Part shown: in pieces, positions 1 to 64,000 of the stretch
Layout of the letters: every line of letters begins with the position of its first letter
Position numbering within the stretch: the first letter of the stretch is position 1
Source of the DNA: Patescibacteria group bacterium
Lineage (GTDB): Bacteria; Patescibacteriota; Patescibacteriia; SG8-24
Assembly: GCA_041667185.1 (NCBI GenBank)
Contig: JBAYFM010000008.1
Location: forward strand, 1,714 to 65,713
Direction: 5' to 3'
Length of the DNA stretch: 64,000 nt
Made by a program: the position numbers and the translations under genes
The notes under the pieces: generated by a model
What the model was told of the DNA's origin: nothing
The model's database searches: none
The model's input: only the letters and a program-made list of their open reading frames with translations

Positions 1-3
1 TTC

Positions 4-543
4 ATGGCCGAGGATCCGGAGAAGCTGGCCGAGGTCGTGGAGCGGCGCGAACAGTCGATCTCCGAGCTGCGCCGCCAGCTGGCCGAGGGTCTGCCGGAAC
101 TCCGATCCATGTACGTGCATGGCGGCATGAAACCGGTGGCCAAGTATTACGAGGGGGCCAAGGGCGTGAACATCATCCTGCGTGACGTGCTGCAGACCAT
201 GTCCGAACAGTCGGACAAGCTGTATCGGGTCTACTCGTCGCTCTCGCTCCGCGAATTCCTTTACAAGGATTTTCCCCAGTTCACCAAGGAGCGCATCGCG
301 CGGCAGCTGCGCGTCCGCGTCATCGCCATCGGTCCAGGCGGCGAAGAGCAGCCGTTGGCCGAGCGGCGCTGGTTGTCCGTGAAAGAGGGCGCGCCGACGT
401 ATTCCATCATCTTCGGCGATAAGGTGGCTTTCTTTTCCCGCGGCCAGAACGACCTGCCGCACGGCGTGATCATCGAGGATGCGAACCTCGCGGTCACGGA
501 ACGTCTGATTTTCGATCATCTTTGGGATTCTCTTCCCGCCTGA
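4..543 (+). CDS. TrmB-like transcriptional regulator, C-terminal portion (5' end outside window)
   Basis: ORF runs off the window start. Its C-terminal region (KPVAKYYEGAKGVNIILRDVL ... IIFGDKVAFFS) parallels the C-terminal sugar-binding-like half of the complete TrmB-family ORF at 4747-5487. Protein-like composition. Confidence 0.45.
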   Translation: MAEDPEKLAEVVERREQSISELRRQLAEGLPELRSMYVHGGMKPVAKYYEGAKGVNIILRDVLQTMSEQSDKLYRVYSSLSLREFLYKDFPQFTKERIARQLRVRVIAIGPGGEEQPLAERRWLSVKEGAPTYSIIFGDKVAFFSRGQNDLPHGVIIEDANLAVTERLIFDHLWDSLPA

Positions 544-548
544 CCTAT

Positions 549-1532
549 ATGAAATCCATCGTGACCATCGGCGGCGGCACCGGACAATTCACCCTGCTCA
601 CCGGCCTCAAAAAATATCCCGTTCATCTCACGGCCATTGTTTCCATGGCGGACGACGGCGGGTCCACCGGCGCCTTGCGCGACGAACTCGGCGTTCTGCC
701 GCCCGGCGACATCCGGCAGTGCCTCGTGGCGCTCTCCGAATCCGGCGTCATCATGCGCGACTTGTTCAATTACCGTTTCGACCAGGGCGCGATCAAGGGG
801 CATAATTTCGGCAATCTGTTCCTGTCGGCGCTCGAAAAGATCACCGGCAGCTTCGAGGAGGCGGTCCGGGTGGCGGGCCTCGTGCTCGCGGTCCGCGGCG
901 AGGTCATCCCGGTGACGACTAGGAACGTCAACCTGGTCTGCGGCGGCGGGCCGAGCCGGGTCTGCGGCGAGGACGCGATCAATTCCATCGCCGTCGAAGA
1001 CAAACAGACGCTGCGTCTCGAACCCGAGGCTTATGCCAATCCCAAAGCCGCGAGCGCCATCGAATCGGCCGATTGTATCGTCATCGGTCCGGGCAATCTC
1101 TACTGCAGCATCGTGCCGAATCTGCTCGTCAAAGGCATCCCCGAGGCGATCCGCCGGTCGCCGGCGGTCGTGGTCTATAACTGTAATCTGATGAACAAGG
1201 CTGGACATACCGACGGCTACACGGTCGGCGATCACGTCGCCGAAGTGGAGCGGTTCATCGGCAAGGGGCGGGTCAACTTCGTGACTTTCAATAATCGGAT
1301 GCCGGAACCGCATCTCCTGGATCGTTATGGCGAGGAGGGCAAGTCGCTCGTGGCCGTCGCCAGTGATGATGAGGATTTTTCCGAGGTGGCCTTCCGACCC
1401 CTGCCGGCCGATCTCATCAGTTCGCGCATCTATGCCCAGAAACCCGGCGATCCGCTCCAGCGGACGCTCATCCGGCATGACCCGGATGTTCTGGCCGCGG
1501 TCATCATCCAGAATTGTCTGGGCGGGATCTAG
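549..1532 (+). CDS. YvcK/CofD-like gluconeogenesis factor family protein (UPF0052)
   Basis: N-terminus MKSIVTIGGGTGQF...LTAIVSMADDGGSTG matches the YvcK/2-phospho-L-lactate-transferase-like family signature. Start taken at the internal ATG at 549, in frame with ORF 522-1532. Confidence 0.8.
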   Translation: MKSIVTIGGGTGQFTLLTGLKKYPVHLTAIVSMADDGGSTGALRDELGVLPPGDIRQCLVALSESGVIMRDLFNYRFDQGAIKGHNFGNLFLSALEKITGSFEEAVRVAGLVLAVRGEVIPVTTRNVNLVCGGGPSRVCGEDAINSIAVEDKQTLRLEPEAYANPKAASAIESADCIVIGPGNLYCSIVPNLLVKGIPEAIRRSPAVVVYNCNLMNKAGHTDGYTVGDHVAEVERFIGKGRVNFVTFNNRMPEPHLLDRYGEEGKSLVAVASDDEDFSEVAFRPLPADLISSRIYAQKPGDPLQRTLIRHDPDVLAAVIIQNCLGGI

Positions 1533-1595
1533 CATTTAGCCGATAGCCGTTAGCTATTGGCCATTAGCTGTCGGCCGTTGTACACTTTTTGCGTT

Positions 1596-2339
1596 ATGAA
1601 AATAGTGTTTGATCTCGACTATACCCTGCTCGATACCGCGAAATTCAAGGAGGCCTTGGCCGAGGCTTATACCTCCCAGGGCGTGAGCCGCGAGCGGTAC
1701 GAGGAAACTTATCGAGCCGTCGTCAAACGCGAGGGCAAGGTTTACGATTACGATCCCGAGGTGCAATTAAAGATGCTCGGCGCTGATCTTGGCGGACCGG
1801 AGGCTGTCGCCGAGGTCCGACGCCGGATCGGCGACGTGCTGGCTTCGACGGAAAAATATCTGTATCCCGGATCGCGGGAACTGCTGGCCGAACTCCGGCG
1901 GCATGGCGGCAAGCTGGCGCTCATGACGCTCGGCAACGAGAAGTGGCAGCGCGCCAAGATCGAGCACTCCGGCCTCGCCGACCTGTTTGACGAGGTGGTG
2001 GCGACGGAAGACAAGAAAGTCGGCGTCGTGCGGTCGCTCGCCGAGGGCGGCGAACCGGTCATCGTCGTGAACGACAATGGCGCGGAGATGCGGGAGATGA
2101 TGGCGGTCGCTCCGGAATTCAAGTACGTCCTCAAATGCGGGCCGAAGTCCGTGCCGGAGGATCTGAAATTGCCGGAGGGCAAGGATATCGCCGGAGTAGC
2201 TTCCGCACTTGCCGCCGAGACCGGCTGGGAGATCGATCTGGAGCGCCGGGCCGAGAATACGCCGGAGAGCGCCGAAGAGTTCGGTGTCCCGGGCGACGGC
2301 GAGGTTTCGGCCGAGCGGCGGAGCGTGATCAAATTTTAG
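1596..2339 (+). CDS. HAD superfamily hydrolase
   Basis: Motif I FDLDYTLLDT (DxDxT) sits directly after the internal Met (MKIVFDLDYT). Acidic C-terminal tail. Confidence 0.7.
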   Translation: MKIVFDLDYTLLDTAKFKEALAEAYTSQGVSRERYEETYRAVVKREGKVYDYDPEVQLKMLGADLGGPEAVAEVRRRIGDVLASTEKYLYPGSRELLAELRRHGGKLALMTLGNEKWQRAKIEHSGLADLFDEVVATEDKKVGVVRSLAEGGEPVIVVNDNGAEMREMMAVAPEFKYVLKCGPKSVPEDLKLPEGKDIAGVASALAAETGWEIDLERRAENTPESAEEFGVPGDGEVSAERRSVIKF

Positions 2340-2349
2340 AATGCAGCAG

Positions 2350-2502
2350 GCGTTACATAGCTGATCTCCACCCCGCAAAGCGGCTGCGCCGCTCGCGGGA
2401 TGTCGATGTTTTATGAGATATATTGCGGATCTCCACCCCGCAAAGCGGCTGCGCCGCTCACGGGGTTCCGGTATCTTATGCGTTACATAGCGGATCTCCA
2501 CA
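2350..2502 (+). repeat. tandem triplicated ~65-bp unit covering the 5' end of the EndoQ-like gene
   Basis: 37-nt core GATCTCCACCCCGCAAAGCGGCTGCGCCGCTCGCGGG at 2363-2399 and 2428-2464 (36/37 identical; palindromic GCGGCTGCGCCGC). A third degenerate copy at 2493 is part of the CDS (codons for DLHIHS). GCGTTACATAGC[T/G]GATCTCCAC occurs at 2350 and 2480. Period 65 bp; the 28-nt intervening segments are about 64% identical to each other. Confidence 0.7.
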
Positions 2503-3785
2503 TTCATTCGAAATATTCCCGCGCTTGCTCGCGGAATTTGACGTTCTCGAATTTGGCTGCCTGGGGTTCGGCCAAAGGCATCGATATCCTGGCCACCGCC
2601 GATTTCACGCATCCGAAATGGCTCGCGGAGATCGAGGAAAAATTGGAACCGGCCGAGGAAGGCTTGTTCAGGATTAAGGCTAAATATGCGGCGGAAGACG
2701 GCGATTCGGCGTATGAGGCCGCTCCGCGCGCCTTGGCCGGCCGGCCGGTCAGGTTTTTCCTGTCGACCGAGGTCGCCTGCATCTATAAACAGGGCGGCCG
2801 GACGCGACGGCTGCACCTGGTTCTGTGTTGTCCGGATCTGGCCGCGGTCAAAAAACTGAACGCCAAGCTGGAAGCGCTGGAATGCAATCTCAGGTCCGAC
2901 GGCCGTCCGATCCTGGGACTCTCGGCCAAGGAACTTCTGAAAATTTTATTGGAAGCCGACCCGCGGAGCCTGATGATCCCGGCGCATGCCTGGACGCCAT
3001 GGTTCTCGGTCTTCGGTTCGCAGTCCGGGTTCGATTCGCTCGAGGAATGTTTCGAAGAACTGACGCCGGAGATCCACGCCGTCGAGACCGGCCTGTCGTC
3101 CGATCCGCCGATGAATTGGCGGCTCTCGAAATTGGATGGCGTCATGCTGGTCTCCAATTCCGACGCCCACGGTTTCAAGAATCTGGGTCGCGAGGCCAAT
3201 GTCTTTGACTTGTCCGCGCCGAGCTATCGGGCGATCGCCGATATTTTTCGCCAGCGCGACCGCAAGAAATTCCTCCACACCATCGAGTTCTTTCCAGAAG
3301 AGGGGAAATATCATGTCGACGGCCATCGGGCCTGCGATTTTTTCTGCGAGCCGGCGGAAACGCGGAAGCGCAAGGGTCTGTGTCCGAAGTGCGGTAAGGA
3401 ATTGACGCGCGGCGTTCTGGGCCGGGTCGAAGTCCTGGCCGACCGTCCGGACGGCGTCAGGCCGGCATCCGCCGTTGATTTTCGGCGCATCGTGCCGCTC
3501 GAAGAAGTCGTCGCCAGCGTGCTGGACAAAGGCAAGGGGACCAAAGCCGTGATCGCGCTGTGGCGCAAACTCGTCTCCGAGATCGGACCGGAATTCGACG
3601 TGTTGCTTGATGCTGATCTTAAGACCATCGAACGGGTCGGCGGCGCCAGAGTGGCCGAGGCCATGCAGCGAATGCGCCGGGGCGAGCTGGTCATCCGTCC
3701 GGGTTACGACGGCGTCTTCGGCGAGGTCAGAATCTTCGAGGATCAGAAGACCGGGTCGAACCAGCAGAGCAGGTTGTTGATCTGA
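2478..3785 (+). CDS. PHP-domain nuclease, endonuclease Q (EndoQ)-like, with C-terminal zinc ribbon
   Basis: N-terminal MRYIADLHIHSKYSRACS is a PHP-domain metal-binding motif, as in EndoQ. CPKCGKELTRG zinc ribbon near the C-terminus. Start chosen at M27 of ORF 2400-3785 (ATG 2478). Confidence 0.6.
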   Translation: MRYIADLHIHSKYSRACSRNLTFSNLAAWGSAKGIDILATADFTHPKWLAEIEEKLEPAEEGLFRIKAKYAAEDGDSAYEAAPRALAGRPVRFFLSTEVACIYKQGGRTRRLHLVLCCPDLAAVKKLNAKLEALECNLRSDGRPILGLSAKELLKILLEADPRSLMIPAHAWTPWFSVFGSQSGFDSLEECFEELTPEIHAVETGLSSDPPMNWRLSKLDGVMLVSNSDAHGFKNLGREANVFDLSAPSYRAIADIFRQRDRKKFLHTIEFFPEEGKYHVDGHRACDFFCEPAETRKRKGLCPKCGKELTRGVLGRVEVLADRPDGVRPASAVDFRRIVPLEEVVASVLDKGKGTKAVIALWRKLVSEIGPEFDVLLDADLKTIERVGGARVAEAMQRMRRGELVIRPGYDGVFGEVRIFEDQKTGSNQQSRLLI

Positions 3786-3804
3786 CGATCCGGACAAACG
3801 AAAA

Positions 3805-3842
3805 CGTCCGCATCTTTTTGTGCGGACGCCTTCGTATTTTTG
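3805..3842 (+). terminator. rho-independent terminator after EndoQ-like gene
   Basis: CGTCCGCATCTTTTTGTGCGGACG hairpin followed by CCTTCGTATTTTT. Confidence 0.6.
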
Positions 3843-4096
3843 AGAAAAGAGCAGCGTATTTTTGCTCTTGGCCGTCCTCCTCATTTAACCGCCCGATTTT
3901 GGCGGCTTCATGGCGGCCCGTCTATTCTCAATGATTTTGGAGCCCGAGGGGTCCTCCTCTCCGCCTTCGGGTTTATTCCAGCCTTGCGGCCAGGGCTCTA
4001 CTTTCAAGATAGCACGGGTTCTCATACCCGGCGCAAGTACCCTGTCAAGCCCCAGTTAAAATTTGTCGACCGGGTGTCGTAAAATCGGATGTCAAC

Positions 4097-4127
4097 AAAA
4101 AAAACCGCGCTCTCGGGCGCGGCGGTA
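4097..4127 (-). terminator. rho-independent terminator for minus-strand small gene
   Basis: On the minus strand: CCGCGCCCGAGAGCGCGG hairpin followed by TTTTTTTT (complement of A-run 4097-4106). Confidence 0.65.
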
Positions 4128-4161
4128 TCGTTGCTGCTGACGGATTTTTTTTGGGCGGTGA

Positions 4162-4347
4162 TCAAGGTCGGTATCCCTTGATGAATTTGACCGCTCTTTT
4201 TCCGAGCTCATCGCTGGCGTCGCCATAGAGGATCTCGATAACCTCGACATCGCCGCCGGTCTGCGGACCCTTGTTCGAGATGCGGATATGATAGGCGCCC
4301 TTCTTGTCGCGGACGATGGTCGCTGAGTATTGTTTGTTGTTGGCCAT
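4162..4347 (-). CDS. small hypothetical protein (61 aa)
   Basis: MANNKQYSATIVRDKKGAYHIRISNKGPQTGGDVEVIEILYGD... Start at internal Met, with GGGAG SD-like motif 7 nt upstream (CCCGGGAGTTGTTCC ATG). Flanked by a terminator. Confidence 0.5.
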   Translation of the reverse strand: MANNKQYSATIVRDKKGAYHIRISNKGPQTGGDVEVIEILYGDASDELGKRAVKFIKGYRP

Positions 4348-4746
4348 GGAACAACTCCCGGGTTGAAGGAACAATAGATTCATCTTCGGCTTCCTGACGG
4401 CAAAAGTCAAAATTTGCCAAGTTAAGGCGGATACGCCATGGACAGCACTGTAAAATAAACTGGCGGGTGGTGAAAAAACGTCCAGTGCCGGGTTGACAAA
4501 TCGGCCTCGTTGTGTTATATTTCTTCGTTACATCGCGCGTCATTCCAGCAGAGGAACTCAGACCAGATACGGACGGGAGGTGTTCTATGGGTGGAGGTTG
4601 AGAAATAAAAACGACAAGTTCTTTTCCCAGGCATCTTGTTTCCACTCACAGCGGGTGGCCGAAAACGAAAAGGGCGCGTCCTTTCCGTAAGGCCGCCTCT
4701 TTTTTTACCAAAAAACCGGCCAGTGGCCGGTCTTTTGATATCGAAG

Positions 4747-5487
4747 TCAGTGTTTGCCGCCGAGTCCCTGGAAAGCGTATTCGAACAGGATCCAGAGCGC
4801 CCGGGCGAGAGGTTTGCTGTCCACGATGACCGAGTACATCTTGCCTTCGAACGTCACGAGCACGATTCGGTTGCCGTAGATGCCGATGTTGGCTTTGAAG
4901 CCGCCTTTTTCCAAAGGTAGGTATTTCCGGTCGGACTGCACGATATTGCCCGTGGCTTTGCCGGCGTAAATGCCGCGCACCCGGCGGCCGCGGTGTTTGA
5001 GGTTCAGCCGCATCTCTTTCAGGTCTTCGGCGGTCAGGACTTTGTATAAAGCCTCCAGGTCGGAGATTTCGTAGGATTCTTTGGCCGCCGAACCCTGGAT
5101 ATCTTCGATGATCGACTTCAGCCCTTCTTTGCCCTCAAACACTTTCACGATCGGTTTTTCACCGCCGGCCTGGAGTTCGAGATCCGGCAGCAGGCGTTCC
5201 AGGTCCGCGATCTTGTCTTTGATTTCGGCTTCGTGTCGCTTGGCGTAAGACAGGAGTTTGCCCGGCTCTTCGGAAGCGTAGAACCGTTTTTTACCGCGCA
5301 GAAAACTGGACATCAGACCGCGCTCGGTGAGCGAGTCGATGGCCAGATAGATGGCCTGGCGGGAGAGTTTGGCGTGTTTGGCCAGGTCGAGAGCCGGACT
5401 TGGGCCGCGTTCCAGCGCCGCCAAGTAGGTCTTGATCTCGGAATCGAGAAGGCCGAGGGAGCGCAGAATTGGTGAGGCGTCTTTCAT
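4747..5487 (-). CDS. TrmB family transcriptional regulator
   Basis: N-terminal winged-helix region (LGLLDSEIKTYLAALERGPSPALDLAKHAKLSRQAIYLAIDSLTERGLM) and coiled linker typical of TrmB-type regulators. Complete ORF. Confidence 0.75.
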   Translation of the reverse strand: MKDASPILRSLGLLDSEIKTYLAALERGPSPALDLAKHAKLSRQAIYLAIDSLTERGLMSSFLRGKKRFYASEEPGKLLSYAKRHEAEIKDKIADLERLLPDLELQAGGEKPIVKVFEGKEGLKSIIEDIQGSAAKESYEISDLEALYKVLTAEDLKEMRLNLKHRGRRVRGIYAGKATGNIVQSDRKYLPLEKGGFKANIGIYGNRIVLVTFEGKMYSVIVDSKPLARALWILFEYAFQGLGGKH

Positions 5488-5501
5488 AGTCAGCGCGGCT
5501 G

Positions 5502-6887
5502 TTAGAGGCTCTTGGTGAAGTCGAGGAGCAGATTGCGCTCGGGCGGCGGCAAGGAGGAAGCTTTTTTCTCGATGAAATCTTTGATGTCCTGGGCGGTGAT
5601 GAGCTCCTTGTTTATGAGTTCGATGGCGACGGCCGCGAAGTTCTCGGCGCGGTTGCTCGTCAGGTTCGGGGTTGCGGCGTAAACCCGGTCAAGATCAACC
5701 GCGGATCCGGGTTGGAAGCGGTTGGTGAATTCCAGCCATTTAGCATTTTTGCTTTTTATGAGGCGGCCGTGGAATTCGCGGATATCTTTATTGACCTTGG
5801 CGTGTCGGGTCTCGAAAGCGTTCATTTTTTCGAGCGTACGGACGACCGCGTGGTCATCGGGGTAGCGCTTCGTTCCCTCGACCAGCAGGTCGTCGGAATA
5901 TTCCTGGTCGAATTCCACGGCGTTGCCGTAGTCGATGATGAAGACTTTGGGTCGTTCGGACGCGGAGCCGGCCGGCGGCTGTTCGATCCCGCCCCGGATT
6001 AGGAAATTGCGGTGGTGGGCGTCGCGGTAGGCGAGACCGTTCTGATGGAACAGGTCCATGGTGTTCTTGATCTGCGTGATGATCGCCGAGTCGACTCGGA
6101 AGCCGGATTCGCCCAGGAAACGGAAGATCTTCTCCGAGTTCTCGCTGAAGACCTTGGTCTCTTCGAAGTCGCGCGCGGCCGGATCTTTGGCCTTACCGCC
6201 GGGTGCGTTGAATTGTAGGATCTCGCTCACGGTCTGCATCAGGTCTTCGAAGCGCATGGAGTCGACATCGGCTGCGAGGTGGATGGTCTTCGGATGGCGC
6301 CTGATGATCTCTTTATACAGTCCGATCGCGAGATCGTCGCCTTTGATCAGGTCCATCATGAACAGTTCGACGCGATCCGTCGGCAGATCCTCCTTGGTCA
6401 GGTTGCGCAGGCGGTCCCGGACCGATTTTTTGGTGATCGGCAGGTCGCGGTATAAGTAAGCGCGCGGCACGCTGGCATAGTCTGGATCGTCAGCCTTCAG
6501 TTCGGCGATCTCACGGGCGCGGCACTGAAGGTCGTACTCGCGCTTGCCGACGCCGCCATGGTAGATCTTGATGATCTTGGTGGCCTGGTCCGGTCCCAGG
6601 ATGATGTCGCAAGCCTTGAGTTCTTCGAAGATCTCCGTAGGCAGCTCGTTTTCGTCGAATTTCAGGATGACGCCATTATTGCCCTCGCCAAGTTTGACCA
6701 GGTGCAGTTCGAGCAGGTCTTCGAGCGCCGCGTCGATCCGTCTTTCTTTTTCCGGCGTAGCTTCGGTCTCCAGACCGGTTTTATCGGCGGTTTCGGAGGC
6801 AGCTTCCGGCATGGCCGGACACTCGTTCTCGTGTCTGCCGACGCCGCCGCAATAACGGCATTTTTCCATATATTTTTTATTCAGCAC
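5502..6887 (-). CDS. protein-kinase-like fold protein with N-terminal zinc finger (hypothetical)
   Basis: CRYCGGVGRHENEC zinc knuckle at the N-terminus. C-terminal half has a catalytic-loop-like AYRDAHHRNFLIRG and a DFG-like VFIIDYGNA, consistent with a eukaryotic-like/RIO/Kdo-type kinase fold. Confidence 0.55.
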   Translation of the reverse strand: MLNKKYMEKCRYCGGVGRHENECPAMPEAASETADKTGLETEATPEKERRIDAALEDLLELHLVKLGEGNNGVILKFDENELPTEIFEELKACDIILGPDQATKIIKIYHGGVGKREYDLQCRAREIAELKADDPDYASVPRAYLYRDLPITKKSVRDRLRNLTKEDLPTDRVELFMMDLIKGDDLAIGLYKEIIRRHPKTIHLAADVDSMRFEDLMQTVSEILQFNAPGGKAKDPAARDFEETKVFSENSEKIFRFLGESGFRVDSAIITQIKNTMDLFHQNGLAYRDAHHRNFLIRGGIEQPPAGSASERPKVFIIDYGNAVEFDQEYSDDLLVEGTKRYPDDHAVVRTLEKMNAFETRHAKVNKDIREFHGRLIKSKNAKWLEFTNRFQPGSAVDLDRVYAATPNLTSNRAENFAAVAIELINKELITAQDIKDFIEKKASSLPPPERNLLLDFTKSL

Positions 6888-6988
6888 GGGTAATTCATGT
6901 TTGATACTTAAAATTTTACCATATTTTAGGTCAAAAATCCATATTGACCGGCCTTGGAGCTAAAGGTATCCTAAGCGTTGGATGATTC

Positions 6989-7416
6989 GGTTTGACGGGT
7001 ACATTCAGTACAAATAAAATGGACGAAATACTTGATCATTTTGGCGGACCCTTGGGCTCTTAGCTTAATGGGAAGCCGCGGTTGTGCGGCTTGCGCCGAG
7101 AGGTGGCGGCCTTAGCCGCGCATCTGTAGTGTTCAGTCGCTAGCGCGACTAAACTGCGTCATAGAGCACCCGGTTTGACGAGAACATTCAGAATAAATAA
7201 AACGAACGAGATCCTCGATAATTCTGGTGGACCTGGGCCTGTAGCTTAACGGGAAGCCGTGGTTGTGCGGCTTGCGCCGAGAGGTGGCGGCCTTAGCCGC
7301 GCATTCGTAGTGTTCAGTCGCTGGCGCGACTGAACCGCGTCGTAGAGCAGCCGTTTTGACGAGCACTTTCAGAAACTATAAAAGGACGAGATACTTGATC
7401 ATTTTGGCGGACCCTT
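6989..7416 (+). repeat. two tandem ~182-bp units, each carrying a 5' leader plus a tRNA-Ala 5' fragment interrupted by a 91-nt GC-rich hairpin insert (family-1 element)
   Basis: Units start at GGTTTGACG at 6989, 7172 and 7353. tRNA-Ala 5' fragment GGGCTCTTAGCTTAATGG at 7054-7071 (diverged copy 7235-7252). Inserts at 7072-7162 and 7253-7343 (GGAAGCCGCGGTTGTGCGGCTTGCGCCGAGAGGTGGCGGCCTTAGCCGCG...AGTCGCTAGCGCGACT...). The tRNA sequence then resumes with AGAGCACCCGGTTTG (7163-7177) and breaks in the anticodon loop. Confidence 0.85.
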
Positions 7417-7490
7417 GGGCTCTTAGCTTAATGGCAGAGCACCCGGTTTGCATCCGGGAGACGTGGGTTCGATTCCCACAGGGTCCACCA
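7417..7490 (+). tRNA. tRNA-Ala (anticodon UGC)
   Basis: Acceptor GGGCUCU/AGGGUCC with G3:U70. Anticodon loop UUUGCAU, T-loop UUCGAUU, encoded CCA. Cloverleaf folded by hand. Confidence 0.9.
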
Positions 7491-7492
7491 AA

Positions 7493-7987
7493 ATGATGAA
7501 GTGCATTATCAAGATCATGAATCCAAAGTCCAAAAAACTGACCTTCGATCTCCGCTCGACCTATCTCGCGGTCATCAGGAACAGCGTCGGAACCAAAATG
7601 TTCCGCAATTCCTGTGGACGCGCAGCCGGCCGAGCTGTTGATCTGACCCGGGGCGGGCGCTTGTCCTGCGCATTTTTCGTCACTTCGGTCCTGCGTATTT
7701 TCGGATTGATCAAAGAACAGCACACGACCGTTGGTGGCGCGGTCCGGGACCTGGAACAGAGCGGCTGGCGGCCAGTGAAGACGGCGCGGCCGGGCGACAT
7801 CCTGGTCTGGGAAGCGGTCGTCGGCCAGGACGGCAATCATGAACATATCGGATTTTTGATCGCGCCCGGCGTCGCGGTCAGCAACAGCACTCGCGCGCGC
7901 CTGCCGGCCGAACATCATTGGACCTACGGCGTCCGCGCCGGCAAGCCGGTCCGGCGCGTCATGACGATCTACCGCTGGAACTTCTAG
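7493..7987 (+). CDS. hypothetical protein (possible NlpC/P60- or CHAP-like Cys/His fold)
   Basis: Start MMKCIIKIMNPKSKK directly after the tRNA. Contains a ...NSCGRAAGRA... Cys and a later NHEHIGFL His arrangement. The antisense ORF 7376-8005 overlaps the tRNA and is rejected. Confidence 0.4.
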   Translation: MMKCIIKIMNPKSKKLTFDLRSTYLAVIRNSVGTKMFRNSCGRAAGRAVDLTRGGRLSCAFFVTSVLRIFGLIKEQHTTVGGAVRDLEQSGWRPVKTARPGDILVWEAVVGQDGNHEHIGFLIAPGVAVSNSTRARLPAEHHWTYGVRAGKPVRRVMTIYRWNF

Positions 7988-8002
7988 ACCGAGATCAAAA
8001 AA

Positions 8003-8036
8003 CACGCCCGATCAGGCGTGTTTTTGGGGACTGTCC
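8003..8036. terminator. bidirectional rho-independent terminator
   Basis: AAAAAACACGCCCGATCAGGCGTGTTTTT: hairpin flanked by an A-run and a T-run. Serves both the + gene ending at 7987 and the - gene ending at 8094. Confidence 0.65.
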
Positions 8037-8093
8037 CGGGGTGGAAATGGCGGCGCTAAAATAAGCCATTTTTTTGTTGATGTGCGTCCCCGC

Positions 8094-8846
8094 CTAGCCG
8101 AATTCCGTGCGGCGCGGCGACTGTTCGATGATTTTCAGAGCCTCTTCGGCCGTGTCCACCAGCCGATAGAGTTTTTTGTCGCTCGCCGATACGGCCTGAT
8201 AGCGCTCCTGCACCATCTCGTCGACCCACTTTAGGAACGGCGACCAGAATTCTTTGCCCACCAGGATGATCGGGATCTTGGCCGAGATCTTTTTGGTCTG
8301 GATCAGGGTGATAATCTCGGTCAGTTCGTCGAACGTGCCCCAGCCGCCGGGCATGTAGACGTAGGCCTGGGCGGAGTAGGCGAGCATGACTTTGCGGACG
8401 AAGAAATAGTGGAAGCTGACGCCTTTTTCGACGAACGGGTTGGCCCGCTGCTCGAACGGCAGCTTGATGTTGAGTCCGAAAGAGTCGCCCGGACCGCCGC
8501 CTTCGCTCGCGCCCATGTTGGCCGCTTCCATGATGCCCGGACCGCCGCCCGTGATGACGCTGTAGCCTTTGTCAGCCAGGAGCCGCCCGAGTTTGCGAGC
8601 CTCCTGATACCAGCGGTTCTTCTTCGGGAAGCGCGCTGAACCGAAAATCGTCACGCTTTTTTTGACGTCGGCGAGGAAATTCCAGCCGTCGACGAATTCG
8701 GCCATGATGCGCAACACGCGCCAGTGGAAGGAATTGCGGAAGTCAGCCTCGTGTTCGAAGACCGGCAGCTCGGAAGCCGGGACGTTGAGATCCTGGGCCC
8801 GAGTCAGCGTCTTGGGCAGTTTCTTTTTGGAGGCCTTTTTTTTCAT
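8094..8846 (-). CDS. LOG family protein (cytokinin riboside 5'-monophosphate phosphoribohydrolase-like, TIGR00730)
   Basis: GGGPGIMEAANMGA and PGGWGTFDELTE motifs. Confidence 0.85.
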   Translation of the reverse strand: MKKKASKKKLPKTLTRAQDLNVPASELPVFEHEADFRNSFHWRVLRIMAEFVDGWNFLADVKKSVTIFGSARFPKKNRWYQEARKLGRLLADKGYSVITGGGPGIMEAANMGASEGGGPGDSFGLNIKLPFEQRANPFVEKGVSFHYFFVRKVMLAYSAQAYVYMPGGWGTFDELTEIITLIQTKKISAKIPIILVGKEFWSPFLKWVDEMVQERYQAVSASDKKLYRLVDTAEEALKIIEQSPRRTEFG

Positions 8847-8855
8847 AGGTCGTAT

Positions 8856-9236
8856 TTAATCGTTATCAGATCCGGCCGTCGAGCTGCTTTTGAAGCCGAA
8901 GATCCGGCAGAGTCCGGCCGCGCCGTAACTTCGCGCGATCTTCGGGCCGCATGTTCCGGAGATGAGCAGGCTGAGGAAATATTCGTCCTGATCGCGGAAG
9001 GCGGCGTCGAGCCGCTTCAGTTCGCCGCGGTTATAGACCACGCCCCAGATGCCGCTGAATTCGCCGGATTCGCAAAGTTCGAAGATGATGGCGTCGCCCG
9101 GAGCCCGGTTGACGCAGTCCGGACAGTAGATCTTGGTGACCGTGTCGCCTTTGAATTCCGAAGTGAAGACGAGTTCGCGTTGGCCGCAGAGGCAGCGCTC
9201 GGTGTGTTCCATAATCCTGGGGCTAAGGTTGGTCAT
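8856..9236 (-). CDS. hypothetical Cys-rich protein (alternative start at 9212)
   Basis: CLCGQ...CPDC pairs suggest a zinc-ribbon. No family recognised. Confidence 0.4.
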   Translation of the reverse strand: MTNLSPRIMEHTERCLCGQRELVFTSEFKGDTVTKIYCPDCVNRAPGDAIIFELCESGEFSGIWGVVYNRGELKRLDAAFRDQDEYFLSLLISGTCGPKIARSYGAAGLCRIFGFKSSSTAGSDND

Positions 9237-9281
9237 TGTTCAGTGTCGACCGGCTTGTGTTGTTCTCGTGCTGGAGCGTGG

Positions 9282-10262
9282 TCACTTCCACAGATCGATA
9301 CTGATCCGTTTCAGTACGCCGGCCGAAGGATAATTGTTGATGATGCCGCGCTTGGCGCCCATCTGTTGGATGACGCTGGAAGCGTTCCAGATACCGACGG
9401 CCAGGCCGTAGCGCAGGTCGTCTTTTTTCATCAGTCCGGCGACGAAACCCGAACCGAAAGCATCGCCAGCTCCTGTGACATTGAGGTGTTTGACGTTCAT
9501 GGCCGCGACGTGCCAGCTGTCTTTGTGGTTAGCTACGTAAGCGCCATTCTTGCCATCGGTGATCATGAGCGCCTGGCGCGGTAGGCCGCGGAGCGCGTCC
9601 CGGAGCGCGGCGATATCGCGATCGCGTCGTCCGGTGAGCAGCATCGCCTCCTCGACGTTCAGGTTGAAAACGTCGGTTTTGCGGATGAGCGGGGTCAGCC
9701 GGTCGAGGCCGTGCCGGAGTTCTTTGGTGCCGGGATTCCAGGCGACCTTGATGCCGTTCTTTTTGGCGAAGTTCAGTGTTTTTTCCATGAGCGCCAATTT
9801 GCCGCCGAGGGAGGTTATATAGAACCATTTGGCGCCGATGTACTGCCAAGGGATGAGTTTGGCCGAGATCATTTCCGAAGCGCCGCGATAGACAAGTACG
9901 GTCCGTTCGCCGGTGCCGGTCAGAATGATCGCTGAAAAAGCCGTCTGGTCGTCGCGATCGGTCTGCATGAAGCCGGTCGAGATCCGTTCCGAACGGAGCG
10001 TCTCGAGCACCGCCCGGCCGCCATCATCGTTGCCGACGGAACTCACGATCGCGGTGCTGTAGCCGAGGCGGCTGAAGGTCGTGGCCGCGTTAGTCGCGCC
10101 GCCGCCGGTCTCGAGCACCAGGTTGTTGATCTCGATCTTGGCGCCGAGCGGAAAGCAGCCCTCCATGGTGTGGGTCGCGTCGTCGCTCTCGATGATCTCG
10201 AGGGCGGAGCTTCTGATGAAGACATCGCGAGTGGCAGAGCCGAAAGTGATGACATCGTACAT
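9282..10262 (-). CDS. PfkB family carbohydrate/ribokinase-like kinase
   Basis: GGGATNAA N-terminal motif and C-terminal VTGAGDAFGSGFVAG (DTxGAGD). Start at MYDVITFGSATRD; the longer ORF N-terminus runs through a GGGAG-rich repeat and is rejected. Confidence 0.8.
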   Translation of the reverse strand: MYDVITFGSATRDVFIRSSALEIIESDDATHTMEGCFPLGAKIEINNLVLETGGGATNAATTFSRLGYSTAIVSSVGNDDGGRAVLETLRSERISTGFMQTDRDDQTAFSAIILTGTGERTVLVYRGASEMISAKLIPWQYIGAKWFYITSLGGKLALMEKTLNFAKKNGIKVAWNPGTKELRHGLDRLTPLIRKTDVFNLNVEEAMLLTGRRDRDIAALRDALRGLPRQALMITDGKNGAYVANHKDSWHVAAMNVKHLNVTGAGDAFGSGFVAGLMKKDDLRYGLAVGIWNASSVIQQMGAKRGIINNYPSAGVLKRISIDLWK

Positions 10263-10263
10263 A

Positions 10264-10340
10264 TGGTTGGAGTGGGGGAGTTGGGGAGTGGGGGAGTTGG
10301 GGAGACCGACTCTCCCGCACTTCTCCACTTCCGCACTCTC
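10264..10340. repeat. GGGAG-rich intergenic element (family instance a)
   Basis: GAGTGGGGGAGTTGGGGAG x2, then GACCGACTCTCCCGCACTTCTCCACTTCCGCACTCTC. On the mRNA strand it gives a pyrimidine-rich CTCCCCAACTCCC leader immediately 5' of the kinase start. Confidence 0.6.
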
Positions 10341-11289
10341 ATTTTTTCATCTTGCCAGCCCGGCCTTGGGAGCCGAACAGTTCCATTTTATGGCGCGCGA
10401 CTTCTTTCATCAGTTTTTTCGACGGCGCCAGGAGCGCGCGCGGGTCGATGGTCTTGTGGTTCAGCAGAACAGCCTCGCGCAGACCGGCGGTGAAAGCGAT
10501 GCGCAGGTCGGAATCGATGTTGATCTTCCTGATGCCGTTCGCTACCGCCCGGCTGATCTCGGAGTCCGGGATGCCGACAGCTCCGTCAAGCCGGTCGCAA
10601 TCTCCGAGTTCCGCGCAATGTTCTTTGGTCTTGGCGACCAGTTCCGGCGAGACGCCCGAGGCGCCGTGCAGGACGAGCGGAATTTTGACCAGTGCGTCGA
10701 TCTTTTTCAGCCGTTCGATGTCGAGTTCGGGCGCGATCTTGGATTTGAAAGCGCCGTGGGCCGTGCCGATGGAGATGGCCAGCGAATCACAGCCGGTCGC
10801 TCGGGCGAAGTCCGCGGCCTGTTGCGGGTCGGTGAAAAAAGCCTGTTTTTCCTCGACGCTGACCAGGTCTTCCACGCCTTTAATGGCGCCGATCTCCGCC
10901 TCGACCGAAACTTTTTTCTTTTTCGCCCAGGCGACGACCTGTTTCGTCTTGGCGACGTTCTCTTTATACGGCAGCAGCGAGCCATCGAACATCACGGAGG
11001 TATAACCGGCGGCGATCGCTTTTTTGATGAGCTTCAGGTCCTTGCCGTGGTCGAGGTGAATGGCGACCGGAACCGGCGTGGCGGCGGCGACCCGCATCAG
11101 AGCCAGAAGATAATCCAGGCCGGCGTATTCGATCGCGCCCTCGCTCGTCTGGATGATGACCGGAGATTTTTCCTCGACAGCCGCTTCGATGACCGCCTGC
11201 AGGATCTCCAGATTGTTGACGTTGAAAGCGCCGACGGCGTAGCAACCTTTATCGGCGGCGACCAGGATCTTTTTCGCGCTGCAGAGCAT
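10339..11289 (-). CDS. fba: class II fructose-1,6-bisphosphate aldolase
   Basis: Ketose-bisphosphate aldolase class II features: ...VIIQTSEGAIEY..., PVAIHLDHG, VMFDGS. Confidence 0.9.
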   Translation of the reverse strand: MLCSAKKILVAADKGCYAVGAFNVNNLEILQAVIEAAVEEKSPVIIQTSEGAIEYAGLDYLLALMRVAAATPVPVAIHLDHGKDLKLIKKAIAAGYTSVMFDGSLLPYKENVAKTKQVVAWAKKKKVSVEAEIGAIKGVEDLVSVEEKQAFFTDPQQAADFARATGCDSLAISIGTAHGAFKSKIAPELDIERLKKIDALVKIPLVLHGASGVSPELVAKTKEHCAELGDCDRLDGAVGIPDSEISRAVANGIRKINIDSDLRIAFTAGLREAVLLNHKTIDPRALLAPSKKLMKEVARHKMELFGSQGRAGKMKK

Positions 11290-11292
11290 AGG

Positions 11293-12252
11293 TCACTTTC
11301 TCTTGAGGGCTTTTAAGACGGCTTTTTTGATGCCCGCGGCATCGAGTCCGAATTTGGACCAGAGTTCTTGACCCGATCCGGATTCGCCGTAGCGGTCCTG
11401 TACGCCGACGAATTCGATCGGCGTCGGGAGTTCGCGTGCCAGGGTTTCGGCGACGGCCGAGCCCAGGCCGCCGATGATCTGGTGATCCTCGACCGTGACG
11501 ACGGCGCCGCATTTGGCGGCCGCGGCCACGACGGCTTTTTCGTCGAGCGGTTTGATGGTGTGGCTGTTCAGGACCAGGCAGCCGATGCCTTTTCGGGCGA
11601 GCGCGTCAGCCGCTTCGAGGGCGGCGGCGACCTGCGGGCCGCAGGCGATGATGGCACAGTCGCGGCCGTCGCGGAGCTGCCGGGCTTGGCCGATCCGGAA
11701 TTTCGAAGCCGCGGACGTGAAGACCGGCGATTTTTCCCGGCTGAGCCGGAGGTAGACCGGTCCGACATGTGTGGCCGCCGCGAGCGTCGCTTGCCGGGCT
11801 TCAACGGCGTCGGCGGGGACGATGACGGTCATGTTGGCGAGTACGCGCATCGTGGCGATGTCTTCGAGAGACTGGTGCGTGGCGCCGTCCGGTCCGGTCG
11901 CGAGCCCGGCGTGCGAGCCGACGATCTTCACGTTGGCGTTGTTGATGCAGATGTTGGTGCGGATCTGTTCCCAGGCGCGGCCGGGGGAGAAGGCGGCGTA
12001 GGCGGCGACGAACGGGATTTTGCCGCCGAGCGCCAAGCCGGCTCCGAGCGCGGCGAGCAGTTGTTCGTGGACGCCGAGCTGGACGAAACGCTCGGGGAAT
12101 TCTTTCTTGAAAGCCGCCATGCGCACCGAATCAGTGACGTCGGCGCAGAGGCCTATGATCTTCCGATCCTGGCGCGCGGCCAGAACCAGACCTTCGCCGA
12201 ATCCGTCGCGCGTGGCTTTCAGGACTTGTTCTTTTTTGGCTTGGGGTCTCAC
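11293..12252 (-). CDS. transketolase, C-terminal (pyrimidine-binding) subunit
   Basis: Split transketolase B subunit: ...AAYAAFS..., SHAGLATGPDGATHQ, VGVQDRYGESG. Confidence 0.85.
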   Translation of the reverse strand: MRPQAKKEQVLKATRDGFGEGLVLAARQDRKIIGLCADVTDSVRMAAFKKEFPERFVQLGVHEQLLAALGAGLALGGKIPFVAAYAAFSPGRAWEQIRTNICINNANVKIVGSHAGLATGPDGATHQSLEDIATMRVLANMTVIVPADAVEARQATLAAATHVGPVYLRLSREKSPVFTSAASKFRIGQARQLRDGRDCAIIACGPQVAAALEAADALARKGIGCLVLNSHTIKPLDEKAVVAAAAKCGAVVTVEDHQIIGGLGSAVAETLARELPTPIEFVGVQDRYGESGSGQELWSKFGLDAAGIKKAVLKALKRK

Positions 12253-12270
12253 AAAATGACCGGGTCAGCG

Positions 12271-13152
12271 TTAAATGAGGTCGGAACCAGGCTTGGGTTT
12301 GGCCTGGTAAGGCTTGGCGGCGTCTTTTCGGAGTTCCGCGAGCGCCTGGTCAGCCTGCTCGCACGTCGGCGTTTCGCCATGCCAGTGGAAATCATCCTCC
12401 ATGAAACTGACGCCCTTGCCGAGAGTCGTTCGGGCGATGATCGCCGTCGGACGCTGGCGCGAAGTTTTCGCTGTTTCCAGCGCTTGGATGATCGAAGGCA
12501 GATCATGTCCGTCAACGTCGATCACGTTCCAATTGAAAGCGAGGTATTTCTCACGGAGCGGTTCGAGGCGCATGATCGTTTCAGTTTCGCCATCAAGTTG
12601 GATGCGGTTGCGGTCGACCACGCAGATCAGGTTATTCAGATTGTTGGCGCCGGCGAAAAGCACGGCTTCCCAGTGCAGGCCGGCGTCGTGTTCGCCATCC
12701 GAGGTTAGGCACCAAGTCGTCCAGGTTTTGCGGTCCATTTTGGCAGCCAGCGCCAGGCCGGCGGCTTGCGCCAGGCCGGCTCCGAGAGGACCGGAGGTGC
12801 TTTCGAGCCCTGGCAAGCGTTCGCGTTCCGGATGCCCCTGCAGCCGCGAACCCAGGCGCCGCAGGGTCAGGAGCTCGCGTTCGGGAAAATAACCGGCCAG
12901 CGCCATGGCCGCGTAGCGCGCCGGGCAGATGTGGCCGTTCGAAAGTATCAGGCGGTCGCGGTCCGGCCAGTCCGGTTTTTTCGGATCGTGTTTCAGGATG
13001 TGAAAATACAGGGCCGCGAAAATATCGGCCATGCCCAGGGATCCGCCGGGGTGGCCAGAGCCAGCCTCAGCCAGCATAGAGATCACCAACTGGCGGATGC
13101 GGCTGGCTTTTTGGCTTAATTCGACGATTTTTTTTTGGTTGGGAGAAGCCAT
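12271..13152 (-). CDS. transketolase, N-terminal (TPP-binding) subunit
   Basis: GSGHPGGSLGMADI, LSNGH and GPLGAGL motifs of the transketolase TPP-binding domain. Confidence 0.85.
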   Translation of the reverse strand: MASPNQKKIVELSQKASRIRQLVISMLAEAGSGHPGGSLGMADIFAALYFHILKHDPKKPDWPDRDRLILSNGHICPARYAAMALAGYFPERELLTLRRLGSRLQGHPERERLPGLESTSGPLGAGLAQAAGLALAAKMDRKTWTTWCLTSDGEHDAGLHWEAVLFAGANNLNNLICVVDRNRIQLDGETETIMRLEPLREKYLAFNWNVIDVDGHDLPSIIQALETAKTSRQRPTAIIARTTLGKGVSFMEDDFHWHGETPTCEQADQALAELRKDAAKPYQAKPKPGSDLI

Positions 13153-13258
13153 AACGGCCTTAATGCCGCTTAAATTATATCATTTTTCAGCGTTGCGGTA
13201 TAGCCGCCGCGCGGGTACAAAAAATCCCGCCGAGGCGGGCGTCGCGATATTTTCCGGA

Positions 13259-13471
13259 TCAGTCGAACTTTTTCTTATGGATATGTTTGGCGAGTTCGGC
13301 CCGCAGGAGTTCGGCCTGCTTCTCGTCTTCGCCGAGGATCTTTTCGAACAAGGCGATGCAATCCGGACAGTCCATCTCTTTGGCGTCCGCGCAGTAATGT
13401 TTTTCGATGCGCCAAGTGTCGTCGAGTTTCTGCAGCAGCATCTTCACCAGGTTGTAGTTGGCGTTTTTCAT
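13259..13471 (-). CDS. small hypothetical protein with C..C pair (70 aa)
   Basis: MKNANYNLVKMLLQKLDDTWRIEKHYCADAKEMDCPDC... Sits between tkt and rpe in the same orientation. Confidence 0.4.
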   Translation of the reverse strand: MKNANYNLVKMLLQKLDDTWRIEKHYCADAKEMDCPDCIALFEKILGEDEKQAELLRAELAKHIHKKKFD

Positions 13472-14118
13472 AGCTTTTGATTTTCCTGGACGATCCGTTT
13501 CAGTTCGGCGAGAGCGGCCGCGGGATCCGGGCTGTTGGTGAGCGCATTGGCCGCGACCAGGCAGTCGGCTCCGGCTCGGATGAGTTTGGGGGCTGTTTCG
13601 AGATTGACGCCGCCGTCAATGGAAATATTCAGGGCCGGACGGATGACTTTCAGAGCTTCGATCTTGTCGAGCGTGATCGGCAACATGGTTTGGCCGCTGG
13701 CTCCGGGGTTTACGCCCATGATCAGGACGTTCTTGATCTTGTCGAGCATCGGCGTGATCCGCGAGAGCGGCGTGTCGGGGTTGATGGCGATGCCGACCTT
13801 GCCGGATTCCTTGTCAGCTGAGCGCAGGATCAGCTCCTCGCGTTCGGTCGCTTCGATATGGAAAAAGACCCGCGCGGCGCCGGCTGCGAGCCAGACAATG
13901 GCCATGTGTTCCGGGTTGTCGACCATGAGGTGTGCTTCGAACGGGATTCCTTTGAGCAATCCAGGGATCTTTTCCGGGTCGGCCCAGGTGGTGTTCGGCA
14001 CGAAGCGGCCGTCCATGACGTCGATTTGGACCATGACTCCGAGCGGGCGGATCTTTTCGATCTTGGCGATGAATTCTTCCTCGGTCCGGGCGAGGATGGC
14101 GGGAATCACTTGCGGCAT
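13468..14118 (-). CDS. rpe: ribulose-phosphate 3-epimerase
   Basis: MPQVIPAILART...QIDVMDGRFVPN... Start at M50 of ORF 13468-14265; overlaps the rpiB stop by 13 nt. Confidence 0.85.
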   Translation of the reverse strand: MPQVIPAILARTEEEFIAKIEKIRPLGVMVQIDVMDGRFVPNTTWADPEKIPGLLKGIPFEAHLMVDNPEHMAIVWLAAGAARVFFHIEATEREELILRSADKESGKVGIAINPDTPLSRITPMLDKIKNVLIMGVNPGASGQTMLPITLDKIEALKVIRPALNISIDGGVNLETAPKLIRAGADCLVAANALTNSPDPAAALAELKRIVQENQKL

Positions 14119-14594
14119 AAGCAACGGCCGCGTTGTTCGTAGTCGTGGATCTGTTTCAGACGCCGGCGATGGCGCGCGGAATCGGAGAAAGACGTCGCCA
14201 GCCAGAGTCTGATCAGGCGCAGCGCTGTCGAGACGCGACCGCTCGGCGTGCGGGCGCCGAGGCACATCACGTTGGCGTCGTTGTGTTCGCGGGAGAATTT
14301 GGCCGAGTAGGCGTCATAGACCAGGGCGCCGCGGATGCCGGCCACCTTGCTCGCGGCCAGGCATTCGCCGATGCCGCTGCCGCCGAAGAAGATGCCGACG
14401 CTCTTGCCGCGGGACTTCGCCACGGCTTCGGCCGCTGGGATGATGAAGTCGGGATAATCGCTCGGTTCAGCGGAAAAAGCGCCTAAGTCGCGCACTTCGT
14501 GGCCCTGGCCGCGCAAAAAAACCACGACCGCTTCCTTGAGCTTGAAGCCGGCATGATCGCTGGCGAGATAGATCGTTCGTTTTTTGGCGGCCAT
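14106..14594 (-). CDS. rpiB: ribose-5-phosphate isomerase B
   Basis: RpiB/LacAB family: IYLASDHAGFKLKE..., CLGARTP. Confidence 0.85.
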   Translation of the reverse strand: MAAKKRTIYLASDHAGFKLKEAVVVFLRGQGHEVRDLGAFSAEPSDYPDFIIPAAEAVAKSRGKSVGIFFGGSGIGECLAASKVAGIRGALVYDAYSAKFSREHNDANVMCLGARTPSGRVSTALRLIRLWLATSFSDSARHRRRLKQIHDYEQRGRCLCRK

Positions 14595-14737
14595 GTCGAT
14601 GAGTCTTTAGCTGCTTCTATATTATAATTCTATCATAATCAGCCCGGGCGCGTCATTAAGCCGGTCTGACGGTAAAATTAGGCGCGCCCCGTCCGATGGT
14701 TTACTTTTATCCGATATCTGCTTATAATTGGCTTCAT

Positions 14738-17700
14738 ATGGCGAAATTTCATCTACCATCGATCGAAGAGGAGCAACTGAAAAAATGGGACGAAAAAGAC
14801 GTTTTCCGCCAGGTCCTGAACAAGCCGGACCAGGGAAAGTCGTTCGTTTTTTTCGAGGGGCCGCCAACGGCCAACGGCAAGCCGGGCATTCATCATGTGC
14901 TCGCGCGGTCGTTCAAGGACGTCATCCTGCGTTTCCGCACCATGCAGGGACACAAGATCGACCGCAAGGCCGGCTGGGACACGCATGGCCTGCCGGTCGA
15001 ACTCGAGGTCGAGAAACAGCTCGGATTCACGCAGAAGAAACAGATCGAGGAGTTCGGCATCGCCAACTTCAACGCCAAGTGCAAGGAGTCGGTCTGGAAG
15101 TATCTCGACATCTGGCAGCAGATGACGAAGCGCATCGCGTTCTGGGTCGATCTCGAACATCCCTACATCACTTACACCAACGATTACATCGAGTCGCTCT
15201 GGTCGATCATCAAGGAGATCGATCGCAAGGGTTTGTTGTACCAAGGTTATCGCGTGACGCCGCACTGCCCGCGCTGCGTGACTTCGCTGTCATCGCACGA
15301 GTTGGCGCAGGGCTACAAGGATGTCGACGATCAGTCGGTCTACGTGAAGTTTCCGATCGATGCTGCGGCCAAGCGCTACTTCCTCGTCTGGACCACGACG
15401 CCGTGGACGCTGCCGGGCAATGACGCTCTCGCTGTCGGCGCGGCCGTGACCTATGCCGAGGTGAAGATGAAAGCGACGGGCGAGACCTATATTTTGGCTA
15501 AAGACAGGCTTGTCAGTCTCGACGGCGAGTACGATATCTTGTCGGAAAAGACCGGGGAGCAGCTGGTCGGCATCGCGTACCAGCCGCTTTATGACACCGC
15601 CAAGGCGTTCACCGCGGCCGCTGAATCTTCACGTCTCGCGAACGCCTACAAAGTTTATGCGGCTGGTTTCGTTTCGACGACCGACGGCACCGGCATCGTC
15701 CACATCGCGCCGGCGTTCGGCGAGGATGACGCGCGTCTGGGCGAAGCGGCCAAGCTGCCGACTCTGCTCACGGTCGATTCGACCGGCATGATGCTGGCCG
15801 AGGCTCCGGGCAAAGGCAGGTTCATCAAGAAGGCCGACGAGGACGTCAAAGCTGATCTCACCGCGCGCGGCCTGCTTTACAAATCCGAGACCTATCGCCA
15901 CGCCTACCCGTTCTGCTGGCGCTGCGGCACGCCGCTCCTGTATTACGCCAAGAATTCCTGGTACATCCGGATGTCCGAGTTGCGCGAGAAACTGCAACAG
16001 CACAACCAGGCGATCAACTGGGTCCCGGATCACATCCGCGACGGCCGTTTCGGCGAGTGGCTGCGCGAGGTCAAGGATTGGGCGCTGTCCCGTGAGCGTT
16101 ATTGGGGGACGCCGCTGCCGATCTGGCGCTGCGAGTCGTGTCAGGAACGCCTGACCATCGGCGGCATGGAAGAGATGAAGAAGCTCGCGCGTCCGGGCAA
16201 TACTTATTATCTGCAGCGCCACGGCGAGGCCGAGAATAACGTTGCGAACGTGGTGAGCTCGTATCCGGAGCTTAAAGAATGGCATCTGACGGCTCAGGGA
16301 CGCGAACAGGTCCAGGTTGCCGCCAAGGAATTGAAGCAGCATGGCATCGATCTGATTTTCGCCTCCGACCTGCTGCGCACCAAAGAGACCGCCGAGATCA
16401 TCGCCGCGGAGCTTGGCTTGCCGGTCGTTTATGATCCGCGCCTGCGCGAGCTTGGCGTCGGCGAGGCCAACGGCAAAACCATCGCGGAATTCCACGCGCA
16501 ATTCGCGAGCAAACTGGAACGTTTCGACAAGCCGGCCGTCGGCGGCGAGAATCTGCGCGACTGCCGCCGTCGCTTGGTCGCGTTCGTCAAAGAACTGGAA
16601 GCGAAATATTCCGGCCAGCGAATCCTGATCGTGAGCCACGGCGATCCGATCTGGATGCTGGATTCCGGATTCGGCGGCGCGAGCGACGAAGAGACATTGA
16701 CGTGGCGGTATAACGCCGTCGGCGCGTTCAGCGAGTTCCGGCCGGATGGCCTGCCGCGCGACGATCAGGGCCGCATCGATCTGCACCGCCCCTATGTCGA
16801 TGAGGCGGCGCTCGCGTGTCCCAAATGTTCTGGCGCCATGAAACGGTCGACCGAGGTTCTCGATTGCTGGTTCGACTCGGGCGCCATGCCGTTCGCGCAA
16901 TGGCACTACCCCTTCGAGAACGCCGAACGCATCGACCAGGGCCGGAATTTCCCAGCCGACTACATCTCCGAAGCCATCGATCAGACCCGCGGCTGGTTCT
17001 ACACCCTCCTCGCGGTCTCGACCCTGCTCGACAAGCCGACGCCGCCCTACAAGAACGTCATCTGCCTCGGCCACGTGCTCGATGCCAAAGGCCAGAAGAT
17101 GTCCAAGTCCAAGGGCAATGTCGTCGATCCCTGGCTGATGATCTCCAAGTACGGCGCCGACGCCATCCGTTATCATTTCTTCACCGTGAACCAGCCGGGC
17201 GAACCGAAATGTTTCGACGAGAAGTCGCTCGACGAGGTGACGAAGAAAGTTTTCCTGATCCTCTGGAACGTCCTGACTTTCTGGCAGATGTATGCCGGGG
17301 AGAAAGCGCGTGCGACCGACGCATCGCCGGCTTCGCAGAACGAACTCGACCGCTGGATCCTGGCGGAACTGGCCGAACTCGGCTCGCAGCTCACCGGACG
17401 ACTGGAGAGTTACCAGGTCGTCGACGCCTGCCGCAGCCTGGGCGACTTCATCAACAGCCTGTCCACCTGGTACCTGCGCCGCAGCCGCGACCGTTTCAAG
17501 GGCGAGCCGACGGAGCGCCAGGCAGCCGTAGAAACGCTGGGTTACGTGCTTTTGACGCTGTCTCGGCTCATGGCGCCGTTCACGCCGTTCTTGGCCGAGG
17601 CACTGTACGCCGAGGTTGGCGGGCCGCTGGCTTCGGTCCACTTGGACGCGTGGCCGACGCTGAAGTCGCTTGAAGACGCGACCTTGCGCACCAAGATGGA

Positions 17701-18187
17701 GTTCGTGCGCCAGGCCGCTTCGCTCGGACTCGAGAAGCGCGCTGTCGCCGGCATTCCGGTGCGCCAGGCACTCGCCAAAGCGACGGTCCGTTCGGTCCAG
17801 GTTTTCGACCAGTGGATGAAAGAGATCGTGGCCGTGGAACTCAACGTCGAAGCGGTCGAGTCCGAGGTGATCAAGGAGGCGAAAGATGCCGCGGTCGAAC
17901 TCGACACCAACATCACGCCGGAACTCCGCCGCAAAGGCGCGGTCCGCGAACTCGTCCGCAACATCAACGACCTGCGCAAGACCGCTGGACTCACGGTGCA
18001 TGATCGCATCGTCTTGAATTGGAATGCCACCGGCGAATTCTGGCCGCAGGTCTTTGCCGAACATCGCGAGAGCTTGCTCAAAGACGTGCTGGCCGCGGAT
18101 ATCGCGGTCGGTTCCTCTGGCGAACTCGGCAACCGCGAGCTCGAGGTCGCCGGCGAGAAGGTCTGGCTCGGCATCAATAAAGTCTGA
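14738..18187 (+). CDS. ileS: isoleucyl-tRNA synthetase (type 2) with an inserted histidine-phosphatase (PGAM-like) domain
   Basis: EGPPTANGKPGIHH (HIGH class I), KMSKSKGN, editing/CP1 region, Zn knuckles CESC...CPKC. About 190 aa between the knuckles (nt ~16195-16775) carry RHGEAE, SDLLRTKETA and IVSHGD motifs of the histidine phosphatase superfamily. Start at MAKFHLPS (14738), with TATAAT 8 nt upstream. Confidence 0.9.
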   Translation: MAKFHLPSIEEEQLKKWDEKDVFRQVLNKPDQGKSFVFFEGPPTANGKPGIHHVLARSFKDVILRFRTMQGHKIDRKAGWDTHGLPVELEVEKQLGFTQKKQIEEFGIANFNAKCKESVWKYLDIWQQMTKRIAFWVDLEHPYITYTNDYIESLWSIIKEIDRKGLLYQGYRVTPHCPRCVTSLSSHELAQGYKDVDDQSVYVKFPIDAAAKRYFLVWTTTPWTLPGNDALAVGAAVTYAEVKMKATGETYILAKDRLVSLDGEYDILSEKTGEQLVGIAYQPLYDTAKAFTAAAESSRLANAYKVYAAGFVSTTDGTGIVHIAPAFGEDDARLGEAAKLPTLLTVDSTGMMLAEAPGKGRFIKKADEDVKADLTARGLLYKSETYRHAYPFCWRCGTPLLYYAKNSWYIRMSELREKLQQHNQAINWVPDHIRDGRFGEWLREVKDWALSRERYWGTPLPIWRCESCQERLTIGGMEEMKKLARPGNTYYLQRHGEAENNVANVVSSYPELKEWHLTAQGREQVQVAAKELKQHGIDLIFASDLLRTKETAEIIAAELGLPVVYDPRLRELGVGEANGKTIAEFHAQFASKLERFDKPAVGGENLRDCRRRLVAFVKELEAKYSGQRILIVSHGDPIWMLDSGFGGASDEETLTWRYNAVGAFSEFRPDGLPRDDQGRIDLHRPYVDEAALACPKCSGAMKRSTEVLDCWFDSGAMPFAQWHYPFENAERIDQGRNFPADYISEAIDQTRGWFYTLLAVSTLLDKPTPPYKNVICLGHVLDAKGQKMSKSKGNVVDPWLMISKYGADAIRYHFFTVNQPGEPKCFDEKSLDEVTKKVFLILWNVLTFWQMYAGEKARATDASPASQNELDRWILAELAELGSQLTGRLESYQVVDACRSLGDFINSLSTWYLRRSRDRFKGEPTERQAAVETLGYVLLTLSRLMAPFTPFLAEALYAEVGGPLASVHLDAWPTLKSLEDATLRTKMEFVRQAASLGLEKRAVAGIPVRQALAKATVRSVQVFDQWMKEIVAVELNVEAVESEVIKEAKDAAVELDTNITPELRRKGAVRELVRNINDLRKTAGLTVHDRIVLNWNATGEFWPQVFAEHRESLLKDVLAADIAVGSSGELGNRELEVAGEKVWLGINKV

Positions 18188-18300
18188 TAGGCTGAAGGAG
18201 TAGCGGAGTCAGGGAGAGACGGAGTCATGGAAGAACATCGATTCTCCCGCACTCTCACAAACTCCCTGACTCCGTCTCTCCCCAACTCCCATACTTCCGT
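18188..18300. repeat. GGGAG-rich inverted-repeat intergenic element (instance b)
   Basis: GGAGTCAGGGAGAGACGGAGTCA ... CTCCCTGACTCCGTCTCTCCCCAACTCCCA immediately 5' of the ruvA ATG. Confidence 0.65.
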
Positions 18301-18858
18301 ATGCTCATCACCATCACCGGCAAGATCACTCATAAGGGCGGCGATTTCGTCGTGGTCGAGGCTGGCGGTTTGGGTTATCAGGTCTATCTGGCCGCCGCCG
18401 CTTTGGAGAAAGCTAAAGTCGGAGCGAAAGCGGATTACTGGACGTACGAACATCTCCGCGAGGATGCCCACGACCTTTATGGTTTTCAGGATCGGCAGGA
18501 GTTGGCCATGTTCCATAAATTAGTCGCCGTTTCCGGCGTCGGTCCGAGAATGGCTTTGAATATCCTGGCGCTCGGCGCGATCACGGAAATCGAGCGGCTG
18601 ATCGAACGCGGCGACATCGACATGTTGTCGCGCGTGCCGCGCGTCGGCCGCAAGACCGCGCAGAAGATCGTGCTGGAACTCAAGGGCAAGCTCGTGGAAG
18701 CCGGCCGCGGCGACGTGGAAGACGAGGTGTTGACAGCGCTCGTGAATCTCGGTTATAGCCGGGAGCAAGCTCGCGAAGCGGTCAATCGCGTGTCCGCCGA
18801 TGAAGCGACGGTCGAGGGGCGGCTGCGCGCGGCGCTCCGCGGACTCGGCAAGAAGTGA
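18301..18858 (+). CDS. ruvA: Holliday junction DNA helicase RuvA
   Basis: MLITITGKI...VVVEAGGLGYQV... N-terminal OB domain, HhH motifs (GVGPRMALNIL), C-terminal domain. Confidence 0.9.
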   Translation: MLITITGKITHKGGDFVVVEAGGLGYQVYLAAAALEKAKVGAKADYWTYEHLREDAHDLYGFQDRQELAMFHKLVAVSGVGPRMALNILALGAITEIERLIERGDIDMLSRVPRVGRKTAQKIVLELKGKLVEAGRGDVEDEVLTALVNLGYSREQAREAVNRVSADEATVEGRLRAALRGLGKK

Positions 18859-18861
18859 GCG

Positions 18862-19938
18862 TTGATTGTGCCGATGCTCGCTGCGCGCAATGAGGGATCC
18901 TGGGACGCTTTCGTTCAGGCGAACGGCGGATGTTTTCTGCAATCCTGGGGCTGGTCCAGGTTCCAGGAAGCCGCCGGCCGGACCGCTTTCCGCTATCAGA
19001 TCGCCGAGCCTTCGGCGACCGGTTCTCCCGACGATGGCGAAACCTCGGTCCAGTTCTTGGTGCTCCGCCACGCGCTGCCGCTGGGCGCGGCTTATGCTTA
19101 TGTTCCGCGCGGCCCAGTGCTAGCGCGTGAAGGCGTTTTCGATCTCGGTCGTTTCGGTTCGTTCGTCGGCGCCTTGCGCGAAGCGGCTCAGCGCGAAGGT
19201 TGCATCTTCGCCCGCGTCGAGCTGCCGTATCCGCAGACCGGCGGTCCGGTCAGTATTCCCGAACTGGAGAGTCTGGGTTTCCGTTACGCCAAGTCGCTCC
19301 AGCCAGCGGATACTTCTATCGTCGATCTTGATCTGAGCGAGGAGGAATTGCTCGCGGCCATGCATCCGAAGACGCGTTATAATATCCGTCTCGCCGCGAA
19401 ACACGGGGTCGAGGTGCGCGAGGCTGTTCATGAGAACGCTCATGTCTTTCGCCAGGAGGTCGGAACATTCTGGCGTCTGCTCGCCGAAACTTCGGAGCGC
19501 GACAAGTTCCACACCCACTCGCAGGCTTATTACGAGACCATGCTCGACGTCCTGTCGCCGAAAAAAGACGGCGGCCTCAAGGTGCGGCTGGTCTTCGCAT
19601 TATATAAAGGAGAGCCGGCCGCCGCGGCGATCGTCGCTGAATACGGCGATACCGTGACTTATCTGCACGGCGCCTCTTCCAGCCGGCTGCGCCAGTACAT
19701 GGCGCCGTACCTGCTGCACTGGAAGCTGATCCAGGAAGCCAAGGCCCGCGGATTCGCCAAATACGACTTTTGGGGCGTGGCGCCGACGGACGATCCGGAG
19801 CATCCCTGGGCCGGCATCACCCGGTTCAAGCGCGGCTTCGGCGGCCGTCGTGAGTCGTATCTGGGAGCCTGGGAGTTGCCGATAAGCGGACTTTGGTATA
19901 ATCTCTATCGGTTCGCGAAGAGATTCAAGAACGTTTGA
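18862..19938 (+). CDS. FemAB-family peptidoglycan interpeptide-bridge aminoacyltransferase (FemX-like)
   Basis: Methicillin-resistance FemAB family features: FLQSWGW, YLHGASS..., KRGFGG at C-terminus. Confidence 0.75.
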   Translation: MIVPMLAARNEGSWDAFVQANGGCFLQSWGWSRFQEAAGRTAFRYQIAEPSATGSPDDGETSVQFLVLRHALPLGAAYAYVPRGPVLAREGVFDLGRFGSFVGALREAAQREGCIFARVELPYPQTGGPVSIPELESLGFRYAKSLQPADTSIVDLDLSEEELLAAMHPKTRYNIRLAAKHGVEVREAVHENAHVFRQEVGTFWRLLAETSERDKFHTHSQAYYETMLDVLSPKKDGGLKVRLVFALYKGEPAAAAIVAEYGDTVTYLHGASSSRLRQYMAPYLLHWKLIQEAKARGFAKYDFWGVAPTDDPEHPWAGITRFKRGFGGRRESYLGAWELPISGLWYNLYRFAKRFKNV

Positions 19939-19973
19939 CAAATAAGTGGCGGGGCATCCGTCATTTCAGATCC

Positions 19974-20260
19974 GTGCGCCCGTAGTACAACGGATAAGCC
20001 CGCTTGATATAATAAGGAAAAGATATGCGGGCTTGCGGCCAGAGGTGGCGGCCTTAGCCGCGTGTCTATAATGTCCGATTGCTGCGCAACCGGACTGAGC
20101 CTAAGCCCGCTTGATATAATAAGGAAAAGATATGCGGGCTTGCGGCCAGAGGTGGCGGCCTTAGCCGCGTGTCTATAATGTCCGATTGCTGCGCAACCGG
20201 ACTGAGCCGTAGAATGCGATCTTTAAAACCCCATCAGTAGACGGAAGTCGTCGATTTTTT
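19974..20260 (+). repeat. tRNA-Arg 5' fragment (acceptor to D-loop), two tandem family-1 hairpin elements (R1, R2), then a short tRNA fragment
   Basis: GTGCGCCCGTAGTACAACGGATA (19974-19996) matches the tRNA-Arg 5' end. R1 19997-20103 and R2 20104-20210 are near-identical (AGCCCGC-ATrich loop-GCGGGCT, TGCGGCCAGAGGTGGCGGCCTTAGCCGCG, GTCCGATTGCTGCGCAACCGGAC). AGAATGCGA (20211-20219) is the tRNA D-stem 3' / anticodon-stem 5' side. Confidence 0.85.
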
Positions 20261-20262
20261 GT

Positions 20263-20337
20263 GCGCCCGTAGTTCAACGGATAGAATGCGAGCCTCCGAA
20301 GCTTGAGATCTAAGTTCGATTCTTAGCGGGCGCACCA
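20263..20337 (+). tRNA. tRNA-Arg (anticodon CCG)
   Basis: Acceptor GCGCCCG/CGGGCGC, anticodon loop CUCCGAA, T-loop UUCGAUU, discriminator A, CCA encoded. Confidence 0.9.
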
Positions 20338-20344
20338 CTAAAGG

Positions 20345-20368
20345 ACAGCATCACGAATGCTGTTTTTT
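20345..20368 (+). terminator. rho-independent terminator after tRNA-Arg
   Basis: ACAGCATCACGAATGCTGT hairpin followed by TTTTTT. Confidence 0.7.
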
Positions 20369-20423
20369 AGTTTCCCGCCTTTGGCGGGACCCCGCCTTCC
20401 TCGAAGTAAATATAAGTGGCGGG

Positions 20424-20733
20424 GCAACGGATAAGCCCGCCCCGCACTTCGTGCGGGGACCAGGGCGGGCTTGCGGCCAGAGGTGGCGGCCTCCGCCGCG
20501 TGTTCTTTGTGTCCGGTCGCTGCGCAACCGGACTGGGCCTAAGCCCGCTTGATATAATAAGGAAAAGATATGCGGGCTTGCGGCCAAAAGTAGCGGCCTT
20601 AGCCGCGTGTCCATAATATCCGGTCGTTTAGCGACCGGACTGGGCCATAGAATGCGAGCCTCCGAAGCTTGAGATCCAAGTTCGATTCTTTGCCACCCGC
20701 AGCTTTGGCGGAGGGTGGTTAGCGGGCGCACCA
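20424..20733 (+). pseudogene. disrupted tRNA-Arg copy: D-loop fragment, two family-1 elements (R3, R4), tRNA 3' part with a 28-nt hairpin in the T-stem; no 5' acceptor strand
   Basis: CAACGGATA (20424-20432); R3 20433-20540 (variant with inner hairpin CCCCGCACTTCGTGCGGGG); R4 20541-20646; AGAATGCGAGCCTCCGAAGCTTGAGATCCAAGTTCGATTCTT (20647-20690); 28-nt hairpin TGCCACCCGCAGCTTTGGCGGAGGGTGG (20691-20718); TAGCGGGCGCACCA (20719-20733). Confidence 0.75.
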
Positions 20734-20861
20734 CCCCACGTCGCTCAAACTGCGGTTTGAGCTATGTGGGGTTGTAAGTATTGTTCTGACAGTCACGGAG
20801 ACTATAAAAGAAAAAACAGCGGCCACAAGGCTGCTGTTTTAGTTTGATTTGATCTCGTCGG

Positions 20862-21506
20862 TTACTTGATGAGTTTCAGGTTATTGTTCTTAGTGAGTTC
20901 TGATCTGATCAGATCACAGCCAGCAATATTTTGGGAGCGACGATCGTGCGCAGGACAATCTTCCATGTACATCAGCCAGTTCTCGGTCACTTCGTAGGGA
21001 TAACGTCCACCGGAGACGCAGACGTTGAAGTCTTTCTTGAAAGCCGTCAGGTTTCGGTATTGCGGCCGGTTCGGAATGACCACAATCGGCAAGAGACCGT
21101 TATCGCTGACGTCGCCGAGATAACGAAAAGCATAGACTTGGCCGTCTTCCTGGGCGAAGGTTTGGATCAATTTCCGGAAGTATTCTTCGGTCTGGGCCTT
21201 GCGGCACAGGCGGGAATTTTCGACCAAGTTTGCTATTGGGAATAGGGTTCGTATCGGCACGCGGTAGACGTCGACGGCTATAAGCGGATCGGTGATGGAA
21301 TACTCGATCAGTTTCGGCGGCCCCGAGATATTTTTTTTGATCGATTTTACGGTCGATGATCCTGAGGAGATGGCTAAGATATAGATCCACCAGCTGAAGA
21401 TCGCCGCCGCGGTTAGCCAGAACAGCCAGCTTGTCGACCTGGCGAACAAGATCGGAAAGGGATAGTTTTTGGATTTTTTCAGTCGTCCGAGCGAACTTGT
21501 GGGCAT
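20862..21506 (-). CDS. hypothetical membrane-anchored protein
   Basis: N-terminal TM (WLFWLTAAAIFSWWIYILAI). Last gene of the minus-strand envelope operon, 10 nt downstream of the preceding ORF. Confidence 0.5.
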   Translation of the reverse strand: MPTSSLGRLKKSKNYPFPILFARSTSWLFWLTAAAIFSWWIYILAISSGSSTVKSIKKNISGPPKLIEYSITDPLIAVDVYRVPIRTLFPIANLVENSRLCRKAQTEEYFRKLIQTFAQEDGQVYAFRYLGDVSDNGLLPIVVIPNRPQYRNLTAFKKDFNVCVSGGRYPYEVTENWLMYMEDCPAHDRRSQNIAGCDLIRSELTKNNNLKLIK

Positions 21507-21515
21507 ACCTTGCTC

Positions 21516-23459
21516 TTACTGGACTTTGCTCTTTCCTGCGGCCAACGGGTCTTGATCGAGCATCGTAGTGAGGGGCATCTGGGAAAGGATGATCGGTTGG
21601 CCCGTGGTCTTGTCCCGGGCCTCGAGGATGAGCGCGTCGATCAGGGTCGGAGTCCGTCCGGTCTGATCTTCGGTGGGCGTCAGCGCCACATCGAAAGACA
21701 GCCGCAGATTCTTGATGGTGGTCGGCAGCCAGTTGAGGGTCCAGATGATCTTCTCGGCGGCGGCGTCGAATTTCAGGTCGCCGGCGTCGATGTTCGAGCT
21801 GCCGGTCCAAACGACGTTCGCTGGCAGTCTGGCTGACAGCTTCAGGTCCACGAGATCGTGAAGGGTGTTGGCGATGGTCCAGTTGATCCGGTAGGTCGTC
21901 GCCTGGCCGACGGTCGGCGGCAGCGGACCCGTACCGATCGGCAGCCCGTCGGTGTTGAAGTAGCGTGCTTCGGCGGCCAATTTGACGTCGCTATTCAGCG
22001 TGGCGGCGAGAGGCGGAGTCTGGATCGTGCGGTCGGCTTCTTCCCCGTCAATGGTCTTGATATCGGCTTCGACCCGGGCCGTGACGCGATAATCCTTGTC
22101 CGGAGCAGTCTCAAGCGGGGCGGCGAGAAGCGGCAGGTCGAAGTTGATAGTGCCTTCGTCCTCGGGCGCGATCTTGCCCAGAGCGGTGATCTGTTTTTTG
22201 GTCCAGGTGATGCGATTCTTGTCCCGCAGGCCTTGCTGCTTGTCGCGCAGGTTGTTCCAGAGAACGACAGCCGGCAGGTCGGGAACGGTCTCCAGGATCG
22301 CAGTCAGGGTCACATCTTCCAGGATCACCCGGCCGGTGTTCTTGTAGGTGATGGAATAATGGAGTTGATCGCCGAAAGCCGCCGCCTGGTCGCCGGTCTT
22401 GCCGTTCAGGATCAGGGCCACCATCAGTTGTCCCTCGAGCACCTGAGTCGTGAAAGCGGCTTTTTTCTGCGGCTGGAAAGCGTCATTTGCGTCCAGATAG
22501 CCGATCTCGGCCGGGATCTCGATATCGCCTTTCGCTTCCGCGGCGAACGAGCCGGTTATCTTGACGTGTTGTTCGACAAGCGGCGCCAGCGTCTCGATCG
22601 GCCACTCGGTCAGCTTCTCGTCGAGCGCCGCCGGTTCGGCGGTCTCGGGGATGAAATTTTGCGGATAGCTGACTCGCAGCCGGAGTTTGTTCAGGTCCGC
22701 GTCCGCGGTGTTGACGAAGCCGAAATCGATGACGATCTTGTCGCCGGGCATGATCTTGGCCGGACCCGTGGCGCCGAGTTCGATCATCGAGTCGGTGACG
22801 ATCAGTGCGCGCGTGGCGACCTTCTGGAACTCGGAGTTGAAGTCGGCCGGCCGGTAGGTGAGGATCGCCTGGAGATCGAGCTGTTTCGCGAGCGGCGCGG
22901 TGATCACGCCTTCGACCGTTATCGAGCCGCCTTTGCCGGGGGCGATGGAACCGATCTTCCAGGTCGGTTCGGTCGAGGCCGGATCGAATCTGGTGGCGCT
23001 GAATTCTTTGGGCAGGCGCAGTTCGAGCGAGGCGGTGCCGAGAGCGATGTGCTCCTGGTTGCGGTAAGCGATGCGGAAAGAGATCGGCTGACCGCTCTTG
23101 ATTTCGCCCGGACCCTCGATCTCGACCGTCACGCCTTCGCCGCTGAATTTCTTGTCGCCAGGCGAGAAAAAGAAGAAGCCGGCCCAGGAGACCGCGGCCA
23201 GGAAAGCGAAAAAGATGACCAGGCCGAGCAGCAGTTTTTTAGCCATCGAAGGGTTGGCTTGTTCGAGTTTTGTCATGTCCCGCTGCTCTTGGTCGGTGGA
23301 GTCGTAGATCGAGTGCAATTCTTTCTCGAGTTCCGCCGGTGAGACCTGCGGCTGGTCTTTGCTCGGAACGGCGGCCGGCGTCTGGGCCGGCTCGGGCGGA
23401 AGTTTTTTCGGGGGTTGTCCGCCGGCGGATGAGGGCAAGGTTTTTTTGTGGAAAGGCAT
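21516..23459 (-). CDS. large membrane-anchored surface protein with repeated beta-sandwich-like segments (hypothetical)
   Basis: Cytoplasmic Pro-rich N-terminus, single TM (LLLGLVIFFAFLAAVSWAGFFFF), long T/V/D-rich extracellular region. Protein-like composition; the antisense + ORF is rejected. Confidence 0.6.
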   Translation of the reverse strand: MPFHKKTLPSSAGGQPPKKLPPEPAQTPAAVPSKDQPQVSPAELEKELHSIYDSTDQEQRDMTKLEQANPSMAKKLLLGLVIFFAFLAAVSWAGFFFFSPGDKKFSGEGVTVEIEGPGEIKSGQPISFRIAYRNQEHIALGTASLELRLPKEFSATRFDPASTEPTWKIGSIAPGKGGSITVEGVITAPLAKQLDLQAILTYRPADFNSEFQKVATRALIVTDSMIELGATGPAKIMPGDKIVIDFGFVNTADADLNKLRLRVSYPQNFIPETAEPAALDEKLTEWPIETLAPLVEQHVKITGSFAAEAKGDIEIPAEIGYLDANDAFQPQKKAAFTTQVLEGQLMVALILNGKTGDQAAAFGDQLHYSITYKNTGRVILEDVTLTAILETVPDLPAVVLWNNLRDKQQGLRDKNRITWTKKQITALGKIAPEDEGTINFDLPLLAAPLETAPDKDYRVTARVEADIKTIDGEEADRTIQTPPLAATLNSDVKLAAEARYFNTDGLPIGTGPLPPTVGQATTYRINWTIANTLHDLVDLKLSARLPANVVWTGSSNIDAGDLKFDAAAEKIIWTLNWLPTTIKNLRLSFDVALTPTEDQTGRTPTLIDALILEARDKTTGQPIILSQMPLTTMLDQDPLAAGKSKVQ

Positions 23460-23465
23460 AAAGGT

Positions 23466-26048
23466 TCAGTTGGACCGCGCTTCGGCTCCGAAGCTCAGGT
23501 CGCGATCAAGCGTGGCGGCGGCGTTCCAGCGCCCGCGGTCGTCTTCCCGGCGTTCCGGAACCTGCCAGGACAGATGGTAGCCGCGGGGCAGATCGATGCT
23601 GGTCGCGATCTCGGCCGGGTTGGCGCCGGGTTGTTTCTGGATCAGGAGCGAGTAGCGCAGCGACTGTCCGGGACGTTCGCCGGTCAGGAGATTGTAGAGG
23701 CCCGCGAGTCTGCCGGAGTTGACCTTGGCGGCGGTGATCGTTCCCGGCGGTAGTTTGTAGACCAGAGTGACGACACTGGTCTCGCCGGGATCGGTCATCA
23801 CCCAGTTGCCGAAGACAGTCTTGCCGGACTCGGTCATGATCTTGGTGCCGGTTTCCCGGTCGAGTTCGGCGTTCTTCTCGGTTTCAGCCACGGCCGGATC
23901 GGTCTTGCGGTCGGCTTCGGCAATCTTGAAAAGTTTCGGGTCCGGGGCGCTGAAACCGCCGGCTTCGACCAGCGTGCTGCCGAGCGGCGCGTAAACGCGC
24001 AGGTAGTCGACGTTCCGGACGCCGCTGAACAGCGCGCCCTTTTCTCCGTTATGCGTCCGTCTGATCGTGAGCGTCACGAGACCGGTGCCATCGTCGAGAA
24101 TCTTGACCGCGTGGTCGACAGTTTCCCGCATCACGAGATCGGTCTTCTGGCCGGCGATATTGGTGTGGACGATCTGCAGGTAATCGCCGCCGACGCTGCG
24201 GATCTCGCCGCCCCAACCGAGCGCCAAAGCGCGGGATTCGAGATCCTCGTCGCGGAACCAGAACAACGCCTGTTTTTCGGCCAGCGAGGAATAGAGCGTT
24301 TCGGTCAGTTTGAGCAGCATCGCCTGGTCGGCGCCGGCCAGCCGCTCCAGAATCTTCGGAGCCAGGTCGGCGATGAATTTCTTCGGCTGGTTGAGGTCCT
24401 TGTCGAAATCGAGTTCGACTTCTTTCTGGGTCTCGAAATAGAAATTATCGCTGTCGATGGTCTTGCCGTATTCGGCCATCTCCACCGGTCCGATGATCTT
24501 GAGCAGGTCCTCCATGAACGACATGGTGACCGCGATGACCCCGTCGGTGGTCGGGCCGCCGCTTTTCTCGTAGAACCAGGAGATCTTGCGGGCCGAGGAC
24601 GGGAAGTCGGCGTACCAGTTGGCGTCCTGGAACTCCCAGTTCGGGTTGATGAGGTGCAACGGCTGCGGCGAAGAGATCCTGGAGCGCAGGCTGCCCTGGA
24701 GATCATAGGAACCGCCGCCCGGAATCTCGACTTTCTTGATGTTGCCGCGGTTCATGTCCACGAGCGCGAAGCTGCCGATGAAGCCGCCGGTCGGCCGGAG
24801 TTCGGCGTTGTTCTGGAAGACGATGAGATAGCGTTTGGTGCCGTTCGGTCCGAGCACATCATGCAGCAGGCTGGCGGCCAGTTCGGCTTTGGCCAGCAGG
24901 GAGTTGAGTTTGGGGAGCTGGGCCTGGGCCGCGGCGAGCTGGCCGGCGTATTCTGGCGGCAGGTTCGCGGGCGAGATCTTGGTGAGCGATCTTTCCGCGG
25001 CCTGAAGATGCGGCAAAGCTTCGCCGAGCCGGCCGCGCAGTTCCGCGATCTTGGCCGTCGGTTCTTTTTGGGTGTCGAAAGCGGCGAAAGCGGCAGCGAG
25101 AGCGGCACCGCCGGCAGCGATCTCTTTTCCGGCGTTCAGGAGCGGCGCGGCAGCGGAGATCCGCGACCGGGCCGGGACGACTGCGGCGGCCGACATCATC
25201 AGATTGCCGAGAGTGCCGGTATTTTCTTTGGCGGAAGCGAAACTGCGCTCGGCTTCGGTGAACGCGGCGGCGGCCTCGTCGAATTTGCGGCTCGTCGCGG
25301 CCTGGCCGGCGCCTTGGAGCAGGGAAACTCCTTTGAGGCCGTCAGTCATGGCCAGTTGTTTGGTTTCGCGCAGCTGGGCGTAAGCGCTCCAGGCTCCGAA
25401 AGGCATGATGAGCAGCAGACAGATGCCGGCGAAACCGAGCAGACGCCGCGGCCAGCCCGATTCGCGCTGCAGCGAGAGTTGGAGATTCTGGGGTTGGAGT
25501 GATCGGGTCTGGATCTGGACCGCGGCGAGCGGCAGCAACGGGTTCAGCATCCGAGTTTCGCGGGGCGCTGGCGTCGGCGCGAACAGGCGTGTCGCGGCCG
25601 TCCAGGGCAGGGTCGCGATCTTCCAGACGAGGACCGCGAGCAGATGGACGACGGTCAGAATGGTCAGGTCGGCGAGCGGATGTTGGCTGAAGAAATTTTT
25701 CACGGTCAGCCAGACGGCGTGGCTGACGCTCGTGGCTTCGGGCGGCGGGAAGTCTTTCCAGCCGCGGGCCCGCGGCGCCAGGGACAGAGCGCGGACATCC
25801 TGCAGGTCTGAACCGGAACCGAATTTCGTCGCGATCCGCGACTCTGACGACTTGCTGCTCTCAACTGGTCGAGAGGCATTATTTGGCCTAAAATAGTCAT
25901 TTTTAAGGTCCAGCAGATGCGGTGAAACATGCTGGCGCGGCGCTGCGGTTTTGGTTGCGACAACCAGCCTGCTCGGGTGGATTTCCGGAGCGGTTTCGCG
26001 GCCAGTGAGAGATTGTGGGGCGCGGTCGGGCATCATCGTGGCAGTCAC
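23466..26048 (-). CDS. DUF4012 domain-containing membrane protein
   Basis: YLIVFQNNAELRPTGGFIGSFA hallmark of DUF4012. ATGA start/stop overlap with the upstream glycosyltransferase (26045-26048) indicates translational coupling. An internal start further downstream is possible. Confidence 0.7.
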   Translation of the reverse strand: MTATMMPDRAPQSLTGRETAPEIHPSRLVVATKTAAPRQHVSPHLLDLKNDYFRPNNASRPVESSKSSESRIATKFGSGSDLQDVRALSLAPRARGWKDFPPPEATSVSHAVWLTVKNFFSQHPLADLTILTVVHLLAVLVWKIATLPWTAATRLFAPTPAPRETRMLNPLLPLAAVQIQTRSLQPQNLQLSLQRESGWPRRLLGFAGICLLLIMPFGAWSAYAQLRETKQLAMTDGLKGVSLLQGAGQAATSRKFDEAAAAFTEAERSFASAKENTGTLGNLMMSAAAVVPARSRISAAAPLLNAGKEIAAGGAALAAAFAAFDTQKEPTAKIAELRGRLGEALPHLQAAERSLTKISPANLPPEYAGQLAAAQAQLPKLNSLLAKAELAASLLHDVLGPNGTKRYLIVFQNNAELRPTGGFIGSFALVDMNRGNIKKVEIPGGGSYDLQGSLRSRISSPQPLHLINPNWEFQDANWYADFPSSARKISWFYEKSGGPTTDGVIAVTMSFMEDLLKIIGPVEMAEYGKTIDSDNFYFETQKEVELDFDKDLNQPKKFIADLAPKILERLAGADQAMLLKLTETLYSSLAEKQALFWFRDEDLESRALALGWGGEIRSVGGDYLQIVHTNIAGQKTDLVMRETVDHAVKILDDGTGLVTLTIRRTHNGEKGALFSGVRNVDYLRVYAPLGSTLVEAGGFSAPDPKLFKIAEADRKTDPAVAETEKNAELDRETGTKIMTESGKTVFGNWVMTDPGETSVVTLVYKLPPGTITAAKVNSGRLAGLYNLLTGERPGQSLRYSLLIQKQPGANPAEIATSIDLPRGYHLSWQVPERREDDRGRWNAAATLDRDLSFGAEARSN

Positions 26049-27190
26049 TGTTTCTTTGCCAGAGCCTGCTGGTAATGGCGCAGCGTGGCGGCGGCGCAGG
26101 AATTCCAGTCGTACTTTTTGGTCTGAGTCCGGCCTTTGGCCGCGAGTTCGGTCCGGAGTCCGGGATCGTCGGCCAGACTGATCAGTTTCTGAGCCATATC
26201 CGTTTCGGATTCAGGGTCGAAGTATAACGCAGCGTCGCCCAGGATCTCGGGCAGGCAGGTCGCCTTCGATGAGGCCACAGCCAGGCCGCGGCACATCGCT
26301 TCGAGCGGTGGCAGTCCGAAGCCTTCGCAGAGCGACGGAAAGACGTAGAACTCGGCGGTGTCGTACAGGTCGGCCAGCTCGGCGTCCGAGGCCTTGCCGA
26401 AGAAGACGATGTTCTCCGCGATCTTCTGTTTGCGCGCCTCCAGCTGCAGGCGGTCGTAAAAATAATCTTGCGCTCCGACCAGGATCAGATGATGTGATCC
26501 GTGGCCGCGGCGGCGGAAGTCGGCGAACGCGCGCAGTAGACGTTCCAGGTTCTTGTGCGGATAGGCGTTGCCGACGTAGAGCAGGAACGGTCGCGTCAGC
26601 CCTGGCGGCGGTGCGGCGGGACGGGCCTCGGTCCTCACCGCGGCGCTGAAGGCACTGCCGCAGGCTTCGTAAGTGACGGCGATGGTCTTGTATTTGGCGA
26701 AAGGGAAGACCTGTTCGATCTGATCCTGGGTATAGCGCGAGACGGTGATGATGGTCACAGCGCGGGCGATAGCGCTCCGGATGATCAGCCGATAAAAGAA
26801 ATATTTTGCGCGGAAAAGCAGGGGGCCGAGCGTCGTGGCCCGGGGCGTCGGGTGGCTGAGCAATATCAGATCATGGATCGTGACCACGAACGGCCGGCGA
26901 TAGAGCCACGGGACGTTGAAGTGGGTGAAATGCATCAGGTCCAGCCGAAAACGCCGCAGCCAGAACGGATAGATCAGCTGCTCGGCCAGTCCGTACCAAG
27001 CGAATTCCGCCAGGACCTTGTGGAAGTTCGGATTGCGCGGCGTGTATTCGCCCCAGTTGGTCTCGCGCAGGAACACGAAATACTCGTTCTCGCGGTCGAC
27101 GAGTTCGAGCTGTCGGATGAGCTCGCTCACGTACCGACCGAGACCCTTGCCCACGGTCCCGTAAAAGCGTGCGTCGATGCCGATGCGCAT
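26045..27190 (-). CDS. glycosyltransferase family 4 (GT-B)
   Basis: C-terminal EGFGLPPLEAMCRGLAV motif (E-x7-E). Confidence 0.85.
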   Translation of the reverse strand: MRIGIDARFYGTVGKGLGRYVSELIRQLELVDRENEYFVFLRETNWGEYTPRNPNFHKVLAEFAWYGLAEQLIYPFWLRRFRLDLMHFTHFNVPWLYRRPFVVTIHDLILLSHPTPRATTLGPLLFRAKYFFYRLIIRSAIARAVTIITVSRYTQDQIEQVFPFAKYKTIAVTYEACGSAFSAAVRTEARPAAPPPGLTRPFLLYVGNAYPHKNLERLLRAFADFRRRGHGSHHLILVGAQDYFYDRLQLEARKQKIAENIVFFGKASDAELADLYDTAEFYVFPSLCEGFGLPPLEAMCRGLAVASSKATCLPEILGDAALYFDPESETDMAQKLISLADDPGLRTELAAKGRTQTKKYDWNSCAAATLRHYQQALAKKQ

Positions 27191-27445
27191 GGCAGTACAG
27201 CGCGGCCTGATCGCCGAAAACAGGCCGGTTCAGTAGATATATTAATGTAAAGCCATTATAGCAGGGGTATTTAGCCTTGACCACCGGGGCTGTCCCCAGG
27301 TTGCCAGTGGTCATTCAGCAAAGGCTTTCTTGCTTAAATTTAGCTTAATTTAGCCAAAATAAGCTCGAAGTTTACCTTCCGCCCCGGCTGTGTTCTAATG
27401 AAAGCGAAGTTTCCTCGGTAAATTGTCACTGTTCAATCCTCCTTT

Positions 27446-29284
27446 ATGTGCGGCATCGTCGGTTATATCGGCCAGCGCCGGGCGGAAAATGTCTTGCTTG
27501 ATGGTCTGAAACGTTTGGAATATCGCGGTTATGATTCGGCCGGAGCCGCGACCATCCACGATGGCGACTTATGTGCCGTGAAAACCGCCGGTAAGGTCGC
27601 TTTGCTTGAGGATAAATTGTCTCGCGAGCCGCTCGAGGGTTCGGTCGGCATCGCGCATACGCGTTGGGCGACCCATGGCCAGCCGACGGACGCCAACGCG
27701 CATCCGCACCTCGATTGCCAGGGCCGCATCGCCGTGGCCCACAACGGCATCATCGAAAATTATGCGGAATTGAAGAAGGAACTGGAGTCGCGCGGGCATC
27801 AGTTCCGGTCCGAGACCGACACCGAGGTGCTGGCGCATCTGATCGAGGATTATGCCGCCAAGCTGCCGTTCGGCGAAGCGGTCGCGGCGGCTTTGAAGCA
27901 CGTGGTCGGCACGTTCGGGTTGGCGGTGATCTCGGCTTCGGAGCCGCGCCGGGTCTACGGCGCGCGCCGCGGGAGTCCGCTGGTCATCGGCATCGGCCGC
28001 AACAGCGAGGAATTTTTTCTGGCCTCGGATCCGGCCGCGGTCCTGGCCTACACCCGCGACGTCATTTATCTGGATGACGACGAGGTCGTGGAACTCGCCG
28101 ACGGCGGCGTGGAGACGTTCTCGCTCGACCAGGTCCGTAAACAGAAGAAGGTCGAATCCATCGAGTGGAGCATCGACGAGATCGAGCGCGGTCGTTTTCC
28201 GCATTTCATGATGAAAGAGATCTTCGAGCAGCCGGCGGTCGTGACGAACGCTTTGCGCGGCCGGCTCGATGCGAGGAACGGGCTTGCGATACTCGGCGGC
28301 CTCAAGGATGTCGAGGAGCGGCTGCGCGACGCGGAGCGGCTGACGATTACGGCTTGCGGCTCGGCGTATCTCGCCGGCGCGGTCGGCGCTTACATGATCG
28401 AGGAGATTGCGGAGCTGCCGGCGCGCGCCGAACTTGCGTCCGAGCTGCGTTATCGCAAACCGATCTTCGACCGTTCGAAGGAGGCGGTCATCGCGGTCTC
28501 TCAGAGCGGCGAGACCGCCGATACTTTGGGTGCGCTGCGCGAGGCGAAGAACAAGGGCGTGCTCACGCTCGGTGTCGTGAACGCCGTCGGTTCGACCATC
28601 GCGCGCGAGACCGACGCCGGGATTTTCGTTCACGCCGGACCGGAGATCGCTGTCGCTTCGACCAAGGCTTTTGTGGCTCAGTTGACGGTATTTGCCGTTC
28701 TGGCGTTGTATCTTGGTCGCCAGCGCCGGATGTCGCAAGCGGCTGGCGAGAGGATCGTGGAAGAACTTTTGGCGCTGCCGGCGAAGATCGAGCGGATCCT
28801 CGCGCAGAACGAACATATCAAATTGCTCGCCAAGAAATACGCGCGCTACCCGAGTCTGCTTTACATGGGCCGCAAGTATAATGCGCCGCTCGCCAGCGAA
28901 GGCGCTTTGAAACTGAAAGAGATCGCTTACATCCACGCCGAGGGTTACGCGGCCGGCGAGATGAAGCATGGTCCGATTGCGCTCTTGGACCTGGAGTTCC
29001 CGACTTTCGCCATCGCCACGAAAGACAGCGTCTACGAAAAGATGCGTTCGAATATCGAGGAAGCCCGCGCGCGCCGCGCGCCGGTCGTGGCGATCGCTTC
29101 CGAAGGCGACGAGGGGCTCATGCATCTCACTGACGACATCATTTACGTGCCACGGACCATAGAAATGCTTTCGCCGATCCTGAATGTCATTCCGCTGCAA
29201 CTGTTCGCCTACCACGCGGCCATCGCCCGCGGCCTCGATCCGGACAAGCCACGGAACTTGGCGAAGTCTGTTACCGTTGAATGA
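27446..29284 (+). CDS. glmS: glutamine--fructose-6-phosphate aminotransferase
   Basis: MCGIVGYIG N-terminal nucleophile, two SIS domains, C-terminal ...SVTVE. Full length 612 aa. Confidence 0.95.
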   Translation: MCGIVGYIGQRRAENVLLDGLKRLEYRGYDSAGAATIHDGDLCAVKTAGKVALLEDKLSREPLEGSVGIAHTRWATHGQPTDANAHPHLDCQGRIAVAHNGIIENYAELKKELESRGHQFRSETDTEVLAHLIEDYAAKLPFGEAVAAALKHVVGTFGLAVISASEPRRVYGARRGSPLVIGIGRNSEEFFLASDPAAVLAYTRDVIYLDDDEVVELADGGVETFSLDQVRKQKKVESIEWSIDEIERGRFPHFMMKEIFEQPAVVTNALRGRLDARNGLAILGGLKDVEERLRDAERLTITACGSAYLAGAVGAYMIEEIAELPARAELASELRYRKPIFDRSKEAVIAVSQSGETADTLGALREAKNKGVLTLGVVNAVGSTIARETDAGIFVHAGPEIAVASTKAFVAQLTVFAVLALYLGRQRRMSQAAGERIVEELLALPAKIERILAQNEHIKLLAKKYARYPSLLYMGRKYNAPLASEGALKLKEIAYIHAEGYAAGEMKHGPIALLDLEFPTFAIATKDSVYEKMRSNIEEARARRAPVVAIASEGDEGLMHLTDDIIYVPRTIEMLSPILNVIPLQLFAYHAAIARGLDPDKPRNLAKSVTVE

Positions 29285-29329
29285 TTTCAGCACTCCAGCA
29301 CTTCCTCACTCTCCCAAACTTCCACCCTT
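29281..29329. repeat. pyrimidine-rich CTCCC/CACTCC leader element (GGGAG family, instance c)
   Basis: GCACTCCAGCACTTCCTCACTCTCCCAAACTTCCACCCTT immediately 5' of the rnhB ATG. Shares CACTCCA/TCCAGCAC/CTCTCCC motifs with instances at 45240 and 63135. Confidence 0.5.
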
Positions 29330-29956
29330 ATGAGCAAAGCCGTGATCCCGACGTTCGAGGAAGAACAAGCGCTCGCAGCGCAGGGTTTTTCGTGCGTCGC
29401 GGGGACTGATGAAGTCGGCTGCGGGTGCTGGGCCGGACCGGTCATGGCGGCGGCGGTGATCTTGCCTGTCGGCGTCGAGTTGATGCTGGTGCGCGATTCC
29501 AAAGCCCTGTCGCCGGCGCAGCGGGAGCGTTCGGCCGAGGAAATCAAGGCCAAAGCCGCGGCCTGGGCGGTCGGTTCGGCTTCGGTCGAGGAAGTCGATC
29601 AGTTGAATATCCGCCGCGCGGCCGCACTCGCCATGACGCGGGCGATCGCGTCCTTGCCGATCCGGCCTGACTACGTCCTGAGCGACGCTTTCCGCATCCC
29701 GGGCCTCGACATTCCGCTCAAGAACATCATCCGCGGCGACGCCAAGGTGGTATCGATCGCGGCCGCTTCGATCATCGCCAAGGTCGCGCGCGACCGGCTC
29801 ATGGACGAGCTGGCCGCGGAACACCCCGGTTACGGTTTCGAGCGGCACAAAGGTTACGGCACCAAAGAGCATCAACAGGCACTGGAGCGCCAGGGTATCT
29901 GCCCAATCCATCGGCGGACCTACGCGCCGATCAAGAAATTTTTGGCCAAAACCTGA
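29330..29956 (+). CDS. rnhB: ribonuclease HII
   Basis: DEVGCGCWAGPV catalytic motif. Confidence 0.9.
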   Translation: MSKAVIPTFEEEQALAAQGFSCVAGTDEVGCGCWAGPVMAAAVILPVGVELMLVRDSKALSPAQRERSAEEIKAKAAAWAVGSASVEEVDQLNIRRAAALAMTRAIASLPIRPDYVLSDAFRIPGLDIPLKNIIRGDAKVVSIAAASIIAKVARDRLMDELAAEHPGYGFERHKGYGTKEHQQALERQGICPIHRRTYAPIKKFLAKT

Positions 29957-29960
29957 TCTT

Positions 29961-30335
29961 ATGAAGAAACAAGACGATTTGACGACCGTCGCGGAACTTA
30001 AGAAATGGGTGCGGCGTTTCCGCGATGACCGCGACTGGCTCCAGTTCCACGATCCGAAGAATCTGGCCGAAGCGATCTCGATCGAAGCGGCGGAACTTCT
30101 GGAACTTTTTCTCTGGAAAGAGAAAGCCGAGATCGGACAGTTGATGGACAAGGACGCCGCTTACCGGCTGGCCGTGGAGGAGGAATTGTCGGATATCGTC
30201 ATGACTTGTCTGAGTTTCGCCAACGCCTCCGGGATCGACGTGGCCGGCGCGCTCGCGGCCAAACTGAAGAAGGCGGAGCAGAAATATCCGGTCGCCAAAG
30301 CGCGCGGCAAAGCGACGAAATACGACCGGCTTTGA
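29961..30335 (+). CDS. MazG-like nucleotide pyrophosphohydrolase
   Basis: EAAELLELFLWK...EEELSDIV: EExxE motifs of the all-alpha NTP-PPase fold. Confidence 0.7.
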   Translation: MKKQDDLTTVAELKKWVRRFRDDRDWLQFHDPKNLAEAISIEAAELLELFLWKEKAEIGQLMDKDAAYRLAVEEELSDIVMTCLSFANASGIDVAGALAAKLKKAEQKYPVAKARGKATKYDRL

Positions 30336-30474
30336 GCGCTAGCGATCGATCCGACACGAACGGCAGAGCCGGGGTCAGACCCCCGGTTTTTTGTCGCAAC
30401 CAAGCCCTTGCCCGTACGTCGGCGATGTGTTAAGAAAATCGTGTTCTTTCACAAAACTTCCAAGGAGTGCCGTG

Positions 30475-31992
30475 ATGGCCAAACAGAATATCGGCTCGCT
30501 CTACCGTAAATTCGTGGCCCAGCTTCGGGAGATCGCCCTGCTCGCCTCCGCGAACAATATCGCGGAATACGACATGGAGGTCTTCATGCCTCCGGCCGGT
30601 GCAGATCACCGGTCCGACGTCATGGCGCTGATCGCCGGGATCGTCCATACGAAGCGGACCTCGGCGGCGTTGTGGCGACGGGGCGAAAAATTGCTCGCGG
30701 CCGTCGAGAACGGCCTGCTCAGCGAGACGGAAGCGATCATCGTCCGCCGCACCATGAAGGATCTTGAGCGCGAACGCAAACTTCCGAAGCGCCTGGTCGA
30801 GGAGCTGGTCAAGACCACCGGAGCCGCGCACCATGTCTGGATCGAGGCGCGCGAGAAGTCGGATTTCTCGCTGTTCCTGCCGTCGCTTCAGAGGATCGTC
30901 GAACTGAAGATCGAGGAAGCCGAAGCGGTCGGCTGCGGCGGATCGCCTTACGACGCCCTGCTCGGCCAGTACGAGCCGGGTATGACCGCCGAAATGGTCG
31001 AGGCCGTCCTCAGTCCGCTCTGCGACTTCCTCAAAGTGTTCGTGCGGCGGCTCGGAACCGGCAACGCCCCCAAGGAGCTGAAGATCCGTCTGACGGCCAA
31101 ACATCAGGCTCGGATCTCCAAGGATCTGGCGAAGCTCATCGGCTTCGATTTTCGCGCCGGCCGCTTGGACGCGAGCGCTCACCCGTTCACTTCCAAAATG
31201 CATCCGGGCGATGTCCGCATCACCACGCGCTACGATGAAAGCGACCTGCTTTCGTCGATTTACAGCACGATCCACGAGACCGGCCATGCGCTTTATGATC
31301 ACGCTTTGCCGTCCGATCAGTTCGGCAATTGCGCCGGCGAAGCGGCCTCGTACGGCATCCACGAGTCGCAATCGCGGCTGTGGGAGAATCTGATCGGTCG
31401 CAGCCGCGAGTTCTCGAGATTGCTGGCGGCGTTCATGACCGGGTCCGGCGAGGATTACGAGCTCTGTCTTCCGGATGAGGACAGTTTCTATCGCGCGCTC
31501 AACGTCGTGAAGCCGTCGCTCATCCGCACCGAGTCCGACGAGGTCACTTACAACCTCCATGTCGCCCTGCGGTTCGAGATCGAACGCGGTCTCATCGAAG
31601 GCCGGATCGCGGCCAAGGATCTGCCGGAGATCTGGAACGCCAAGATTCGCGAGTATCTCGGCGTCGAAGTGCCGAGCGACAGCGTCGGCGTCCTGCAGGA
31701 CGTTCATTGGTCGGCGGGACTCTTCGGTTATTTCCCGAGTTACGCGCTCGGCAATCTCTACTCCGCTCAGCTGCTCGAGGCTGCGGTGCGCGAGTTGCCG
31801 GATCTGTGGTTGCGCGCCAACGGCGAACAATTCACCTGGTTGCGCCTCTGGTTGTACGACAAAGTTTGGCGTCATGGCGGACTGCTGATGCCGGTCGAGA
31901 TCGTGACCCAAGCCACGGGCGCTCCGCCATCGGCTGACGCTTTCCAGCGCTATCTGGAGCGCAAATTCATTGAGATCTATCAGCTGAAGTAA
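30475..31992 (+). CDS. carboxypeptidase Taq-like (M32) metallocarboxypeptidase
   Basis: HETGHALY (HExxH), ...DVRITTRY..., IRTESDEVTY motifs of the M32 family. AAGGAG SD 7 nt upstream of ATG 30475. Confidence 0.85.
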   Translation: MAKQNIGSLYRKFVAQLREIALLASANNIAEYDMEVFMPPAGADHRSDVMALIAGIVHTKRTSAALWRRGEKLLAAVENGLLSETEAIIVRRTMKDLERERKLPKRLVEELVKTTGAAHHVWIEAREKSDFSLFLPSLQRIVELKIEEAEAVGCGGSPYDALLGQYEPGMTAEMVEAVLSPLCDFLKVFVRRLGTGNAPKELKIRLTAKHQARISKDLAKLIGFDFRAGRLDASAHPFTSKMHPGDVRITTRYDESDLLSSIYSTIHETGHALYDHALPSDQFGNCAGEAASYGIHESQSRLWENLIGRSREFSRLLAAFMTGSGEDYELCLPDEDSFYRALNVVKPSLIRTESDEVTYNLHVALRFEIERGLIEGRIAAKDLPEIWNAKIREYLGVEVPSDSVGVLQDVHWSAGLFGYFPSYALGNLYSAQLLEAAVRELPDLWLRANGEQFTWLRLWLYDKVWRHGGLLMPVEIVTQATGAPPSADAFQRYLERKFIEIYQLK

Positions 31993-32000
31993 AACTTGAC

Positions 32001-32030
32001 CCCCTCTTTCGGGAGGGGGTTTTTCTTTGC
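32001..32030 (+). terminator. rho-independent terminator
   Basis: CCCCCTCTTTCGGGAGGGGG followed by TTTTTCTTT. Confidence 0.75.
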
Positions 32031-32099
32031 GCCGCCGCGGCATTTCAGAAATCGCGGACCACAAAGTTATTCGTTTCAATGAACGGCGGGGTCCCGCCC

Positions 32100-32230
32100 G
32101 GAGGCGGGAGAACCGGAGTATATTCCGCGGCCTATGATGCAGTCTGACCGCGAAGCGGGCGGACAGTTACAAATTCGCGGCTAAGGCCGCCACTTCTCGG
32201 CGCAACCCGCATGACCGCGGGTTACAAAAA
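32100..32230 (-). repeat. orphan copy of the family-1 GC-rich hairpin element (minus-strand orientation)
   Basis: Reverse complement reads TAACCCGCGGTCATGCGGGTTGCGCCGAGAAGTGGCGGCCTTAGCCGCGAATTTGTAACTGTCCGCCCGCTTCGCGGTCAGACTGCATCAT. This is collinear with the tRNA-Ala inserts (core TGCGCCGAGA[G/A]GTGGCGGCCTTAGCCGCG identical). The neighbouring TCTCCCGCCTCCGGGCGGGACCCCGCC is also shared with 20371-20400. Confidence 0.8.
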
Positions 32231-32260
32231 AGCCGCCCGTGTTCGGGCGGCAAGCGATCG

Positions 32261-32701
32261 TCAGTTGGGACTGCGGATGCTGGCGGCGATGATGTTCGCT
32301 TCATCATCCAGCGGGTCCTGGTCCGAAGGCCAGATCGCATTGATCAGGAGGATCATGGATGGAGCGTTCGGATCTAAATGAATGAACGTCTTGCCGGAAT
32401 TGAGTCCGTCGCCAGAGGTCCAAACGAACTCGAACTCATCTTTGCCGGTCGTGTCGATCAGACCAAGCAATAGACCTTTTTTAGCCCTCATGCTGGCCGC
32501 GATTCTTTCAGCCAGATAGTGCAGTTGGGCGTTGCCGATCCAGGGAGCGGTCATGACCGAAATCATGGCCATAGCGGTAGGTTTCACGAGCATGAGCGAC
32601 CCCTCGGGCGGCCGCTGATAGTCGTCGCCGAAGTCGTCGTCGTCCAGATCGTTGATTTCGAACCAGCCGGGCAGCCGCAGCCAGTGCCAATTCTTGTTCA
32701 T
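32261..32701 (-). CDS. hypothetical protein
   Basis: 146-aa ORF with protein-like composition (acidic DDDDFGDD segment). Followed by a hairpin terminator GCCGCCCGAACACGGGCGGCTTTTTT on the minus strand. Confidence 0.45.
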   Translation of the reverse strand: MNKNWHWLRLPGWFEINDLDDDDFGDDYQRPPEGSLMLVKPTAMAMISVMTAPWIGNAQLHYLAERIAASMRAKKGLLLGLIDTTGKDEFEFVWTSGDGLNSGKTFIHLDPNAPSMILLINAIWPSDQDPLDDEANIIAASIRSPN

Positions 32702-32776
32702 TTGTCACCTCCGATTTTCCTTAAAGAGCGCCTTGGATCTTCATCCCAGGTGCGGGCACGTTAACATCTTTAACGA

Positions 32777-33913
32777 TCATTTGCCAAGCGCGGCTGTCCG
32801 GAGCAGTTGTTCCAGCGCGGCGGCGCTTTTTTCCCAGGAATAGTTTTTTGCGCGGGCGAGGCCGGCGGCTGACAGGGAACGGCGCAGCGCTTCTTCGCGG
32901 CGGATGCAATCCATGGCTTCGGCCAGTTCGCTGGCGTTGTAGGGATCGACGAGCAGTCCGGCTGCGCCCACGACTTCGCCGAGCGACGAAGCGAAACTCG
33001 CGATGACCGGCGTGCCGCAGGTCATGGCTTCCAGGGGCGGCATGCCGAAACCTTCGTAGAACGACGGATAGACGAGCGCCAGCGCGGCGGCGTAAAGCGC
33101 CGGCCGGTCGCGGTCCGGAACGTAGCCGAGGAAGCGGATCCGGTCTTTGGCCGGCGAGGCGGCCGCGCGCCGCAGGATGCCGTCGTAGAGCCAGCCTTTG
33201 CCGCCGGCGATGACGAGCTCAGTGTCGCCGCCGAGTTTTTCGAACGCGGCGATGGCGCCGGTGATATTTTTGCGCGGTTCGAGCGTGCTGAAGACTAGAA
33301 AGAATTCCCGGTCCAGACCGTAGGTCCGTCTGACCGACTTCACGGCTTCTGCGCCGGCCGGGCGGAATTCCTCGCCGGCCGCGGGACTCACGACGGCGAT
33401 GCGGTCAGCTGACAGCCCTAGCCAGTCGATGATGTCGGTCTTGGTGTGTTCGGAGACGGCCGCGATGGCCGCGGAGCGGCGGAGCAGTTCGGCCGGTCGG
33501 ACCAGGTCGTGCCACAGCCGTTGTTTGGCGGAGAAGAATTCCGGATAGCGCACGAACGAGAGATCATGGACCGTGGCCACGAGCGGCAGACGCGTCGCGA
33601 CGAAATTCAGATTCGGCAGATAAACGATGTCGGCTGGTCCGGCCAGTTCTTCGATGAGCGGTCGGCCGGCGGCGGCGACGCTCAGGTTCAGCAGGCGGTT
33701 CGGCCAGGCGTGGAACGAGTGGCGGATGGTCGGTCCGGCAGCCGGGACGTCGGCGGGATAGCGCCGCCCGGACGCGTTGCAGAAGAGGGTGTAGGCCGCG
33801 GTCGCGGGGTCGGCGGCGCGATCGAGCAACGCCGAAACCAGCCTGGCCGCGTAGTTGGCCACGCCGCTGCGCTGACCCTCGAGCATGGGGCGGGTATCGA
33901 TGATCGTTCGCAT
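32777..33913 (-). CDS. glycosyltransferase family 4 / GT-B
   Basis: EGFGMPPLEAMTCGTPVIAS motif. Confidence 0.8.
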   Translation of the reverse strand: MRTIIDTRPMLEGQRSGVANYAARLVSALLDRAADPATAAYTLFCNASGRRYPADVPAAGPTIRHSFHAWPNRLLNLSVAAAGRPLIEELAGPADIVYLPNLNFVATRLPLVATVHDLSFVRYPEFFSAKQRLWHDLVRPAELLRRSAAIAAVSEHTKTDIIDWLGLSADRIAVVSPAAGEEFRPAGAEAVKSVRRTYGLDREFFLVFSTLEPRKNITGAIAAFEKLGGDTELVIAGGKGWLYDGILRRAAASPAKDRIRFLGYVPDRDRPALYAAALALVYPSFYEGFGMPPLEAMTCGTPVIASFASSLGEVVGAAGLLVDPYNASELAEAMDCIRREEALRRSLSAAGLARAKNYSWEKSAAALEQLLRTAALGK

Positions 33914-33988
33914 GGGGTCAGTTTAACACGGACGGCCGCTATCTAGAATAAAAAAAACGGCCCGAAGGGGCCGTTTCTCTGCCATTGG

Positions 33989-35098
33989 TTAACGGCCATC
34001 AGCTGAATGCCACTTGTCGATCTCGGCCTGGATGTAGGCGGAGAGTTTCGATTTGAACAGCTCGGTGTCGAATTTTTGCGCGTGCGCCCGCACCTGGAGC
34101 GGGTCGAATTTCTCCGGCGCGAAGCGGATGATCTCGTTGGCCAGTTCTTCCCAGTTCTGTTCTTCGATGAAGCTGCCGCTCACGCCTTCGACGACCGTCT
34201 CTTCCGCGCCGCCTTTGCGGTAGGCGATCACCGGGCGTCCCGAGGCCATGGCTTCGACCGCGGTGATGCCGAAATCCTCCTCCTGCGGGTGGAGATAGGC
34301 GATGGCCTTGCGGTAGAGGTCGGCTTTCTCTTCTTCGGAAACCTTGCCGACGAATTCGATATTCTTATGCGCCAGGGAGCGCAGCTTGCCGAGTTCCGGT
34401 CCGGAACCGAAGATCTTGAGTCTGATACCGAGCTTGTTGAACGCCTGGACGACGATGTCGAAACGCTTGTAGGCGACGAGGCGGCCGCCGGCGACGTAAT
34501 AATCCTCGGTCCGCGGCGCGATGGAGAATCGCGAAGTCTCGACCGGCGGATGGATGACCACGCTGTCGCGCTGGTAGTACTTGCGGATGCGGCGGCGCAC
34601 GGTCTCGGAGTTGGCGATGAACCGGTCGACGCGTTCGGCGGCGTGGCGGTCCCAGATGCGCAGCTGCGACAGCAGGTAAGGGACGAAGGCTTTGATGGGT
34701 CCCGGCAGGCCGAGTTCTTTGACGTAGGAATGGGTGTCCGACCAGAGATAGCGCGTCGGCGTGTGGCAGTAGCAGAAATGCAGCGCGTCCGGCCGCGTGA
34801 TCACGCCCTTGGCGAAAGCCGAGGTACTTGAGAGCACGACGTCGTAGCCATTCAGGTCGTAATGTTCGGTCGCGGCCGGCATGAGCGGCATGGACCATTT
34901 GTAGTGGCGGAGCGCGAATGGCAGCTTCTGCAGGAAGGAGGTGCGGATGTCCTTGTTGTCGAAAGCGCTGCCGACGCGTTTGGGATCATGGAACAGGGCG
35001 TAGGTCGGAGCCTCCGGCCACATCTGCTGGAAAATCTGAAGCACGCGCTCAGCGCCTCCATCTTGGATCAGGTAGTCGTGAACCAGGGCGAACTTCAT
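33989..35098 (-). CDS. glycosyltransferase family 4
   Basis: EDFGITAVEAMASGRPVIAY motif. N-terminal MKFALVHDYL. Confidence 0.85.
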   Translation of the reverse strand: MKFALVHDYLIQDGGAERVLQIFQQMWPEAPTYALFHDPKRVGSAFDNKDIRTSFLQKLPFALRHYKWSMPLMPAATEHYDLNGYDVVLSSTSAFAKGVITRPDALHFCYCHTPTRYLWSDTHSYVKELGLPGPIKAFVPYLLSQLRIWDRHAAERVDRFIANSETVRRRIRKYYQRDSVVIHPPVETSRFSIAPRTEDYYVAGGRLVAYKRFDIVVQAFNKLGIRLKIFGSGPELGKLRSLAHKNIEFVGKVSEEEKADLYRKAIAYLHPQEEDFGITAVEAMASGRPVIAYRKGGAEETVVEGVSGSFIEEQNWEELANEIIRFAPEKFDPLQVRAHAQKFDTELFKSKLSAYIQAEIDKWHSADGR

Positions 35099-35105
35099 GG
35101 TTGTT

Positions 35106-36521
35106 TTAATAAGCTCCTTTTCGGCTCAGTACCGCGAGCGGCGTCTTGATCAGGATCGCCAGATCGAGCCAGGGCGACCAGTTCTCGATGTAGTAGGTGT
35201 CGAGCCGGACCTCCTCGTCGAAATTCAGGTCCGCGCGGCCCGAGATCTGCGCGAGGCCGGTGATGCCGGGCTTCACGGTGAAGACGCGGCGATGATGATC
35301 CTTGTATTTCGCGACCTCTTCGGGCAGGTGCGGGCGCGGGCCGACGAGGCTCATCTTGCCGGTGAAGACGAGGAAGAGTTCCGGCAGTTCGTCGATGGAA
35401 TATTTCCTGATGAACGTGCCGACGCGGGTGACGCGCGGATCGTCTTTGATCTTCACGAGCGGCCCTTCCTTGCGCGTGTCGCGATCGGCCAGTTCGGTGT
35501 AGCGCAGGTTATGGGTGTTGGGCCGCATGGAGCGGAATTTGAAATAGCGGAACGGCCGGCCGTGTTCGCCGACGCGCGTCACGGGCGATCCGTCGTCGAG
35601 CCGGCTGAAGAAGACCGGGCCGCGCGAATCGATCGCTACGGCGAGTGCGGCGAGCAGCATGATCGGCGAGGTCAGGATGATGAGGAGGAGCGAACCGATG
35701 ACGTCGAAGATCCGTTTCAGGACGCGGCCCCAGCCGTCGAGGCGCGTGCCTTTGATCTCGACGATCGGCAGGCCGGCCACGGTCGAGAGTTCCATATTGT
35801 GGCTGTGGGTCGCGAGCAGGTCGGCCGAATACTTGAAGGCCAGTTGGCGCGATTCGCAGAAGCCGAGGATGCGGGACAGGTCCTCGCGGCTGAGATCGGG
35901 GTTCGTGACGATGACCTCGTCGAGCGCTCCGGTCGCGGCCAGGCCGGCGAGTTCTTTTTCGGCCTCGTCATCGAAGCCGGCGATGGTCTTGATCATCTGG
36001 AAACCGAAGGCGGGATTTTTGGCGAAAGCCGCGGTCAGGGTCTTGGTGACGCGCTCGTCGCCGCCGATGACGATCACGCGGCGCACGCCGACGCCGAAGC
36101 GGACGAGCAGGCGTTGGAGCAGCCGGATCAGGACGCGGCCCAGGCTCAGGTAGATGAAAGCGACGATCCAGGCCGCGAGGATGATGAAGCGGGAGGAGAA
36201 GAGTTCGCGGCGGAAGAAGACGATCACGATGAAGGTCAGGATCGATGCCGAGCTGGCGAAAAAGATGCGCGAAATCTCCATTGTGAGGCGGCGCGGGCCG
36301 CGGACGGCGTAGAGTCCGGAGAGTGCCATGAACATCACGAACAGGAGGCCGGCGCCGGCGGCGAGGAGCAGGAAACGGTTCCAGGGCAGGTCGAAAGCGA
36401 CCGGACGAAGAGCGGCCAGCCAGCCGAAGCGGACGGAGTAGGCGGTGATGGCCGCGAGGAAGACCAATAGGAAATCCAGGGGGACGAGGACGACCGTGAA
36501 AGCGAGTTCGCTCTTTTTCAT
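35106..36521 (-). CDS. polyprenyl-phosphate sugar phosphotransferase (bacterial sugar transferase, WbaP/CpsE-like)
   Basis: Multi-TM N-terminus. C-terminal PF02397-type motifs: [54 protein letters not shown]. Confidence 0.85.
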
Positions 36522-36678
36522 AGGCGTGGGAGTGTTTACCTATATTAGAGCGAATGGCGATTTGAGGCAATATGGCGGAAATAAGCCCGAAACGGCTGCC
36601 CAAAAAGACGCAAACGCCGCGTCCTCGTCTGGGGACTTCGCGGTCCGGCAGCCCCGTATTTTTAGGCGTTAAAGATCA

Positions 36679-36707
36679 TTGACAAAATAGCGTTTTTGCG
36701 CTAGGTT
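36679..36707 (+). promoter_or_regulatory. putative sigma70-type promoter of paralog A (duplicated at 37931-37959)
   Basis: TTGACA (36679-36684), 17-nt spacer, TAGGTT (36702-36707). The same TTGACAAAAT context is duplicated upstream of paralog B. Confidence 0.4.
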
Positions 36708-36795
36708 TTCAGCACAAGTGTTCTTTTTATGGCAGGCCTCAAGTATGCCTAATGACAGGCGTACAGGGGGTAAGCCAAAAACAAGGAGTCAGGTC

Positions 36796-37809
36796 ATGGT
36801 CCAGAAGAAGAGTGAGTTCGTCAGTGCCGCCGGCACCACCTTTGAGATCATCCAGAAGCTCTCCGGAGCCGTCCGCGACCTCGGCGGGTCGGATGATCAC
36901 CTCCGTCGGATCCTCTCCGACGAGGAGCTTCGTCGCGAGATCGCCAAGCTGCTCGTTGCGGGTACTTGTCGCAAAACCCTTGGTGACATGCTCAAGGCCT
37001 GCGGCAATGACTGGGCGAACTCCGCCATTACCGAGGAACATTTCCCGGTGAAGCCCGAACTCTTCACTGTGGCCGGCACCAAGGTCTTTCACTTCAACCG
37101 AATCATGACCACGAAGGAGGTCGAGGCGGCCATCAGGGCCAAGGGGTACGAGCCAGCCTCGATCGAGACTCTCCTCGCCTACGGCGTGGAGAATCCCAGA
37201 GAGCAGCGGAAGCACCCCATCGTCGCCCTCGGCTCCTCCTGGGTGCATCCCGGCGGCAGCCGTGAGGTCCCTTGTCTGTGCGAGTACGACCGCAAGCGGC
37301 AACTTCGCCTGTGGTATGCCAACCCCAAGAACTATTGGTGCGAGGACTACTGTTTCCTCGCCTCCCGCAAGTCCAGCATGTTGTTCGTCGCGGACCCCCA
37401 GCTCAATGTCTTCGATCAGATGATCGAAGACTGCAAGTTTGTTGATGTCGACCACGACATCAACGAGCAGAACTTTCCACTCGCCGGCCCGGTCGTAGAC
37501 GTGTCAGACATGCTGCTGGTCAGCCAGAAAGATTTTGGCAGCCAGGGCAAAACCTTCGCTCAGATTAAGACCTTTATCGACAGCGAGGGTTATCGTTGCG
37601 CGACTCTAGCCGAGCTGATTGACTACGCTAAGGCGAAGTGGGACGACAAGGATGCAGTCATCGCTCTCGGCTCCTTCTGGGTGGATCAGCATGGTCATCG
37701 TGTCGTACCGCGGCTGTATAGGGGTGTTCATGGTCCCGGGCTAGATCTGCTGGATCGTCTTGATGACTTGTCGGGTATTTCATACTCGTTCCTCGTCGTC
37801 CGCAAGTAA
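36796..37809 (+). CDS. hypothetical protein, paralog A (337 aa; two copies of an unknown ~90-aa domain)
   Basis: MVQKKSEFVSAAGTTFEIIQKLSGAVRDLGGSDDHLRRILSDEELRREIA N-terminus, about 85% identical to paralog B. Internal repeats (...GYEPASIETLLAYG...VALGSSWVHPGGSREVP / ...GYRCATLAELIDYAKAKW...IALGSFWVDQHGHRVVP). Ends FLVVRK. SD AAGGAG 8 nt upstream. Confidence 0.6.
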   Translation: MVQKKSEFVSAAGTTFEIIQKLSGAVRDLGGSDDHLRRILSDEELRREIAKLLVAGTCRKTLGDMLKACGNDWANSAITEEHFPVKPELFTVAGTKVFHFNRIMTTKEVEAAIRAKGYEPASIETLLAYGVENPREQRKHPIVALGSSWVHPGGSREVPCLCEYDRKRQLRLWYANPKNYWCEDYCFLASRKSSMLFVADPQLNVFDQMIEDCKFVDVDHDINEQNFPLAGPVVDVSDMLLVSQKDFGSQGKTFAQIKTFIDSEGYRCATLAELIDYAKAKWDDKDAVIALGSFWVDQHGHRVVPRLYRGVHGPGLDLLDRLDDLSGISYSFLVVRK

Positions 37810-38047
37810 CTCTCGAATCCTTTCGGCCCATACCACGTCGTGGTGCGGGCCGATTTTTTTATACTGATGTTTGCGGCTAAGACGACAACCGGCGGCTACG
37901 GCTGCGGACAGTAGAGTCTGGAAAAGATCATTGACAAAATCGCCTATTTATGCGATTGTTTCGGCACAAGTGTTCTTTTCATGACAGTCCCTAGGTTCGT
38001 CTGATGTCAGACGTATAAGGGGTAAACCATAAACAAGGAGTCAGGTC

Positions 38048-38611
38048 ATGGTCCAGAAGAAGAGCGAGTCCGTCTTTGCCGTCGGCACCACCTTTGAGAT
38101 CATCGTGAAGCTCTCCGGAGCCGTCCGCGACCTCGGCGGGTCGGATGATCACCTCCGCCGGATCCTCTCCGATGAGAAGCTCCGTCGCGAGATCGCTGGG
38201 CTGCTGGTCGGTAAGTCCCTCGCCGAGATGATCGCCAAGTGCAAGTTCAGCTACGTTAACCCCGTCATCGACGAGCAGAACCTTCTGCTCGCCGGACCGG
38301 TCGCGGATATATCGGACATGCTGGTTGTCAGCCAGAAGGATCTTGGCGGTCAGGATATGACCACTGCCGCAGTCGAGGCTGCCATTGACTGTATGGGTTA
38401 CCGTCCTGCGTCCCTCGTCGAACAGCTCGTCTATGCCAAGGCGAAGTGGAACGGTAAGGACCACGTGAACGCTTGGGTGGAATCGCATAACCAACGCTAC
38501 ATCTCGAGTCTGTCCGGGGATGGCGCCGGCGACCGCGAGTTGACCTTGTTCCGAATCGTATCTGGGTTCTGCTGGTTCGGTGACATTCGTTTTCTCGTCG
38601 TTCGCAAGTAA
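38048..38611 (+). CDS. hypothetical protein, paralog B (187 aa; one copy of the unknown domain)
   Basis: Same N-terminal 55 aa and C-terminal FLVVRK as paralog A. Conserved leader AAACAAGGAGTCAGGTCATG. Hairpin terminator follows. Confidence 0.6.
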   Translation: MVQKKSESVFAVGTTFEIIVKLSGAVRDLGGSDDHLRRILSDEKLRREIAGLLVGKSLAEMIAKCKFSYVNPVIDEQNLLLAGPVADISDMLVVSQKDLGGQDMTTAAVEAAIDCMGYRPASLVEQLVYAKAKWNGKDHVNAWVESHNQRYISSLSGDGAGDRELTLFRIVSGFCWFGDIRFLVVRK

Positions 38612-38783
38612 TCCAGAGCCTCTCGGCCCGCGTCATGTCATGGCGCGGGCTTTTTTGTTGCGATGTTGTTATGGCCGCATCTTTAGTTGGTCGGACTAGG
38701 ATGCGATCGGTATTTCAGAACAGGATTCGTCGCCAGCATATTTTTAAAGCCGAGAAATTGATTAAGCTTACGGGCCTGGGAGG

Positions 38784-38812
38784 TTGACAAAAAGGCTAAT
38801 TTGAGCTATTAT
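38784..38812 (+). promoter_or_regulatory. sigma70-type promoter of rnpB
   Basis: TTGACA (38784-38789), 17-nt spacer, TATTAT (38807-38812). TSS predicted about 7 nt downstream. Confidence 0.6.
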
Positions 38813-38818
38813 CCAGCG

Positions 38819-39371
38819 GTCAGGTCGACCGGATGATCGCCCCGCAGTACTGCGGGGAGGAAAGTCTGAACACCTCCCGCATTCATGCGGGAAAAGGGAC
38901 AATCGCTAACGGCGACCGGGAGCAAGCGTCGGAATTTCTTTTCAATAGCCAATTGGCGAAAGAAGTTTCGCGTCCAAGCCCAGGGAGAGTGCAACAGAAA
39001 ATACACCGCCTGCGCCCCGTGATGACGAGCGAAAGCGAGTCATTTTACGGGGCTAGAAGCGTCACCGGCGCAAGCTAGTGCCGACAAGGCAAGGTTGAAA
39101 TCGTGAGGTAAGAGCTCACGCGGGACTGCGGGGCGTGAGCCGTGAAAGCGGCTTTTACGCCCCCACGGACAAGAACCTTCGGGTTCCAATATCTGGCCGC
39201 GCGAGCGGCGCCGTGGAAAACCCTGTCCGGTGCAAGAGCAAGTTTGGTAGCTCGCAGGCCGCAGTCGCAAGGTTGCGGCCAAGGCCGCTGGCAACAGCGG
39301 TCGCAGAGAGATGATCATCGCCTCGCGGTCAAACGCGGGGTACAAAATTCGGCTTACAGGCCGGCCTGACA
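38819..39371 (+). ncRNA. rnpB: RNase P RNA (bacterial type A)
   Basis: GGAGGAAAGTC (P4 5' strand), GTTGAAATCGTGAGGTAAGAGCTCACGC (GGUAAGAGCGCACC-like P10-12 region), and ACAAAATTCGGCTTACAGG (P4 3' strand ACAGAAnnCGGCUUA). 5'/3' ends can pair as P1 (GTCAGG...CCTGAC). Confidence 0.8.
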
Positions 39372-39377
39372 AGAAAA

Positions 39378-39412
39378 ACCCTCAAGCAGAGATGCTTGAG
39401 GGTTTTTTATCA
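39378..39412 (+). terminator. rho-independent terminator after rnpB
   Basis: CCCTCAAGCAGAGATGCTTGAGGG followed by TTTTTT. Confidence 0.8.
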
Positions 39413-39432
39413 GATCAGAGATGAACAGCGGT

Positions 39433-41055
39433 TCAGCCGCGGAGTCCGGCAAAGCGCCGAAGGAGCGGATCGGGATCCCAGGCCTGACGGTTCAGGGCGG
39501 TCTCGATCATCTCCTCGCACTCCCAGCTTTCGCCTTTGGACCACAGGTCGCGCAGGAACCGGCTGGCGTCCGAAGACCTGAACCAGGTCTGGCCGTAGCG
39601 CAGTTCGAGATGCTCCCGGAGCTGGGCGGCCGCGAGTCGGGCCCGGAGGCGGTCAGCCGAGCCGAAGCCGCGGTCCAGATCCAGGAGATAGAGCTCTCCG
39701 TCATGGTTGAGGCCGGTCTGGGAGGACAACAGGTGATGATAGTTGAACTGATTGCGCCAGTTGTCGAGCGGACTCTTCTGCAGCTCCATCGCATAGGCGA
39801 ATTGGCCGATGTGACGGCGCAGCTGATAGAGGTCCGCCAGTTTCCGACGGCCCGCCACTTCGGCCGCCGCGGCCGCGTCCAGTCCCAGCACCGCCGCGAG
39901 CCACTCTTCATTCTGGAGCAGAGACTCCAGCAGGAAGGCGCAGGTCTCGGCGAGAGCGCGGGAGCGTCCGAGGTTGCGGAATTCGAAGGGCAGCCGCGGA
40001 TCCATGGAAGCGCTGAACCAGGCCTGTCCCGCCTCGTGGAGGAGGGCGGCATAGTCTGCCGCTCCGCCGCGAGGTTTCAGGAACAGGCGGATCTCGGCTG
40101 GCGCGTTGCACGCCACGCAGAGGATGCCGTCATCGCTGGCCGGACCAGTCTCGAGTTCCAGCTTGATGTCGGATCCGTCGAGATCCAGGCCGAGGCCGCG
40201 GAAGGTCTCCCGCGCGGCCGCGAGCAGCCGTCGCGCCGGGAAGATCCTGTCGAACTCCCGGTTCGCGAGCAGATAGGACTCGTGAGCCCGCGACAGTCCC
40301 GGGAATTTCCGTCCCGAGCGCTGCCGCCGGACGAGCCGGCTCATGCCTTCGTCGTAGACGTCCTGGGTCTTTTCGGACACGGTTTTCGCGATCGCGAGCA
40401 GATCGTCGTAGCTGACGCGCTTGCGTCCGCTATAGAACTGCAGCTCGGTCGCGAAACCATGGCGGGCGAGCGTCCGGTGGAAACGGTTGTTCCGGTCGAC
40501 GAGCAGCGGGTTAAGCTTTTCTTCGACGCAACGGACGTAAGCCGACCAGAGCTGTTCGCGCTTGTCGGCGCTGCGTTCCTGGCTCAGCCGGCGCTGGAGA
40601 TCGGGGAGCGGCGTTTTCGCGCCGTTCACGTTGATCATCGCGCCGCGGATGGCCGTGGCGGCCGCGTCGTCGCAGGGAGCCAGATGTCGGCCGATGAGTC
40701 CCTCGAGCAGGAACCAGGCCAGCCGGTCGAAGCGCTCCGGAAATTTCTTGGCCGGCATGCGGCTGAACGACTCGGAAGCTTCCCGCGTCTGTCTGATGTT
40801 GCGCGGGGCGAACAGGTTCGCGTACGCCTGAAAGATGGCAACGGTCTGCTGTTCAGTTTTCCGTCCGGAGCCGATGGCCAGGTTCTCGAGACCGAGGTCA
40901 TAGAGATAGTTGGCGCAGTCTTCCAGGGTCTTCTCGTGTTGCGACGGTTCGTGCGGCTGGAAAGCCAGGCTGCCGCGTTTGGCGGGTTTGCTCTTGGAAT
41001 TGCGTCCGGCGGCGTTTTGCCGGCGGCTCGCGTAGTACTTGCCGAAACTGATCAT
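39433..41055 (-). CDS. M3 (oligoendopeptidase F)-like protein with degenerate zinc motif (hypothetical)
   Basis: Overall length and composition resemble PepF-type M3B peptidases, but the expected HExxH reads LHEAGQAWF (second His replaced by Gln). The antisense + ORF 39421-41079 is rejected on composition. Confidence 0.4.
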   Translation of the reverse strand: MISFGKYYASRRQNAAGRNSKSKPAKRGSLAFQPHEPSQHEKTLEDCANYLYDLGLENLAIGSGRKTEQQTVAIFQAYANLFAPRNIRQTREASESFSRMPAKKFPERFDRLAWFLLEGLIGRHLAPCDDAAATAIRGAMINVNGAKTPLPDLQRRLSQERSADKREQLWSAYVRCVEEKLNPLLVDRNNRFHRTLARHGFATELQFYSGRKRVSYDDLLAIAKTVSEKTQDVYDEGMSRLVRRQRSGRKFPGLSRAHESYLLANREFDRIFPARRLLAAARETFRGLGLDLDGSDIKLELETGPASDDGILCVACNAPAEIRLFLKPRGGAADYAALLHEAGQAWFSASMDPRLPFEFRNLGRSRALAETCAFLLESLLQNEEWLAAVLGLDAAAAAEVAGRRKLADLYQLRRHIGQFAYAMELQKSPLDNWRNQFNYHHLLSSQTGLNHDGELYLLDLDRGFGSADRLRARLAAAQLREHLELRYGQTWFRSSDASRFLRDLWSKGESWECEEMIETALNRQAWDPDPLLRRFAGLRG

Positions 41056-41179
41056 GAAACCCTCCCGGGTTGGTGGTGATCGCGCTGTTCATTGGATTGT
41101 AAAGATCAACCGGCCATTATAGACCGGTTGATCCCAAATGTCAATCCGCTGTCGGGCGCGATCGGCGCTGTCGCAACCC

Positions 41180-42253
41180 TTACCGGATCCCGATCCGCTC
41201 CCTCACTTCGGTCATGGTTTTTTTGGCCACGCTGCGCGCTTCTTTGGCTCCCGCCTCCAAGATCTCCCAGACCTTTTTGGGTTTGGTCACCAGCTTTTTG
41301 CGCCGTTCCCGGAAGTCGGCGAAATGTTCGGCGATGCGCGTCGCGACCAGGCGTTTCAGTTCCGCGTATTTGATCGGCTGGGCGGCCAGGATGCGGTCGG
41401 CTTCCTCGGCGGAACCGAAGGTCCGGAGCAAGGTGAGCAGGTTCCAGACGCCGGCCACGCCGCGGAGCGCCGGGTCGTCCTCGTGCGCTTCGGCGTGCAG
41501 CGTCATCTTGTGTTCGAGTTCCTCTTCGGAGAGCGAGAGGATGCCGGTGGATTCGGTCACCGCGGATTTGATCTTGTCGTAGATGACGTCCGGTTCGTCG
41601 GTGAGCGCGATGAGCGAGCGGTCGCCGAGGCTCTTCGACATCTTCTTGAGCGGGTTGGTGAGGCTCCGCAGTTTCGGCGTTTCGGTGTAGAGCGGCTTGG
41701 CCTCGGGGAAGACGTTGCCGAATTTGTTGTTGAAGAAATGGGCGATGTCGCGGGTCAGTTCGACATGCTGGGTCTGGTCGCGGCCGACCGGCACGAACCC
41801 GCCTTTGTAGATGAGGATGTCCGCGCTCATCAGCACCGGATAATCGAACAGTCCCATGTTGATGTTCTCCTGCTGGCGGCCGGACTTGTCCTTGAATTGG
41901 GTCATGCGCTCCAGGAACGAGACCGGCGTCACGGTGTTGAATATCCAGCCGAGCTCGGTGTGTTCCGGCACGTCGGATTGCACGAATAGGGTGCATTTTT
42001 CCGGGTCGAGTCCCAGGGCCAGCAGGTCGGCGGCCAGGTCGAAGACCTGCTGCCGTTTGGCGGCGGGATTATAGTCCTCGGTGATGGAGTGGTAATCGGC
42101 GATGAAGAAGAAGCAGCGGTAGGCCGGGTCGTCCTGCAGCTTGAGCCAGTTGCGGTAGGAGCCGGCGTAATTGCCGATGTGCGATCGGCCGCTCGGCTGG
42201 ACGCCGGAGACGACGATCTTGGGTTGTTTTTTGGGTTCAGCGGTCTTGGTCAT
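41180..42253 (-). CDS. trpS: tryptophanyl-tRNA synthetase
   Basis: GVQPSGRSHIGNYAG (HIGH-like) and KMSKSLGD (KMSKS), class Ic fold. Length 357 aa. Confidence 0.85.
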   Translation of the reverse strand: MTKTAEPKKQPKIVVSGVQPSGRSHIGNYAGSYRNWLKLQDDPAYRCFFFIADYHSITEDYNPAAKRQQVFDLAADLLALGLDPEKCTLFVQSDVPEHTELGWIFNTVTPVSFLERMTQFKDKSGRQQENINMGLFDYPVLMSADILIYKGGFVPVGRDQTQHVELTRDIAHFFNNKFGNVFPEAKPLYTETPKLRSLTNPLKKMSKSLGDRSLIALTDEPDVIYDKIKSAVTESTGILSLSEEELEHKMTLHAEAHEDDPALRGVAGVWNLLTLLRTFGSAEEADRILAAQPIKYAELKRLVATRIAEHFADFRERRKKLVTKPKKVWEILEAGAKEARSVAKKTMTEVRERIGIR

Positions 42254-42284
42254 ATGATATCCAGTATAGATTATGAGACGGTAA

Positions 42285-42430
42285 AAGTGTAGGAGAGTGC
42301 AGGAGTGGGGGAGTGAGGGAGAGACGGAGTCAGGAAGTGGTGGAGAGACGGAGTGGCGGAGTCAGAGAATTACGAAAAAGCGGGGATTGATGTCCCCGCT
42401 TTTTACTTCTTGATGACTCCGTCTCTTCGT
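42285..42430. repeat. GGGAG-rich inverted-repeat element flanking a bidirectional terminator (instance d)
   Basis: Left arm GGAGAGTGCAGGAGTGGGGGAGTGAGGGAGAGACGGAGTCAGGAAGTGGTGGAGAGACGGAGTGGCGGAGTCAG. Centre AAAAAGCGGGGATTGATGTCCCCGCTTTTT (terminator for rnj). Right arm TGACTCCGTCTCTTCGTCTCTCCCTGACTTC. Confidence 0.7.
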
Positions 42431-42443
42431 CTCTCCCTGACTT

Positions 42444-44306
42444 CTACACTTCGATGATGACCGGCAAAACCATCGGCCGGCGCTTGATGGCGTTGAAGAG
42501 GAATTGGCCGATGTCGTTGCGGATCTTGTTCTTGAGGTGTTCCTCGAAGGCCGGCGATTTCTTGTCGGTGTCGGTGAGGATCTTCTTGACGCGGCTGCGG
42601 GCCTTCTCGATCATCTCCTTGTTTTCGCGCATGTAGACGAAGCCGCGCGAGAGGATGTCGGGCGAACCGACGAGTGCGCCGGTCTTCTTATCGATGGTGG
42701 CGATGATGACGAAGATGCCGTCCTCGGCGAGCATGACGCGGTCGCGCAGCACCACCTGGGAGACGTCGCCGACGCCGAGGCCGTCGACCATGACGTAGTC
42801 GGTCATGACACGCTCCTCGGTCAGGCGTCCGCCGCGGGCGTCGAATTCCATGACCTGGCCGTTCTCGGCGACCATGATGCGGTCGCGCGTGATGCCGACC
42901 TCTTCGCCGACGCGGGCGTGTGCTTCGAGCATGAAGCGGTTGCCGTGGATCGGAACGAGATATTGCGGTTTGACCAGCCGCAGCATGAGCTTAAGATCTT
43001 CCTGTTTGGCGTGGCCGCCGGCGTGGACGTCGAGATTCTGGTAGTGGTAGACGGTCGCGCCGTGTTTGACGAGCGTATCCTTGAGCGTCTGGACGGTCCG
43101 CTCGTTGCCCGGCACGACCGAGGACGAGAAGACGAAGCCGTCGCCTGGTTTCACATAGAGGTAGCGGTGTTCGTTGTTGGCCATGCGCATGAGCACGGCG
43201 TTCTTTTCGCCCTGGGCGCCGGTGCAGAGGATGACGATCTTTTCGTCAGGGAGCTTGCCCGCCGCGCCCTCCTCGATGATGGTGCCGGGCTTGATCTGCA
43301 TGTAGCCGAGCTGGTGGGCGATCTCGATGTTGTTGTTCATGCTCCGCCCCTCGATCAGCAGCTTGCGGCCGTATTTTTCGGCGAGCGTGATGATCTGCTG
43401 GGCGCGCGTCAGGAGCGACGAGAAAGTGCCGATGATGATGCGGCCTTTGGCGCTCTGGAAGATGCGTTCGAGCTCGACTGAAACCTGGCGCTCGGAGATC
43501 TGGTGGCCGGGGCTGTCGGCGTTCGTGGAATCGGACATGATGGCAAGCACGCCCTTCGCGCCGAAGGAAGCGATGTGCGCCAGATCAGCCGGCTCATCGT
43601 TCACCGGGGTGAAATCGAATTTGAAATCGCCGGTGTAGAGGATGGTGCCGTACGGCGTGTGGATCGCCGCGCCGAAAGCGTCGGAGATGTTGTGATTGAC
43701 ATGGAACGGCTCGAAGACGAAGTGCCGGCCGAGCGCGATCTTCATATTGTCCTTCACGAGCTGGATCTTGAGCGACTTGGCGTTGCCGAATTCTTCCTGG
43801 CGCTTGCGGATGATGCCGGCCGTGAGCGGAGCGGTGTAGATGACCGGATTGCCGAGGCGGCTGATCGTGAGCGGGATGCCGCCGATGTGGTCCATGTGTC
43901 CGTGGGTCACGATGACGCCGCGGATATTCTGTTCGCGCCCCTTGAGCGAAGAGATGTTGGGGATGATGTAGTCGATGCCTGGCATGCCCTCTTCGGGGAA
44001 CATCATGCCGATATCAATGATGATGATGTCGGCGCCGCATTCGAGCACAGTGCAGTTGCGGCCGATCTCTTCGAGACCGCCCAAAGCGTAGACCTTGAGC
44101 TTGGGAGCCAGGATCTTGGGTTGCGGCTGTCCGGGTTTGCCGTTCATGACGGGCCGGAACTGGGCCTGGACCGGATTGAGCGGCAGCGGTGGAGCCGGAA
44201 GTTTGATCTGCGGCCGACGGATGGAACCCTGCGCGAGCGGGGACGGTCCGTGGCGATGCCCCGGGCGCTGATGTTGCGGCCGGCGCGGCCTGTTATCTGT
44301 TACCAT
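42444..44306 (-). CDS. rnj: ribonuclease J (metallo-beta-lactamase / beta-CASP RNase)
   Basis: VTHGHMDHIGG motif and beta-CASP region. About 70-aa Pro/Arg/Gln-rich N-terminal extension; an internal start (MNGKPGQ) is possible. Confidence 0.85.
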   Translation of the reverse strand: MVTDNRPRRPQHQRPGHRHGPSPLAQGSIRRPQIKLPAPPLPLNPVQAQFRPVMNGKPGQPQPKILAPKLKVYALGGLEEIGRNCTVLECGADIIIIDIGMMFPEEGMPGIDYIIPNISSLKGREQNIRGVIVTHGHMDHIGGIPLTISRLGNPVIYTAPLTAGIIRKRQEEFGNAKSLKIQLVKDNMKIALGRHFVFEPFHVNHNISDAFGAAIHTPYGTILYTGDFKFDFTPVNDEPADLAHIASFGAKGVLAIMSDSTNADSPGHQISERQVSVELERIFQSAKGRIIIGTFSSLLTRAQQIITLAEKYGRKLLIEGRSMNNNIEIAHQLGYMQIKPGTIIEEGAAGKLPDEKIVILCTGAQGEKNAVLMRMANNEHRYLYVKPGDGFVFSSSVVPGNERTVQTLKDTLVKHGATVYHYQNLDVHAGGHAKQEDLKLMLRLVKPQYLVPIHGNRFMLEAHARVGEEVGITRDRIMVAENGQVMEFDARGGRLTEERVMTDYVMVDGLGVGDVSQVVLRDRVMLAEDGIFVIIATIDKKTGALVGSPDILSRGFVYMRENKEMIEKARSRVKKILTDTDKKSPAFEEHLKNKIRNDIGQFLFNAIKRRPMVLPVIIEV

Positions 44307-44764
44307 AATTAAAATGTGTTCGCCGCGGAGAGCCGCAGCCGGAGCGAGAGCACTCCTGATCTATAAGAGTCCCGTTTGCACGGGTGAATATTGGGTTAAT
44401 GTGTTCCTCAACCATCTCTAACGGATACGACCGTTACCGCAGAGGAAAGTGGGAGATGCGGAGGGGATAGTTCGCTATCCGCTTTGCGCCGCTCATTTTC
44501 TTCTGTCCTTATCAGGCAACTGCCTCTATCATTATTATACCATAATGACAGATCCGGTTGTTTGCTGTCGTCCGATACCATCCCACCTAGCTCGAGCCGC
44601 GCTCGAGCGATGTGGGATGGTGCTGCGGGAGGGAGTCCCGCTCGCTTCGACTCGCGGTCCGGGGCGCTGCGCACTGGCGCTTCGCCGGCTCGCGCCTCTC
44701 GCGCCCTTCGACTCCTTATTTATACCAGATGACTGTCGCCGCCCTGTGGGCGGCACCAATCATC

Positions 44765-44850
44765 TGGTGCTGCGGGAGGGAGTCGAACCCTCATGACCTT
44801 GCGATCGCTAGCTCCTGAAGCTAGTGCGTCTGCCATTTCGCCACCGCAGC
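44765..44850 (-). tRNA. tRNA-Leu (anticodon CAG), type II with long variable arm
   Basis: Reverse complement GCUGCGG...CUAGC-UUCAGGA-GCUAG...GAGGG-UUCGACU-CCCUC-CCGCAGC-A-CCA. G37; 86 nt. Confidence 0.85.
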
Positions 44851-45117
44851 GTATATTTTTATTGCGGGAGGGAGTCGGCCTCCCTCGTAAAAGATCTGAA
44901 ATTACTCGGTCGGCCCGGGGCGCCCCTTGGCGCCCGTGCGCCGCTGCGTTGACTTGCGGCGCACCCCTCATGACCTTGCGATCGCTAGCTCCTGAAGCTA
45001 GTGCGTCTGCCATTTGTTTCGCTCGCGTAGAAATTGTAATCGCTCGCGAAACCCCGGGCACGTCTTCGCGCCCGTGCGGCGCTCGCCGGTTCGCGCCGCA
45101 CCCACCGCAGCGAGAAC
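44851..45117 (-). pseudogene. disrupted tRNA-Leu copy carrying two related ~80-nt GC-rich hairpin inserts (family-2) in the D-stem and T-stem
   Basis: In tRNA orientation: GCTGCGGTGG, insert A (plus-strand 45016-45100; GTGCGGCGC-loop-GCGCCGCAC GGGCGCGAAG...), AAATGGCAGACGCACTAGCTTCAGGAGCTAGCGATCGCAAGGTCATGAGGG, insert B (44885-44963; GTGCGCCGC-loop-GCGGCGCAC GGGCGCCAAGGGGCGCCC...), then a degenerate T-stem/acceptor GGGAGGCCGACTCCCTCCCGCA. Confidence 0.75.
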
Positions 45118-45159
45118 TTTTGTCCGTATAATATGCCTGATTTTGGCTGATTTGTCAAG

Positions 45160-45300
45160 TTGGTGGGGGAGGCGGAGAGACGGAGTTGGGGAGAGACGGA
45201 GTCAGGGAGAATATAATAGTTCTGACTCCGTATCTCCGTCACTCCATGACTCTATGACCTCGTATCTTCCTCACTTCCAAACTCTCCTCGTATTGATATA
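45160..45300. repeat. GGGAG-rich element (instance e)
   Basis: GGTGGGGGAGGCGGAGAGACGGAGTTGGGGAGAGACGGAGTCAGGGAGAATATAATAGTTCTGACTCCGTATCTCCGTCACTCCATGACTC... Hairpin GGAGTCAG...CTGACTCC. Confidence 0.65.
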
Positions 45301-47109
45301 CCAATTGATGACGTTCGAGAAGCGGTCGGCCGGGATGAAGATCGTGCCGTTATCGATGCCCTTGATCTTGCTGCTCACGGCGTAGGTATAGGTGGGGCTG
45401 TAGAGGAAGATCGCCGGCACCTCTTCGGCCAGGATGTCCTGGAATTCCTTATAATAGGTCGCGCGTTCCTCTTCCTTGGTGGTCAGGCGCGATTTTTCCA
45501 GCAGCTCGTCGGCGCGGCGGTTGCTGAAGACCGCCAGGTTCAAGCCTGGCGCGGCGTTCTGCGATGAATGCCAGAACGGGTACGGGTCCGGATCCGGCCC
45601 GATGATCTCGCCGTAAAGCAGAGCTTCGTATTCGCGCGTCTTGATCTTGTCGCGGGCGATCTTGGAGGCGGGAGTGATCTCGAGTTCGGCTTTGACACCG
45701 ACGCTTGCCCAGTTCTGCTGGATGATCTGGGCGACGGCGATGCTGTCCTTGGAGTCGACGGTCGTGAGCGTGATGGCGAGTTCGGTCTTGGTCACCGCCT
45801 TGGTTTTCGCGTCCTTGGATTCTTTCTGCCGCAGGCCGCCTTCGCCGATCTTCCAGCCCTCCTGGTCGAGCAGCGCCGCGGCTTTGGTCGCGTCGAGCGA
45901 GTAGCGTTTGACTTCGGGATGGAAGCCGACGAAGCCGGGCGGGATGGGTCCGTAGATGGGAGCCCCGGAATCGCCCAGGACCTCCTTCACGATCCGGTCG
46001 CGGTCGATGGCGAGCGCCAGCGCCTGGCGGACGGCTTTCGAACCGAGCTGCGCATTCTTGGCCTGGTTGAAGAAGACCGCCGTGTATTGCGGCAGGCGCA
46101 GATCGTAGATCCGGACCGGGCGGAATTTTTTGACCTCGGCAAGCGCGTCGTGCGGCAGGAAACTGATGCCGTCAACGTGTTTGCCAGTCAGGGCTTCGAC
46201 CGCGGAAGCGAAGTCCGGATAGTACTTGAAGATCAGCGTGTCGAGCAGCGCCTTTTCGCCGTAGTAGTCGTCGTTGCGCGACAGCGTGTAGGAGCGGATG
46301 GCACCTTTCTTGTCTTTGATGAAAATATTGAACTTGAACGGACCGGTGCCGACCGGTTTGATGTTCAGGTCCGCGCGCGAGGCATTGGCCGGCTTGATCT
46401 CCTGCCACAGGTGGTCGGGCAGGATGCCGAGCGTCAGGATCCCCAGGAACGGCGCGAACGGTTCGGACAGTTTGAAGACGACGGTCTGGTCGTCCGGAGC
46501 CTCGACGGCGACGTTCTTGAACTGGCCCTGGTAGGGGCTGTCCCAGCCCGGGTCTTTGACGTGCTCGTAAGTGGCGACGATGTCGCGGGCGGAGAAGTCG
46601 GCTCCGTCATGCCAGCGGATGCCGGCGCGCAATTTGAAAGTGTAGGTCTTGCCGTCCTCGGAGATGGCGTAGCTTTCGGCTAGATCCGGCACGAGCTCGC
46701 CCTTGGTGTTCGTCCGCATGAGCCCCGAGAAGATCAGCTTGATCAGGTCGCCGTCGGCGTCATTGGTGCCGGCCAGGATCGGATTCACGAAACGCGGTCC
46801 GCCGACAGCGGCTTCGGTATATTCGCCGCCCTGGGCCGGGGCGCGCGTCACGTGGTCGGAGTAGTATTTGGTTCCGGCAGCGACGAGCGCGATCACGATG
46901 GCCGCTCCGAAGATCTTGAGCAAGCGGCGTTCGACTGGATCAAGATAGCGCCCGAGGTGCTTGAGCTGTCCGAGCGACGGGATGCGCCGGTCCGACAGTC
47001 CTAAAACCAGCCGCTTGTCGAGGCTGGAGTCTTTGATGGCTTGGCGCCGCTGCTCGCGACGTCTCAGTGATTCCCAGGCGGAACGGACGGCGCTGAATAC
47101 GGACATCAC
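45271..47109 (-). CDS. ABC transporter substrate-binding protein, family 5 (oligopeptide/dipeptide-binding-like)
   Basis: N-terminal TM anchor, then SBP_bac_5-like sequence (YTFKLRAGIRWHDG, TYEHVKDPGW...). 612 aa. Confidence 0.8.
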   Translation of the reverse strand: MMSVFSAVRSAWESLRRREQRRQAIKDSSLDKRLVLGLSDRRIPSLGQLKHLGRYLDPVERRLLKIFGAAIVIALVAAGTKYYSDHVTRAPAQGGEYTEAAVGGPRFVNPILAGTNDADGDLIKLIFSGLMRTNTKGELVPDLAESYAISEDGKTYTFKLRAGIRWHDGADFSARDIVATYEHVKDPGWDSPYQGQFKNVAVEAPDDQTVVFKLSEPFAPFLGILTLGILPDHLWQEIKPANASRADLNIKPVGTGPFKFNIFIKDKKGAIRSYTLSRNDDYYGEKALLDTLIFKYYPDFASAVEALTGKHVDGISFLPHDALAEVKKFRPVRIYDLRLPQYTAVFFNQAKNAQLGSKAVRQALALAIDRDRIVKEVLGDSGAPIYGPIPPGFVGFHPEVKRYSLDATKAAALLDQEGWKIGEGGLRQKESKDAKTKAVTKTELAITLTTVDSKDSIAVAQIIQQNWASVGVKAELEITPASKIARDKIKTREYEALLYGEIIGPDPDPYPFWHSSQNAAPGLNLAVFSNRRADELLEKSRLTTKEEERATYYKEFQDILAEEVPAIFLYSPTYTYAVSSKIKGIDNGTIFIPADRFSNVINWYINTRRVWK

Positions 47110-47138
47110 AGGTGTGGTTAGTTGGCGGCCGGCAGCGA

Positions 47139-47363
47139 TCAGGCGGCCGGCAGGATGACGGCGGCGATAGAGAGCGCGAAGAAGACGACGGTAAAGACGA
47201 TAGTGCTGCGGAAAAGGGTCTTTTCCAGGCCGCGTTTGGTCCGGTAGATGTTGCCCTCGCCACCGAAAGTGGCTCCCAGGCCGGTGCCGCGCGATTGGAG
47301 CAGGATCGTGGCGATGAGCAGGACTGAAACGGCGATCTGGGCGATGATGAGATATTTCTGCAT
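47139..47363 (-). CDS. secG: preprotein translocase subunit SecG
   Basis: MQKYLIIAQIAVSVLLIATILLQSRGTGLGATFGG pattern (LLQxGKG...FGG) and second TM. 74 aa. Confidence 0.8.
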   Translation of the reverse strand: MQKYLIIAQIAVSVLLIATILLQSRGTGLGATFGGEGNIYRTKRGLEKTLFRSTIVFTVVFFALSIAAVILPAA

Positions 47364-47504
47364 AATTTTGGCTAAGGCCGCCTTAAGGCTGGCACGGTGT
47401 CGATATTCTCACATGGCGACCGGGCTTTGTCAACGCGAAGCTGGCGCGGGACCGCCAGAGTCGTCTTTTGTGTCGGCCCCAGTATTAGGTTATAATATTA
47501 AGGT

Positions 47505-48254
47505 ATGTACGAATCAGAATCAGCTGGAAAAAAGCGGAAGGGCCGCAGCGTCGGGGCAGTGATCGGTTGGACCGTTTTGTCGCTGATTTTCGTGTTTCTG
47601 GCGTATATCGGCTATCGCACCTGGTATTACTACGACAAGATCAGGCATGGCGAGCTCATCGACCTGTCGCAATTCGCCGGCGAGATGACCACGTCCGACT
47701 CAGTTTCGCCGTTTGCCGCCGTTTACGCCGATCGTTCGGTCGTGGAGGATCAGAATGCTCCGGCTTTCGGGGTGGCTGGGGAGGCGGCCAGGCTGACCGT
47801 CGTCGAGTTCGGTGATTATCACTGTCCGTTTTCGCAGCAGGTCGCGAGCGTGGTCCGGGAGATGATGACCATCTACGGCGACCGCGTCCGTTTCATCCAT
47901 CGCGATTTTCCCACCAAGACGGATCTCGCCGATCCGCTGGCCGCGGCCGTCGCGGCGCGCTGCGCCAACGAGCAGGGGAAATTCTGGCAGTATTACGACC
48001 GGCTTTACGTGAATCCGGAACGTCTGGAGGTCGCCGATCTGACCGCTTATGCCACGCAGGTGAATCTGGATCAGACGCGCTTCGAACAGTGTCTGTTGGA
48101 ACGACGCCACGAGGCGGCTGTAGCCTCGGATATGCGCGAAGGCCGCGCCCTCGGCATCCGCGGCACGCCGACCTTCTTTTTCAACGGGATCAAGGTTGAG
48201 GGGGCTCTGAACAGGCAAGCTTTCCAGATGATCATCGATAAGCTGCTGCAATAA
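47505..48254 (+). CDS. DsbA-like thioredoxin-fold oxidoreductase with CPFS (CxxS) active-site motif, membrane-anchored
   Basis: N-terminal TM. VVEFGDYHCPFSQQ active-site region (second Cys replaced by Ser). DsbA-family C-terminal helical region. Confidence 0.65.
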   Translation: MYESESAGKKRKGRSVGAVIGWTVLSLIFVFLAYIGYRTWYYYDKIRHGELIDLSQFAGEMTTSDSVSPFAAVYADRSVVEDQNAPAFGVAGEAARLTVVEFGDYHCPFSQQVASVVREMMTIYGDRVRFIHRDFPTKTDLADPLAAAVAARCANEQGKFWQYYDRLYVNPERLEVADLTAYATQVNLDQTRFEQCLLERRHEAAVASDMREGRALGIRGTPTFFFNGIKVEGALNRQAFQMIIDKLLQ

Positions 48255-48264
48255 TAGAGCGCGT

Positions 48265-50067
48265 ATGGGTTTTTTCTTCGGCCAAGGTATCAAGTTGCGT
48301 CCCCGCCAGGCGATCCTGGGATTGGCGTCCGGCGTTCAGCTGGGCGTCATGGCGGTCATTTTCCTGCTGCCGCTGCTCCTGCCGGTCGCCGCTCTCGGCC
48401 AGGGCGCCGCTCCCGATCCGGGGATTTTGGATCAGGCCATGAAAGAGAGCCGCTGCTTCCAGCTCATCGAGTGCAACAAGGACATGCTCGACCAGACGCT
48501 GTGCACGAACAGCCCGCAGAATTGCTGTCTCGGCGATCGCTGCTTCGAACGCAACACCGCGTGCGGCTCGGGTTCGGGCAAGACCGCATCCGGATTCTGC
48601 TTCGCCAAATCTCCGCCCTTCCAGCTCGCAGTGAGTTTCGGCGGCACCAACACCGTGGTCGACCTGAGCGACTACATCGTCAGGGTCTATAAGTTCGCCA
48701 TCGGCATCGCCGCCATCCTCGCCGCCGTGATGATGATGGTCGGCGGTTTCCTGTATCTGACCGCGGCCGATTCCGGACGCGTCTCCCGCGGCAAGGAATA
48801 CATCGTCGATGCTTTGACCGGTCTGGTCGTGGCTTTCAGCGCTTTCCTGCTCCTGAACACCGTCAATCCTGATACGGTTTCGCTGGCGCTGCCGAAGATC
48901 CCGGTCGTCAAAAAGCAGGCGTACGTCGGCTGCACTCTGACTGATTATTGCGCCGGCTGCGGCTTGGAATACGGCATTACCCAAGCGTTCATTGATGATC
49001 TGAGCGCTGGCCTGACCGGCCAGGGGGCTTTCAAAGGGGAAGGGTCCAATAAGGTCTTTTGTTCGCCGGACTACATCCTGACGAATATCTCGAGCGGCAG
49101 CGGTTACGTGGCCAAGTGCGTCGGCAAAGTTTGCGACCCTAGCTTGTATCGGTCGGGCAGCGCGCCGCCGGCGACCTGCAACATGAATCTGCACAGCTGC
49201 CAGAAACCCGCGGCGCCGACCGATGTACCGGCTTGCGGCACTGAAGTCGCTCAGGCCATCAAATTGGCTTCGTTGCCGGCCGGTTCGCCGCCGCCAGCCC
49301 CGGATCAGCAGTATCCGGCCTGGTTCTGCCGCTCATGCAATCCTCTCGGTTCGGCTTGTTCGCCGACAGGCCAGAATCCCCGGTGTTGCGGCGGTTATTG
49401 CGGCCAGGGCGGCTGCACCACCGGCCAACCCGGCGACGCGTGCAACGACAACAAGGATTGCGCCTCGAATATCTGCCAGACCAACTGGGGGAATTCCTGT
49501 TCCGAGGGATTGGTCGGCGCGCCCTGCACCAACGATAAGGAGTGTCGCGCGGGTTTCAAATGCAACACCGCGAATAAGAATGTCTGTACTCCGGGCAATA
49601 AATTTTCCAAGTGCTCCAGCGATAGCGAGTGTAATACGGGATTCTGTAACACCGGGCTTGGTATTTGTGTGAACAGTCCGAGCGAGGCGCTTGTTCGGCC
49701 CAGTTCGACATGTTCGAACGCCGAATGTTCGCGTCTGACTGGCGGGGTATTGAACTATTGCAGCAGTCAAATATCCAGGTGCACCGACGGCTCCGATGGA
49801 TCGCCTTGCGGTCGCGAGTCTGATTGCGCCTCGGGTCGGTGCGTGGCTTTAGCCGGCATCAGGATCTGCACTTCCGGCGAGTCTGGTTCGGCCTGTGATA
49901 ATGACTCGGATTGTATCAGCGGCCATTGTTTCACCGAGGGTGATTTCAACGTGTGTACGACCGGCGGTCCTGGCAGCCGCTGTAATAATGCCGAAGGATG
50001 CAACCAGGACAGCAGACTGCGGATGGATTGCCTTGGAAATCGCTGCGTTTTCCGGACCGGCACCTGA
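48265..50067 (+). CDS. cysteine-rich repeat membrane/secreted protein (about 60 Cys), hypothetical
   Basis: N-terminal TM or signal. Central hydrophobic hairpin (YKFAIGIAAILAAVMMMVGGFLYL...LVVAFSAFLLLN), reminiscent of TrbC/VirB2-like pilins. C-terminal ~20-aa repeats of the form C-x2-D-x-[DE]-C-x-SG-x-C (e.g. GSPCGRESDCASGRCV, GSACDNDSDCISGHCF). Confidence 0.6.
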   Translation: MGFFFGQGIKLRPRQAILGLASGVQLGVMAVIFLLPLLLPVAALGQGAAPDPGILDQAMKESRCFQLIECNKDMLDQTLCTNSPQNCCLGDRCFERNTACGSGSGKTASGFCFAKSPPFQLAVSFGGTNTVVDLSDYIVRVYKFAIGIAAILAAVMMMVGGFLYLTAADSGRVSRGKEYIVDALTGLVVAFSAFLLLNTVNPDTVSLALPKIPVVKKQAYVGCTLTDYCAGCGLEYGITQAFIDDLSAGLTGQGAFKGEGSNKVFCSPDYILTNISSGSGYVAKCVGKVCDPSLYRSGSAPPATCNMNLHSCQKPAAPTDVPACGTEVAQAIKLASLPAGSPPPAPDQQYPAWFCRSCNPLGSACSPTGQNPRCCGGYCGQGGCTTGQPGDACNDNKDCASNICQTNWGNSCSEGLVGAPCTNDKECRAGFKCNTANKNVCTPGNKFSKCSSDSECNTGFCNTGLGICVNSPSEALVRPSSTCSNAECSRLTGGVLNYCSSQISRCTDGSDGSPCGRESDCASGRCVALAGIRICTSGESGSACDNDSDCISGHCFTEGDFNVCTTGGPGSRCNNAEGCNQDSRLRMDCLGNRCVFRTGT

Positions 50068-50307
50068 TCGCGCTCCGGTTGCGGGCGCACCCCCGACATC
50101 TTTAATGAACGACTCGGCTCCGCGGCGCAAACCGCGGAGTTTTGAGCTTAAAAATGCCGGTTTGCCGCGCTCCGGAGATATTCTGGAACGCCGGTCTGAG
50201 CGCCACCCTTGCCAAGACCCGGACCAAGCGATATACTGGGAACTAACTTTTGTCTTTCCGGCCGCCGGACCGCAAGAAGGACCGGCTGACGGCTAACCGC
50301 GACCGCC

Positions 50308-53184
50308 ATGAGCCAGCAGGGTTCGAGTATCATCATCAAGGGCGCCCGCGTCCACAATCTCAAGAATATTGACGTGGAGATCCCGAAGAATAAATTCGTG
50401 GTCATCACGGGACTTTCAGGTTCGGGAAAATCGTCGTTGGCTTTCGACACCATCTATGCCGAGGGGCAGCGGCGGTACGTCGAGAGTCTGTCGTCGTACG
50501 CGCGGCAATTTTTGGAACTGCAGGACAAGCCGGACGCGGACGAGATCCGTGGCTTGTCGCCGACCATCGCCATCGAGCAGCGCACCATTTCCGCGAATCC
50601 GCGCTCGACCGTCGGCACCGTGACTGAGGTCTACGATTACCTGCGGTTGCTGTTCGCGCGCGCCGGCCGGCCGAATTGCCCGAAGTGCAAAAAGCCCGTG
50701 ACGCACGAGAGCCCGCACGAGATCGCCAAACGCGTTCGCTTGCTCATCGACGAGACGCCGCTCGCGATCCTGGCTCCGGTCGTCCGCGACGAGAAGGGTC
50801 TGCACAAGCATCTTTTGGATTGGGCCGCCAAGAACGGCTTCAAGGAGGTCCGCTACGACGGTGTCTTCGCGCCGATCGACGAGATGCGCACCATCCGCCG
50901 CGACCGCGAAAAACGCTCCACCATCGAGATCGTCATCGCTCGCTACGAGCAGCACGACGAATCGCCGCACCTCGAGGAGCAGATAGCCAAGGCCTTCGAT
51001 CTGGCCGACGGCTTCCTGCGCATCTGGCGCACTGATTCCGGCGAGGACATCGGTTTCAGCCAGCGGCTGACCTGTCCGACCTGCGGCCTCAACCTGCCCG
51101 AACTCGAGCCACGGCTCTTTTCTTTCAATAGTCCGCACGGCGCCTGCGCCGACTGCACCGGCCTCGGCACCAAGCTGAAGGTCGAGCCGGATCTCGTGAT
51201 CCCGAATCCGCGCCTGACGCTCGCTCAGGGCGCCATCAAACCGTGGACCCGCATCGCCGGCAACCAGAACTGGTACATGAAACTGCTGGCCGCGGTCGCC
51301 GAGACGCACGGGTTCTCGCTCGACCTGCCGGCCGACAAACTCGAACAGCGCGCGCTCGACCTCGTGATGTACGGGACGGGGGAGGAGACGTATCTGGTCG
51401 ACGGCCAGAAAGCCGCTTTCGAGGGCGTCATCCCGAACCTGGAGAAGCGCTACAAGGAGACTGACTCGGATTACGTGCGCCACGAGATCGAGTCCTACAT
51501 GAACGTGGTCATCTGTCCGACCTGCGTCGGCAAGCGTTTGCGCCCCGAAGCCCTGGCCGTGACTTTCGGCGGCCGGACCATCGCCGAGGTCGTCGGCCTG
51601 CCGATCGACGAGGCCGCGGTTTTCTTCGAGGGCCTGGCGAATGCCGCCAAAGCCATCATCGGTAAGCCGGAAAAACGCGTCAAGGAAGCCAAAAAAGAGA
51701 GTGTCCTGAACGACCGTGAGGCCAGGATCTCCGCTCAGGCTTTGCGCGAAGCGGTCGTCCGCCTCAAGAATCTCGTTGATGTCGGCCTCGGCTACCTCAC
51801 TCTCGACCGCTCGGCCGTGTCGCTCTCCGGCGGCGAGCTGCAGCGCGTGCGTCTGGCCACTCAGCTCGGCACCGGCCTCTCCGGCGTCATTTATATTTTG
51901 GACGAGCCATCGATCGGCCTGCATTCGCGCGACAACGACCGGCTCATCACCGCGCTCAAGAAACTCCGCGATCTCGGCAACACGGTCATCGTCGTCGAAC
52001 ATGACGCCGCGACCATGGAGGCGGCCGACTACCTGATCGACATGGGTCCGGGTGCCGGCGTGTTCGGCGGCGAGATCATCGCCGAGGGCACTCCGGCCGA
52101 GGTCCGGCGCAACAAGGATTCGCTGACCGGGCGCTACCTCACCGGCAAGGATGAGATCCCGATCCCTAAGAAATACCGCCGCGGCTCCGGCAAGGCGCTC
52201 TTCATCAAAGGCGCGACGGAATTCAACCTGAAGAACGTTGACGCGCGCATCCCGCTCGGCCAGCTCGTCTGTGTCACGGGTGTTTCCGGCTCCGGCAAAT
52301 CCACGCTCATCGTCGACATCCTGAGCCGCTCCCTGATGCGCAAACTTTATCGCGCCAAGGAACCGCCGGGCGCGCACAAGGACATCAAGGGCTTGAACGA
52401 ACTCGACAAGGTCATCAGCATCGACCAGTCGCCGATCGGCCGCACGCCGCGCTCGAATCCGGCCACCTACACCGGCGTTTTCACGGTCATCCGCGATCTC
52501 TTCACCGAGATGCCGGAAGCGAAGATGAAGGGTTATGACGCCGGCAAGTTCAGCTTCAACGTCAAAGGCGGCGGCCGCTGCGAAGCCTGCGGCGGCGAAG
52601 GCATGGTGCGGATCGAGATGCAGTTCCTGCCCGACGTCTACATCGATTGCGCCGAGTGCCACGGCCAGCGCTACAATGCCGAGGCGCTGGAGGTCCATTA
52701 TAAGGATAAGACCATCGCCGACGTGCTCGCCATGTCGGTCGAACAGGCGGCCAAGTTCTTCGCCGACCAGCCGCTCATCAGCGAGAAGCTGTCCGTGCTG
52801 CAGGAGGTCGGCCTCGGTTATCTCAAACTCGGCCAGTCGGCCACGACGCTTTCGGGCGGCGAGGCCCAGCGCGTGAAACTCGCGACCGAACTCTCGCGCC
52901 GCGCCACCGGCCGCACGCTCTACATCCTGGACGAGCCGACCACCGGCCTGCATTTCGATGACATCAAGCGCCTGCTCGGCGTCCTGAATCAGCTCGTGGA
53001 CAAGGGTAATTCGGTGCTCATCATCGAACACAATCTCGACGTCATCAAATCCGCGGATTGGGTCCTGGACCTCGGTCCAGAGGGCGGTATCGGTGGCGGC
53101 CGGATCGTGGCCGAAGGCACGCCGAAGGACATCGCCAAGGTCAAAGGCTCCTGGACCGGCCAATATCTGAAGAAGGTGCTTTAA
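50308..53184 (+). CDS. uvrA: excinuclease ABC subunit A
   Basis: [48 protein letters not shown], two ABC ATPase modules, zinc fingers. 958 aa. Confidence 0.95.
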
Positions 53185-53207
53185 ACGCCGGGAACCTGAT
53201 TATTCTT

Positions 53208-54266
53208 ATGCCAAACTCGCCAATCGATCGGCCTCCGGGTAGCGGCGCGACGGGTGAATTCGAACACATTGACCGCCTGGTCGGAGCTTCCGATCGGGAG
53301 ATCGAGGTTGAAGCGCAATGTTTGGCGGCGAGCGGGAGCGAGGCGCCGGAAGTGAAAATAGGCGACCGGCGGCTTGAATTCCGCGAGACCGAAAAGACCG
53401 AACGCGACCGGCAGATCATCGGACTGGCCTCGGCCGCGGTCGATGCGCTCATGCGCGAATACGGCCGCGAGCGTACCGTCGAGATCCCGGACGAAAATCT
53501 GCATTTGGTCGAAGCTCAAGCCGATATCTCCGGTTTTTACGACCCGCGCCGGCGGCAGTTGGCGGTCGCCAGGAAACCTGGGCACGACGCCAAACTGGCC
53601 GCGGATCTGTTTCATGAACTGGTACACGCCAAATCTTATAACGCGCTTCGGGTCAAGGACGTTGACGACCGCGAGGTCGAGTACTATCGGACCGGTTTGT
53701 TGACCGTGAGCCGCGAGGGGCGCACGCATTTCCGCGATCTGAACGAGGCTGTGGTCCAGACCCTGACCCTGGATTTTTTCGATCAGGTCGTCGAGAAGAA
53801 CGAATTGTTTCGTGATGAAATGTTCATGCCCGGTCGTAGCGGCGGGGCCCGGGGGCACGAGGAAGGGATTTATTGGGCCGAGCGATACCATTTTCAGGCC
53901 CTGACCCGGGCCTTATGGGAGCGTGATCGTGAGCAGGCGGCCGCGGGCGGCGAGCCGCGTTTCGGCAACGAGGAAGAGGTCAAACAGATGTTCTTCCGGG
54001 CTTCAGTGACCGGCAATCTGCTCGAGGTCGGCCGGGTGGTCGAGGCGGCCTGGGGCCCCGGCAGTTTGCGCAAATTAGGACTTTCTTTGGAGGAATTCTG
54101 CCGGGAGAATATCTATACCAAGCGCGGCCCCGGCCTGATCGACAGCCTGATCCAGCGGCTTAAGAAACCGGTCAAGGAGGTCGGCCGCAAGTGTTCTGAG
54201 CTTATCAGCGATAATGCCGACCTGGCCAAGAGCTTATTCGATAAGTTGCGGCCGCCGCAGGATTGA
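53208..54266 (+). CDS. hypothetical protein with HExxH motif (putative metallopeptidase-like)
   Basis: LFHELVHAKSY is the only recognisable motif. Start at MPNSP (53208), just downstream of the uvrA stop. Confidence 0.45.
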   Translation: MPNSPIDRPPGSGATGEFEHIDRLVGASDREIEVEAQCLAASGSEAPEVKIGDRRLEFRETEKTERDRQIIGLASAAVDALMREYGRERTVEIPDENLHLVEAQADISGFYDPRRRQLAVARKPGHDAKLAADLFHELVHAKSYNALRVKDVDDREVEYYRTGLLTVSREGRTHFRDLNEAVVQTLTLDFFDQVVEKNELFRDEMFMPGRSGGARGHEEGIYWAERYHFQALTRALWERDREQAAAGGEPRFGNEEEVKQMFFRASVTGNLLEVGRVVEAAWGPGSLRKLGLSLEEFCRENIYTKRGPGLIDSLIQRLKKPVKEVGRKCSELISDNADLAKSLFDKLRPPQD

Positions 54267-54324
54267 CAAAATCTTCAGTTTGTGCTATAAATAATGGTTC
54301 TAATGACCATTTTTTATTGTAATT

Positions 54325-56058
54325 ATGCGTAATTTCAAGCAGATCTACGCCCTTATTTCGACCGCTGGCCTGCTTCTCGGCTCGCTGCTCCTGCCGCTTC
54401 AGGCGCAGGCTGCTGAAGCCGTGCCTGTTTCGGGCGGTGTCGGCCCCTGGGTCGTCACCAATCTCGCGGCTGATAACGGCGACTGGAGCGTCGAATTTTT
54501 CAAGATCGACCGCAACCTGATCGCCTGGACCGAACTCAACCAGCGCGAGAGTCTGCGCCGGCTTTACGCTTTCGACGGCGTGAAGACGAAGCTTCTGGCT
54601 TCGCTCACGGTCGCCGAGTGGGAGAATCCGACTGACGCGGGTTTCTATGATCCCCAGTCCGGCAATTTCGACGTGGCCGACGGCCTGGTCGTCTGGGTCC
54701 AGAACGACGGCATGGATCGCGAGATCATGAGCTACAACGGCTATCAGATCGCCGCGGTCTCGAACAACACTTACGACGACAAACACCCGATCACGTCCCG
54801 CAGCCGCGTGGCCTGGACGAGCGTTCCCGGCGCTTCCTACAACCTGATGGTCAAGGACGCCGCCGGCACCCGCCGGGTCGACAGCTACCAGGTGATGAAC
54901 TACGCCTTCTCGGGCCAGAACCTGTTCTGGCTCAACAAGCGCGGCAACGAGAACTGGTTCCGCGTCTTCCGCGATGACGGCAAGACCGTCCTGCCGGTCG
55001 GCGAAGGCGATGATCGTCCGCTTTGGAAATATTTCTTCACTGACGGCAAAGGCACCGCCGCCTGGGAGTACTCGACCAAGAACTGGAGCTACGACAAACG
55101 CGTCGTCTATCTCTCGTATCTGGGCACGGCCGCCCGTCGCATCATCCAGCGCGACGTGCCGCCGAACGTCACCCGCATCGAGGACGTCGACGGCGACAAG
55201 GTGCTCCTGAATTCGCACGACCTCCTGACCTCGCTCCTGGCCGACACCATGCTCATCGAATCGAACGGCTTCCAGGACAAGTACCTGTTGCGCAAGGTCT
55301 CTTTCATCAAGGCGCGCTTCCTCGACGGCGGCATCGTTCATCATCTCGTGCCAGAGACCGCGAGCGCCATGGTCTTCATGAAGAACGGCGCGGGCGAAGA
55401 TTACGTCAGTTTCGATCATGTGATTCTGGATAGGTTCGAGGCCGACGGCAATGTCGCGGCCGGCGCCCTGCTCAAGGGCGGCGTCGTGACCTACGTGAAC
55501 GGCGAACGTGTCGATATTCCGACTAGCTCGCAGGTGCGCGAGATCAGCGTCCGGAACGGCGACATCGGCTTCATTGAGGGCCAGTCTGGCCAGAGCATCC
55601 TGAAATTCGCTTCGCAGTCAGTGCTGGTCAAGGCCGCGTCCGGAGCCAAGCAGCTCTCTGGCCACCTGGTCCGGATCTCGGGTTCGGCCAACGTCTATCT
55701 GGCCGCCTCGGACGGCAAGCGTTATCTCTTCCCGTCGCAGGGCCAGTTCTTCGGCTGGTACGCGGATTTCGCCTCGGTGCGGGTCGTGTCGTCCCAGTCG
55801 CTCTCCGGGATCCAGATCGGCGGCAAGGCGCTCTATCGGCCGGGTTACCGGCTGGTGCGCGCCGTCAATTCGCCGCGGGTCTACGCGGTCGGCGACAACG
55901 GCGTGCTGCATTGGGTGCAGAGCGAGGACGTCCTGATCGCGCTGTTCGGCCGGGAGTGGTATCACCAGATGGATCTCATGTCCGACGTCGACCTGGCTGA
56001 TTACATCCAGGGTTCGGCGATCAGCGACCTCAGCAAATATTATCTGGCTCTCAATTGA
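54325..56058 (+). CDS. secreted hypothetical protein (signal peptide, 577 aa)
   Basis: N-terminal signal LLLGSLLLPLQAQAAEA. W/Y/N/G-rich, beta-rich composition. No family recognised. Confidence 0.55.
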   Translation: MRNFKQIYALISTAGLLLGSLLLPLQAQAAEAVPVSGGVGPWVVTNLAADNGDWSVEFFKIDRNLIAWTELNQRESLRRLYAFDGVKTKLLASLTVAEWENPTDAGFYDPQSGNFDVADGLVVWVQNDGMDREIMSYNGYQIAAVSNNTYDDKHPITSRSRVAWTSVPGASYNLMVKDAAGTRRVDSYQVMNYAFSGQNLFWLNKRGNENWFRVFRDDGKTVLPVGEGDDRPLWKYFFTDGKGTAAWEYSTKNWSYDKRVVYLSYLGTAARRIIQRDVPPNVTRIEDVDGDKVLLNSHDLLTSLLADTMLIESNGFQDKYLLRKVSFIKARFLDGGIVHHLVPETASAMVFMKNGAGEDYVSFDHVILDRFEADGNVAAGALLKGGVVTYVNGERVDIPTSSQVREISVRNGDIGFIEGQSGQSILKFASQSVLVKAASGAKQLSGHLVRISGSANVYLAASDGKRYLFPSQGQFFGWYADFASVRVVSSQSLSGIQIGGKALYRPGYRLVRAVNSPRVYAVGDNGVLHWVQSEDVLIALFGREWYHQMDLMSDVDLADYIQGSAISDLSKYYLALN

Positions 56059-56127
56059 CCGACAGACCGTGAAAAACAAAACGCCCGTCATCATCGCGAT
56101 GGCGGGCGTTTGATTTTCAGTGCGGCC

Positions 56128-56529
56128 TTACTTCACCTCTTTCAAAGCTCTCTTGGACGTGCGGGTGTAGTAGAGTTTGGCTTTGCGGACGCGGAGGCTT
56201 TTCACTTCCTCGAATTTGGCGATGACCGGCGAGCGCAGCGGGAAGATCCTTTCCACGCCGACGCCGCTCGCGATCTTGCGGACGGTGATGGTCGCGCTCT
56301 GGGCGTCCTTGCCTTTCTTGGCGATGACCGTGCCTTCAAAGACCTGGATGCGCTCGCGCTCCTCGCCTTTGGTGTTCAATTCTTTGACCTTCAGATGTAC
56401 GCGGACGACGGCGCCGGGTTTGATCTTGGAAGGATCCTTGATCTCCTGGCCTTTGACGGCCGAAACTTCCGGAGTGGCTTCCGGCTGGGCGTCGTTAGTG
56501 ACTTTCAGATCGTTCTTTTCGTCGGCCAT
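56128..56529 (-). CDS. rplS: 50S ribosomal protein L19
   Basis: ...[13 protein letters not shown]..., [33 protein letters not shown] motifs of bL19. Start at MADEKN. Confidence 0.85.
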
Positions 56530-56726
56530 ATAGGTCCAATTTACGTGTCTATAATGCAGAAACAACCTAGATTCGAGGTTGTCAGTAGAGCGACGATATC
56601 ATAGACGGGTTGATTATTCAAGTCAATGGGGTGCCAGGGTAATGGTGGTCTGGCGACGGGGCGCATCTTTGCTTCGCTCAGCTCCACTGGGCACGTAAAA
56701 ACACCAGCTCGTCTGGTGTTTTTACG

Positions 56727-56801
56727 TGGTCGGCCCGGATGGATTCGAACCATCGACCAACGCCTTATAAGAGCGCTGCTCTACCGCTGAGCTACGGGCC
56801 G
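56727..56801 (-). tRNA. tRNA-Ile (anticodon UAU)
   Basis: Reverse complement CGGCCCG-UA-GCUC-AGCGGUA-GAGC-A-GCGCU-CUUAUAA-GGCGU-UGGUC-GAUGG-UUCGAAU-CCAUC-CGGGCCG-A-CCA. Anticodon loop C-U-UAU-A-A. 75 nt. Confidence 0.75.
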
Positions 56802-57075
56802 AGATGAGTTGTGATCGAAGCGAGACTGTGCTGGTCTGACCGCCAAACGATCAGCCGAGCCTTGTCCCCCGCAGCTTCACCCTTCTTCGCTAAAGCTACG
56901 AAGGGTCTGAGGACTGCCCAGTTTTTTGTCGACGTGCCGAAACAGTTTTTGGGCAGGCCCATCGCAGCTTCAGCGAAGGTGGGGCGGATGGGGAAGCTAC
57001 GGGCCGGTAGGCCGCCAAAATATATCAATCAAGCGGCCTGTTGGCAACGGAGCGCAACGCCAGTATACTGACCCC

Positions 57076-58023
57076 ATGAATATTTCCCATACGGTCCAAC
57101 CCGAAGAGAACGGCTCCCGCTTCGATGTCCTGCTGGCGAAGCTTTTTACCGAACGCTCGCGCTCGCAGCTGCAGAAACTCATCAAGCAGGGCGTCATCAG
57201 ATTGAACGGCAAAAAGGTCACGCCGCATTTCGCCGTCGAGACCGGCGACGTGATCGAGAGCTCCGTTGATCTGGAGAGCGTCATCGAACGCCCGACCAGT
57301 CTCAAGCCGCGTCCGGATATCGCCATCAACGTCATCCACGACGAGGAATCTTTCGCGGTCGTCGAAAAACCGGCCGGCCTGCTCATGCACCCGACCGTGC
57401 GCGCCGAGACCGAGACTTTGGCTGCGGCCGTCCTCGCCCGCTGGCCGGAGATCGCCGCGGTCGGCGAATCTTTCGAGCGCCCCGGCATCATGCAGCGCCT
57501 CGACAAGGAGGCATCGGGCCTCGTCGTCATCGCCAAGACTCCCGCAGCCTACGACTCGCTGAAGAAACAATTCCAGGAACACACGATCGAAAAAGAATAT
57601 TCCGTGCTGGCCCACGGCCATACGCCCAAGGATTCGGGAACGATCGATCTGGCCATTGGCCGCGCGGCGAGTGGCGACAAGATGGCGGCGCGGTCCGAAC
57701 CCATGGAAGGCGACCGGCCGGCCGTGACCCATTACCGCGTCGAGCAATATTATACGAATTCGGCGCTGCTCGCGGTCCGGACCGAGACCGGGCGCACGCA
57801 TCAGATCCGCGCCCATCTCAAGGCGCTGGGTAATCCGATCGTCGGCGACACGTTGTATCACCCCAAGCTGGGGATGGGCTTCAAGACCGCTTCACCGCGC
57901 CTGTTCCTGCACGCCCGCCTGCTCGCATTCACGAATCCGGCCACGGGCGTTCGCGTCGAATTCCACTCGCCTTTGCCGGCGGACCTACAGGAAGTGCTTC
58001 AACCACTCAAGAAATCCAAATAG
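57076..58023 (+). CDS. rluD: RluA-family 23S rRNA pseudouridine synthase (RluD-like, S4 domain + catalytic domain)
   Basis: S4-like N-terminus (RFDVLLAKLF...SRSQLQKLIKQGVIRLNGK) and catalytic HRLDKEASGLVV... TGRTHQIRAHL. Confidence 0.85.
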   Translation: MNISHTVQPEENGSRFDVLLAKLFTERSRSQLQKLIKQGVIRLNGKKVTPHFAVETGDVIESSVDLESVIERPTSLKPRPDIAINVIHDEESFAVVEKPAGLLMHPTVRAETETLAAAVLARWPEIAAVGESFERPGIMQRLDKEASGLVVIAKTPAAYDSLKKQFQEHTIEKEYSVLAHGHTPKDSGTIDLAIGRAASGDKMAARSEPMEGDRPAVTHYRVEQYYTNSALLAVRTETGRTHQIRAHLKALGNPIVGDTLYHPKLGMGFKTASPRLFLHARLLAFTNPATGVRVEFHSPLPADLQEVLQPLKKSK

Positions 58024-58183
58024 CAGCGTAAATCTAGCTGAAAATACGGAAAAACAGCCGCGTTCCAGCGGTTGTTTTTTGATCTCTAATACGGCGAAAT
58101 ACGATGTGGGCGTTCTTATTGACATTAGCCGGCAAACGGGCTAAGTTTCTCTGTCGTACCTTCAAAATGAAAGGGGTTAGGAC

Positions 58184-58444
58184 ATGGCCAGATTTTGCCG
58201 TTGGCTCGACCGTTTGAGCCAGACCAAAAGGTTCCTGATCTTTCTGTCCGTCGTGTCGGTTTTCATCCTGATCGCCAATGACGGGATTTCTGTTTCCCGG
58301 TCCCGCATCAGCATTGATCTGGAGGTTGTCGGTCTGAGCGCGATGCTGTTCGTACTCGCGGCCGTGATCCACCATCTCTATTTCCACAAACCGCCACCCA
58401 GTTTGCGCGTGATCAAAGGAGGCAAGCATGAGAAACGAACGTAA
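58184..58444 (+). CDS. small two-TM membrane protein (hypothetical)
   Basis: Two hydrophobic helices. Overlaps the downstream HAD gene start by 17 nt. Low confidence. Confidence 0.3.
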   Translation: MARFCRWLDRLSQTKRFLIFLSVVSVFILIANDGISVSRSRISIDLEVVGLSAMLFVLAAVIHHLYFHKPPPSLRVIKGGKHEKRT

Positions 58445-59084
58445 GTTCGAGATCGGACTCATTGATTGGAACGGAACGTTGCAGAATGATCTAGGCCACA
58501 TCTACGAATGCGGCGTGCAGCGGATCTTCCGCCATTTCAAACTGCCATGTCCCAGTCTCGATGATTACCGCAACGAGGTGACCGCGGATTTCATGACCAG
58601 TTTCTACTGGCCGCGCGGCATCCCGGCCGAGATCTCGGCCGCCGATCTCAACGCCATCATGAGCGAGGGATTCAAGGCCAAGGGCGTGCCGGCCGGCGTC
58701 TTCGCCGACGCGCTTGGGACGATGCGCAAGCTCCGGCGTCGCGGCTATCCACTGGTCCTTGTGAGCGGTTATGACAGCCGCAAGCTGGCCGAAGCGGTCG
58801 CTCGCCACGGCTTTACGGACCTGTTTGAGGAAGTGATCGGCGATGCGCGCGACAAGCCGGCGGTTTTTGCCGATCTTCTCAGGAAACGCGGTTTGTCCGG
58901 CAGCGCCGCCGCCGTCGTCGGCGATACGATCGAGGATGCCGCCGCCGCCGCTGCGATTGGCGCCGTGCCGTTCATCTGTCCGCGCGGTTTTCATGCCATC
59001 GAGCGGATCCTGCCGCTTCTCATCGTCGTACCGAATCTGGTCATCGTTGATGATCTGCGCCATCTCCTGCCGTTCTTTCCGTGA
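58428..59084 (+). CDS. HAD-like hydrolase
   Basis: IGLIDWNGTL motif I-like (DxNGT). ...VVGDTIEDAAAA (motif IV-like GDxxxD). Confidence 0.55.
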   Translation: MRNERKFEIGLIDWNGTLQNDLGHIYECGVQRIFRHFKLPCPSLDDYRNEVTADFMTSFYWPRGIPAEISAADLNAIMSEGFKAKGVPAGVFADALGTMRKLRRRGYPLVLVSGYDSRKLAEAVARHGFTDLFEEVIGDARDKPAVFADLLRKRGLSGSAAAVVGDTIEDAAAAAAIGAVPFICPRGFHAIERILPLLIVVPNLVIVDDLRHLLPFFP

Positions 59085-59153
59085 TCGTCTTCAAGCGGCC
59101 TTTCGAGGCCGCTTTTTTGTTTGTAAAATATCTCAATTTTCGCTACAATAATC

Positions 59154-60593
59154 ATGTATATGAGTCATCATAAAAATCATGTTAGGGCGGTCGTTGCGGC
59201 GATCGTCTTTTTGGCGTCCGGTTTTTTCGGTTGGTCGGTATCTGCGGCTGAAGTTTCGACCCATGCTCGTCTTGAGACCAGTTCTTGGCGGTTCGCTAAC
59301 AGCACCGAACCGGTTCGTTCGACCGGTTATTTGGAGGGTCTGGACGGAGCGCCAGCTTCGGCTGTTTTGTATGACCTTGGACAGGACGGCGTCGCTGAAA
59401 TCTTGGTTGGCAGCGGCTTTGGCCAGGCGCCGGTGGTCAGTCTGTATCAAGCCGATGGCACGCTCATCTCCAGGTTCGCCGTCTATGATCCGGGCATGAA
59501 ACAAGGAGTCAATGTCGCCGCCGGCGACGTCGACGGCGACGGCCGCGCGGAGATCGTCACTGGCACTGGGCCGGGAGCCGCGGCTCATGTTTTGGTTTTC
59601 GATGGTTACGGAAAAATGAAAGCTCCGGCTGGCGGATTTTTTCCGTTCGGCCGTGAGTCGCGCGGCGGCGTCGCGGTTGCCGTCAGCGACGTTAACGGCG
59701 ATGGAGTTAACGAGATCATTGCCGCGTCCGGTCCGGGTGAAAGTCCGCGGGTCGCGGTTTGGAAGCGCCCGTTCTTTGCCGCCGCCGCGGAGTTCGCTCC
59801 TTTTGCCGAGACCATGGTCGCGGGCGTGAACGTCGCCGCCGGCGACGTTGATGGCGACGGCGTCGCTGAGATTCTGGCGGTTCCCGCGGGCAAGAGCGAT
59901 CCGGTCGCGCGGATCATCAAGGTTGGCGAGCCCGCGTCAGCGCCTGGAGGCTTCTCCGTCAGCGCCGACATGTCGAATGGTCTGACCGTGGCCGCGGCGG
60001 ATATTGATGACGACGGACGCGCGGAGATCATCGTTGCTCCGAACAGCAGTGGTTCGGCGCGGGTCGCGATCTTTGATCATGATGGCCGGTTGCAGAAAGA
60101 ATTATCGGCCAGCGATTCCGGTTCCATTGACGGCCTGATCATTGCTGCCGGACACATGGGTTCCGGCCAGACCGTACTGGCGATTTCGGCTGGCAGGACG
60201 GCATCCGGGCGGATATTCGAGTCGAAGTATATCGTCGTAAGCGTCGCTGAACAGCGTTTGCACGCCTACGAATATGGCCGTGAGGTCCGTTCTTTCCTGG
60301 TTTCGACCGGCACGAAAAAATACGCCACACCTACGGGCGATTTTTCCGTATTAGCCAAGATTCCCACAGTGCTTTATCGCTGGTCCTATGGTCCGAACGA
60401 CCCGAACAATTACGATCTCGGACGCGTGCCTTGGAATCTGCGCATCATGCCGCATATTTATATTCATTACGCGCCATGGCATAATAATTTCGGCCGTCGC
60501 ATGAGCCATGGCTGCGTCAACGTCAATAAGGCCAACGCCGAATGGATCTATGATTGGGCCGAGGTCGGCGTGCCGGTCAGCATCAATGAATAA
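59154..60593 (+). CDS. L,D-transpeptidase (YkuD domain) with N-terminal FG-GAP/VCBS-like repeats
   Basis: Repeated GDVDGDGRAEIV / DVNGDGVNEII / DIDDDGRAEIIV integrin-alpha-like repeats. C-terminal L,D-TPase catalytic motif HGCVNV with preceding conserved His/Tyr region. Confidence 0.8.
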   Translation: MYMSHHKNHVRAVVAAIVFLASGFFGWSVSAAEVSTHARLETSSWRFANSTEPVRSTGYLEGLDGAPASAVLYDLGQDGVAEILVGSGFGQAPVVSLYQADGTLISRFAVYDPGMKQGVNVAAGDVDGDGRAEIVTGTGPGAAAHVLVFDGYGKMKAPAGGFFPFGRESRGGVAVAVSDVNGDGVNEIIAASGPGESPRVAVWKRPFFAAAAEFAPFAETMVAGVNVAAGDVDGDGVAEILAVPAGKSDPVARIIKVGEPASAPGGFSVSADMSNGLTVAAADIDDDGRAEIIVAPNSSGSARVAIFDHDGRLQKELSASDSGSIDGLIIAAGHMGSGQTVLAISAGRTASGRIFESKYIVVSVAEQRLHAYEYGREVRSFLVSTGTKKYATPTGDFSVLAKIPTVLYRWSYGPNDPNNYDLGRVPWNLRIMPHIYIHYAPWHNNFGRRMSHGCVNVNKANAEWIYDWAEVGVPVSINE

Positions 60594-60594
60594 T

Positions 60595-60948
60595 ATGCGC
60601 GAAGGAGAAGGACAACTGGATCCGGAGCAGAGAAATCCGGAGATTGGAAAAATTCCAGAACAAGATCGGGCTCGGGCAGGGGTCGGAAAGATTCCTGAGT
60701 TTTGGGGGAAAGACGGCGAGGCTCCGGCCGAGATCGGCCGCGAGTTGATCGCGACAAATGAAGCCGTGGCGGAAATCTTTTGGGGCCGAGCGGCGGATTT
60801 TGCCGAGTCCGCGGCGGCACAGGGACTGAGCCGGGAACTCGGACCGTTCTTGAAAAAGTTTTCTGAATTGAACGATCGGACGTTTGCTTCCGGACGCTTG
60901 CGCGCGGCGCGGATACGCGTGGCGGAAAAATTGCCGCCAGCGTCTTAA
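60595..60948 (+). CDS. hypothetical protein
   Basis: 117-aa ORF starting directly after the Ldt stop. E/G/R-rich. No family recognised. Confidence 0.35.
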   Translation: MREGEGQLDPEQRNPEIGKIPEQDRARAGVGKIPEFWGKDGEAPAEIGRELIATNEAVAEIFWGRAADFAESAAAQGLSRELGPFLKKFSELNDRTFASGRLRAARIRVAEKLPPAS

Positions 60949-60951
60949 AGT

Positions 60952-61377
60952 ATGTCCAGTCCGTTTGAGATCAAAAATTTCATCGAGTCCGTCGAACGAT
61001 CTTTTTTATCGGCTGCTGACAAACAGATGCTCGCGTCCGAAGCTCGGCACGGCGTTGACCAGGCACTGTGGAGCCGTTTCAATGATCTACTCGTTGCCTG
61101 GCTGGTGGAGAATCAGGCCAAACAGGATCGAACCAGTGTGCGGCTGGACGTGGAGATCGACCGTTACACCAGAGAATACGAACATGAGAAGACCAAAATC
61201 GACCAGGAATATCGGCCGGCGCTAGAGGATGCGATCCGGCGCGGAGAATCGGCTGACAGCGGCACCTGGGCCGAATATCGTGAGAAGATCAGGCTCCTCC
61301 AGACCCAGCTGATCGCTGAAGTAAAAGCGACTTCTGCGACCGTGCTGCGCGAAGTGGTGCTGGCGACCGTCGGGTAG
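60952..61377 (+). CDS. hypothetical protein
   Basis: 141-aa ORF with coiled-coil-like charged composition. Followed by terminator AAAAACACCCCAGGGCAAGCCTGGGGTATTTTT (61402-61436). Confidence 0.45.
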   Translation: MSSPFEIKNFIESVERSFLSAADKQMLASEARHGVDQALWSRFNDLLVAWLVENQAKQDRTSVRLDVEIDRYTREYEHEKTKIDQEYRPALEDAIRRGESADSGTWAEYREKIRLLQTQLIAEVKATSATVLREVVLATVG

Positions 61378-61436
61378 GGGGAGTATAAACTGCGAGAATC
61401 AAAAACACCCCAGGGCAAGCCTGGGGTATTTTTGAT

Positions 61437-61610
61437 GGTGGGCGGCAGAGGAGTCGAACCTCTGACCTTCACAATGTCAATGTGACGCTCTAACGCCCAG
61501 TCCGGTCGTCTTGCGACCGGACACAAGAAATGCGCGGCGGCGGCCGCCACATCTGGCGTCAAGCCCGCCCTGGTCCCCGCGTTCGCGCGGGGCGGGCTTA
61601 ACCAACTGAG
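61437..61610 (-). pseudogene. partial tRNA-Val copy (D-loop to CCA) carrying a 105-nt family-1 element in the D-loop; no 5' acceptor strand
   Basis: In tRNA orientation: CTCAGTTGGTTA, family-1 element (plus-strand 61494-61598; AGCCCGCCCCGCGCGAACGCGGGGACCAGGGCGGGCT TGACGCCAGATGTGGCGGCCGCCGCCGCG...GTCCGGTCGCAAGACGACCGGAC), then TTAGAGCGTCACATTGACATTGTGAAGGTCAGAGGTTCGACTCCTCTGCCGCCCACCA, identical to the intact gene. Confidence 0.8.
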
Positions 61611-61646
61611 TAAAACAAAAAAGCCAGGTTTGACCTGACTTTCTTG

Positions 61647-61723
61647 TGGTGGGCGGCAGAGGAGTCGAACCTCTGACCTTCACAATGTCAATGTGACGCT
61701 CTAACCAACTGAGCTAGCCGCCC
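61647..61723 (-). tRNA. tRNA-Val (anticodon GAC)
   Basis: Reverse complement GGGCGGC-UA-GCUC-AGUUGGUUA-GAGC-G-UCACA-UUGACAU-UGUGA-AGGUC-AGAGG-UUCGACU-CCUCU-GCCGCCC-A-CCA. Confidence 0.9.
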
Positions 61724-61789
61724 TCTAATGACTTTGGGGTGTTCCTATAATAAGACCTCGCGGAAAATAAATCAAGATTCTGGGCTTGG

Positions 61790-63028
61790 TCAGGCGACTG
61801 ATGGTCCGATTGCCTGGGCTTGTTGGGTCGCAGGCTGTCCCGCCGGAACCGTAATCGCATCAGCCGGCAGGCTCTTCCCCAGCGATTTATAGATCGATCC
61901 CAGGACGGCTTTTTCAGCGTCGATCAGGTTCGCGGCCGGGAAACACAACCGGGCCAGGCGGCGCGTGCCTTCGGGTTTGAGACTCGAAACCAGGCCGAGA
62001 GCATTCGAATATTTTTCTGAAGAGACCAGGGCGCAGATGCCGGCCGGGCGCGACTTGTCAGCCGGCGCGTCCTGTTCGTAGAGCACGCCGAAGATCTCGG
62101 CTTCGGGCGAGTTCATCATCAGTTCTTCGATGACGTCCGGCAGGAATTCCTCGCCTGCTCCGGCGTGGACGAAATCCGGACGCACGAGCAGGGTCCAGGC
62201 GAATCTGGCCGCGCCGTCGTATTTGAGACGAGCGAGCGCTCGACCCCAGAGCTTCAGTGTCGCGAGCGATCGTGTGCGGTAGAGGTTCTGGACGATCTCG
62301 TCGCGGCGCGCGCCGGCGGCGACGAGTTCCGCGGCGATCTCGAGCGTGCGCGGCGTGACGGTCGGCGTCTTGAAACTGCGCGTCTTCGAAATCATCCCGG
62401 CGAGGAGGCAGGTGGCGGTGTCCGGGTCGAGGAAATGTTCGCCGGCGCTCTTGAGGAGCGAGTAGATGACCTCCGAGGTCGAAGTCGCCGCAATATCCAC
62501 GGCGTTCAGGTTGCCGTAGTGTTCGTTGGCCGGATCGTGGTCAATGTTGACGGTCGGCCGATGGTAGAAGAAATCAGTATTCAGGTCGAACAGCGCGCCG
62601 AGCGAGTGATAGTCCGGCGTGTCGACCGCGATGATCAGGTCGTATTTGAAATCCGAGGTCGCGGTCGTGAGATCGGCCGCGGCGAACTGGCCGGCTTTCG
62701 GATTGATATAGATCCGCAGCTTGTCATCCTTGAGATCGTAAGACAGTTCTTCGATCTTGGTCTTGGAGACGTCCAGGTTGATGATGAATTTCTGCAGGCG
62801 TTCGAAAGACGGTTTGACCTCGTTTGCGCCGGGCAAAAATTTGGCCGACTTCGCCGGCGTGAAATCGTCGGCGACGATCTCGGCGCGTTTGCCTTTGCTC
62901 GCGAGATAACGCTGGATGGCCAACGCCGAAGCCAGCGCATCAACGCTCCAATCACGGCGGAAGGTGATGAGAGCGTGCTCGGCGCGCTTCAGGGTCTCGA
63001 CGAATTGTTTTTCCATTGCCAGGGCCAT
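61790..63028 (-). CDS. DHH/DHHA1-family phosphoesterase-like protein (NrnA-like; motifs partly degenerate)
   Basis: Overall NrnA/MgpA-like architecture and length (412 aa). IDHDPANEHYG region. The N-terminal DHH motif I is not canonical. Confidence 0.5.
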   Translation of the reverse strand: MALAMEKQFVETLKRAEHALITFRRDWSVDALASALAIQRYLASKGKRAEIVADDFTPAKSAKFLPGANEVKPSFERLQKFIINLDVSKTKIEELSYDLKDDKLRIYINPKAGQFAAADLTTATSDFKYDLIIAVDTPDYHSLGALFDLNTDFFYHRPTVNIDHDPANEHYGNLNAVDIAATSTSEVIYSLLKSAGEHFLDPDTATCLLAGMISKTRSFKTPTVTPRTLEIAAELVAAGARRDEIVQNLYRTRSLATLKLWGRALARLKYDGAARFAWTLLVRPDFVHAGAGEEFLPDVIEELMMNSPEAEIFGVLYEQDAPADKSRPAGICALVSSEKYSNALGLVSSLKPEGTRRLARLCFPAANLIDAEKAVLGSIYKSLGKSLPADAITVPAGQPATQQAQAIGPSVA

Positions 63029-63099
63029 GTGCGGCTGTGCTTATTCAAGTAATGGCCTACCTTATCCGGGGCGCGAAATGGTGTCAAGCCACGTCGCTT

Positions 63100-63175
63100 G
63101 CGAGCGACGTGGTGGAGTGCTGGAGACCAACTAGCTCCCTGACTCCGTCTCTCCATGACTCCAGCACTTCACAAA
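63100..63175. repeat. GGGAG/CTCCC element (instance f)
   Basis: GTGGAGTGCTGGAGACCAACTAGCTCCCTGACTCCGTCTCTCCATGACTCCAGCACTTCAC with IR GTGCTGGAG/CTCCAGCAC. Followed by a minus-strand terminator AACACCCTCCCGCTTGGGGGTGTT+T-run (63170-63200). Confidence 0.6.
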
Positions 63176-63200
63176 AAAACACCCCCAAGCGGGAGGGTGT

Positions 63201-63662
63201 TCAGCCGAAGAATAGGAGTGCTAGATGCGGGATCAGTTGCAACTGGATCCGTTCGATCAGGAATCCGAAGATGAACCACAACGGCACATAGAACGGATTG
63301 ATGTAACGGAAGATCCGCAGGCTGGATCTGAAGTATTCCCAGGGACATTGGCCGGTCAGGTTCTCGATGAACAGGCCCCAGCTGAGCTCCCAGGCATAGA
63401 TGACGATCACATAGATCGATCCGCGGATCGGCCAGGCCAGATCGAAAAATCCCGGCGTGAATTCGTTGATGATCCAGAAGCCCACGACTGTTGAGAGACC
63501 ATAGACCGGCAGGCCCCAGATCGAGGTCTTGCTGGGCAGATTCCAGTCGATTTTTTGTCGCCGGCAGGCGGCCAGGACCTGGAAGCCGATGCTTGTGAAA
63601 GCCGCTTCAATAGCCAGGGCGATCGTCGTGTAGACCAAGAGGCTCAGAAAGAAATACCTCAT
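63201..63662 (-). CDS. hypothetical multi-pass membrane protein
   Basis: Four or five hydrophobic helices. W/F/Y-rich. GGGGG SD-like motif 8 nt upstream of the start. Confidence 0.5.
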   Translation of the reverse strand: MRYFFLSLLVYTTIALAIEAAFTSIGFQVLAACRRQKIDWNLPSKTSIWGLPVYGLSTVVGFWIINEFTPGFFDLAWPIRGSIYVIVIYAWELSWGLFIENLTGQCPWEYFRSSLRIFRYINPFYVPLWFIFGFLIERIQLQLIPHLALLFFG

Positions 63663-63699
63663 CGTCTTACCCCCTATTTTGAAGATGATGTTGGCCGGT

Positions 63700-63950
63700 G
63701 AAAAGAACCCCAGCTGAATTTAGCGCAGGGGCGGGGGAGAGTCAACTCGGGGAGTTTGGGAGAGACGGAGTCGGGGAGTGCTGGAGTTCTGAAGTGCGGG
63801 AGACAGAAGGTGCTGGATTCCCGCTTTCGCGGGAATGACAATTAAAGAGAGTGCGGGAGTTAAGTCCGCTTCTTCGCTCCTTCACTTCCCCGCTCCCATA
63901 CTCCTGCGCCTGTGCCCGTTGATTTTCCGCTCAACAAGCCTTATCATGGC
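63700..63950. repeat. GGGAG-rich element cluster (instance g)
   Basis: GGGGCGGGGGAGAGTCAACTCGGGGAGTTTGGGAGAGACGGAGTCGGGGAGTGCTGGAG...GTGCGGGAGACAG...GAGAGTGCGGGAG..., then the pyrimidine complement CTCCTTCACTTCCCCGCTCCCATACTCC. Confidence 0.6.
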
Positions 63951-64000
63951 TGGGTCCAATAATCTGATGATCTATGGCTAAAAAAGCGGGAATCAAGGAT

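What the first reader, a model, noticed from the sequence alone, without database searches (positions are those of the whole stretch)
14738..18187. Isoleucyl-tRNA synthetase with a histidine-phosphatase (RHG / PGAM-like) domain inserted in its zinc-knuckle region
Between the conserved WGTPLPIW...CESC and the DLHRPYVD...CPKC...DCWFDSG segments there are about 190 extra residues with RHGEAE, SDLLRTKETA and IVSHGD motifs. These are the catalytic signature of the histidine phosphatase superfamily. An aaRS carrying an intact-looking phosphatase domain is unusual. It could be a moonlighting or editing-related activity, or a domesticated insertion; no intein motifs are present.
Basis: partly seen in the sequence, partly recalled or inferred. 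Interest (0 to 1): 0.7.

Follow-up and report, generated by a model that had tools for sequence, protein, structure and literature searches.

The report
Isoleucyl-tRNA synthetase with embedded phosphatase
An essential protein-synthesis enzyme (isoleucyl-tRNA synthetase) of an ultra-small Patescibacteria bacterium carries a complete, apparently working phosphatase enzyme spliced into its catalytic core, and this pairing recurs in several independent forms across the group, which suggests an unrecognised link between phosphate removal and tRNA charging.

Summary
Window 14738-18187 (+) is one uninterrupted 1149-aa type-2 IleRS. Residues 485-678 (nt 16190-16771) form a complete His_Phos_1 domain (Pfam E=9e-39) between the two CxxC halves of the CP3 zinc knuckle.

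It is not an artefact, an intein or a relic:
- AlphaFold gives pLDDT 92 for the whole protein and 93-97 for the insert.
- The catalytic residues are invariant in all 119 insert-bearing homolog clusters.
- The insert's GC content matches the rest of the gene.

The case is one instance of a wider, apparently undescribed Patescibacteria pattern. The same phosphatase subfamily occurs in these arrangements:
- in IleRS at this site (71 of the best 80 genome loci);
- in IleRS at two other loops, or as two copies;
- in ValRS at the two homologous loops, in up to four copies;
- fused to the C-terminus of ArgRS;
- fused to TsaC directly after ileS;
- as a separate gene wedged between argS and ileS.

The domain resembles PhoE, PspA and CobC phosphatases and does not look like a phosphoglycerate mutase.

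Its substrate is unknown. My best reading is a tethered phosphomonoesterase that acts on something tied to aminoacylation, either a blocked tRNA 3' end or an adenine nucleotide. The main rival is an unrelated housekeeping phosphatase that is merely co-inherited with these genes.

The parts
14738..18187 (+). Complete ileS gene: type-2 (eukaryote-like) isoleucyl-tRNA synthetase of 1149 aa plus stop, with a nested phosphatase domain
   Evidence: One continuous ORF. TIGR00392 scores 877 bits against a cutoff of 621. The AF2 model has pLDDT 92.4 and pTM 0.83 and superimposes on P. megaterium IleRS2 8c8u with TM 0.83 normalised to the target.
14885..14896 (+). Class I signature motif in its altered form GIHH (GxHH instead of HxGH)
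   Evidence: Sequence read directly. G50, H52 and H53 are invariant in 70 relatives. GxHH is the mupirocin hyper-resistance motif of some IleRS2 enzymes (PMC10485003).
15389..15415 (+). CP1 editing-domain motif WTTTPWTLP
   Evidence: Sequence read directly. W218 to L225 are invariant in alignment A1. Isolated IleRS editing-domain structures (1wk8, 1wny) match aa 192-391.
16103..16141 (+). WGTPLPIW motif and the first CxxC (CESC, C465/C468) of the CP3 zinc knuckle, immediately upstream of the insert
   Evidence: C465 is present in 119 of 120 homologs and C468 in 93 of 120. CP3 is assigned from the C. albicans IleRS domain table (CP3 = residues 473-534; PMC7191050) together with the alignment of query 484 to residue 499 of 6ldk.
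16190..16771 (+). Inserted histidine-phosphatase (His_Phos_1, PhoE/PspA/CobC-like) domain, aa 485-678
   Evidence: Pfam E=9e-39. Boundaries come from the 8c8w alignment. The stand-alone AF2 model has pLDDT 94.7 and pTM 0.91. Foldseek gives TM about 0.8 to GpgP, PspA, PhoE and CobC. A profile search against PDB sequences gives PspA 6e-34 and PhoE about 5e-33.
16217..16225 (+). RHG motif: R494 and the predicted nucleophile H495
   Evidence: R and H are each present in 119 of 119 insert-bearing clusters. The motif aligns to the RHG of PhoE and PspA.
16376..16378 (+). R547, the second phosphate-binding arginine (in SDLLRTKETA)
   Evidence: Present in 119 of 119 insert-bearing clusters. Invariant in A1, A2 and A3.
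16439..16450 (+). RLRE motif with E571, the predicted general acid
   Evidence: E in 113 of 120 clusters and D in 6. It aligns with the RLREI motif of PhoE. The assignment of that PhoE glutamate as the general acid is from memory.
16541..16573 (+). GGE(N/S)...R.R segment with E604 and R612, invariant family residues
   Evidence: E604 is present in 119 of 120 clusters and R612 in 118 of 120. Both are invariant in A1 and A2.
16634..16645 (+). SHGD motif with H634, the second catalytic histidine
   Evidence: H634 is present in 119 of 119 insert-bearing clusters. It aligns to the (S/T)H(G/T) motif of PhoE and PspA.
16817..16882 (+). Second CxxC of the zinc knuckle (CPKC, C694/C697) followed by DCWFDSG, where the catalytic domain resumes
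   Evidence: C694 and C697 are each present in 119 of 120 clusters, and D709 to G715 are essentially invariant.
16898..16954 (+). Loop aa 721-739. It is empty here. In other Patescibacteria IleRS (P0169, P0247, P0268, P0158) it hosts the phosphatase, and ValRS uses the homologous position (V2 type)
17096..17110 (+). KMSKS catalytic loop motif
   Evidence: Sequence read directly. K787 to S791 are invariant in A1.
17297..17341 (+). Coil aa 854-868 between the last long helix of the catalytic body and the anticodon-binding domain. It is empty here and is a third phosphatase insertion site in P0169, P0198 and P0247
   Evidence: DSSP of the AF2 model shows a coil between H828-853 and H869-890.
17348..18184 (+). 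Anticodon-binding domain (Anticodon_1, aa 871-1012) and the type-2 C-terminal domain (DUF5915, aa 1033-1149)
   Evidence: Pfam E=9e-28 and 4e-19 respectively.

Best explanation
**What it is.** The gene encodes a working type-2 IleRS. Its CP3 zinc-knuckle subdomain has been opened to hold a complete, catalytically competent phosphomonoesterase of the PhoE/PspA/CobC branch of the histidine-phosphatase superfamily.

**How it fits the wider pattern.** It is one form of a recurrent Patescibacteria partnership between class Ia synthetases and this phosphatase. The phosphatase is either translated from a gene wedged between argS and ileS, or built into IleRS, ValRS, ArgRS or TsaC.

**Proposed mechanism.**
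- The phosphatase folds as an independent module, with both chain ends returning to the zinc knuckle. This step is shown.
- It keeps the standard chemistry: H495 attacks the phosphate, R494, R547 and H634 hold it, and E571 protonates the leaving group. This step is inferred from conservation and alignment.
- It removes a phosphomonoester from a molecule that would otherwise block or poison aminoacylation. This step is inferred from the repeated genomic coupling.
- It acts in cis when inserted and in trans when encoded by a separate gene.

**Favoured substrates**, in order:
1. A 3'- or 2'-phosphorylated adenine nucleotide, or another nucleotide by-product or inhibitor.
2. A phosphorylated tRNA 3'-CCA end.

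**Confidence by layer.**
- Real nested domain in a real IleRS: about 0.97.
- Catalytically active: about 0.85.
- Functionally coupled to aminoacylation rather than merely co-inherited: about 0.55.
- Any one named substrate: no more than 0.2.
For: **Structure and identity.**
- Continuous ORF, with Pfam and NCBIfam assignments for both parts.
- Clean boundaries against 8c8w.
- Confident AF2 models for the whole protein (pLDDT 92.4, pTM 0.83) and for the insert alone (pLDDT 94.7, pTM 0.91).
- Fold matches to IleRS2 for the whole protein and to PspA, PhoE, GpgP and CobC for the insert.

**Selection on catalysis.**
- R494, H495, R547, E604 and H634 are invariant in all 119 insert-bearing clusters, and R612 is present in 118 of 120 rows. 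N501 and E571 are nearly invariant. The sequences go down to 47% identity.
- The R-H-(G/A)-N-R-E-R-H signature is kept in essentially every copy in every context, with rare degenerate exceptions.
- The insert evolves only moderately faster than the IleRS body. Mean pairwise identity is 0.375 against 0.479.

**Coupling to synthetases.**
- 71 of the best 80 GTDB loci are IleRS with the domain at the same site.
- In 7 of 9 loci where the phosphatase is free-standing, its gene abuts an insert-less ileS, from an 11-bp overlap to an 18-bp gap.
- Those free-standing loci share a conserved order: smpB, then argS, hp, ileS, recO. Inserted loci share the argS and recO neighbours.
- IleRS alternative sites and double copies sit on contigs of up to 1.06 Mb.
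- An ArgRS::hp fusion lies in a collapsed copy of the same operon.
- An insert-less ileS is followed directly by tsaC::hp.
- 33 of 113 full-length ValRS relatives carry the domain at two loops homologous to the IleRS sites. The two domain lineages are only 26% identical to each other.
- ValRS loci with and without the insert are otherwise syntenic, and no free phosphatase gene lies nearby. Adjacency therefore cannot explain the ValRS cases.

**Precedent for the chemistry.** Phosphorylation of the tRNA 3' CCA end blocks aminoacylation (10.1101/2021.04.30.441581 and PMC11559606).
Against: - No substrate evidence exists.
- The domain is dispensable for IleRS. P0104, nested in the window protein's own clade, has a 16-residue linker instead and no phosphatase gene within its 13-kb locus. 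ValRS relatives 84% identical over the N-terminal part lack the insert.
- For IleRS and ArgRS the coupling could be a by-product of an old gene adjacency.
- Overall domain charge is not consistently basic, with mean pI 7.75 and 5.3 in the window protein. This gives no support for direct RNA binding.
- No PADLOC defence model matches the domain.
- The NUDIX association is weak. There is one IleRS::NUDIX singleton and one operon gene, and NUDIX-box ORFs occur in 6 of 90 sequences scanned.
- The backbone tree is a rough NJ tree and does not resolve which arrangement is ancestral.
Confidence: 0.55

Rival explanations
1. Co-inherited housekeeping phosphatase. The domain is an ordinary metabolic phosphatase, for example a phosphoserine or sugar-phosphate phosphatase. 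Its gene sat in a translation-gene operon (argS-hp-ileS) and was fused or inserted by local rearrangement in streamlined genomes. It keeps its own unrelated job, and the synthetase only supplies expression and stability.
For: - The free-standing gene lies between argS and ileS in most free-standing loci. This gives a simple route to the ArgRS C-terminal fusion and raises the chance of local rearrangements into ileS.
- The closest characterised relatives are small-molecule phosphatases: PspA, PhoE, GpgP and CobC.
- The insert can be lost.
- In the window, ileS lies head-to-head with a pentose-phosphate and glycolysis operon.
Against: - ValRS carries the domain at the same two loops as IleRS. 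Two phosphatase lineages are involved, only 26% identical, and the loci have no free phosphatase gene nearby.
- In a lineage where the domain is fused to TsaC, that fusion gene still directly follows ileS.
- Up to four copies occur in one synthetase.
- Every non-free context found among the 150 best representatives is a tRNA- or adenylate-linked enzyme or a tandem double, and no metabolic partner was seen.
- A role as the glycolytic mutase is unlikely. The domain fails the dPGM cutoff (100.8 bits against 225), lacks a C-terminal tail, and the ValRS-insert genomes encode iPGM beside enolase.
Confidence: 0.25
2. Built-in protein phosphatase. The domain removes a phosphate placed on the synthetase itself, for example on the KMSKS-loop serine by a HipA/HipT-type toxin kinase, or on a partner protein. 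This would make the synthetase self-resetting.
For: - The hosts are class Ia synthetases with KMSKS loops.
- The two main insertion loops flank the DxWFDSG segment of the catalytic domain.
- From general knowledge, not tested here: some histidine-phosphatase superfamily members (SixA, PGAM5, Sts-1) act on proteins, and HipA and HipT phosphorylate GltX and TrpS.
Against: - The domain has the PhoE-type cap segment (aa ~572-605, with two short helices in the model) that is typical of small-substrate enzymes. It is closest to small-molecule phosphatases.
- TsaC is not a class I synthetase.
- No kinase gene recurs in the neighbourhoods examined.
- No PADLOC match.
Confidence: 0.08
3. Non-catalytic structural or tRNA-binding appendage. 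The phosphatase fold has been domesticated as a spacer or binding module, in the way many eukaryotic synthetase appendages have been.
For: - CP3 is a structurally variable subdomain that tolerates different folds (PMC7191050).
- A few copies are degenerate: P0158 copy 1 has E to Q and R to Q, and some V1 ValRS copies read LVHS instead of RHG.
Against: - The full catalytic set is invariant in all 119 IleRS clusters and in nearly all copies elsewhere. This is not expected of a purely structural module.
- Free-standing orthologs exist as separate enzymes.
Confidence: 0.07
4. Artefact or selfish element: an assembly chimera, a frameshift fusion of two genes, or an intein-like mobile insertion.
For: - The source is a metagenome-assembled contig.
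- The domain appears at several sites in several genes, which superficially resembles mobility.
Against: - One continuous ORF.
- The identical protein is found on independent assemblies.
- The same junctions occur in 71 species-level genomes, including complete chromosomes.
- GC is 0.613 in the insert against 0.607 in the rest of the gene.
- No Hint or intein family appears in the Pfam scan, and the junctions lack splicing residues.
- Copies within one protein are only 30-40% identical, so they are old and not assembly repeats.
Confidence: 0.01

Closest known systems
Bacterial type-2 IleRS (IleRS2), e.g. Priestia megaterium IleRS2 (PDB 8c8u, 8c8v, 8c8w) and Thermus thermophilus IleRS (1ILE)
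   Same: - Same family and domain order: catalytic domain split by CP1/editing, CP2 and CP3, then the anticodon-binding domain and the type-2 C-terminal domains.
- TIGR00392 is passed. Sequence E-values are 1e-247 (8c8w) and 4e-225 (1ile), and the fold TM is 0.83.
- It shares the zinc-type CP3 described for T. thermophilus (PMC7191050).
- It shares the GxHH signature variant described for hyper-resistant IleRS2 (PMC10485003).
   Different: - About 194 residues forming a phosphatase domain replace a linker of about 6-16 residues between the two CxxC halves of CP3.
- No solved or biochemically studied IleRS has an enzyme domain there.
- The two large IleRS surveys I read do not mention one.
PhoE (Geobacillus stearothermophilus broad-specificity phosphatase, 1h2e/1ebb), PspA (Hydrogenobacter phosphoserine phosphatase, 4ij5), GpgP (Rv2419c, 4pz9) and CobC (6nru)
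   Same: - Same fold, with TM about 0.8 and rmsd 2.2-3.0 A.
- Same size class, about 190-210 aa.
- Same catalytic motifs in register: RHG, R, RLRE, and (S/T)H.
   Different: - Only 24-27% identical.
- It fails every curated NCBIfam cutoff: PspA 66.7 against 350, CobC 78.6 against 162.9, GpmB 65.5 against 261, and dPGM_arch 100.8 against 225.
- It has family-specific conserved positions, for example SHGDP and N488.
- It is nested in, or genetically tied to, a synthetase rather than being a free metabolic enzyme.
Bifunctional RNase H / acid phosphatase (NCBIfam NF005567, the M. tuberculosis Rv2228c type)
   Same: A PhoE/CobC-like histidine phosphatase domain is fused to a nucleic-acid enzyme. 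The insert matches the phosphatase half with E=2e-25.
   Different: - It scores 89.8 bits against a cutoff of 326, so it is not a member.
- In that family the fusion is end-to-end, not nested.
- The partner is RNase H, not a synthetase.
IleRS with an N-acetyltransferase domain (NCBIfam NF040702, ileS_w_GNAT)
   Same: It is a precedent, curated by NCBI, for an IleRS that carries an extra enzyme domain.
   Different: - The extra domain is a different enzyme (GNAT).
- The window protein scores 288 bits against a cutoff of 1999.
- I found no paper describing that family, and I did not establish where its GNAT domain sits.
HD phosphohydrolase domain of bacterial CCA-adding enzymes (functional analogy only, from general knowledge)
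   Same: A tRNA 3'-end enzyme carries its own phosphatase or phosphodiesterase module that can clear 2',3'-cyclic or 2'/3'-phosphate ends. This is the kind of job proposed here. A CCA-adding enzyme with an HD domain lies near ileS-tsaC::hp in L085.
   Different: The fold and chemistry are unrelated (a metal-dependent HD domain against a phosphohistidine mechanism). No evidence yet shows that the Patescibacteria domain touches tRNA.

Membership tests
Isoleucyl-tRNA synthetase, type 2 (TIGR00392 / IleRS2) | Whole-protein score above the curated equivalog cutoff | tested here: met
   877.1 bits against a cutoff of 621.4. The next best family models are the MupA and MupB type-2 models at about 768 bits, with valS far lower at 408.
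Isoleucyl-tRNA synthetase, type 2 (TIGR00392 / IleRS2) | Class I catalytic signature motifs (HxGH or its GxHH variant, and KMSKS) | tested here: met
   GIHH at aa 50-53 and KMSKS at aa 787-791. Both are invariant in 70 relatives. GxHH is documented as a functional IleRS2 variant (PMC10485003).
Isoleucyl-tRNA synthetase, type 2 (TIGR00392 / IleRS2) | CP1 editing domain present | tested here: met
   Isolated IleRS editing-domain structures match aa 192-391 at E=2e-34. The WTTTPWTLP motif is invariant.
Isoleucyl-tRNA synthetase, type 2 (TIGR00392 / IleRS2) | Type-2 C-terminal organisation (Anticodon_1 plus DUF5915/ARD domains, no C-terminal treble-clef zinc domain) | tested here: met
   Pfam Anticodon_1 at aa 871-1012 and DUF5915 at aa 1033-1149. 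The whole-model fold match is best to IleRS2 8c8u.
Isoleucyl-tRNA synthetase, type 2 (TIGR00392 / IleRS2) | Isoleucine-specific aminoacylation of tRNA-Ile | not testable with these tools
   This needs an enzyme assay. No second ileS is present in the 64-kb window.
Histidine phosphatase superfamily, branch 1 (Pfam PF00300) | Score above the Pfam gathering threshold | tested here: met
   133.6 bits against 21.7, E=9e-39, covering profile positions 2-170 of 194.
Histidine phosphatase superfamily, branch 1 (Pfam PF00300) | Catalytic core: the RHG histidine nucleophile, two arginines, a second histidine and an acidic proton donor, in register with solved members | tested here: met
   R494, H495, R547, E571 and H634 align to the corresponding motifs of PhoE and PspA. 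They are invariant or nearly so across 119 clusters.
Histidine phosphatase superfamily, branch 1 (Pfam PF00300) | Alpha/beta fold of the family | tested here: met
   The AF2 model has pLDDT 94.7. Foldseek gives probability 1.00 and TM 0.78-0.83 to 4ij6, 4pz9, 1h2e and 6nru.
Histidine phosphatase superfamily, branch 1 (Pfam PF00300) | Phosphatase activity through a phosphohistidine intermediate | not testable with these tools
   This needs biochemistry on wild type against an H495A mutant.
Cofactor-dependent phosphoglycerate mutase (dPGM) | Score above the curated dPGM model cutoffs, with a full-length match that includes the C-terminal tail | tested here: not met
   dPGM_arch scores 100.8 bits against 225, and the other dPGM models score 34-66 bits against 261-320. 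Canonical ~250-aa dPGM chains such as 1qhf and 1bq3 align only over profile positions 7-110. The domain's C-terminus returns to IleRS, so there is no tail.
PspA-type phosphoserine phosphatase / CobC alpha-ribazole phosphatase / SixA | Score above the curated equivalog cutoffs | tested here: not met
   PspA 66.7 against 350, CobC TIGR03162 78.6 against 162.9, and PRK15004 55.7 against 250. SixA was not listed among the 25 best of 34 matching families for the window protein.
Intein / Hint-domain insertion | Hint domain, plus a nucleophile at the N-junction and His-Asn followed by Cys/Ser/Thr at the C-junction | tested here: not met
   No Hint or intein family appears in the Pfam scan. The junctions read ...KKLA|RPGN... 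and ...DDQG|RIDL....

The most novel reading that the evidence does not exclude
The embedded phosphatase is a tRNA 3'-end healing activity. While the tRNA acceptor end is held by the synthetase, the phosphatase removes a 3'- or 2'-phosphate, which may be the remnant of a 2',3'-cyclic phosphate or of a toxSAS-type 3'-pyrophosphate. The synthetase, or the CCA-adding enzyme followed by the synthetase, can then recharge the tRNA. On this reading, Patescibacteria class Ia synthetases would carry a built-in repair or counter-toxin function, evolved several times in IleRS, ValRS and ArgRS. This is not excluded by any result here, and it is not directly supported by any.
Probability: 0.15. Interest if true: 0.9.

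Novelty: new variant of a known kind. Interest (0 to 1): 0.75.

Why it matters
Aminoacyl-tRNA synthetases are among the best-studied enzymes. Their extra domains are normally editing, RNA-binding or protein-interaction modules. A complete phosphomonoesterase nested in the catalytic domain has not been described in any paper I could find.

Three features make it more than a curiosity:
- It is under clear purifying selection.
- It has been acquired repeatedly at homologous loops of two paralogous synthetases.
- Where it is not fused, it is kept next to ileS.

Together these features suggest that some phosphorylated molecule interferes with, or feeds into, tRNA charging in Patescibacteria. This is a huge, uncultivated, host-dependent bacterial group whose translation apparatus is already known to be unusual.

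The question is directly testable, because the protein, an H495A mutant and a natural insert-less relative (P0104) define a clean experiment.

There is also a practical consequence. NCBI labels most of these proteins only as 'class I tRNA ligase family protein', so IleRS and ValRS may be scored as missing or uncertain in Patescibacteria genome annotations and metabolic reconstructions.

Tried and rejected
**Explanations considered and rejected.**
1. **Frameshift or chimera.** Rejected because the ORF is continuous, the identical protein appears on other assemblies, and the junctions are conserved.
2. **Intein.** Rejected because there is no Hint domain and no splicing residues.
3. **Recent horizontal insertion.** Rejected because GC and GC3 match the gene, and the insert co-diverges with the backbone at r=0.49.
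4. **Glycolytic dPGM.** Rejected on model cutoffs, the truncated PDB alignments, the missing tail, and the presence of iPGM genes in ValRS-insert genomes.
5. **Adjacency as the full explanation.** It fits ArgRS and perhaps IleRS, but it fails for ValRS. The syntenic loci L090 and L091 differ only by the insert and have no free phosphatase gene.

**Leads that gave nothing useful.**
6. **NUDIX as an obligate partner.** One IleRS::NUDIX protein (L074) and one operon gene (L081) looked promising. The fusion is a singleton among 120 homologs, and NUDIX-box ORFs occur in only 6 of 90 sequences scanned.
7. **Defence-system membership.** No PADLOC hit for the phosphatase.
8. **Basic surface as a sign of RNA binding.** Domain pI is variable, and the domain is acidic in the window protein.
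9. **Direction of evolution (free gene first or insert first).** The NJ tree scatters the free-gene state and does not resolve it.

**Technical dead ends.**
10. Model coordinates were not exposed, so inter-site distances could not be measured.
11. The 18-sequence insert alignment was too diverse for the genome scan and had to be reduced to 5 sequences.
12. The afdb50 fold library was unavailable.

**Literature.** Six searches for prior descriptions found nothing on this architecture. Neither did targeted reading of three IleRS papers.

Full report

Yes. The + strand carries one open reading frame from 14696 to 18187 with no internal stop. Homologs begin at the ATG at 14738. This gives a 1149-aa protein identical to a database entry from a 'Patescibacteria group bacterium' assembly.

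- Pfam finds the class I synthetase catalytic family split in two, with His_Phos_1 (PF00300) between the halves at aa 491-657. The match is E=9e-39, 133.6 bits against a threshold of 21.7. Anticodon_1 and DUF5915 follow.
- NCBIfam's isoleucine--tRNA ligase equivalog is passed, at 877 bits against a cutoff of 621. The next best models are the type-2 MupA and MupB models.
- Against the solved type-2 enzyme of Priestia megaterium (8c8w), residues 13-484 align to 17-478 and residues 679-1042 align to 485-849. About 194 residues (aa 485-678, nt 16190-16771) therefore stand where the reference has about 6.

**2. Is it an artefact, an intein or a decaying relic?**

No to all three.

- The insert's GC content is 0.613 against 0.607 for the rest of the gene.
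- No Hint or intein family is detected, and the junctions (…KKLA|RPGN… and …DDQG|RIDL…) lack splicing residues.
- AlphaFold2 with a 70-sequence alignment gives mean pLDDT 92.4 and pTM 0.83 for the whole protein, with 93-97 across the insert.
- The insert modelled alone gives pLDDT 94.7 and pTM 0.91.
- The whole model superimposes on IleRS2 structures, with TM 0.83 to 8c8u normalised to the target.
- The insert superimposes on the ~200-residue phosphatases GpgP/Rv2419c, PspA, PhoE and CobC, with TM about 0.8 and rmsd 2.2-3.0 A.

Conservation points the same way. Among the 120 best homolog clusters, 119 carry the domain, at identities down to 47%. In all 119, R494, H495, R547, E604 and H634 are invariant, and R612 is present in 118 of the 120 rows. 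N501 and E571 are nearly invariant. The zinc-knuckle cysteines C465, C694 and C697 are kept.

A profile of the domain aligned to PhoE and PspA puts RHG, the second arginine, the RLRE glutamate and the (S/T)H histidine in register with those enzymes' motifs. The assignment of the PhoE glutamate as the general acid is from memory.

The insert evolves somewhat faster than the synthetase body, with mean pairwise identity 0.375 against 0.479 over 91 proteins. It is still clearly constrained.

**3. Where exactly is it?**

The insert lies between the two CxxC halves of a zinc knuckle. This knuckle follows WGTPLPIW and precedes DxWFDSG.

In the domain table for C. albicans IleRS, CP3 is residues 473-534. 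[quoted passage not shown] Query residue 484 aligns to residue 499 of that protein (6ldk).

The insert therefore sits inside a zinc-type CP3, a subdomain already known to be structurally plastic.

**4. What kind of phosphatase is it?**

By sequence profile the best solved relatives are:
- PspA phosphoserine phosphatase, 6e-34;
- PhoE broad-specificity phosphatase, about 5e-33;
- CobC, 3e-27.

Canonical ~250-residue mutases such as 1qhf and 1bq3 align only over the first ~110 profile positions.

The domain fails every curated subfamily cutoff: dPGM_arch 100.8 against 225, PspA 66.7 against 350, CobC 78.6 against 162.9, and RNase H/acid phosphatase 89.8 against 326. It has no C-terminal tail, because its chain returns to IleRS.

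I conclude that it is a distinct subfamily of the phosphatase branch, not a phosphoglycerate mutase. Its substrate cannot be read from sequence.

**5. The wider pattern.**

An exhaustive search of 1.84 billion representative proteins with the insert alone gave 2845 hits at E<1e-10. I classified the flanks of the best 150.

- About 85 hits are IleRS, full-length or contig-truncated, and nearly all have the domain at this same site.
- About 50 hits are free-standing proteins of 185-212 aa at 35-51% identity.

The remaining hits are informative:
- **IleRS with two tandem copies at the standard site:** P0250 and P0258.
- **IleRS with copies at other loops.** The loops are at ~aa 721-739 and ~aa 854-866 in window numbering. 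Some of these proteins also have the standard copy (P0158, P0198) and some lack it (P0169, P0247, P0268). The P0169 cluster has six members, on contigs of up to 1.06 Mb.
- **An ArgRS with the domain at its C-terminus:** P0146.
- **Two TsaC (Sua5/YrdC) proteins with the domain at their C-terminus:** P0213 and P0238.
- **Two ValRS:** P0263 and P0124, the latter with four copies.

Essentially every copy in every context keeps the catalytic signature. The rare exceptions look degenerate.

**6. Genome context.**

A scan of GTDB species-representative genomes found at least 524 loci encoding relatives. Of the best 80, 71 are IleRS with the insert at the standard site and 9 are free-standing genes.

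The informative record titles name only Patescibacteria lineages: Jorgensen-, Terry-, Doudna-, Colwell-, Lipton-, Wolfe-, Nomura-, Nealson-, Yonath-, Yanofsky- and Taylor-bacteria, Paceibacter and Parcubacteria. One is a complete 689-kb chromosome. The protein search adds Uhr- and Komeili-bacteria. Generic labels such as 'uncultured Gammaproteobacteria' look like submitter placeholders, which I could not verify.

- In 7 of 9 free-standing loci (8 of the 9 scan loci plus L081 found from P0133; the ninth scan locus was not examined), the phosphatase gene abuts an insert-less ileS, from an 11-bp overlap to an 18-bp gap. One locus ends too early to tell, and one has a 1.5-kb gap.
- These loci share the order smpB(-), then argS, phosphatase, ileS, recO.
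- Loci with the inserted form often keep argS upstream (46 of 71) and recO downstream (29 of 71), without the intervening gene.
- The ArgRS fusion sits in a collapsed copy of the same operon: smpB, then argS::hp, then recO.
- The TsaC fusion directly follows an insert-less ileS with a stop/start overlap, near a CCA-adding enzyme gene and a tRNA-guanine transglycosylase gene.

**7. ValRS shows parallel evolution.**

Among 113 full-length relatives of the ValRS hit, 33 carry the domain. The named ones are Magasanik- and Moran-bacteria, on contigs of up to 914 kb. JGI even labels one 'valyl-tRNA synthetase/broad specificity phosphatase PhoE'. Relatives 84% identical over the N-terminal part lack the domain.

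There are two ValRS sites:
- **V1** lies between two Cys pairs before DTLDTWFSSG. This is homologous to the IleRS CP3 site.
- **V2** lies after WFSSG…TLGWP and before HPTSxxETGYDI. This is homologous to the IleRS loop at 721-739.

V1 and V2 domains are only 26% identical to each other. V2 shares the RHGEAENN motif of the IleRS type (33% identity), whereas V1 has the RHGETDWN motif. I read this as at least two separate captures.

Two loci with identical synteny differ only by the presence of the V2 insert. The order is enolase, iPGM, iPGM, an unannotated gene, DHH(-), then valS, tyrS, argS. L091 also has one extra small ORF after valS. Neither locus has a free phosphatase gene. Gene adjacency therefore cannot explain the ValRS cases. 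These genomes also have their own cofactor-independent mutase.

**8. Gain, loss and direction.**

P0104 has a 16-residue linker in place of the insert. It nests within the window protein's own clade in a rough NJ tree and shares the window's rpiB-then-ileS arrangement. It has no phosphatase gene in its 13-kb locus.

The insert is therefore dispensable for the IleRS fold and can be lost.

The multi-copy and alternative-site IleRS forms cluster in one clade. The free-gene state is scattered across the tree. The tree is too crude to say which arrangement is ancestral.

**9. Mechanism.**

Three things are shown:
- The domain is an independently folding, complete histidine-phosphatase module in a permissive surface subdomain of an otherwise intact IleRS.
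- There is strong selection on its catalytic residues.
- It has repeated, independent genetic coupling to class Ia synthetases.

Two things are inferred:
- The domain is an active phosphomonoesterase.
- Its substrate is connected with aminoacylation.

My preferred candidates are a phosphorylated adenine nucleotide or similar small molecule, and a phosphorylated tRNA 3' end. The second has a clear precedent for why it would matter. toxSAS enzymes pyrophosphorylate the CCA end and thereby prevent aminoacylation (10.1101/2021.04.30.441581 and PMC11559606).

Nothing here shows contact with tRNA:
- I could not obtain model coordinates to check the geometry.
- Overall domain charge is not consistently basic.
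- No defence-system model matches the domain.

The main rival is an unrelated housekeeping phosphatase that is co-inherited with translation genes. It remains viable at about 0.25. It explains the IleRS and ArgRS cases reasonably well. It explains the ValRS parallelism, the TsaC arrangement and the multi-copy forms poorly.

**10. Novelty.**

Six full-text searches found no description of a synthetase with a histidine-phosphatase domain. Targeted reading of three IleRS papers found none either. One of these is a 2026 preprint that annotated about 109,000 bacterial IleRS sequences.

The library is incomplete because it excludes subscription journals, so prior mention cannot be ruled out. The domain combination is visible in precomputed Pfam annotations and in one JGI product name, so it is 'known' to databases but apparently not studied.

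I class it as a new variant of a known kind: a synthetase with an accessory domain, where the accessory is unusually a complete second enzyme nested in the catalytic core.

**11. Caveats.**

- All sequences are from metagenome assemblies.
- The lists shown are best-N samples, not censuses.
- Site homology between IleRS and ValRS rests on flanking motifs, not on superposed structures.
- The tree is neighbour-joining with midpoint rooting.
- The functional statements are inference.

Noticed in passing
window 14885-14896 (+): The IleRS class I signature motif reads GIHH (GxHH) instead of HxGH. G50, H52 and H53 are invariant in 70 relatives. This swapped motif is the one reported to give some IleRS2 enzymes mupirocin hyper-resistance (PMC10485003), so the whole clade may be intrinsically hyper-resistant.
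   Followed up: partly
window 56727-56801 (-): A tRNA-Ile gene has the anticodon UAU. This is rare in bacteria and implies that AUA is decoded without the usual lysidine-modified CAU tRNA. It may be relevant to how this IleRS recognises its tRNAs.
   Followed up: no
window 38821-39372 (+): A bacterial class A RNase P RNA matches end to end (148 bits) but spans 552 nt for a 367-position model. It must therefore contain large insertions.
   Followed up: no
window 61436-61511 and 61647-61723 (-): Two tRNA-Val(GAC) genes lie about 135 nt apart. The first scores only 30.7 bits against the Rfam tRNA model, just above the threshold of 29.
   Followed up: no
window ~9300-14594 (-), read via locus L088: A pentose-phosphate and glycolysis operon lies head-to-head with ileS. 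Its genes are rpiB, rpe, a small ORF, a split transketolase (separate N-terminal and C-terminal genes), fructose-bisphosphate aldolase and a PfkB kinase. A FemAB-family (aminoacyl-tRNA-using) gene lies two genes downstream of ileS at 18862-19938.
   Followed up: partly
L074 8057-11503: An IleRS carries a NUDIX hydrolase domain (aa 327-452, Pfam E=6e-18) inserted in the CP1 region, while the phosphatase is a free gene upstream. It is a singleton among its 120 best homologs. In L081 a free NUDIX gene lies between argS and the phosphatase gene. NUDIX-box ORFs were found in only 6 of 90 sequences scanned (89 loci plus the window).
   Followed up: partly
L084 707-1762 (-): A Fic-domain gene sits between rpiB and the insert-less ileS of P0104, the close relative that has lost the phosphatase insert.
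   Followed up: no
P0342, P0323, P0359 (ValRS V1 inserts); P0158 copy 1 (IleRS): Some copies have lost catalytic residues. Examples are LVHS or VHAT in place of RHG, and E to Q with R to Q. A minority of the embedded domains are therefore probably inactive.
   Followed up: partly
L090 and L091 (valS loci): These loci have a valS-tyrS-argS synthetase gene cluster and two adjacent iPGM genes next to enolase. In L091 one iPGM gene appears shortened, and a gap of about 800 nt follows it.
   Followed up: no
Database names: NCBI names most insert-bearing IleRS and ValRS proteins only 'class I tRNA ligase family protein' or 'hypothetical protein'. The insert seems to defeat automatic naming, which could make these essential genes look absent in Patescibacteria annotations.
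   Followed up: no
L081 7387-8004 and 11505-12011: Two conserved-position operon genes have no family assignment. One is a 205-aa protein with a hydrophobic N-terminus, between the NUDIX gene and the phosphatase gene. The other is a proline-rich 168-aa protein between ileS and recO.
   Followed up: partly

Follow-up and report, generated by a model that had tools for sequence, protein, structure and literature searches.

A family of folded repeats at one D-loop position of incomplete tRNA gene copies in Patescibacteria

A tRNA-Arg(CCG) gene in this patescibacterial DNA lies between two incomplete copies of itself, each interrupted in the D-loop by two hairpin-rich elements, which raises the question of whether the interrupted copies are tRNA genes whose inserts are removed, hosts of a mobile repeat, or sources of another kind of RNA. 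The window, i.e., the whole stretch of 64,000 nucleotides that was analysed, contains all the parts named in the original prediction: an intact gene between a 5′ fragment and a disrupted copy, and, at the 3′ end of the D-loop, four elements that belong to one family (R1–R4), each matched by a covariance model of the family, here called E (Table 1). The central gene, which encodes its CCA, scores 65.7 bits as an Rfam tRNA (cut-off 29), and with a cloverleaf above the Rfam gathering score and a defined anticodon it is presumably the functional gene. Some of the boundaries first given have shifted. The upstream fragment does comprise tRNA positions 1–21, with the leading GT now assigned to the leader; the two upstream elements are tandem, and R1 is 107 nt long as stated, while R2 has 108 nt and is followed by the expected short tRNA fragment. 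The downstream array does start in the D-loop with AACGGATA, the C included before it being part of the preceding module, and the hairpin in the T-stem, described as 28 nt long, measures 29 nt.

Table 1. Positions in the window of the tRNA-Arg locus and of the other copies of element E
Feature	Positions	Strand	Description
E copy, first 5′ fragment of tRNA-Ala(UGC)	7073–7163	+	covariance model 92 bits
E copy, second 5′ fragment of tRNA-Ala	7254–7344	+	91.3 bits; L005 ortholog, 90% identity
Leader of 5′ fragment	19935–19975	+	begins with −35-like TTGACA
Copy 1, tRNA-Arg positions 1–21	19976–19996	+	GCGCCCGTAGTACAACGGATA; acceptor 5′ strand, D-stem 5′ strand, D-loop
Element R1, 107 nt	19997–20103	+	E family, covariance model 73 bits; AT-rich loop in hairpin 1
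Element R2, 108 nt	20104–20211	+	covariance model 76.6 bits
Copy 1, tRNA positions 22–29	20212–20219	+	GAATGCGA; tRNA homology stops at 20219
Linker, 43 nt	20220–20262	+	weak 5-bp hairpin + T6 (20240–20260)
Intact tRNA-Arg(CCG) with CCA	20263–20337	+	ARAGORN; Rfam 65.7 bits
Intrinsic terminator of intact tRNA-Arg	20345–20368	+	ACAGCAT-CACGA-ATGCTGT then T6, read from sequence
Module M2	20371–20425	+	hairpin CCCGCC/GGCGGG, then stem CCCCGCC...GGCGGGG; fold −27.8 kcal/mol
Copy 3 D-loop fragment, tRNA positions 14–21	20426–20433	+	AACGGATA
Element R3	20434–20541	+	covariance model 57.7 bits; nested GC hairpin in hairpin 1
Element R4	20542–20649	+	covariance model 62.7 bits; P3 arm degraded
Copy 3, tRNA positions 22–62	20650–20690	+	97.7% identity over 44 nt (BLAST vs. 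intact gene)
GC hairpin insert, 29 nt, in T-stem 3′ strand	20691–20719	+	fold −16.4 kcal/mol
Copy 3 T-stem end, acceptor 3′ strand, discriminator base, CCA	20720–20733	+	TAGCGGGCGCACCA; 100% over 15 nt
Hairpin H, directly 3′ of copy 3 CCA	20734–20771	+	fold −27 kcal/mol
Stand-alone E copy, past terminator of a protein gene	32133–32223	−	77.4 bits
E copy, 5′-truncated tRNA-Val copy downstream of intact tRNA-Val	61491–61599	−	67.5 bits

The first 21 nt of the upstream copy (copy 1) match the intact gene at 95% by BLAST, with a single mismatch, T12>A, that disrupts one D-stem pair. The leader of copy 1 is orthologous to the native leader found immediately 5′ of the intact tRNA-Arg in relatives (..GGCGGGGAC..TCATTCAAAA..) and is 76% identical to that of the closest relative, L009; no consensus promoter was scored in it. 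Copy 1 is located behind the ancestral leader. The live gene follows the 43-nt linker, which is at the neutral rate (65% identity to L009) and whose terminator-like hairpin and T6 stop 2 nt short of the gene; this hairpin is missing in L009. The live Arg, Leu and Lys genes leave no space for a promoter of their own. R1 ends in TA and is identical to R2 across 105 nt, and the point at which copy 1 breaks off is common to L009 (TAGAATGCGA/TCTTT, the slash marking the break).

In the downstream copy (copy 3), module M2 stands in place of the tRNA 5′ end. M2 is also found directly 5′ of AACGGATA in L017, and a related M2 copy lies at window positions ~32040–32100. R3 belongs to the subtype of the tRNA-Val element, with a nested GC hairpin, whereas R1, R2 and R4 have the AT-rich loop instead. 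This exchange had been described as a modular variation, and it was confirmed and strengthened by two strains with flanking genes 99.5–100% identical, in which the nested hairpin has been swapped wholesale and the leader replaced. The first 45 nt of R4 are identical to R1/R2; the L009 ortholog differs. The tRNA-derived part of copy 3 retains the ancestral C50 (relatives show CCAAG/CTTGG), which is now T50 in the live gene, and its T-stem contains a mismatch in addition to the 29-nt insert. As predicted, copy 3 ends with the acceptor 3′ strand and CCA and lacks the 5′ acceptor strand; the D-stem 5′ strand is absent as well. A homolog of hairpin H occurs at 44580–44617, after a 3′ tRNA-Leu copy, and some other partial 3′ tRNA copies begin in the T-loop.

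Eight copies of E, with units of 86–109 nt, are present in the window. Its 21-nt core pattern matches eight times where 0.08 matches are expected, and the covariance model retrieves exactly these eight copies at E-values <= 1e-8 and nothing else in the window below 0.1. After the stand-alone copy, the beginning of another E unit and a module resembling M2 are found. On the tRNA-sense strand, E folds into a 5′ hairpin (HP1) and then a three-way junction. The junction is closed by helix P2 and also contains an arm that is invariant (GAGRUG-G-CGGC-CUUA-GCCG-CGYRU) and hairpin HP3, which varies. In this fold 87.6% of the pair cells are paired, compared with 33–41% when the partners are slid; 15 pairs are altered on both sides, and the observed score was reached by none of 500 shuffles. 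An alternative helix proposed by RNAalifold, between the hairpin-1 3′ strand and the core 3′ strand, was rejected, as covarying w32k and Arg-type hairpin-1 sequences favour hairpin 1. G-U pairs (35) are in only moderate excess over A-C mismatches (21), so that folding at the RNA level and at the single-stranded DNA level are indistinguishable.

HP1 lies at the 5′ end of E and HP3 9–12 nt from its 3′ end, and the two hairpins are unlike each other. The most conserved section is central rather than terminal, and a core of ~25 nt, including predicted unpaired nucleotides, is invariant in distant genomes (window vs. STA_55). Ungapped comparison of the 16-nt termini gave at best 5–10 matches of 16 with no consistent pairing; lacking terminal inverted repeats (TIRs), E is not a classical MITE. 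A short open reading frame in the core (GTG GCG GCC TTA GCC ...) was discarded, as the copies share no conserved stop or frame. E also contains a Shine-Dalgarno-like AGAGGUG, position 5 of which is G or U among the copies. At gathering scores Rfam (15) reports only tRNA and RNase P in the whole window, and a search of 19900–20850 at E-values <= 10 gave chance-level matches and no family for E. E-type inserts were also considered as the source of the extra length of the 552-nt RNase P RNA, which is actually due to expansions of peripheral helices. In the literature search, neither hairpin elements of the D-loop nor tRNA fragments were found to be described for Patescibacteria; the only yield was a paper on group I introns. 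E is therefore a repeat family without prior description in the searched literature and without an Rfam match.

Seven of the eight window copies are inserted at one and the same phosphodiester, between position 21 in the D-loop and position 22 in the D-stem (..TA/E..TA/G..; hereafter 21/22), all in tRNA sense, which bears out the claim that tRNA-Ala and tRNA-Val share the insertion point of tRNA-Arg. The same position and sense hold for all E copies in L003 (tRNA-Lys, three tandem units), L004 (tRNA-Ala CGC), L005 (tRNA-Ala UGC), and L009/L010 and L011/L012 (tRNA-Arg). E units occur singly or in head-to-tail arrays of two to three, and TA is found at every junction, those between tandem units included, where it could equally be the 3′ end of E itself; at an unrelated insert at 21/22 in L017 the second TA is absent.

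In all seven tRNA-associated loci seen (the two in the window at Arg and those at Ala and Val, tRNA-Lys of L003, tRNA-Ala of L004, and tRNA-Arg of L011/L012), BLAST of each tRNA against the locus around it showed that the E-bearing copy has lost part of the tRNA and that an intact, E-less gene adjoins it; the two share a transcription unit. No E-bearing copy has both acceptor strands and all four arms: copy 1 ends at position 29, copy 3 begins at position 14, and the Ala, Val, Lys and L011 copies are likewise incomplete tRNAs. Among the loci seen, there was neither a partial copy with an empty site nor an E within an otherwise complete gene, so we infer the insertion event from the distribution of E. 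The tRNA-derived flanks of the Ala fragment differ from the live gene, yet they are 94% identical between two genomes. ARAGORN output at L011/L012 and at tRNA-Val of the window had suggested that E supplies the missing acceptor 5′ strand; the pairings amount to 4–6 of 7 and are inconsistent across Arg, Val, Ala and Lys, and this possibility was dropped. A permuted tRNA was likewise rejected, as the CCA of the truncated copies has no 5′ part after it.

Comparative genomics of the Arg locus, which had been proposed as a check, found the same design in relatives, but with a patchy distribution across nine related lineages, in which the 21/22 site carries E, some other insert, or nothing. The window has both the 5′ and the 3′ type, L009 the 5′ type plus a remnant of a downstream copy that has been largely lost by deletion, and L011/L012 the 3′ type. 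L017 carries its different insert at 21/22 behind the same M2 module, and L013/L014, L016, L019, L020 and L022 have neither E nor insert. Close relatives vary in copy number, with one in L009 vs. two in the window. E is 83% identical to its L009 ortholog, compared with 63% at four-fold degenerate sites and 58–65% in the linker and trailer next to it (P = 3e-6), and the changes between orthologous copies are mostly in loops or compensatory. A collection scan gave four loci in genomes, with L001 and L002 being chance matches in Proteobacteria coding DNA, and one match in metagenomes (L005); in viral contigs there were only two chance coding matches (L006, L007), and thus no sign of E carriage by phages. 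The E family is confined to a Patescibacteria clade (Uhrbacteria-like). In ~40 window ORFs and 10 ORFs beside the STA_55 elements, a Pfam scan detected no domain of a transposase, integrase, HUH, IS110 or RT, and no TnpA/RAYT or TnpB was seen in the ~80 kb examined (the 64-kb window and the surroundings of E in L003/L004), which is a small part of each genome.

The reading preferred here, the chances of which we judge to be evenly balanced, is that E acts, or acted until recently, as a non-autonomous, protein-less mobile repeat with a specific site and orientation, which persists only in redundant tRNA copies. E would recognise the conserved D-arm sequence as its target, and insertions into a sole working tRNA gene would be purged, leaving E only in redundant copies, which may originate from tandem duplication or from recombination of the Campbell type with an allele that bears E. 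Every block could then be described as an insertion at 21/22, with E at one end and, at the other, the tRNA part that restores the intact gene. The dead copies would decay through deletion and gather more hairpin inserts, while gene conversion may limit the divergence of their tRNA parts, and of the E units, from related sequences. In the 5′ type, the fragment and E would be transcribed in the leader of the pre-tRNA, and in the 3′ type in a trailer made by read-through; in both they would be trimmed off during maturation of the live tRNA, with no splicing.

This reading of E as a mobile repeat is supported by the eight-copy family with its covarying fold, the 21/22 site, the tRNA-sense orientation, the intact gene that is always adjacent, the patchy and dispensable Arg locus with its fast turnover, the decayed host copies, the constraint on E, and the leader context. 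It is weakened by the lack of a mobilising enzyme gene in the ~80 kb examined and of TIRs. Conservation above the neutral rate is unexpected for a purely selfish dead insertion, and needs either family-level selection together with gene conversion, or a host function; the conserved Ala-fragment flanks that differ from the live gene are equally unexpected. The retention of direct repeats despite possible recombinational collapse, in lineages only ~65% identical in FemAB, is easier to explain by some benefit.

Several known repeats resemble E in part. ERIC, Correia (CREE) and RUP-type repeats are small non-autonomous bacterial repeats in the form of TIR-bearing imperfect palindromes. Like E, they are ~100–150 nt long, non-coding and multi-copy, and reside in transcribed intergenic DNA where RNA folds matter; Correia elements share TA at the insertion junctions, and orthologous ERIC copies have been reported to be more conserved than neutral DNA. 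However, these repeats can insert in both orientations and at numerous unrelated sites, whereas E, a hairpin plus three-way junction without TIRs, is found nearly only at one tRNA nucleotide position and always in sense. E likewise departs from MITEs of the Tc1/mariner-IS630 type, which have TIRs and insert at many sites in either orientation. IS200/IS605-derived palindrome-associated elements and REP/RAYT systems have subterminal hairpins, a TnpA/RAYT enzyme and a 4–5-nt target motif. They are similar to E in being strand-specific and array-forming, and possibly in having hairpins near the ends rather than TIRs and in inserting beside a short specific sequence with no real target duplication; E inserts in one orientation after ..TA. 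In contrast to these, the end hairpins of E are unrelated, its conserved part is central, and its target is effectively the whole tRNA D-arm.

An alternative that we regard as possible, though doubtful, is that the E-bearing fragments are host-beneficial RNAs made from strong tRNA promoters, with E as a structured module, namely a protein- or ligand-binding three-way junction, in what would be a natural "tRNA-scaffolded" or spacer-derived small RNA; equally tentatively, its ends would be set via RNase P/Z by the tRNA-derived flanks (a clamp formed by the D-stem) together with the live tRNA next to it, and the spread among tRNA loci would be secondary. Conservation speaks for this proposal: orthologous E evolves more slowly than neutral sites (83% vs. 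63% identity) with changes concentrated in loops or compensatory, the ~25-nt core is invariant between the window and STA_55 even at predicted unpaired nucleotides, and the Ala fragment flanks are kept between genomes though unlike the live gene. E furthermore always faces in the sense direction of transcription within tRNA transcription units, and is kept in very small genomes. A comparable logic is offered by 3′ETS-leuZ, a tRNA spacer-derived sponge RNA of E. coli that is freed as a structured RNA from a tRNA precursor at maturation; however, E. coli tRNA spacers are unique sequences, whereas E is a multi-copy family inserted in tRNA gene fragments. Against a host RNA, five of nine related lineages are without E at the orthologous Arg locus and a sixth has an unrelated insert, the tandem copy number varies (1, 2, 3), one arm of R4 is degraded, and the downstream copy is deleted in L009. 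The 3′-type copies, moreover, lie behind terminators with no recognisable promoter, and no Rfam family or known motif matches.

It is rather unlikely that E is a protein-less, self-restoring tRNA insertion module, working either as a folded single strand with an enzyme of the host or of the element or through an activity of the E RNA, and/or a new class of conserved three-way-junction RNA that derives from tRNA precursors and has a cellular role. As such a module, a small unit entering at 21/22 would carry with it the piece of tRNA needed to rebuild a functional gene, and the tRNA "genes in pieces" beside an intact copy might be a bacterial counterpart of the proposed origin of split and intron-rich archaeal tRNA genes.

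The partial tRNA copies may also be read as attachment-site scars of miniature integrative elements with E as the structured arm site of a recombinase, which is improbable; on an equally improbable version of this, a small circle, with E beside the point of crossover and a substitute tRNA segment on its other side, would regenerate the live gene. Both architectures can indeed be written as insertions at 21/22, c/E-a-b-c/a′ and c/a′-terminator-c″-E/a′. The ancestral leader is with Arg copy 1 while the live gene sits behind a novel 43-nt linker, the Ala fragment resembles a tRNA-Ala allele other than the resident gene, and the identical junction is used by two different inserts, in the window and in L017. 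Other partial 3′ copies begin in the T-loop, a classical integrase sublocation, and E loci resemble att remnants of tRNA-targeting integrative elements in that a partial direct-repeat tRNA copy adjoins a regenerated intact gene. Att remnants differ, however, in having an adjacent tyrosine or serine recombinase and island cargo: no integrase or recombinase gene was found in or near any locus among the ORFs scanned, and the neighbouring scanned ORFs contain no recombinase domain. The "elements" would be merely 150–350 nt long without cargo, with only terminators and hairpin modules between the repeats. The E loci also include duplications of the 5′ half with a break at 21/22; the crossovers of known tRNA integrases lie in the anticodon loop, in the T-loop or at the 3′ end, and it is the 3′ part that they duplicate rather than the 5′ half. 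The same products can arise by ordinary homologous recombination or by tandem duplication.

The splicing-like processing of an element-containing precursor to mature tRNA, raised in the original prediction, found no support; discrete RNAs, the other product suggested there, may still be made. That E is an intron-like intervening sequence whose precursors are processed to mature tRNA, by self-cleavage and ligation or by an endonuclease and an RtcB-type ligase, possibly with the 5′ and 3′ fragments joined as a split tRNA, is most improbable. In favour of it, E always occupies one structurally permissive site, the D-loop's variable pocket, the sense orientation is constant and the fold conserved, and the window Arg locus has both a 5′ and a 3′ fragment. 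However, E-bearing copies are always damaged (none is complete) and an intact E-less gene is always adjacent, which makes splicing very unlikely; copies 1 and 3 carry disabling changes, namely the D-stem mismatch in the former and the broken T-stem in the latter. Joining of copies 1 and 3 through E was specifically rejected: the E units of both halves are same-sense and not complementary, the 3′ fragment is lost in L009, and the intact gene is present.

Thermoproteales tRNA introns have bulge-helix-bulge (BHB) motifs, are cut out by the splicing endonuclease and have spread between tRNA genes. Such non-canonical archaeal introns and the split tRNAs of Nanoarchaeum are like E in being short non-coding inserts in the D- or T-loop of many different tRNAs, in showing signs of spread from one tRNA gene to another, and in tRNA genes being "in pieces"; in contrast, they are BHB-bounded and removed from complete, sole-copy genes, whereas E sits in incomplete, redundant bacterial copies. 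A BHB (4-bp helix between two 3-nt bulges) was absent in single-unit folds and in the reconstructed full-length precursor, and cannot be drawn, with hairpin 1 starting at the 5′ junction and P2 ending at the 3′ junction. No EndA-type splicing endonuclease or ligase gene was found among the scanned ORFs of the 64-kb window. Intervening sequences in tRNAs are tolerated in the reduced genomes of this same phylum, as self-splicing group I introns, reported from the anticodon loop only, and one D-loop group II intron are known from Patescibacteria tRNAs (PMC13011429), which lends the idea some plausibility; these are nevertheless at other sites or of other classes than E. Group I introns are Rfam-detectable by covariance model, have a P3–P8 core, measure ~200 nt or more and interrupt the anticodon loop of complete genes; E, at 86–109 nt, lies far below that size, has neither a group I core nor any match to an intron or ribozyme in Rfam at E-values <= 10, and is found in the D-loop of truncated copies.

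An assembly artefact, whether a single repeat collapsed or expanded or a chimeric joining of reads from different loci, is extremely improbable: the 105-nt identity of R1 with R2 would fit it, and an independent short-read JGI contig (L008) breaks 20 nt into R2, as at repeats, so that the exact count of identical tandem units is insecure in short-read assemblies, but L008 is 100% identical over window 12450–20123 and thereby reproduces the fragment-R1-R2 junction in an independent sample, ENA and JGI samples (L009, L010) gave assemblies of the orthologous locus in which the break point is unchanged, NCBI MAGs of other projects have the same architecture (L003, L004, L011, L012), and R3 and R4 are distinct both from R1/R2 and from one another, which makes the downstream array unique sequence.

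If the reading of E as a mobile repeat is true, E would be a new family of small non-coding bacterial repeats that is specific for one nucleotide position and one orientation in tRNA genes and has neither inverted repeats nor an enzyme gene nearby. For annotation, the E-bearing fragments inflate the tRNA counts of MAGs, since ARAGORN reports them as extra tRNAs (window 61436–61511, L011 11321–11393, L012 3777–3849), and E repeats fragment short-read contigs at tRNA loci, as in L008. The conserved three-way junction is a candidate new structured RNA, or a candidate recognition site for a recombinase. Even Patescibacteria genomes of ~1 Mb would then hold dynamic "junkyards" of tRNA fragments around live tRNA genes, which would bear on the origin of split, permuted and intron-bearing tRNA genes.

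The window is bacterial (59.7% G+C); ARAGORN calls six tRNAs in it, and an RNase P RNA of class A is also present. By its FemAB homologues it falls within the Patescibacteria, close to genomes that bear the labels Uhrbacteria or Parcubacteria. Its tRNA-Arg locus was resolved base by base, and the layout given in the original prediction, i.e., an intact tRNA-Arg(CCG) between an upstream 5′ fragment (copy 1, with repeat units R1 and R2) and a downstream 5′-truncated copy (copy 3, with R3 and R4), proved correct, with fragment edges off by one or two bases. Hairpin H, a 38-nt perfect-stem hairpin (CCCCACGTCGCTCAAAC...GTTTGAGCTATGTGGGG), lies immediately 3′ of CCA in copy 3, and a homologue occupies the same place in the truncated tRNA-Leu 3′ copy; the pair occurs nowhere else in the window. 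The RNase P RNA (148 bits, 552 nt vs. a 367-position model) shows large peripheral-helix expansions with inserts of ~55, 60 and 86 nt, none of which is a copy of the repeat.

Coordinates of the features in the window and in other loci (L numbers)
Feature	Sequence	Position	Strand
Leader	window	19935-19975	
Copy 1, tRNA-Arg positions 1-21	window	19976-19996	
R1	window	19997-20103	+
R2	window	20104-20211	+
Copy 1, tRNA positions 22-29	window	20212-20219	
43-nt linker, weak hairpin + T6	window	20220-20262	
Intact tRNA-Arg(CCG)	window	20263-20337	
Terminator of intact tRNA-Arg	window	20345-20368	
M2, two-stem module	window	20371-20425	
Copy 3, tRNA positions 14-21	window	20426-20433	
R3	window	20434-20541	+
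R4	window	20542-20649	+
Copy 3, tRNA positions 22-62	window	20650-20690	
29-nt hairpin insert in copy 3	window	20691-20719	
Copy 3, final 14 nt of tRNA incl. CCA	window	20720-20733	
Hairpin H	window	20734-20771	
Homologue of hairpin H	window	44580-44617	
Stand-alone E, after protein gene's terminator	window	32133-32223	-
Start of E-like sequence, M2-like module	window	32040-32132	-
Live tRNA-Ala leader	window	7396-7416	
Its complement	window	7480-7503	
tRNA-Leu(CAG)	window	44765-44850	-
tRNA-Leu region (minus strand)	window	44618-45095	
Downstream tRNA-Leu copy, positions 67-86	window	44618-44637	
STA_55 T-arm inserts	L003; L004	6204-6362; 5565-5700	
~110-nt trailer module	L003	6085-6195, 6362-6475	
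~110-nt trailer module	L004; L017	5329-5560; 1891-2005	
~110-nt trailer module	window	~56640-56727	
GGAGTnnn/nnnACTCC arrays	window	10261-10313, 18179-18297, 42268-42452, 45156-45285, 63130-63170, 63743-63904	
65-nt tandem duplication	window	2354-2483	
286-nt duplicated segment	window	36671-36956, 37923-38208	
RNase P RNA	window	38821-39372	
tRNA-Val called by ARAGORN	window	61436-61511	-
tRNA-Arg called by ARAGORN	L011; L012	11321-11393; 3777-3849	
tRNA-Arg leader insert	L012; L015	3444-3569; 11083-11194	
M2, AACGGATA and two-unit insert in tRNA-Arg copy	L017	2030-2280	

The four units belong to a structured repeat family, E, with a unit length of 86–109 nt. A 21-nt core pattern matches eight times in the window vs. 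0.08 expected, and an unfiltered covariance model recovers exactly eight copies at an E-value of 1e-8 or lower and no further copy in the window below 0.1. Besides those at the Arg locus, two lie in tRNA-Ala 5′ fragments, one in a 5′-truncated tRNA-Val copy, and one stands alone; the latter is followed by TA + GGCCGCGGAATATACTCCGG, which resembles the start of a second E, and by an M2-like module (TCCCGCCTCCGGGCGGGACCCCGCC...) just upstream of the gene at 30430-32079. The predicted fold starts on the 5′ side with a hairpin, HP1 (AAGCCGCG/UGCGGCUU or AAGCCCGC/GCGGGCUU). Its loop differs between copies: some have a short one, others an AT-rich one or a nested GC hairpin. HP1 is followed by the closing helix P2 and by an arm that hardly varies, AGAGGUG-G-CGGC-CUUA-GCCG-CGYRUYU, after which a short joining strand leads to the variable hairpin HP3 and a tail with terminal TA. 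Standard pairs fill 87.6% of the pair cells in 13 distinct copies from six sources, falling to 33–41% when partners are slid by 1–3 columns, and 15 of 34 pairs have changed on both sides. No shuffle attains the observed score, in an alignment that had been fitted to the model and thus favours structure. Covariation in HP1, P2 and HP3 is also visible by eye in the raw sequences. The count of G-U pairs vs. A-C mismatches (35 vs. 21) is not decisive for an RNA vs. a single-stranded DNA fold. No Rfam family matches E, and comparison of its termini revealed no inverted repeats.

Every tRNA-associated E separates position 21, in the D-loop, from position 22, in the D-stem, and has the orientation of the tRNA, confirming the claim that tRNA-Ala and tRNA-Val share one insertion point with tRNA-Arg. 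TA precedes each such E, whose last two bases are again TA, and tandem units (arrays hold one to three) abut at the same TA, giving the junctions GGATA/E/E..TA/GAAT (Arg), GGTTA/E..TA/GAGC (Val), GGTA/E/E/E..TA/GAGC (Lys, L003) and GGTA/E..TA/GAGC (Ala, L004 and L005). When each intact tRNA was compared with its own locus by BLAST, the host copies proved never to be complete and to follow two recurring architectures. The 5′ type (copy 1, both window Ala copies, L003 Lys, L004 Ala and L009 Arg) runs promoter/leader, tRNA 1–21, E(n), tRNA 22 to ~29–35, spacer, intact gene; the 3′ type (copy 3, window Val and the Arg copies of L011/L012) runs intact gene, terminator, a few D-arm nucleotides, E(n), tRNA 22–76, and a second terminator or hairpin. 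In both, the block between the live-gene halves is bounded on one side by E and on the other by the tRNA segment needed to make the gene intact again (c/E-a-b-c/a′ and c/a′-t-c″-E/a′, respectively). ARAGORN lists E-bearing truncated copies as extra tRNA-Val or tRNA-Arg, using part of E as a pseudo-acceptor strand, and Rfam matches the Val call only partially (30.7 bits); such entries in MAG annotation are probably not true tRNAs. At the live tRNA-Ala, the leader (CTTGATCATTTTGGCGGACCCT) is 20/22 complementary to the acceptor 3′ strand, CCA and trailer, and the predicted helix, conserved in L005, would compete with the acceptor stem.

The arrangement is genuine and recurs elsewhere. L008, an independent assembly from JGI, matches window positions 12450-20123 without a difference, including the fragment-R1-R2 junction, and its contig breaks inside R2. 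The Patescibacteria MAG STA_55 carries three tandem E in a tRNA-Lys(CUU) 5′ fragment and one in a tRNA-Ala(CGC) 5′ fragment, each with the intact gene behind it, and the metagenome contig L005 carries an ortholog of the second Ala unit of the window.

Using FemAB as an anchor, the orthologous Arg locus was retrieved from nine lineages, a comparison that the original prediction had proposed, and E turned out to be patchy, i.e., present, replaced or absent. L009/L010 (FemAB 90% to the window) share the 5′ fragment of the window, down to its break point (TAGAATGCGA/TCTTT), with one E in it; downstream, no more than TTCAACGGATA and 35 nt of an R3-like E is left. L011/L012 (68%) lack an upstream fragment and carry a single E in a 3′-type copy, the tRNA part of which equals the live gene in L011 and departs from it by 1 nt in L012; the terminator of this copy has diverged. 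In L017 (64%), the M2 module is joined to AACGGATA and followed by an unrelated ~130-nt GC-rich insert exactly at the 21/22 junction, made of two units of CCCGCCCAAAG...CATTGTGGCGGGC in a 5′-truncated copy that continues with tRNA 22–76, identical to the L017 live gene; two different inserts thus share one junction in different lineages. L013/L014, L016, L019, L020 and L022 (~62–65%) have a single tRNA-Arg and no fragments. These states are interspersed on a rough FemAB tree, indicating that the arrangement is dispensable; it has been repeatedly gained, lost or exchanged. Within a genome, the live gene and the fragment have lineage-specific substitutions in common, which indicates gene conversion between them. 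The leader of copy 1 is orthologous to the leader that natively precedes the live gene in relatives; thus, it is the E-bearing fragment that stands in the ancestral position, with the live gene placed behind a new linker.

Between the window and L009, identity is 63% at four-fold degenerate sites in FemAB and RuvA and a neutral 65% and 58% in the Arg-locus linker and trailer, respectively, compared with 83% for orthologous E (P = 3e-6), in which the differences fall in loops or are compensatory. The Ala unit is 90% identical between the window and L005 and its tRNA-derived flanks 94%, with 5–7 positions different from the live Ala genes; the neutral baseline for this pair assumes that L005 is the L009/L010 organism (same sample). 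L011 and L012 are 99.5–100% identical in three flanking genes, and the nested hairpin of HP1 has been swapped wholesale (GTCAGCCC-TTCG-GGCTGAC vs. GTCCGCC-TGCG-GCGGAC), the tRNA leader also being replaced by a 95-nt GC-rich insert. A ~95–125-nt GC-rich, GCGAG-rich insert occurs in the tRNA-Arg leader of L012 and at the equivalent place in L015 and is absent from the near-identical L011. R4 has its first 45 nt in common with R1/R2, and the L009 ortholog of R1 differs there. Conservation together with wholesale swaps means that the family joins fold constraint with rapid modular exchange.

Further inserts and repeats were observed. The upstream tRNA-Leu copy is nearly full-length (positions 1 to ~70) and is interrupted after G10 and in the T-loop by inserts of ~90 nt, one at each site, from a different family of GC-rich hairpins; only 12 nt separate it from the live gene, which must therefore be co-transcribed from the ~45153 promoter. 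Before the downstream tRNA-Leu copy, a GC-rich insert opens with an inverted T-loop piece (GGAGTCGAA), a design repeated in STA_55, where the T-arm piece (GGCTGGGATTCGAAC / CCTGGAGGGAATCGAAC) is again inverted and leads, through a GC-rich stretch of ~125 nt that has the motifs CCCCGGAC and GCGAG in common, to a tRNA 3′-end copy. These T-loop-tied inserts are a second element family. A module of ~110 nt (CACGTAAAAA-hairpin-TTTTTACGTG ... CACGTGGCGCAGCCA) recurs in tRNA trailers, at times in tandem, each copy ending like a tRNA 3′ end (..GCCA). In intergenic positions beside promoters, GGAGTnnn arrays with a period of 8 nt have inverted partners (nnnACTCC) a few nucleotides away; one example lies directly before the TTGACA of the tRNA-Leu unit. 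A GC hairpin lies within the 65-nt tandem duplication (82% identity), and the 286-nt duplicate (1.25 kb apart, 86% identity) spans promoter and 5′ end of two adjacent ORFs, neither of which has a Pfam match.

E, conserved above neutral, resides only in redundant, decaying tRNA copies. We infer it to be a non-autonomous element with specificity for site and orientation; the ~80 kb examined yielded no transposase, integrase, HUH, IS110-type or RT domain. Such an element would persist only where harmless, in dead tRNA copies that may come from duplication or from recombination with E-bearing alleles and may be homogenised by gene conversion. The fragments would be co-transcribed with the live tRNA, since the live genes at the Arg, Leu and Lys loci have no space for a promoter of their own. 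A host function, with E as a small RNA derived from the tRNA precursor, is given about a quarter of the probability and is kept alive by the conservation of orthologous E; the mobile-element and host-function readings are not mutually exclusive. Splicing-like maturation of an E-bearing precursor, raised in the original prediction, is strongly disfavoured because the host copies are damaged (a D-stem mismatch in copy 1; one T-stem pair lost and a 29-nt hairpin gained in copy 3), group I and bulge-helix-bulge (BHB) features are absent, and an intact gene is always adjacent.

The closest described counterparts of the proposed non-autonomous element are the small transcribed repeats ERIC, Correia and RUP and the hairpin-ended derivatives of IS200/IS605, which, unlike E, have inverted repeats and lie scattered in both orientations. 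Archaeal non-canonical tRNA introns resemble E in their D-loop/T-loop positions and spread among tRNAs; however, they lie in complete genes with BHB motifs. Anticodon-loop group I introns are tRNA intervening sequences in Patescibacteria (PMC13011429), and our searches found no others published there; full-text literature searches found no description of E. E is best grouped with the small non-coding repeats, and the probability that it represents a wholly new category is smaller but genuine.

Follow-up and report, generated by a model that had tools for sequence, protein, structure and literature searches.

Genes A and B, two neighbours in the 64-kb stretch of Patescibacteria DNA analysed here (hereafter the window), are tandem paralogs and most likely former targets of diversity-generating retroelements (DGRs), orphaned and now frozen, each with its own transcription unit and leader RNA hairpin. 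A tandem duplication had been proposed at 36667-38660 in a preliminary description of this DNA, and BLASTP bore it out with two alignments between the paralogs, both of which are on the + strand with intact reading frames (ORF list and BLASTP). The features used below are the following.

36679-36684, + strand: -35 box of A, TTGACA, read from the sequence and common to B
36702-36707, + strand: candidate -10 of A, TAGGTT, weak, separated from the -35 by a 17-nt spacer
36728-36782, + strand: leader RNA hairpin, copy A; covariance model R1, 42.9 bits, E 1e-9
36783-36788, + strand: Shine-Dalgarno of A, AAGGAG, 7 nt ahead of the ATG, from the sequence
36796-37809, + strand: gene A, 337 aa from the ATG at 36796; NCBI MFA6603911.1, WCT10_03670
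Parts of gene A: three-helix N-terminal domain, aa 1-57; module 1, aa ~60-193; module 2, aa ~206-337
37234-37374, + strand: module 1 variable-region equivalent, inside gene A, ending in ...CGCAAGTCC; aligns with the template-repeat-paired part of homologs
37672-37806, + strand: module 2 variable-region equivalent, C-terminus of A, ending in CGCAAGTAA; by alignment with homologs
37824-37860, + strand: terminator-like GC-rich hairpin and T run 3' of A, from sequence and fold
37931-37936, + strand: -35 box of B, TTGACA, read from the sequence
37954-37959, + strand: candidate -10 of B, GATTGT, weak
37980-38034, + strand: leader RNA hairpin, copy B; model R1, 37.3 bits, E 6e-8
38035-38040, + strand: Shine-Dalgarno of B, AAGGAG, from the sequence
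38048-38611, + strand: gene B, 187 aa; MFA6603912.1, WCT10_03675; three-helix N-terminal domain and one module-2-type module
38468-38608, + strand: gene B variable-region equivalent
38625-38657, + strand: intrinsic-terminator-like hairpin (12 pairs) and T run 3' of B, called by the scan

One BLASTP alignment joins residues 1-192 of A to 1-187 of B (43% identity, E 4e-39), and the other joins residues 208-337 of A to 60-187 of B (47% identity, E 2e-30), meaning that A is made of an N-terminal domain followed by two modules, and B of the same domain followed by a single module-2-like one. The module is about 130 residues long, rather than the ~90 first claimed, and the N-termini, said to be almost identical, share 48 of 55 residues (87%). 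At the DNA level, codons 1-55 are 89% identical, with 7 synonymous and 7 non-synonymous codon differences. Identity is 79% over promoter and leader (-125 to -1), 58% farther upstream of the promoters, and only 55-65% in the modules. All three modules still end in CGCAAGT(AA), the motif found in relatives where the stretch common to gene and template repeat stops.

As read from its signals, each gene is its own transcription unit with a complete set of them. The claim of complete expression units held, with -35 box, leader, Shine-Dalgarno, ORF and terminator present; the -10 boxes are weak, and the good expression thought probable in the preliminary description is not supported. A consensus promoter scan called neither the promoter of A nor that of B, in the case of A because of the weak -10. 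The terminator hairpin of A (37824-37852 plus T run) is visible and folds, yet fails the spacing rule of the scan, so that only the terminator of B was called.

Searches with phmmer found 29 relatives, a profile at least 340, and an exhaustive profile search 8,864 cluster representatives (50% identity, E<=1e-3). Named matches came from Patescibacteria, save for a few contigs with other labels, in line with the lineage-specific family first suggested. Pfam gave no match for 132 family members; for A and B, nothing significant was found above curated cut-offs in Pfam, NCBIfam, PHROGs or PADLOC, and a sequence search of the PDB matched no chain. With the family HMM, residues 1-196 of A scored 222.6 bits, residues 206-337 (module 2) 75 bits and B 98 bits, the lowest of 132, the family having a median of 250 and a minimum of 169.5. 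Of the family members scored, these two, module 2 and gene B, are the most divergent. Both proteins form single-member 90% clusters, unchanged across several assemblies. Related loci were then compared; they had been sampled by the peptide pattern PIVALGS[VSC]W, and the sample is biased toward canonical members.

At 15 related loci, an ungapped second copy of the final ~135 bp of the gene lies ~350 bp downstream, and 282 of the 320 mismatches between gene and repeat fall at adenines of the downstream copy. Pairs of variable region and template repeat were recorded at L004, L006, L010, L014-L017, L019, L021, L025, L031, L032 and L038. The order target, template repeat, Avd (on the minus strand), reverse transcriptase was found at 13 of 49 loci, and Pfam recognised RVT_1 (96.8 and 83.1 bits) and bAvd (50.1 bits) in the relatives' cassettes. 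Two proteins, P0013 and P0018, share 99% identity up to the variable region and 60% within it. After the stop codon, the 13 DGR-linked loci all carry 2-6 YTNGG repeats, an array that may have a role in target recognition. Template repeat, bAvd, reverse transcriptase and adenine mismatches together identify the family, on sequence grounds, as the variable (target) protein of Patescibacteria DGRs, and A and B as its homologs. This gives a function-level label, DGR target protein, to a very large family that has no Pfam model, in a phylum where DGRs are unusually common. The preliminary description saw no known family here, which no longer applies, as DGR variable proteins belong to a known kind of system; its suspicion of ongoing diversification was right, in that the relatives are hypermutated by DGRs. 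Homology of the module to something characterised with a mundane role, raised there as an objection, was found in part: the link to a characterised kind of system exists, and its role is not mundane.

In the relatives, reverse transcriptase and bAvd copy the adjacent template repeat into the variable region and randomise the adenine-templated positions, presumably altering the binding partner of a protein that would be ligand-binding. The last ~45 residues of each ~130-residue module of A and B are the counterpart of the hypervariable region. The binding surfaces of A and B are most likely frozen now, diverging through ordinary mutation, duplication, fusion and recombination. A conserved 55-nt hairpin lies just 5' of each ribosome-binding site.

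Target proteins of Patescibacteria/CPR DGRs were reportedly described by Paul et al. in 2017. They correspond to clade 2 of Roux et al. 2021 (PMC8144416) and to the 'CPR set', with variable-region classes UVR1-6, of Wu et al. 2018 (PMC5758913). A and B are homologous to them in sequence (single proteins reach E 1e-64) and come from the same host lineage. They are likewise small, without signal peptide, transmembrane segment or Pfam domain, and have a variable-region counterpart as C-terminal segment; their own relatives carry target, template repeat, bAvd, RVT_1 and adenine-specific mismatches. A and B differ from these proteins by their tandem arrangement, by the two modules of A, by diverged scaffold residues, by the missing YTNGG array and by the lack of template repeat, Avd and reverse transcriptase in the 64-kb window and the 10 kb to its right.

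This lack was documented in several ways. No repeat of the variable-region equivalents (37180-37400, 37620-37870 and 38400-38670 were used as queries) was found in the window, and 13 foreign template repeats matched it at best with 56-73% identity over partial lengths. With tblastn, two family-linked reverse transcriptases and one Avd gave nothing in the window (best E 0.12-0.45), and neither reverse transcriptase nor Avd was found in the 10 kb past its right end. The retroelement being missing from this genome segment, A and B are orphans. CGCAAGT is retained at the module ends and both genes have GC-rich hairpins 3' of them, but only one YTNGG each follows the stop codons of A and B, against a background of 0.54 per 70 nt; the array present in 13 of 13 DGR-linked relatives is thus absent. 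Finally, scaffold positions that are template-identical in relatives are altered in module 2 of A and in B. We conclude that A and B are probably orphan, frozen former DGR targets.

Instead, a DGR cassette located elsewhere in the genome could still be rewriting one of the three variable-region equivalents, which would make A and/or B active remote targets. The segment seen covers 64 kb plus ~10 kb, and DGRs reach targets far from the reverse transcriptase (PMC5758913), so that an active template may lie elsewhere. Other DGRs are known to have remote or non-adjacent targets (PMC5758913), among them that of Treponema denticola with its seven targets (PMC5758913, PMC4891356), and A and B resemble these as target-type genes away from any reverse transcriptase. 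Within the family itself, a reverse transcriptase is lacking next to the gene at about 30 of the 49 loci sampled, many of which still carry the YTNGG array behind the variable region. One Falkowbacteria MAG has, on other contigs, orphan copies that match the genome's own template repeat and differ from it mostly at adenines (17 of 26 and 20 of 27 mismatches). The CGCAAGT kept at every module end also fits a target still in use. However, Treponema-type remote targets are recognised by adenine-only differences from a known template, whereas the three segments of A and B, being only 55-65% identical in DNA, are too different to share one. The altered scaffold in module 2 of A and in B, and the missing array, also speak against rewriting, and so does the absence of any sequence variant of A or B in a collection of 15 billion proteins, where each is represented by one sequence. 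A metagenome pattern scan for a template of B's variable region, in which each non-A base could also be A, matched nothing, the source contig included, and so carries no weight here. CPR DGRs are reported to tend toward a single target, remote targets being found only in another lineage (PMC5758913). On balance we judge active remote targeting to be rather unlikely here, while keeping it in mind.

A third reading is that A and B descend from a branch that never served as DGR target, the family being a general small binding protein of which retroelements recruited only some members. It would account for the many sampled loci without adjacent cassette, for the two-module relatives P0032 and P0052, which have no adjacent reverse transcriptase (P0052 sits among housekeeping genes), and for the B-like P0005, also without cassette. 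Set against this, residues 1-196 of A are, with 222.6 bits, those of a canonical member, and the C-terminal ...RK-stop, where template homology ends in relatives, is conserved at the DNA level. P0005 itself retains the YTNGG array. Base composition also argues for past mutagenesis: the fraction of A falls to 0.13-0.16 in the variable-region equivalents (0.13 in module 2), compared with 0.20-0.24 elsewhere, and NNT codons make up 38% of the variable-region equivalent of module 2 against 14-19% elsewhere. Low A content together with NNT excess is the footprint that an AAY-rich template should leave after adenine mutagenesis. Decayed cassettes were, besides, observed in relatives, as a template remnant in L007 and a reverse transcriptase fragment in L029, from which we know that cassette loss does occur. 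We consider a never-targeted origin very improbable, and retain that of orphaned targets. Since many copies of the family, A and B included, stand without retroelement, they raise the question of the fate of hypervariable binding proteins once diversification stops.

The 80-nt leader common to A and B ends in AAACAAGGAGTCAGGTCATG in both. In copy A, the hairpin is built of an outer helix (GGC/GCC), an internal loop of purines, a further helix (GCCU/GGGG) and an apical hairpin that varies, and it is contained in the MFE fold (z -3.15). Copy B has GAC/ACC where copy A has GGC/GCC, which breaks two pairs of its outer helix, and its fold z-score is -0.56 only. Compensatory changes between the copies, in the arms GCCT...AGGC and CGTCTGA...TCAGACG, had been remarked from the beginning; they are real, and part of a motif conserved over many loci. 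In a MAFFT alignment of leaders, 85% of cells pair, against 30-51% with slid partners, and 73 double-sided changes were counted against 23 in shuffles; over 33 instances, 93% pair, with 94 double-sided changes against 31. Across 480 kb, the covariance model matched solely upstream of family genes. In an independent metagenome pattern scan, all 6 model-positive sites with enough downstream sequence preceded a family gene, compared to 0 of 24 model-negative sites. The leader hairpin is thus a conserved, strongly covarying RNA motif found upstream of the family of A and B only.

The leaders had no Rfam match, either at gathering threshold or at E<=10, the sole Rfam matches near the A/B region being terminator look-alikes. 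Gene-specific 5' leaders, such as the autoregulatory leaders of ribosomal-protein genes or 5' stabilising stem-loops, are alike in being conserved covarying stem-loops with internal loops, placed between promoter and Shine-Dalgarno and tied to one gene family. The A/B leader differs from them in having no Rfam family; nor was any alternative fold found that would form a terminator or sequester the Shine-Dalgarno. Sequestration of the Shine-Dalgarno by a conserved U/C-rich stretch 5' of the hairpin was suggested by the MFE folds of A, L014 and L004, and was rejected because the duplex energies of 5' and 3' flanks at 24 loci are no better than those of shuffles (mean z 0.08). A strict GTRYHTT box 5' of the hairpin does not belong to the definition of the motif either, since it occurs at 8 of 31 loci only.

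We suppose that the hairpin acts as a family-specific post-transcriptional element, which either is bound by a protein or ligand or stabilises the mRNA. DGR targets are a kind of gene already known; the leader cis-RNA is possibly new. A more speculative proposal, which we regard as possible without favouring it, is that the 55-nt leader is an undescribed cis-regulatory RNA class dedicated to the variable-protein genes of Patescibacteria DGRs, which would gate expression of the hypervariable binding proteins upon sensing a small ligand or a protein. A and B would then be 'frozen winners', shuffled by module fusion and 5' cassette exchange after loss of the mutator. A motif that is compact, covarying and family-exclusive could in any case give a handle on expression control in uncultivable organisms.

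The condition of B deserves separate attention, as it had been raised that B might be a decaying pseudogene. Its family score is the lowest of 132, and its alignment with the family reveals an in-frame deletion of 4 residues in the nearly invariant (P)IVALGS strand (IALG). The outer helix of its leader is weakened (37.3 bits against 42.9 for copy A), and Foldseek gave no lectin-like match to the B model. These observations would suit a gene, perhaps together with module 2 of A, that is turning into a pseudogene and whose intact frame is transient. Yet the 187-codon ORF, -35 box, Shine-Dalgarno, start codon and strong terminator of B are all intact, and AlphaFold2 predicts its structure with a pLDDT of 90.3 and a complete sheet, so that pseudogene status is not established. 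In addition, the apical hairpin of the leader was maintained by compensatory changes, which implies selection after the duplication, and in P0005, the closest relative, a module of this type keeps the strand whole. We hold decay to be unlikely, and B to be, like A, most likely a frozen former target.

Residues 1-193 of A were modelled by AlphaFold2 with a pLDDT of 93.6. The best Foldseek matches of the module-1 model were uniformly C-type lectin domains, all weak (E 0.02-0.1, TM ~0.5), so that the predicted structure weakly suggests a C-type lectin fold for module 1. DGR targets of CPR typically have no recognisable domains, and are probably new variants of this fold (PMC8144416, PMC5758913). 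Solved DGR variable proteins with the C-type lectin fold are Bordetella phage Mtd, Treponema TvpA, Thermus TaqVP and archaeal AvpA (PMC2408619, PMC6328139, PMC5006420). None of them was among the best 50 structural matches of the module-1 model, but a similarity lies in the position of the variable region, which closes a compact alpha/beta domain at its C-terminus.

Genes A and B lie in tandem on the same strand, directly followed by an RNA gene:

36796-37809 (+): gene A, 337 aa from the ATG at 36796
38048-38611 (+): gene B, 187 aa
38784-38812 (+): RNase P RNA promoter, near-consensus TTGACA-17-TATTAT
38821-39372 (+): RNase P RNA, bacterial class A, 148 bits, directly downstream of B

In BLASTP, residues 1-192 of A align with residues 1-187 of B (43% identity, E 4e-39) and residues 208-337 of A with residues 60-187 of B (47% identity, E 2e-30), meaning that A is made of an N-terminal domain and two modules of ~130 aa, and B of the same N-terminal domain and one module, the latter closer to the second module of A. 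DNA identity between the two genes differed from one segment to the next.

DNA identity between A and B, by segment
Further upstream: 58%
Promoter and leader: 79%
Codons 1-55: 89% (7 synonymous and 7 non-synonymous codon differences)
Modules: 55-65%

Judged by these identities, the 5′ cassette common to A and B is clearly younger than the remaining sequence. Each gene has a perfect TTGACA and a weak -10, a leader of ~80 nt with AAACAAGGAGTCAGGTCATG at its 3′ end, and a GC-rich hairpin with a T run 3′ of the stop codon. The tandem paralogs with a shared 5′ cassette of the preliminary description are thus borne out by the ORFs, BLASTP, DNA identities and shared signals, with small corrections to the module length (~130 aa, not ~90), to the N-terminal identity, which had been called almost complete, and to the promoter strength, the -10 being weak.

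No match to A or B was found in Pfam, PHROGs, NCBIfam or PADLOC, nor with any PDB sequence. Relatives numbered 29 by phmmer and at least 340 by profile, and an exhaustive search of 1.84 billion cluster representatives with a profile returned 8,864 matches at E≤1e-3, of which 2,297 reach E≤1e-30. A typical member is ~200 aa long, two- or three-module proteins are common among the best matches of the exhaustive search, and none of 132 members scanned carries a Pfam domain. Named matches belong to Patescibacteria, apart from some contigs recorded under other lineages: a 2.6-Mb Acidobacteriaceae contig (L042; L-numbers denote related loci, P-numbers related proteins), a Dehalococcoidia contig (L040), and L010, L012, L013, L024 and others labelled Gammaproteobacteria. 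Such labels reflect either mislabelled bins or a true presence outside the lineage.

The nature of the family came from 49 related loci sampled from species-representative genomes. The 3′-terminal ~135 bp of the gene are repeated ~350 bp downstream in 15 of these loci, gap-free and with 80-90% identity, and 282 of 320 mismatches (in most pairs, every one) fall at adenines of this second copy. The second copy precedes, in 13 loci, a small gene on the minus strand (bAvd in Pfam, 50.1 bits) and then a ~330-aa gene (RVT_1, 96.8 and 83.1 bits). Variable region, template repeat, Avd and reverse transcriptase together are the signature of a diversity-generating retroelement (DGR). Moreover, relatives P0013 and P0018 are 99% identical over the 153 residues preceding the variable region and 60% identical inside it, with the residues expected of randomised AAY codons at variable positions; hypervariation is visible here at the population level. 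Cassettes and hypervariation in relatives indicate that the family of A and B is the target protein of the Patescibacteria DGR clade. Targets of this clade are described as having no recognisable domain and as probably carrying new C-type-lectin-fold variants (PMC8144416, PMC5758913). The finding on A and B is real, and mostly explained by a known DGR target family; the remaining novelty is the family-specific leader RNA and an array of YTNGG repeats following the variable regions of relatives.

One DGR-linked locus, L010, has the tandem arrangement seen in the window: two target genes (2475-3065 and about 3450-4050), each with a leader hairpin, are served by one template repeat (4464-4600), with 19 of 20 and 17 of 18 mismatches at adenines. 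Mobile-element genes adjoin some family genes: a tyrosine integrase lies 3′ of the reverse transcriptase in L004 (7647-8534), P0020 is a target fused to a PF00589 integrase domain, and the B-like P0005 is flanked by rve and Y1 transposases (L053, 34-1113 and 1981-2409).

In the AlphaFold2 model of A 1-193 (pLDDT 93.6), the N-terminal domain has three helices and precedes an alpha/beta module. The best PDB matches of this model were uniformly C-type lectin domains, albeit weak (E 0.02-0.1, TM ~0.5), and a viral structure library gave an equally weak picture. The B model (pLDDT 90.3) retrieved no lectin match. A C-type lectin fold is therefore plausible for the modelled module 1, and unproven for the type represented by module 2 and B.

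No retroelement was seen around A and B. The segments aligning with the template-paired part of homologs (37234-37374 in module 1, 37672-37806 in module 2, 38468-38608 in B) are not repeated within the 64-kb window, and gave only chance-level partial matches with 13 foreign template repeats. A tblastn search of the window, using as queries one Avd and two reverse transcriptases linked to the family, detected neither kind of gene, and the 10 kb past its right end hold housekeeping genes only. A cassette of template repeat, Avd and reverse transcriptase may lie elsewhere in the same genome. Orphan copies, i.e. family genes with no adjacent cassette, are common: the cassette is absent in ~30 of the 49 loci, and none adjoins the two-module relatives P0032 and P0052 or the B-like P0005. 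Decayed elements were also seen: L007 retains a template-like remnant (5933-6079, 13 of 30 mismatches at non-adenines) and neither reverse transcriptase nor Avd, and L029 has a 68-aa reverse transcriptase fragment (5494-5697) beside a family gene.

A and B are thus orphan paralogs of the family, A being apparently a two-module fusion, and are probably no longer diversified. Several observations argue for this arrest. The three variable-region equivalents are too unlike to share one template. Family HMM scores, 222.6 bits for A 1-196 as for a normal member, are low for module 2 (75) and for B in total (98), compared to a median of 250 and a minimum of 169.5 bits among members. Four residues of the IVALGS strand, almost invariant in the family, have been lost from B. 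Both proteins form single-member clusters, unchanged on several assemblies. Lastly, 2 to 6 YTNGG repeats are present within the 70 nt 3′ of the stop codon in all 13 DGR-linked relatives and many orphans, compared to one after A and one after B, for a background of 0.54 per 70 nt. A low A content in the variable-region equivalents (0.13-0.16, versus 0.20-0.24 elsewhere) and an excess of NNT codons in that of module 2 (38%, versus 14-19% elsewhere) form a faint footprint of past adenine mutagenesis.

The YTNGG units (CTTGG, CTCGG) are spaced ~8-10 nt apart directly 3′ of the stop codon of the variable-protein gene, and the arrays form long imperfect hairpins:

L004, 5580-5650: YTNGG array
L006, 5607-5680: YTNGG array
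L014, 5601-5670: YTNGG array
L017, 5592-5660: YTNGG array
L031, 5207-5280: YTNGG array
Others: further arrays
Window, 37810-37880 (after A) and 38612-38680 (after B): array absent

This DGR clade may use the array, undescribed so far in the literature checked, as its target-recognition element.

As to the history of the pair, residues 1-196 of A align over their whole length with single-module proteins of 196 aa (P0002, for instance, at 60% identity). The C-terminal ...RKSSS of these proteins matches ...RKSS at residues 192-195 of A; beyond this part, A runs into a B/P0005-type module devoid of its own N-terminal domain. This suggests that A arose by fusion of two adjacent genes, with loss of the stop codon and intervening 5′ cassette. 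The much higher identity in the promoter-leader-N-terminus cassette suggests that the 5′ parts of A and B have recombined or undergone gene conversion. Modular recombination of DGR targets has been proposed by Roux et al. (PMC8144416). A mirror case, with shared module and different N-termini, was found on two contigs of another MAG, CAYISA01, where an exact 495-bp repeat (L038, 5056-5550; L041, 5125-5619), covering module, variable region and downstream element, follows two N-terminal domains that differ, the DGR cassette being in L038 only. The repeat is either a recent recombination or an assembly artefact.

The compensatory changes reported between the two leader hairpins proved real, and belong to a motif that recurs before family genes across many lineages. 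Its outer helix is GGC/GCC; an internal loop rich in purines separates this from a second helix, GCCU/GGGG, and the apical hairpin is variable. Covariation was strong. Among 24 instances aligned with MAFFT, double-sided changes affected 10 of the 12 RNAalifold pairs; with the outer helix included, 85% of cells pair (30-51% with partners slid), and double-sided changes numbered 73, versus 23 in shuffles. With 33 instances, 93% of cells pair and double-sided changes were 94 versus 31, in an alignment that is model-fitted and leans toward structure. In the B copy, two pairs of the outer helix are broken. The motif is confined to the family. In 480 kb, the covariance model R1 matched only upstream of family genes, including instances outside its training set (also L053), and within the window only the leaders of A (42.9 bits) and B (37.3 bits). 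A sequence-pattern scan of metagenomes gave 31 sites, 7 of them R1-positive; a family gene followed all 6 R1-positive sites with enough downstream sequence, and none of 24 R1-negative ones. Rfam 15 holds no match, and the literature searched describes RNA motifs tied to reverse transcriptases, none upstream of DGR targets; as far as checked, this leader RNA is undescribed.

An attenuator role was rejected, as the hairpin lacks a T run and stops 5-15 nt short of the Shine-Dalgarno site; sequestration of this site by the sequence 5′ of the hairpin was not supported. The DGR-linked loci L016, L031 and L032 have no leader hairpin, which is thus dispensable for retrohoming. The hairpin could bind a protein or ligand, or act as a stabilising element. 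Directly 5′ of it lies a loosely conserved U/C-rich box (GUGUUCUUUU, GUACCUUGA, GUACUUUA; 36715-36730 and 37967-37982 in the window), found at the equivalent position in about half of related loci (strict pattern in 8 of 31, for a 2.3% background). In certain other loci its place is taken by an additional hairpin further upstream (GGCTGG-GAAA-CCAGCC) or by a GCTGCGGCTA box.

Some neighbouring features are recorded here. The RNase P RNA spans 552 nt for a 367-position model, which implies large insertions. Between it and the tryptophanyl-tRNA synthetase gene lies a 540-aa ORF (39433-41055, minus strand), a gene in the source annotation, with no match in Pfam or PADLOC. Beside a normal tRNA (61650-61723), a 60-nt match at 61439-61498 (minus strand; 30.7 bits, just over the gathering score, 29) may represent a tRNA that is truncated or unusual.
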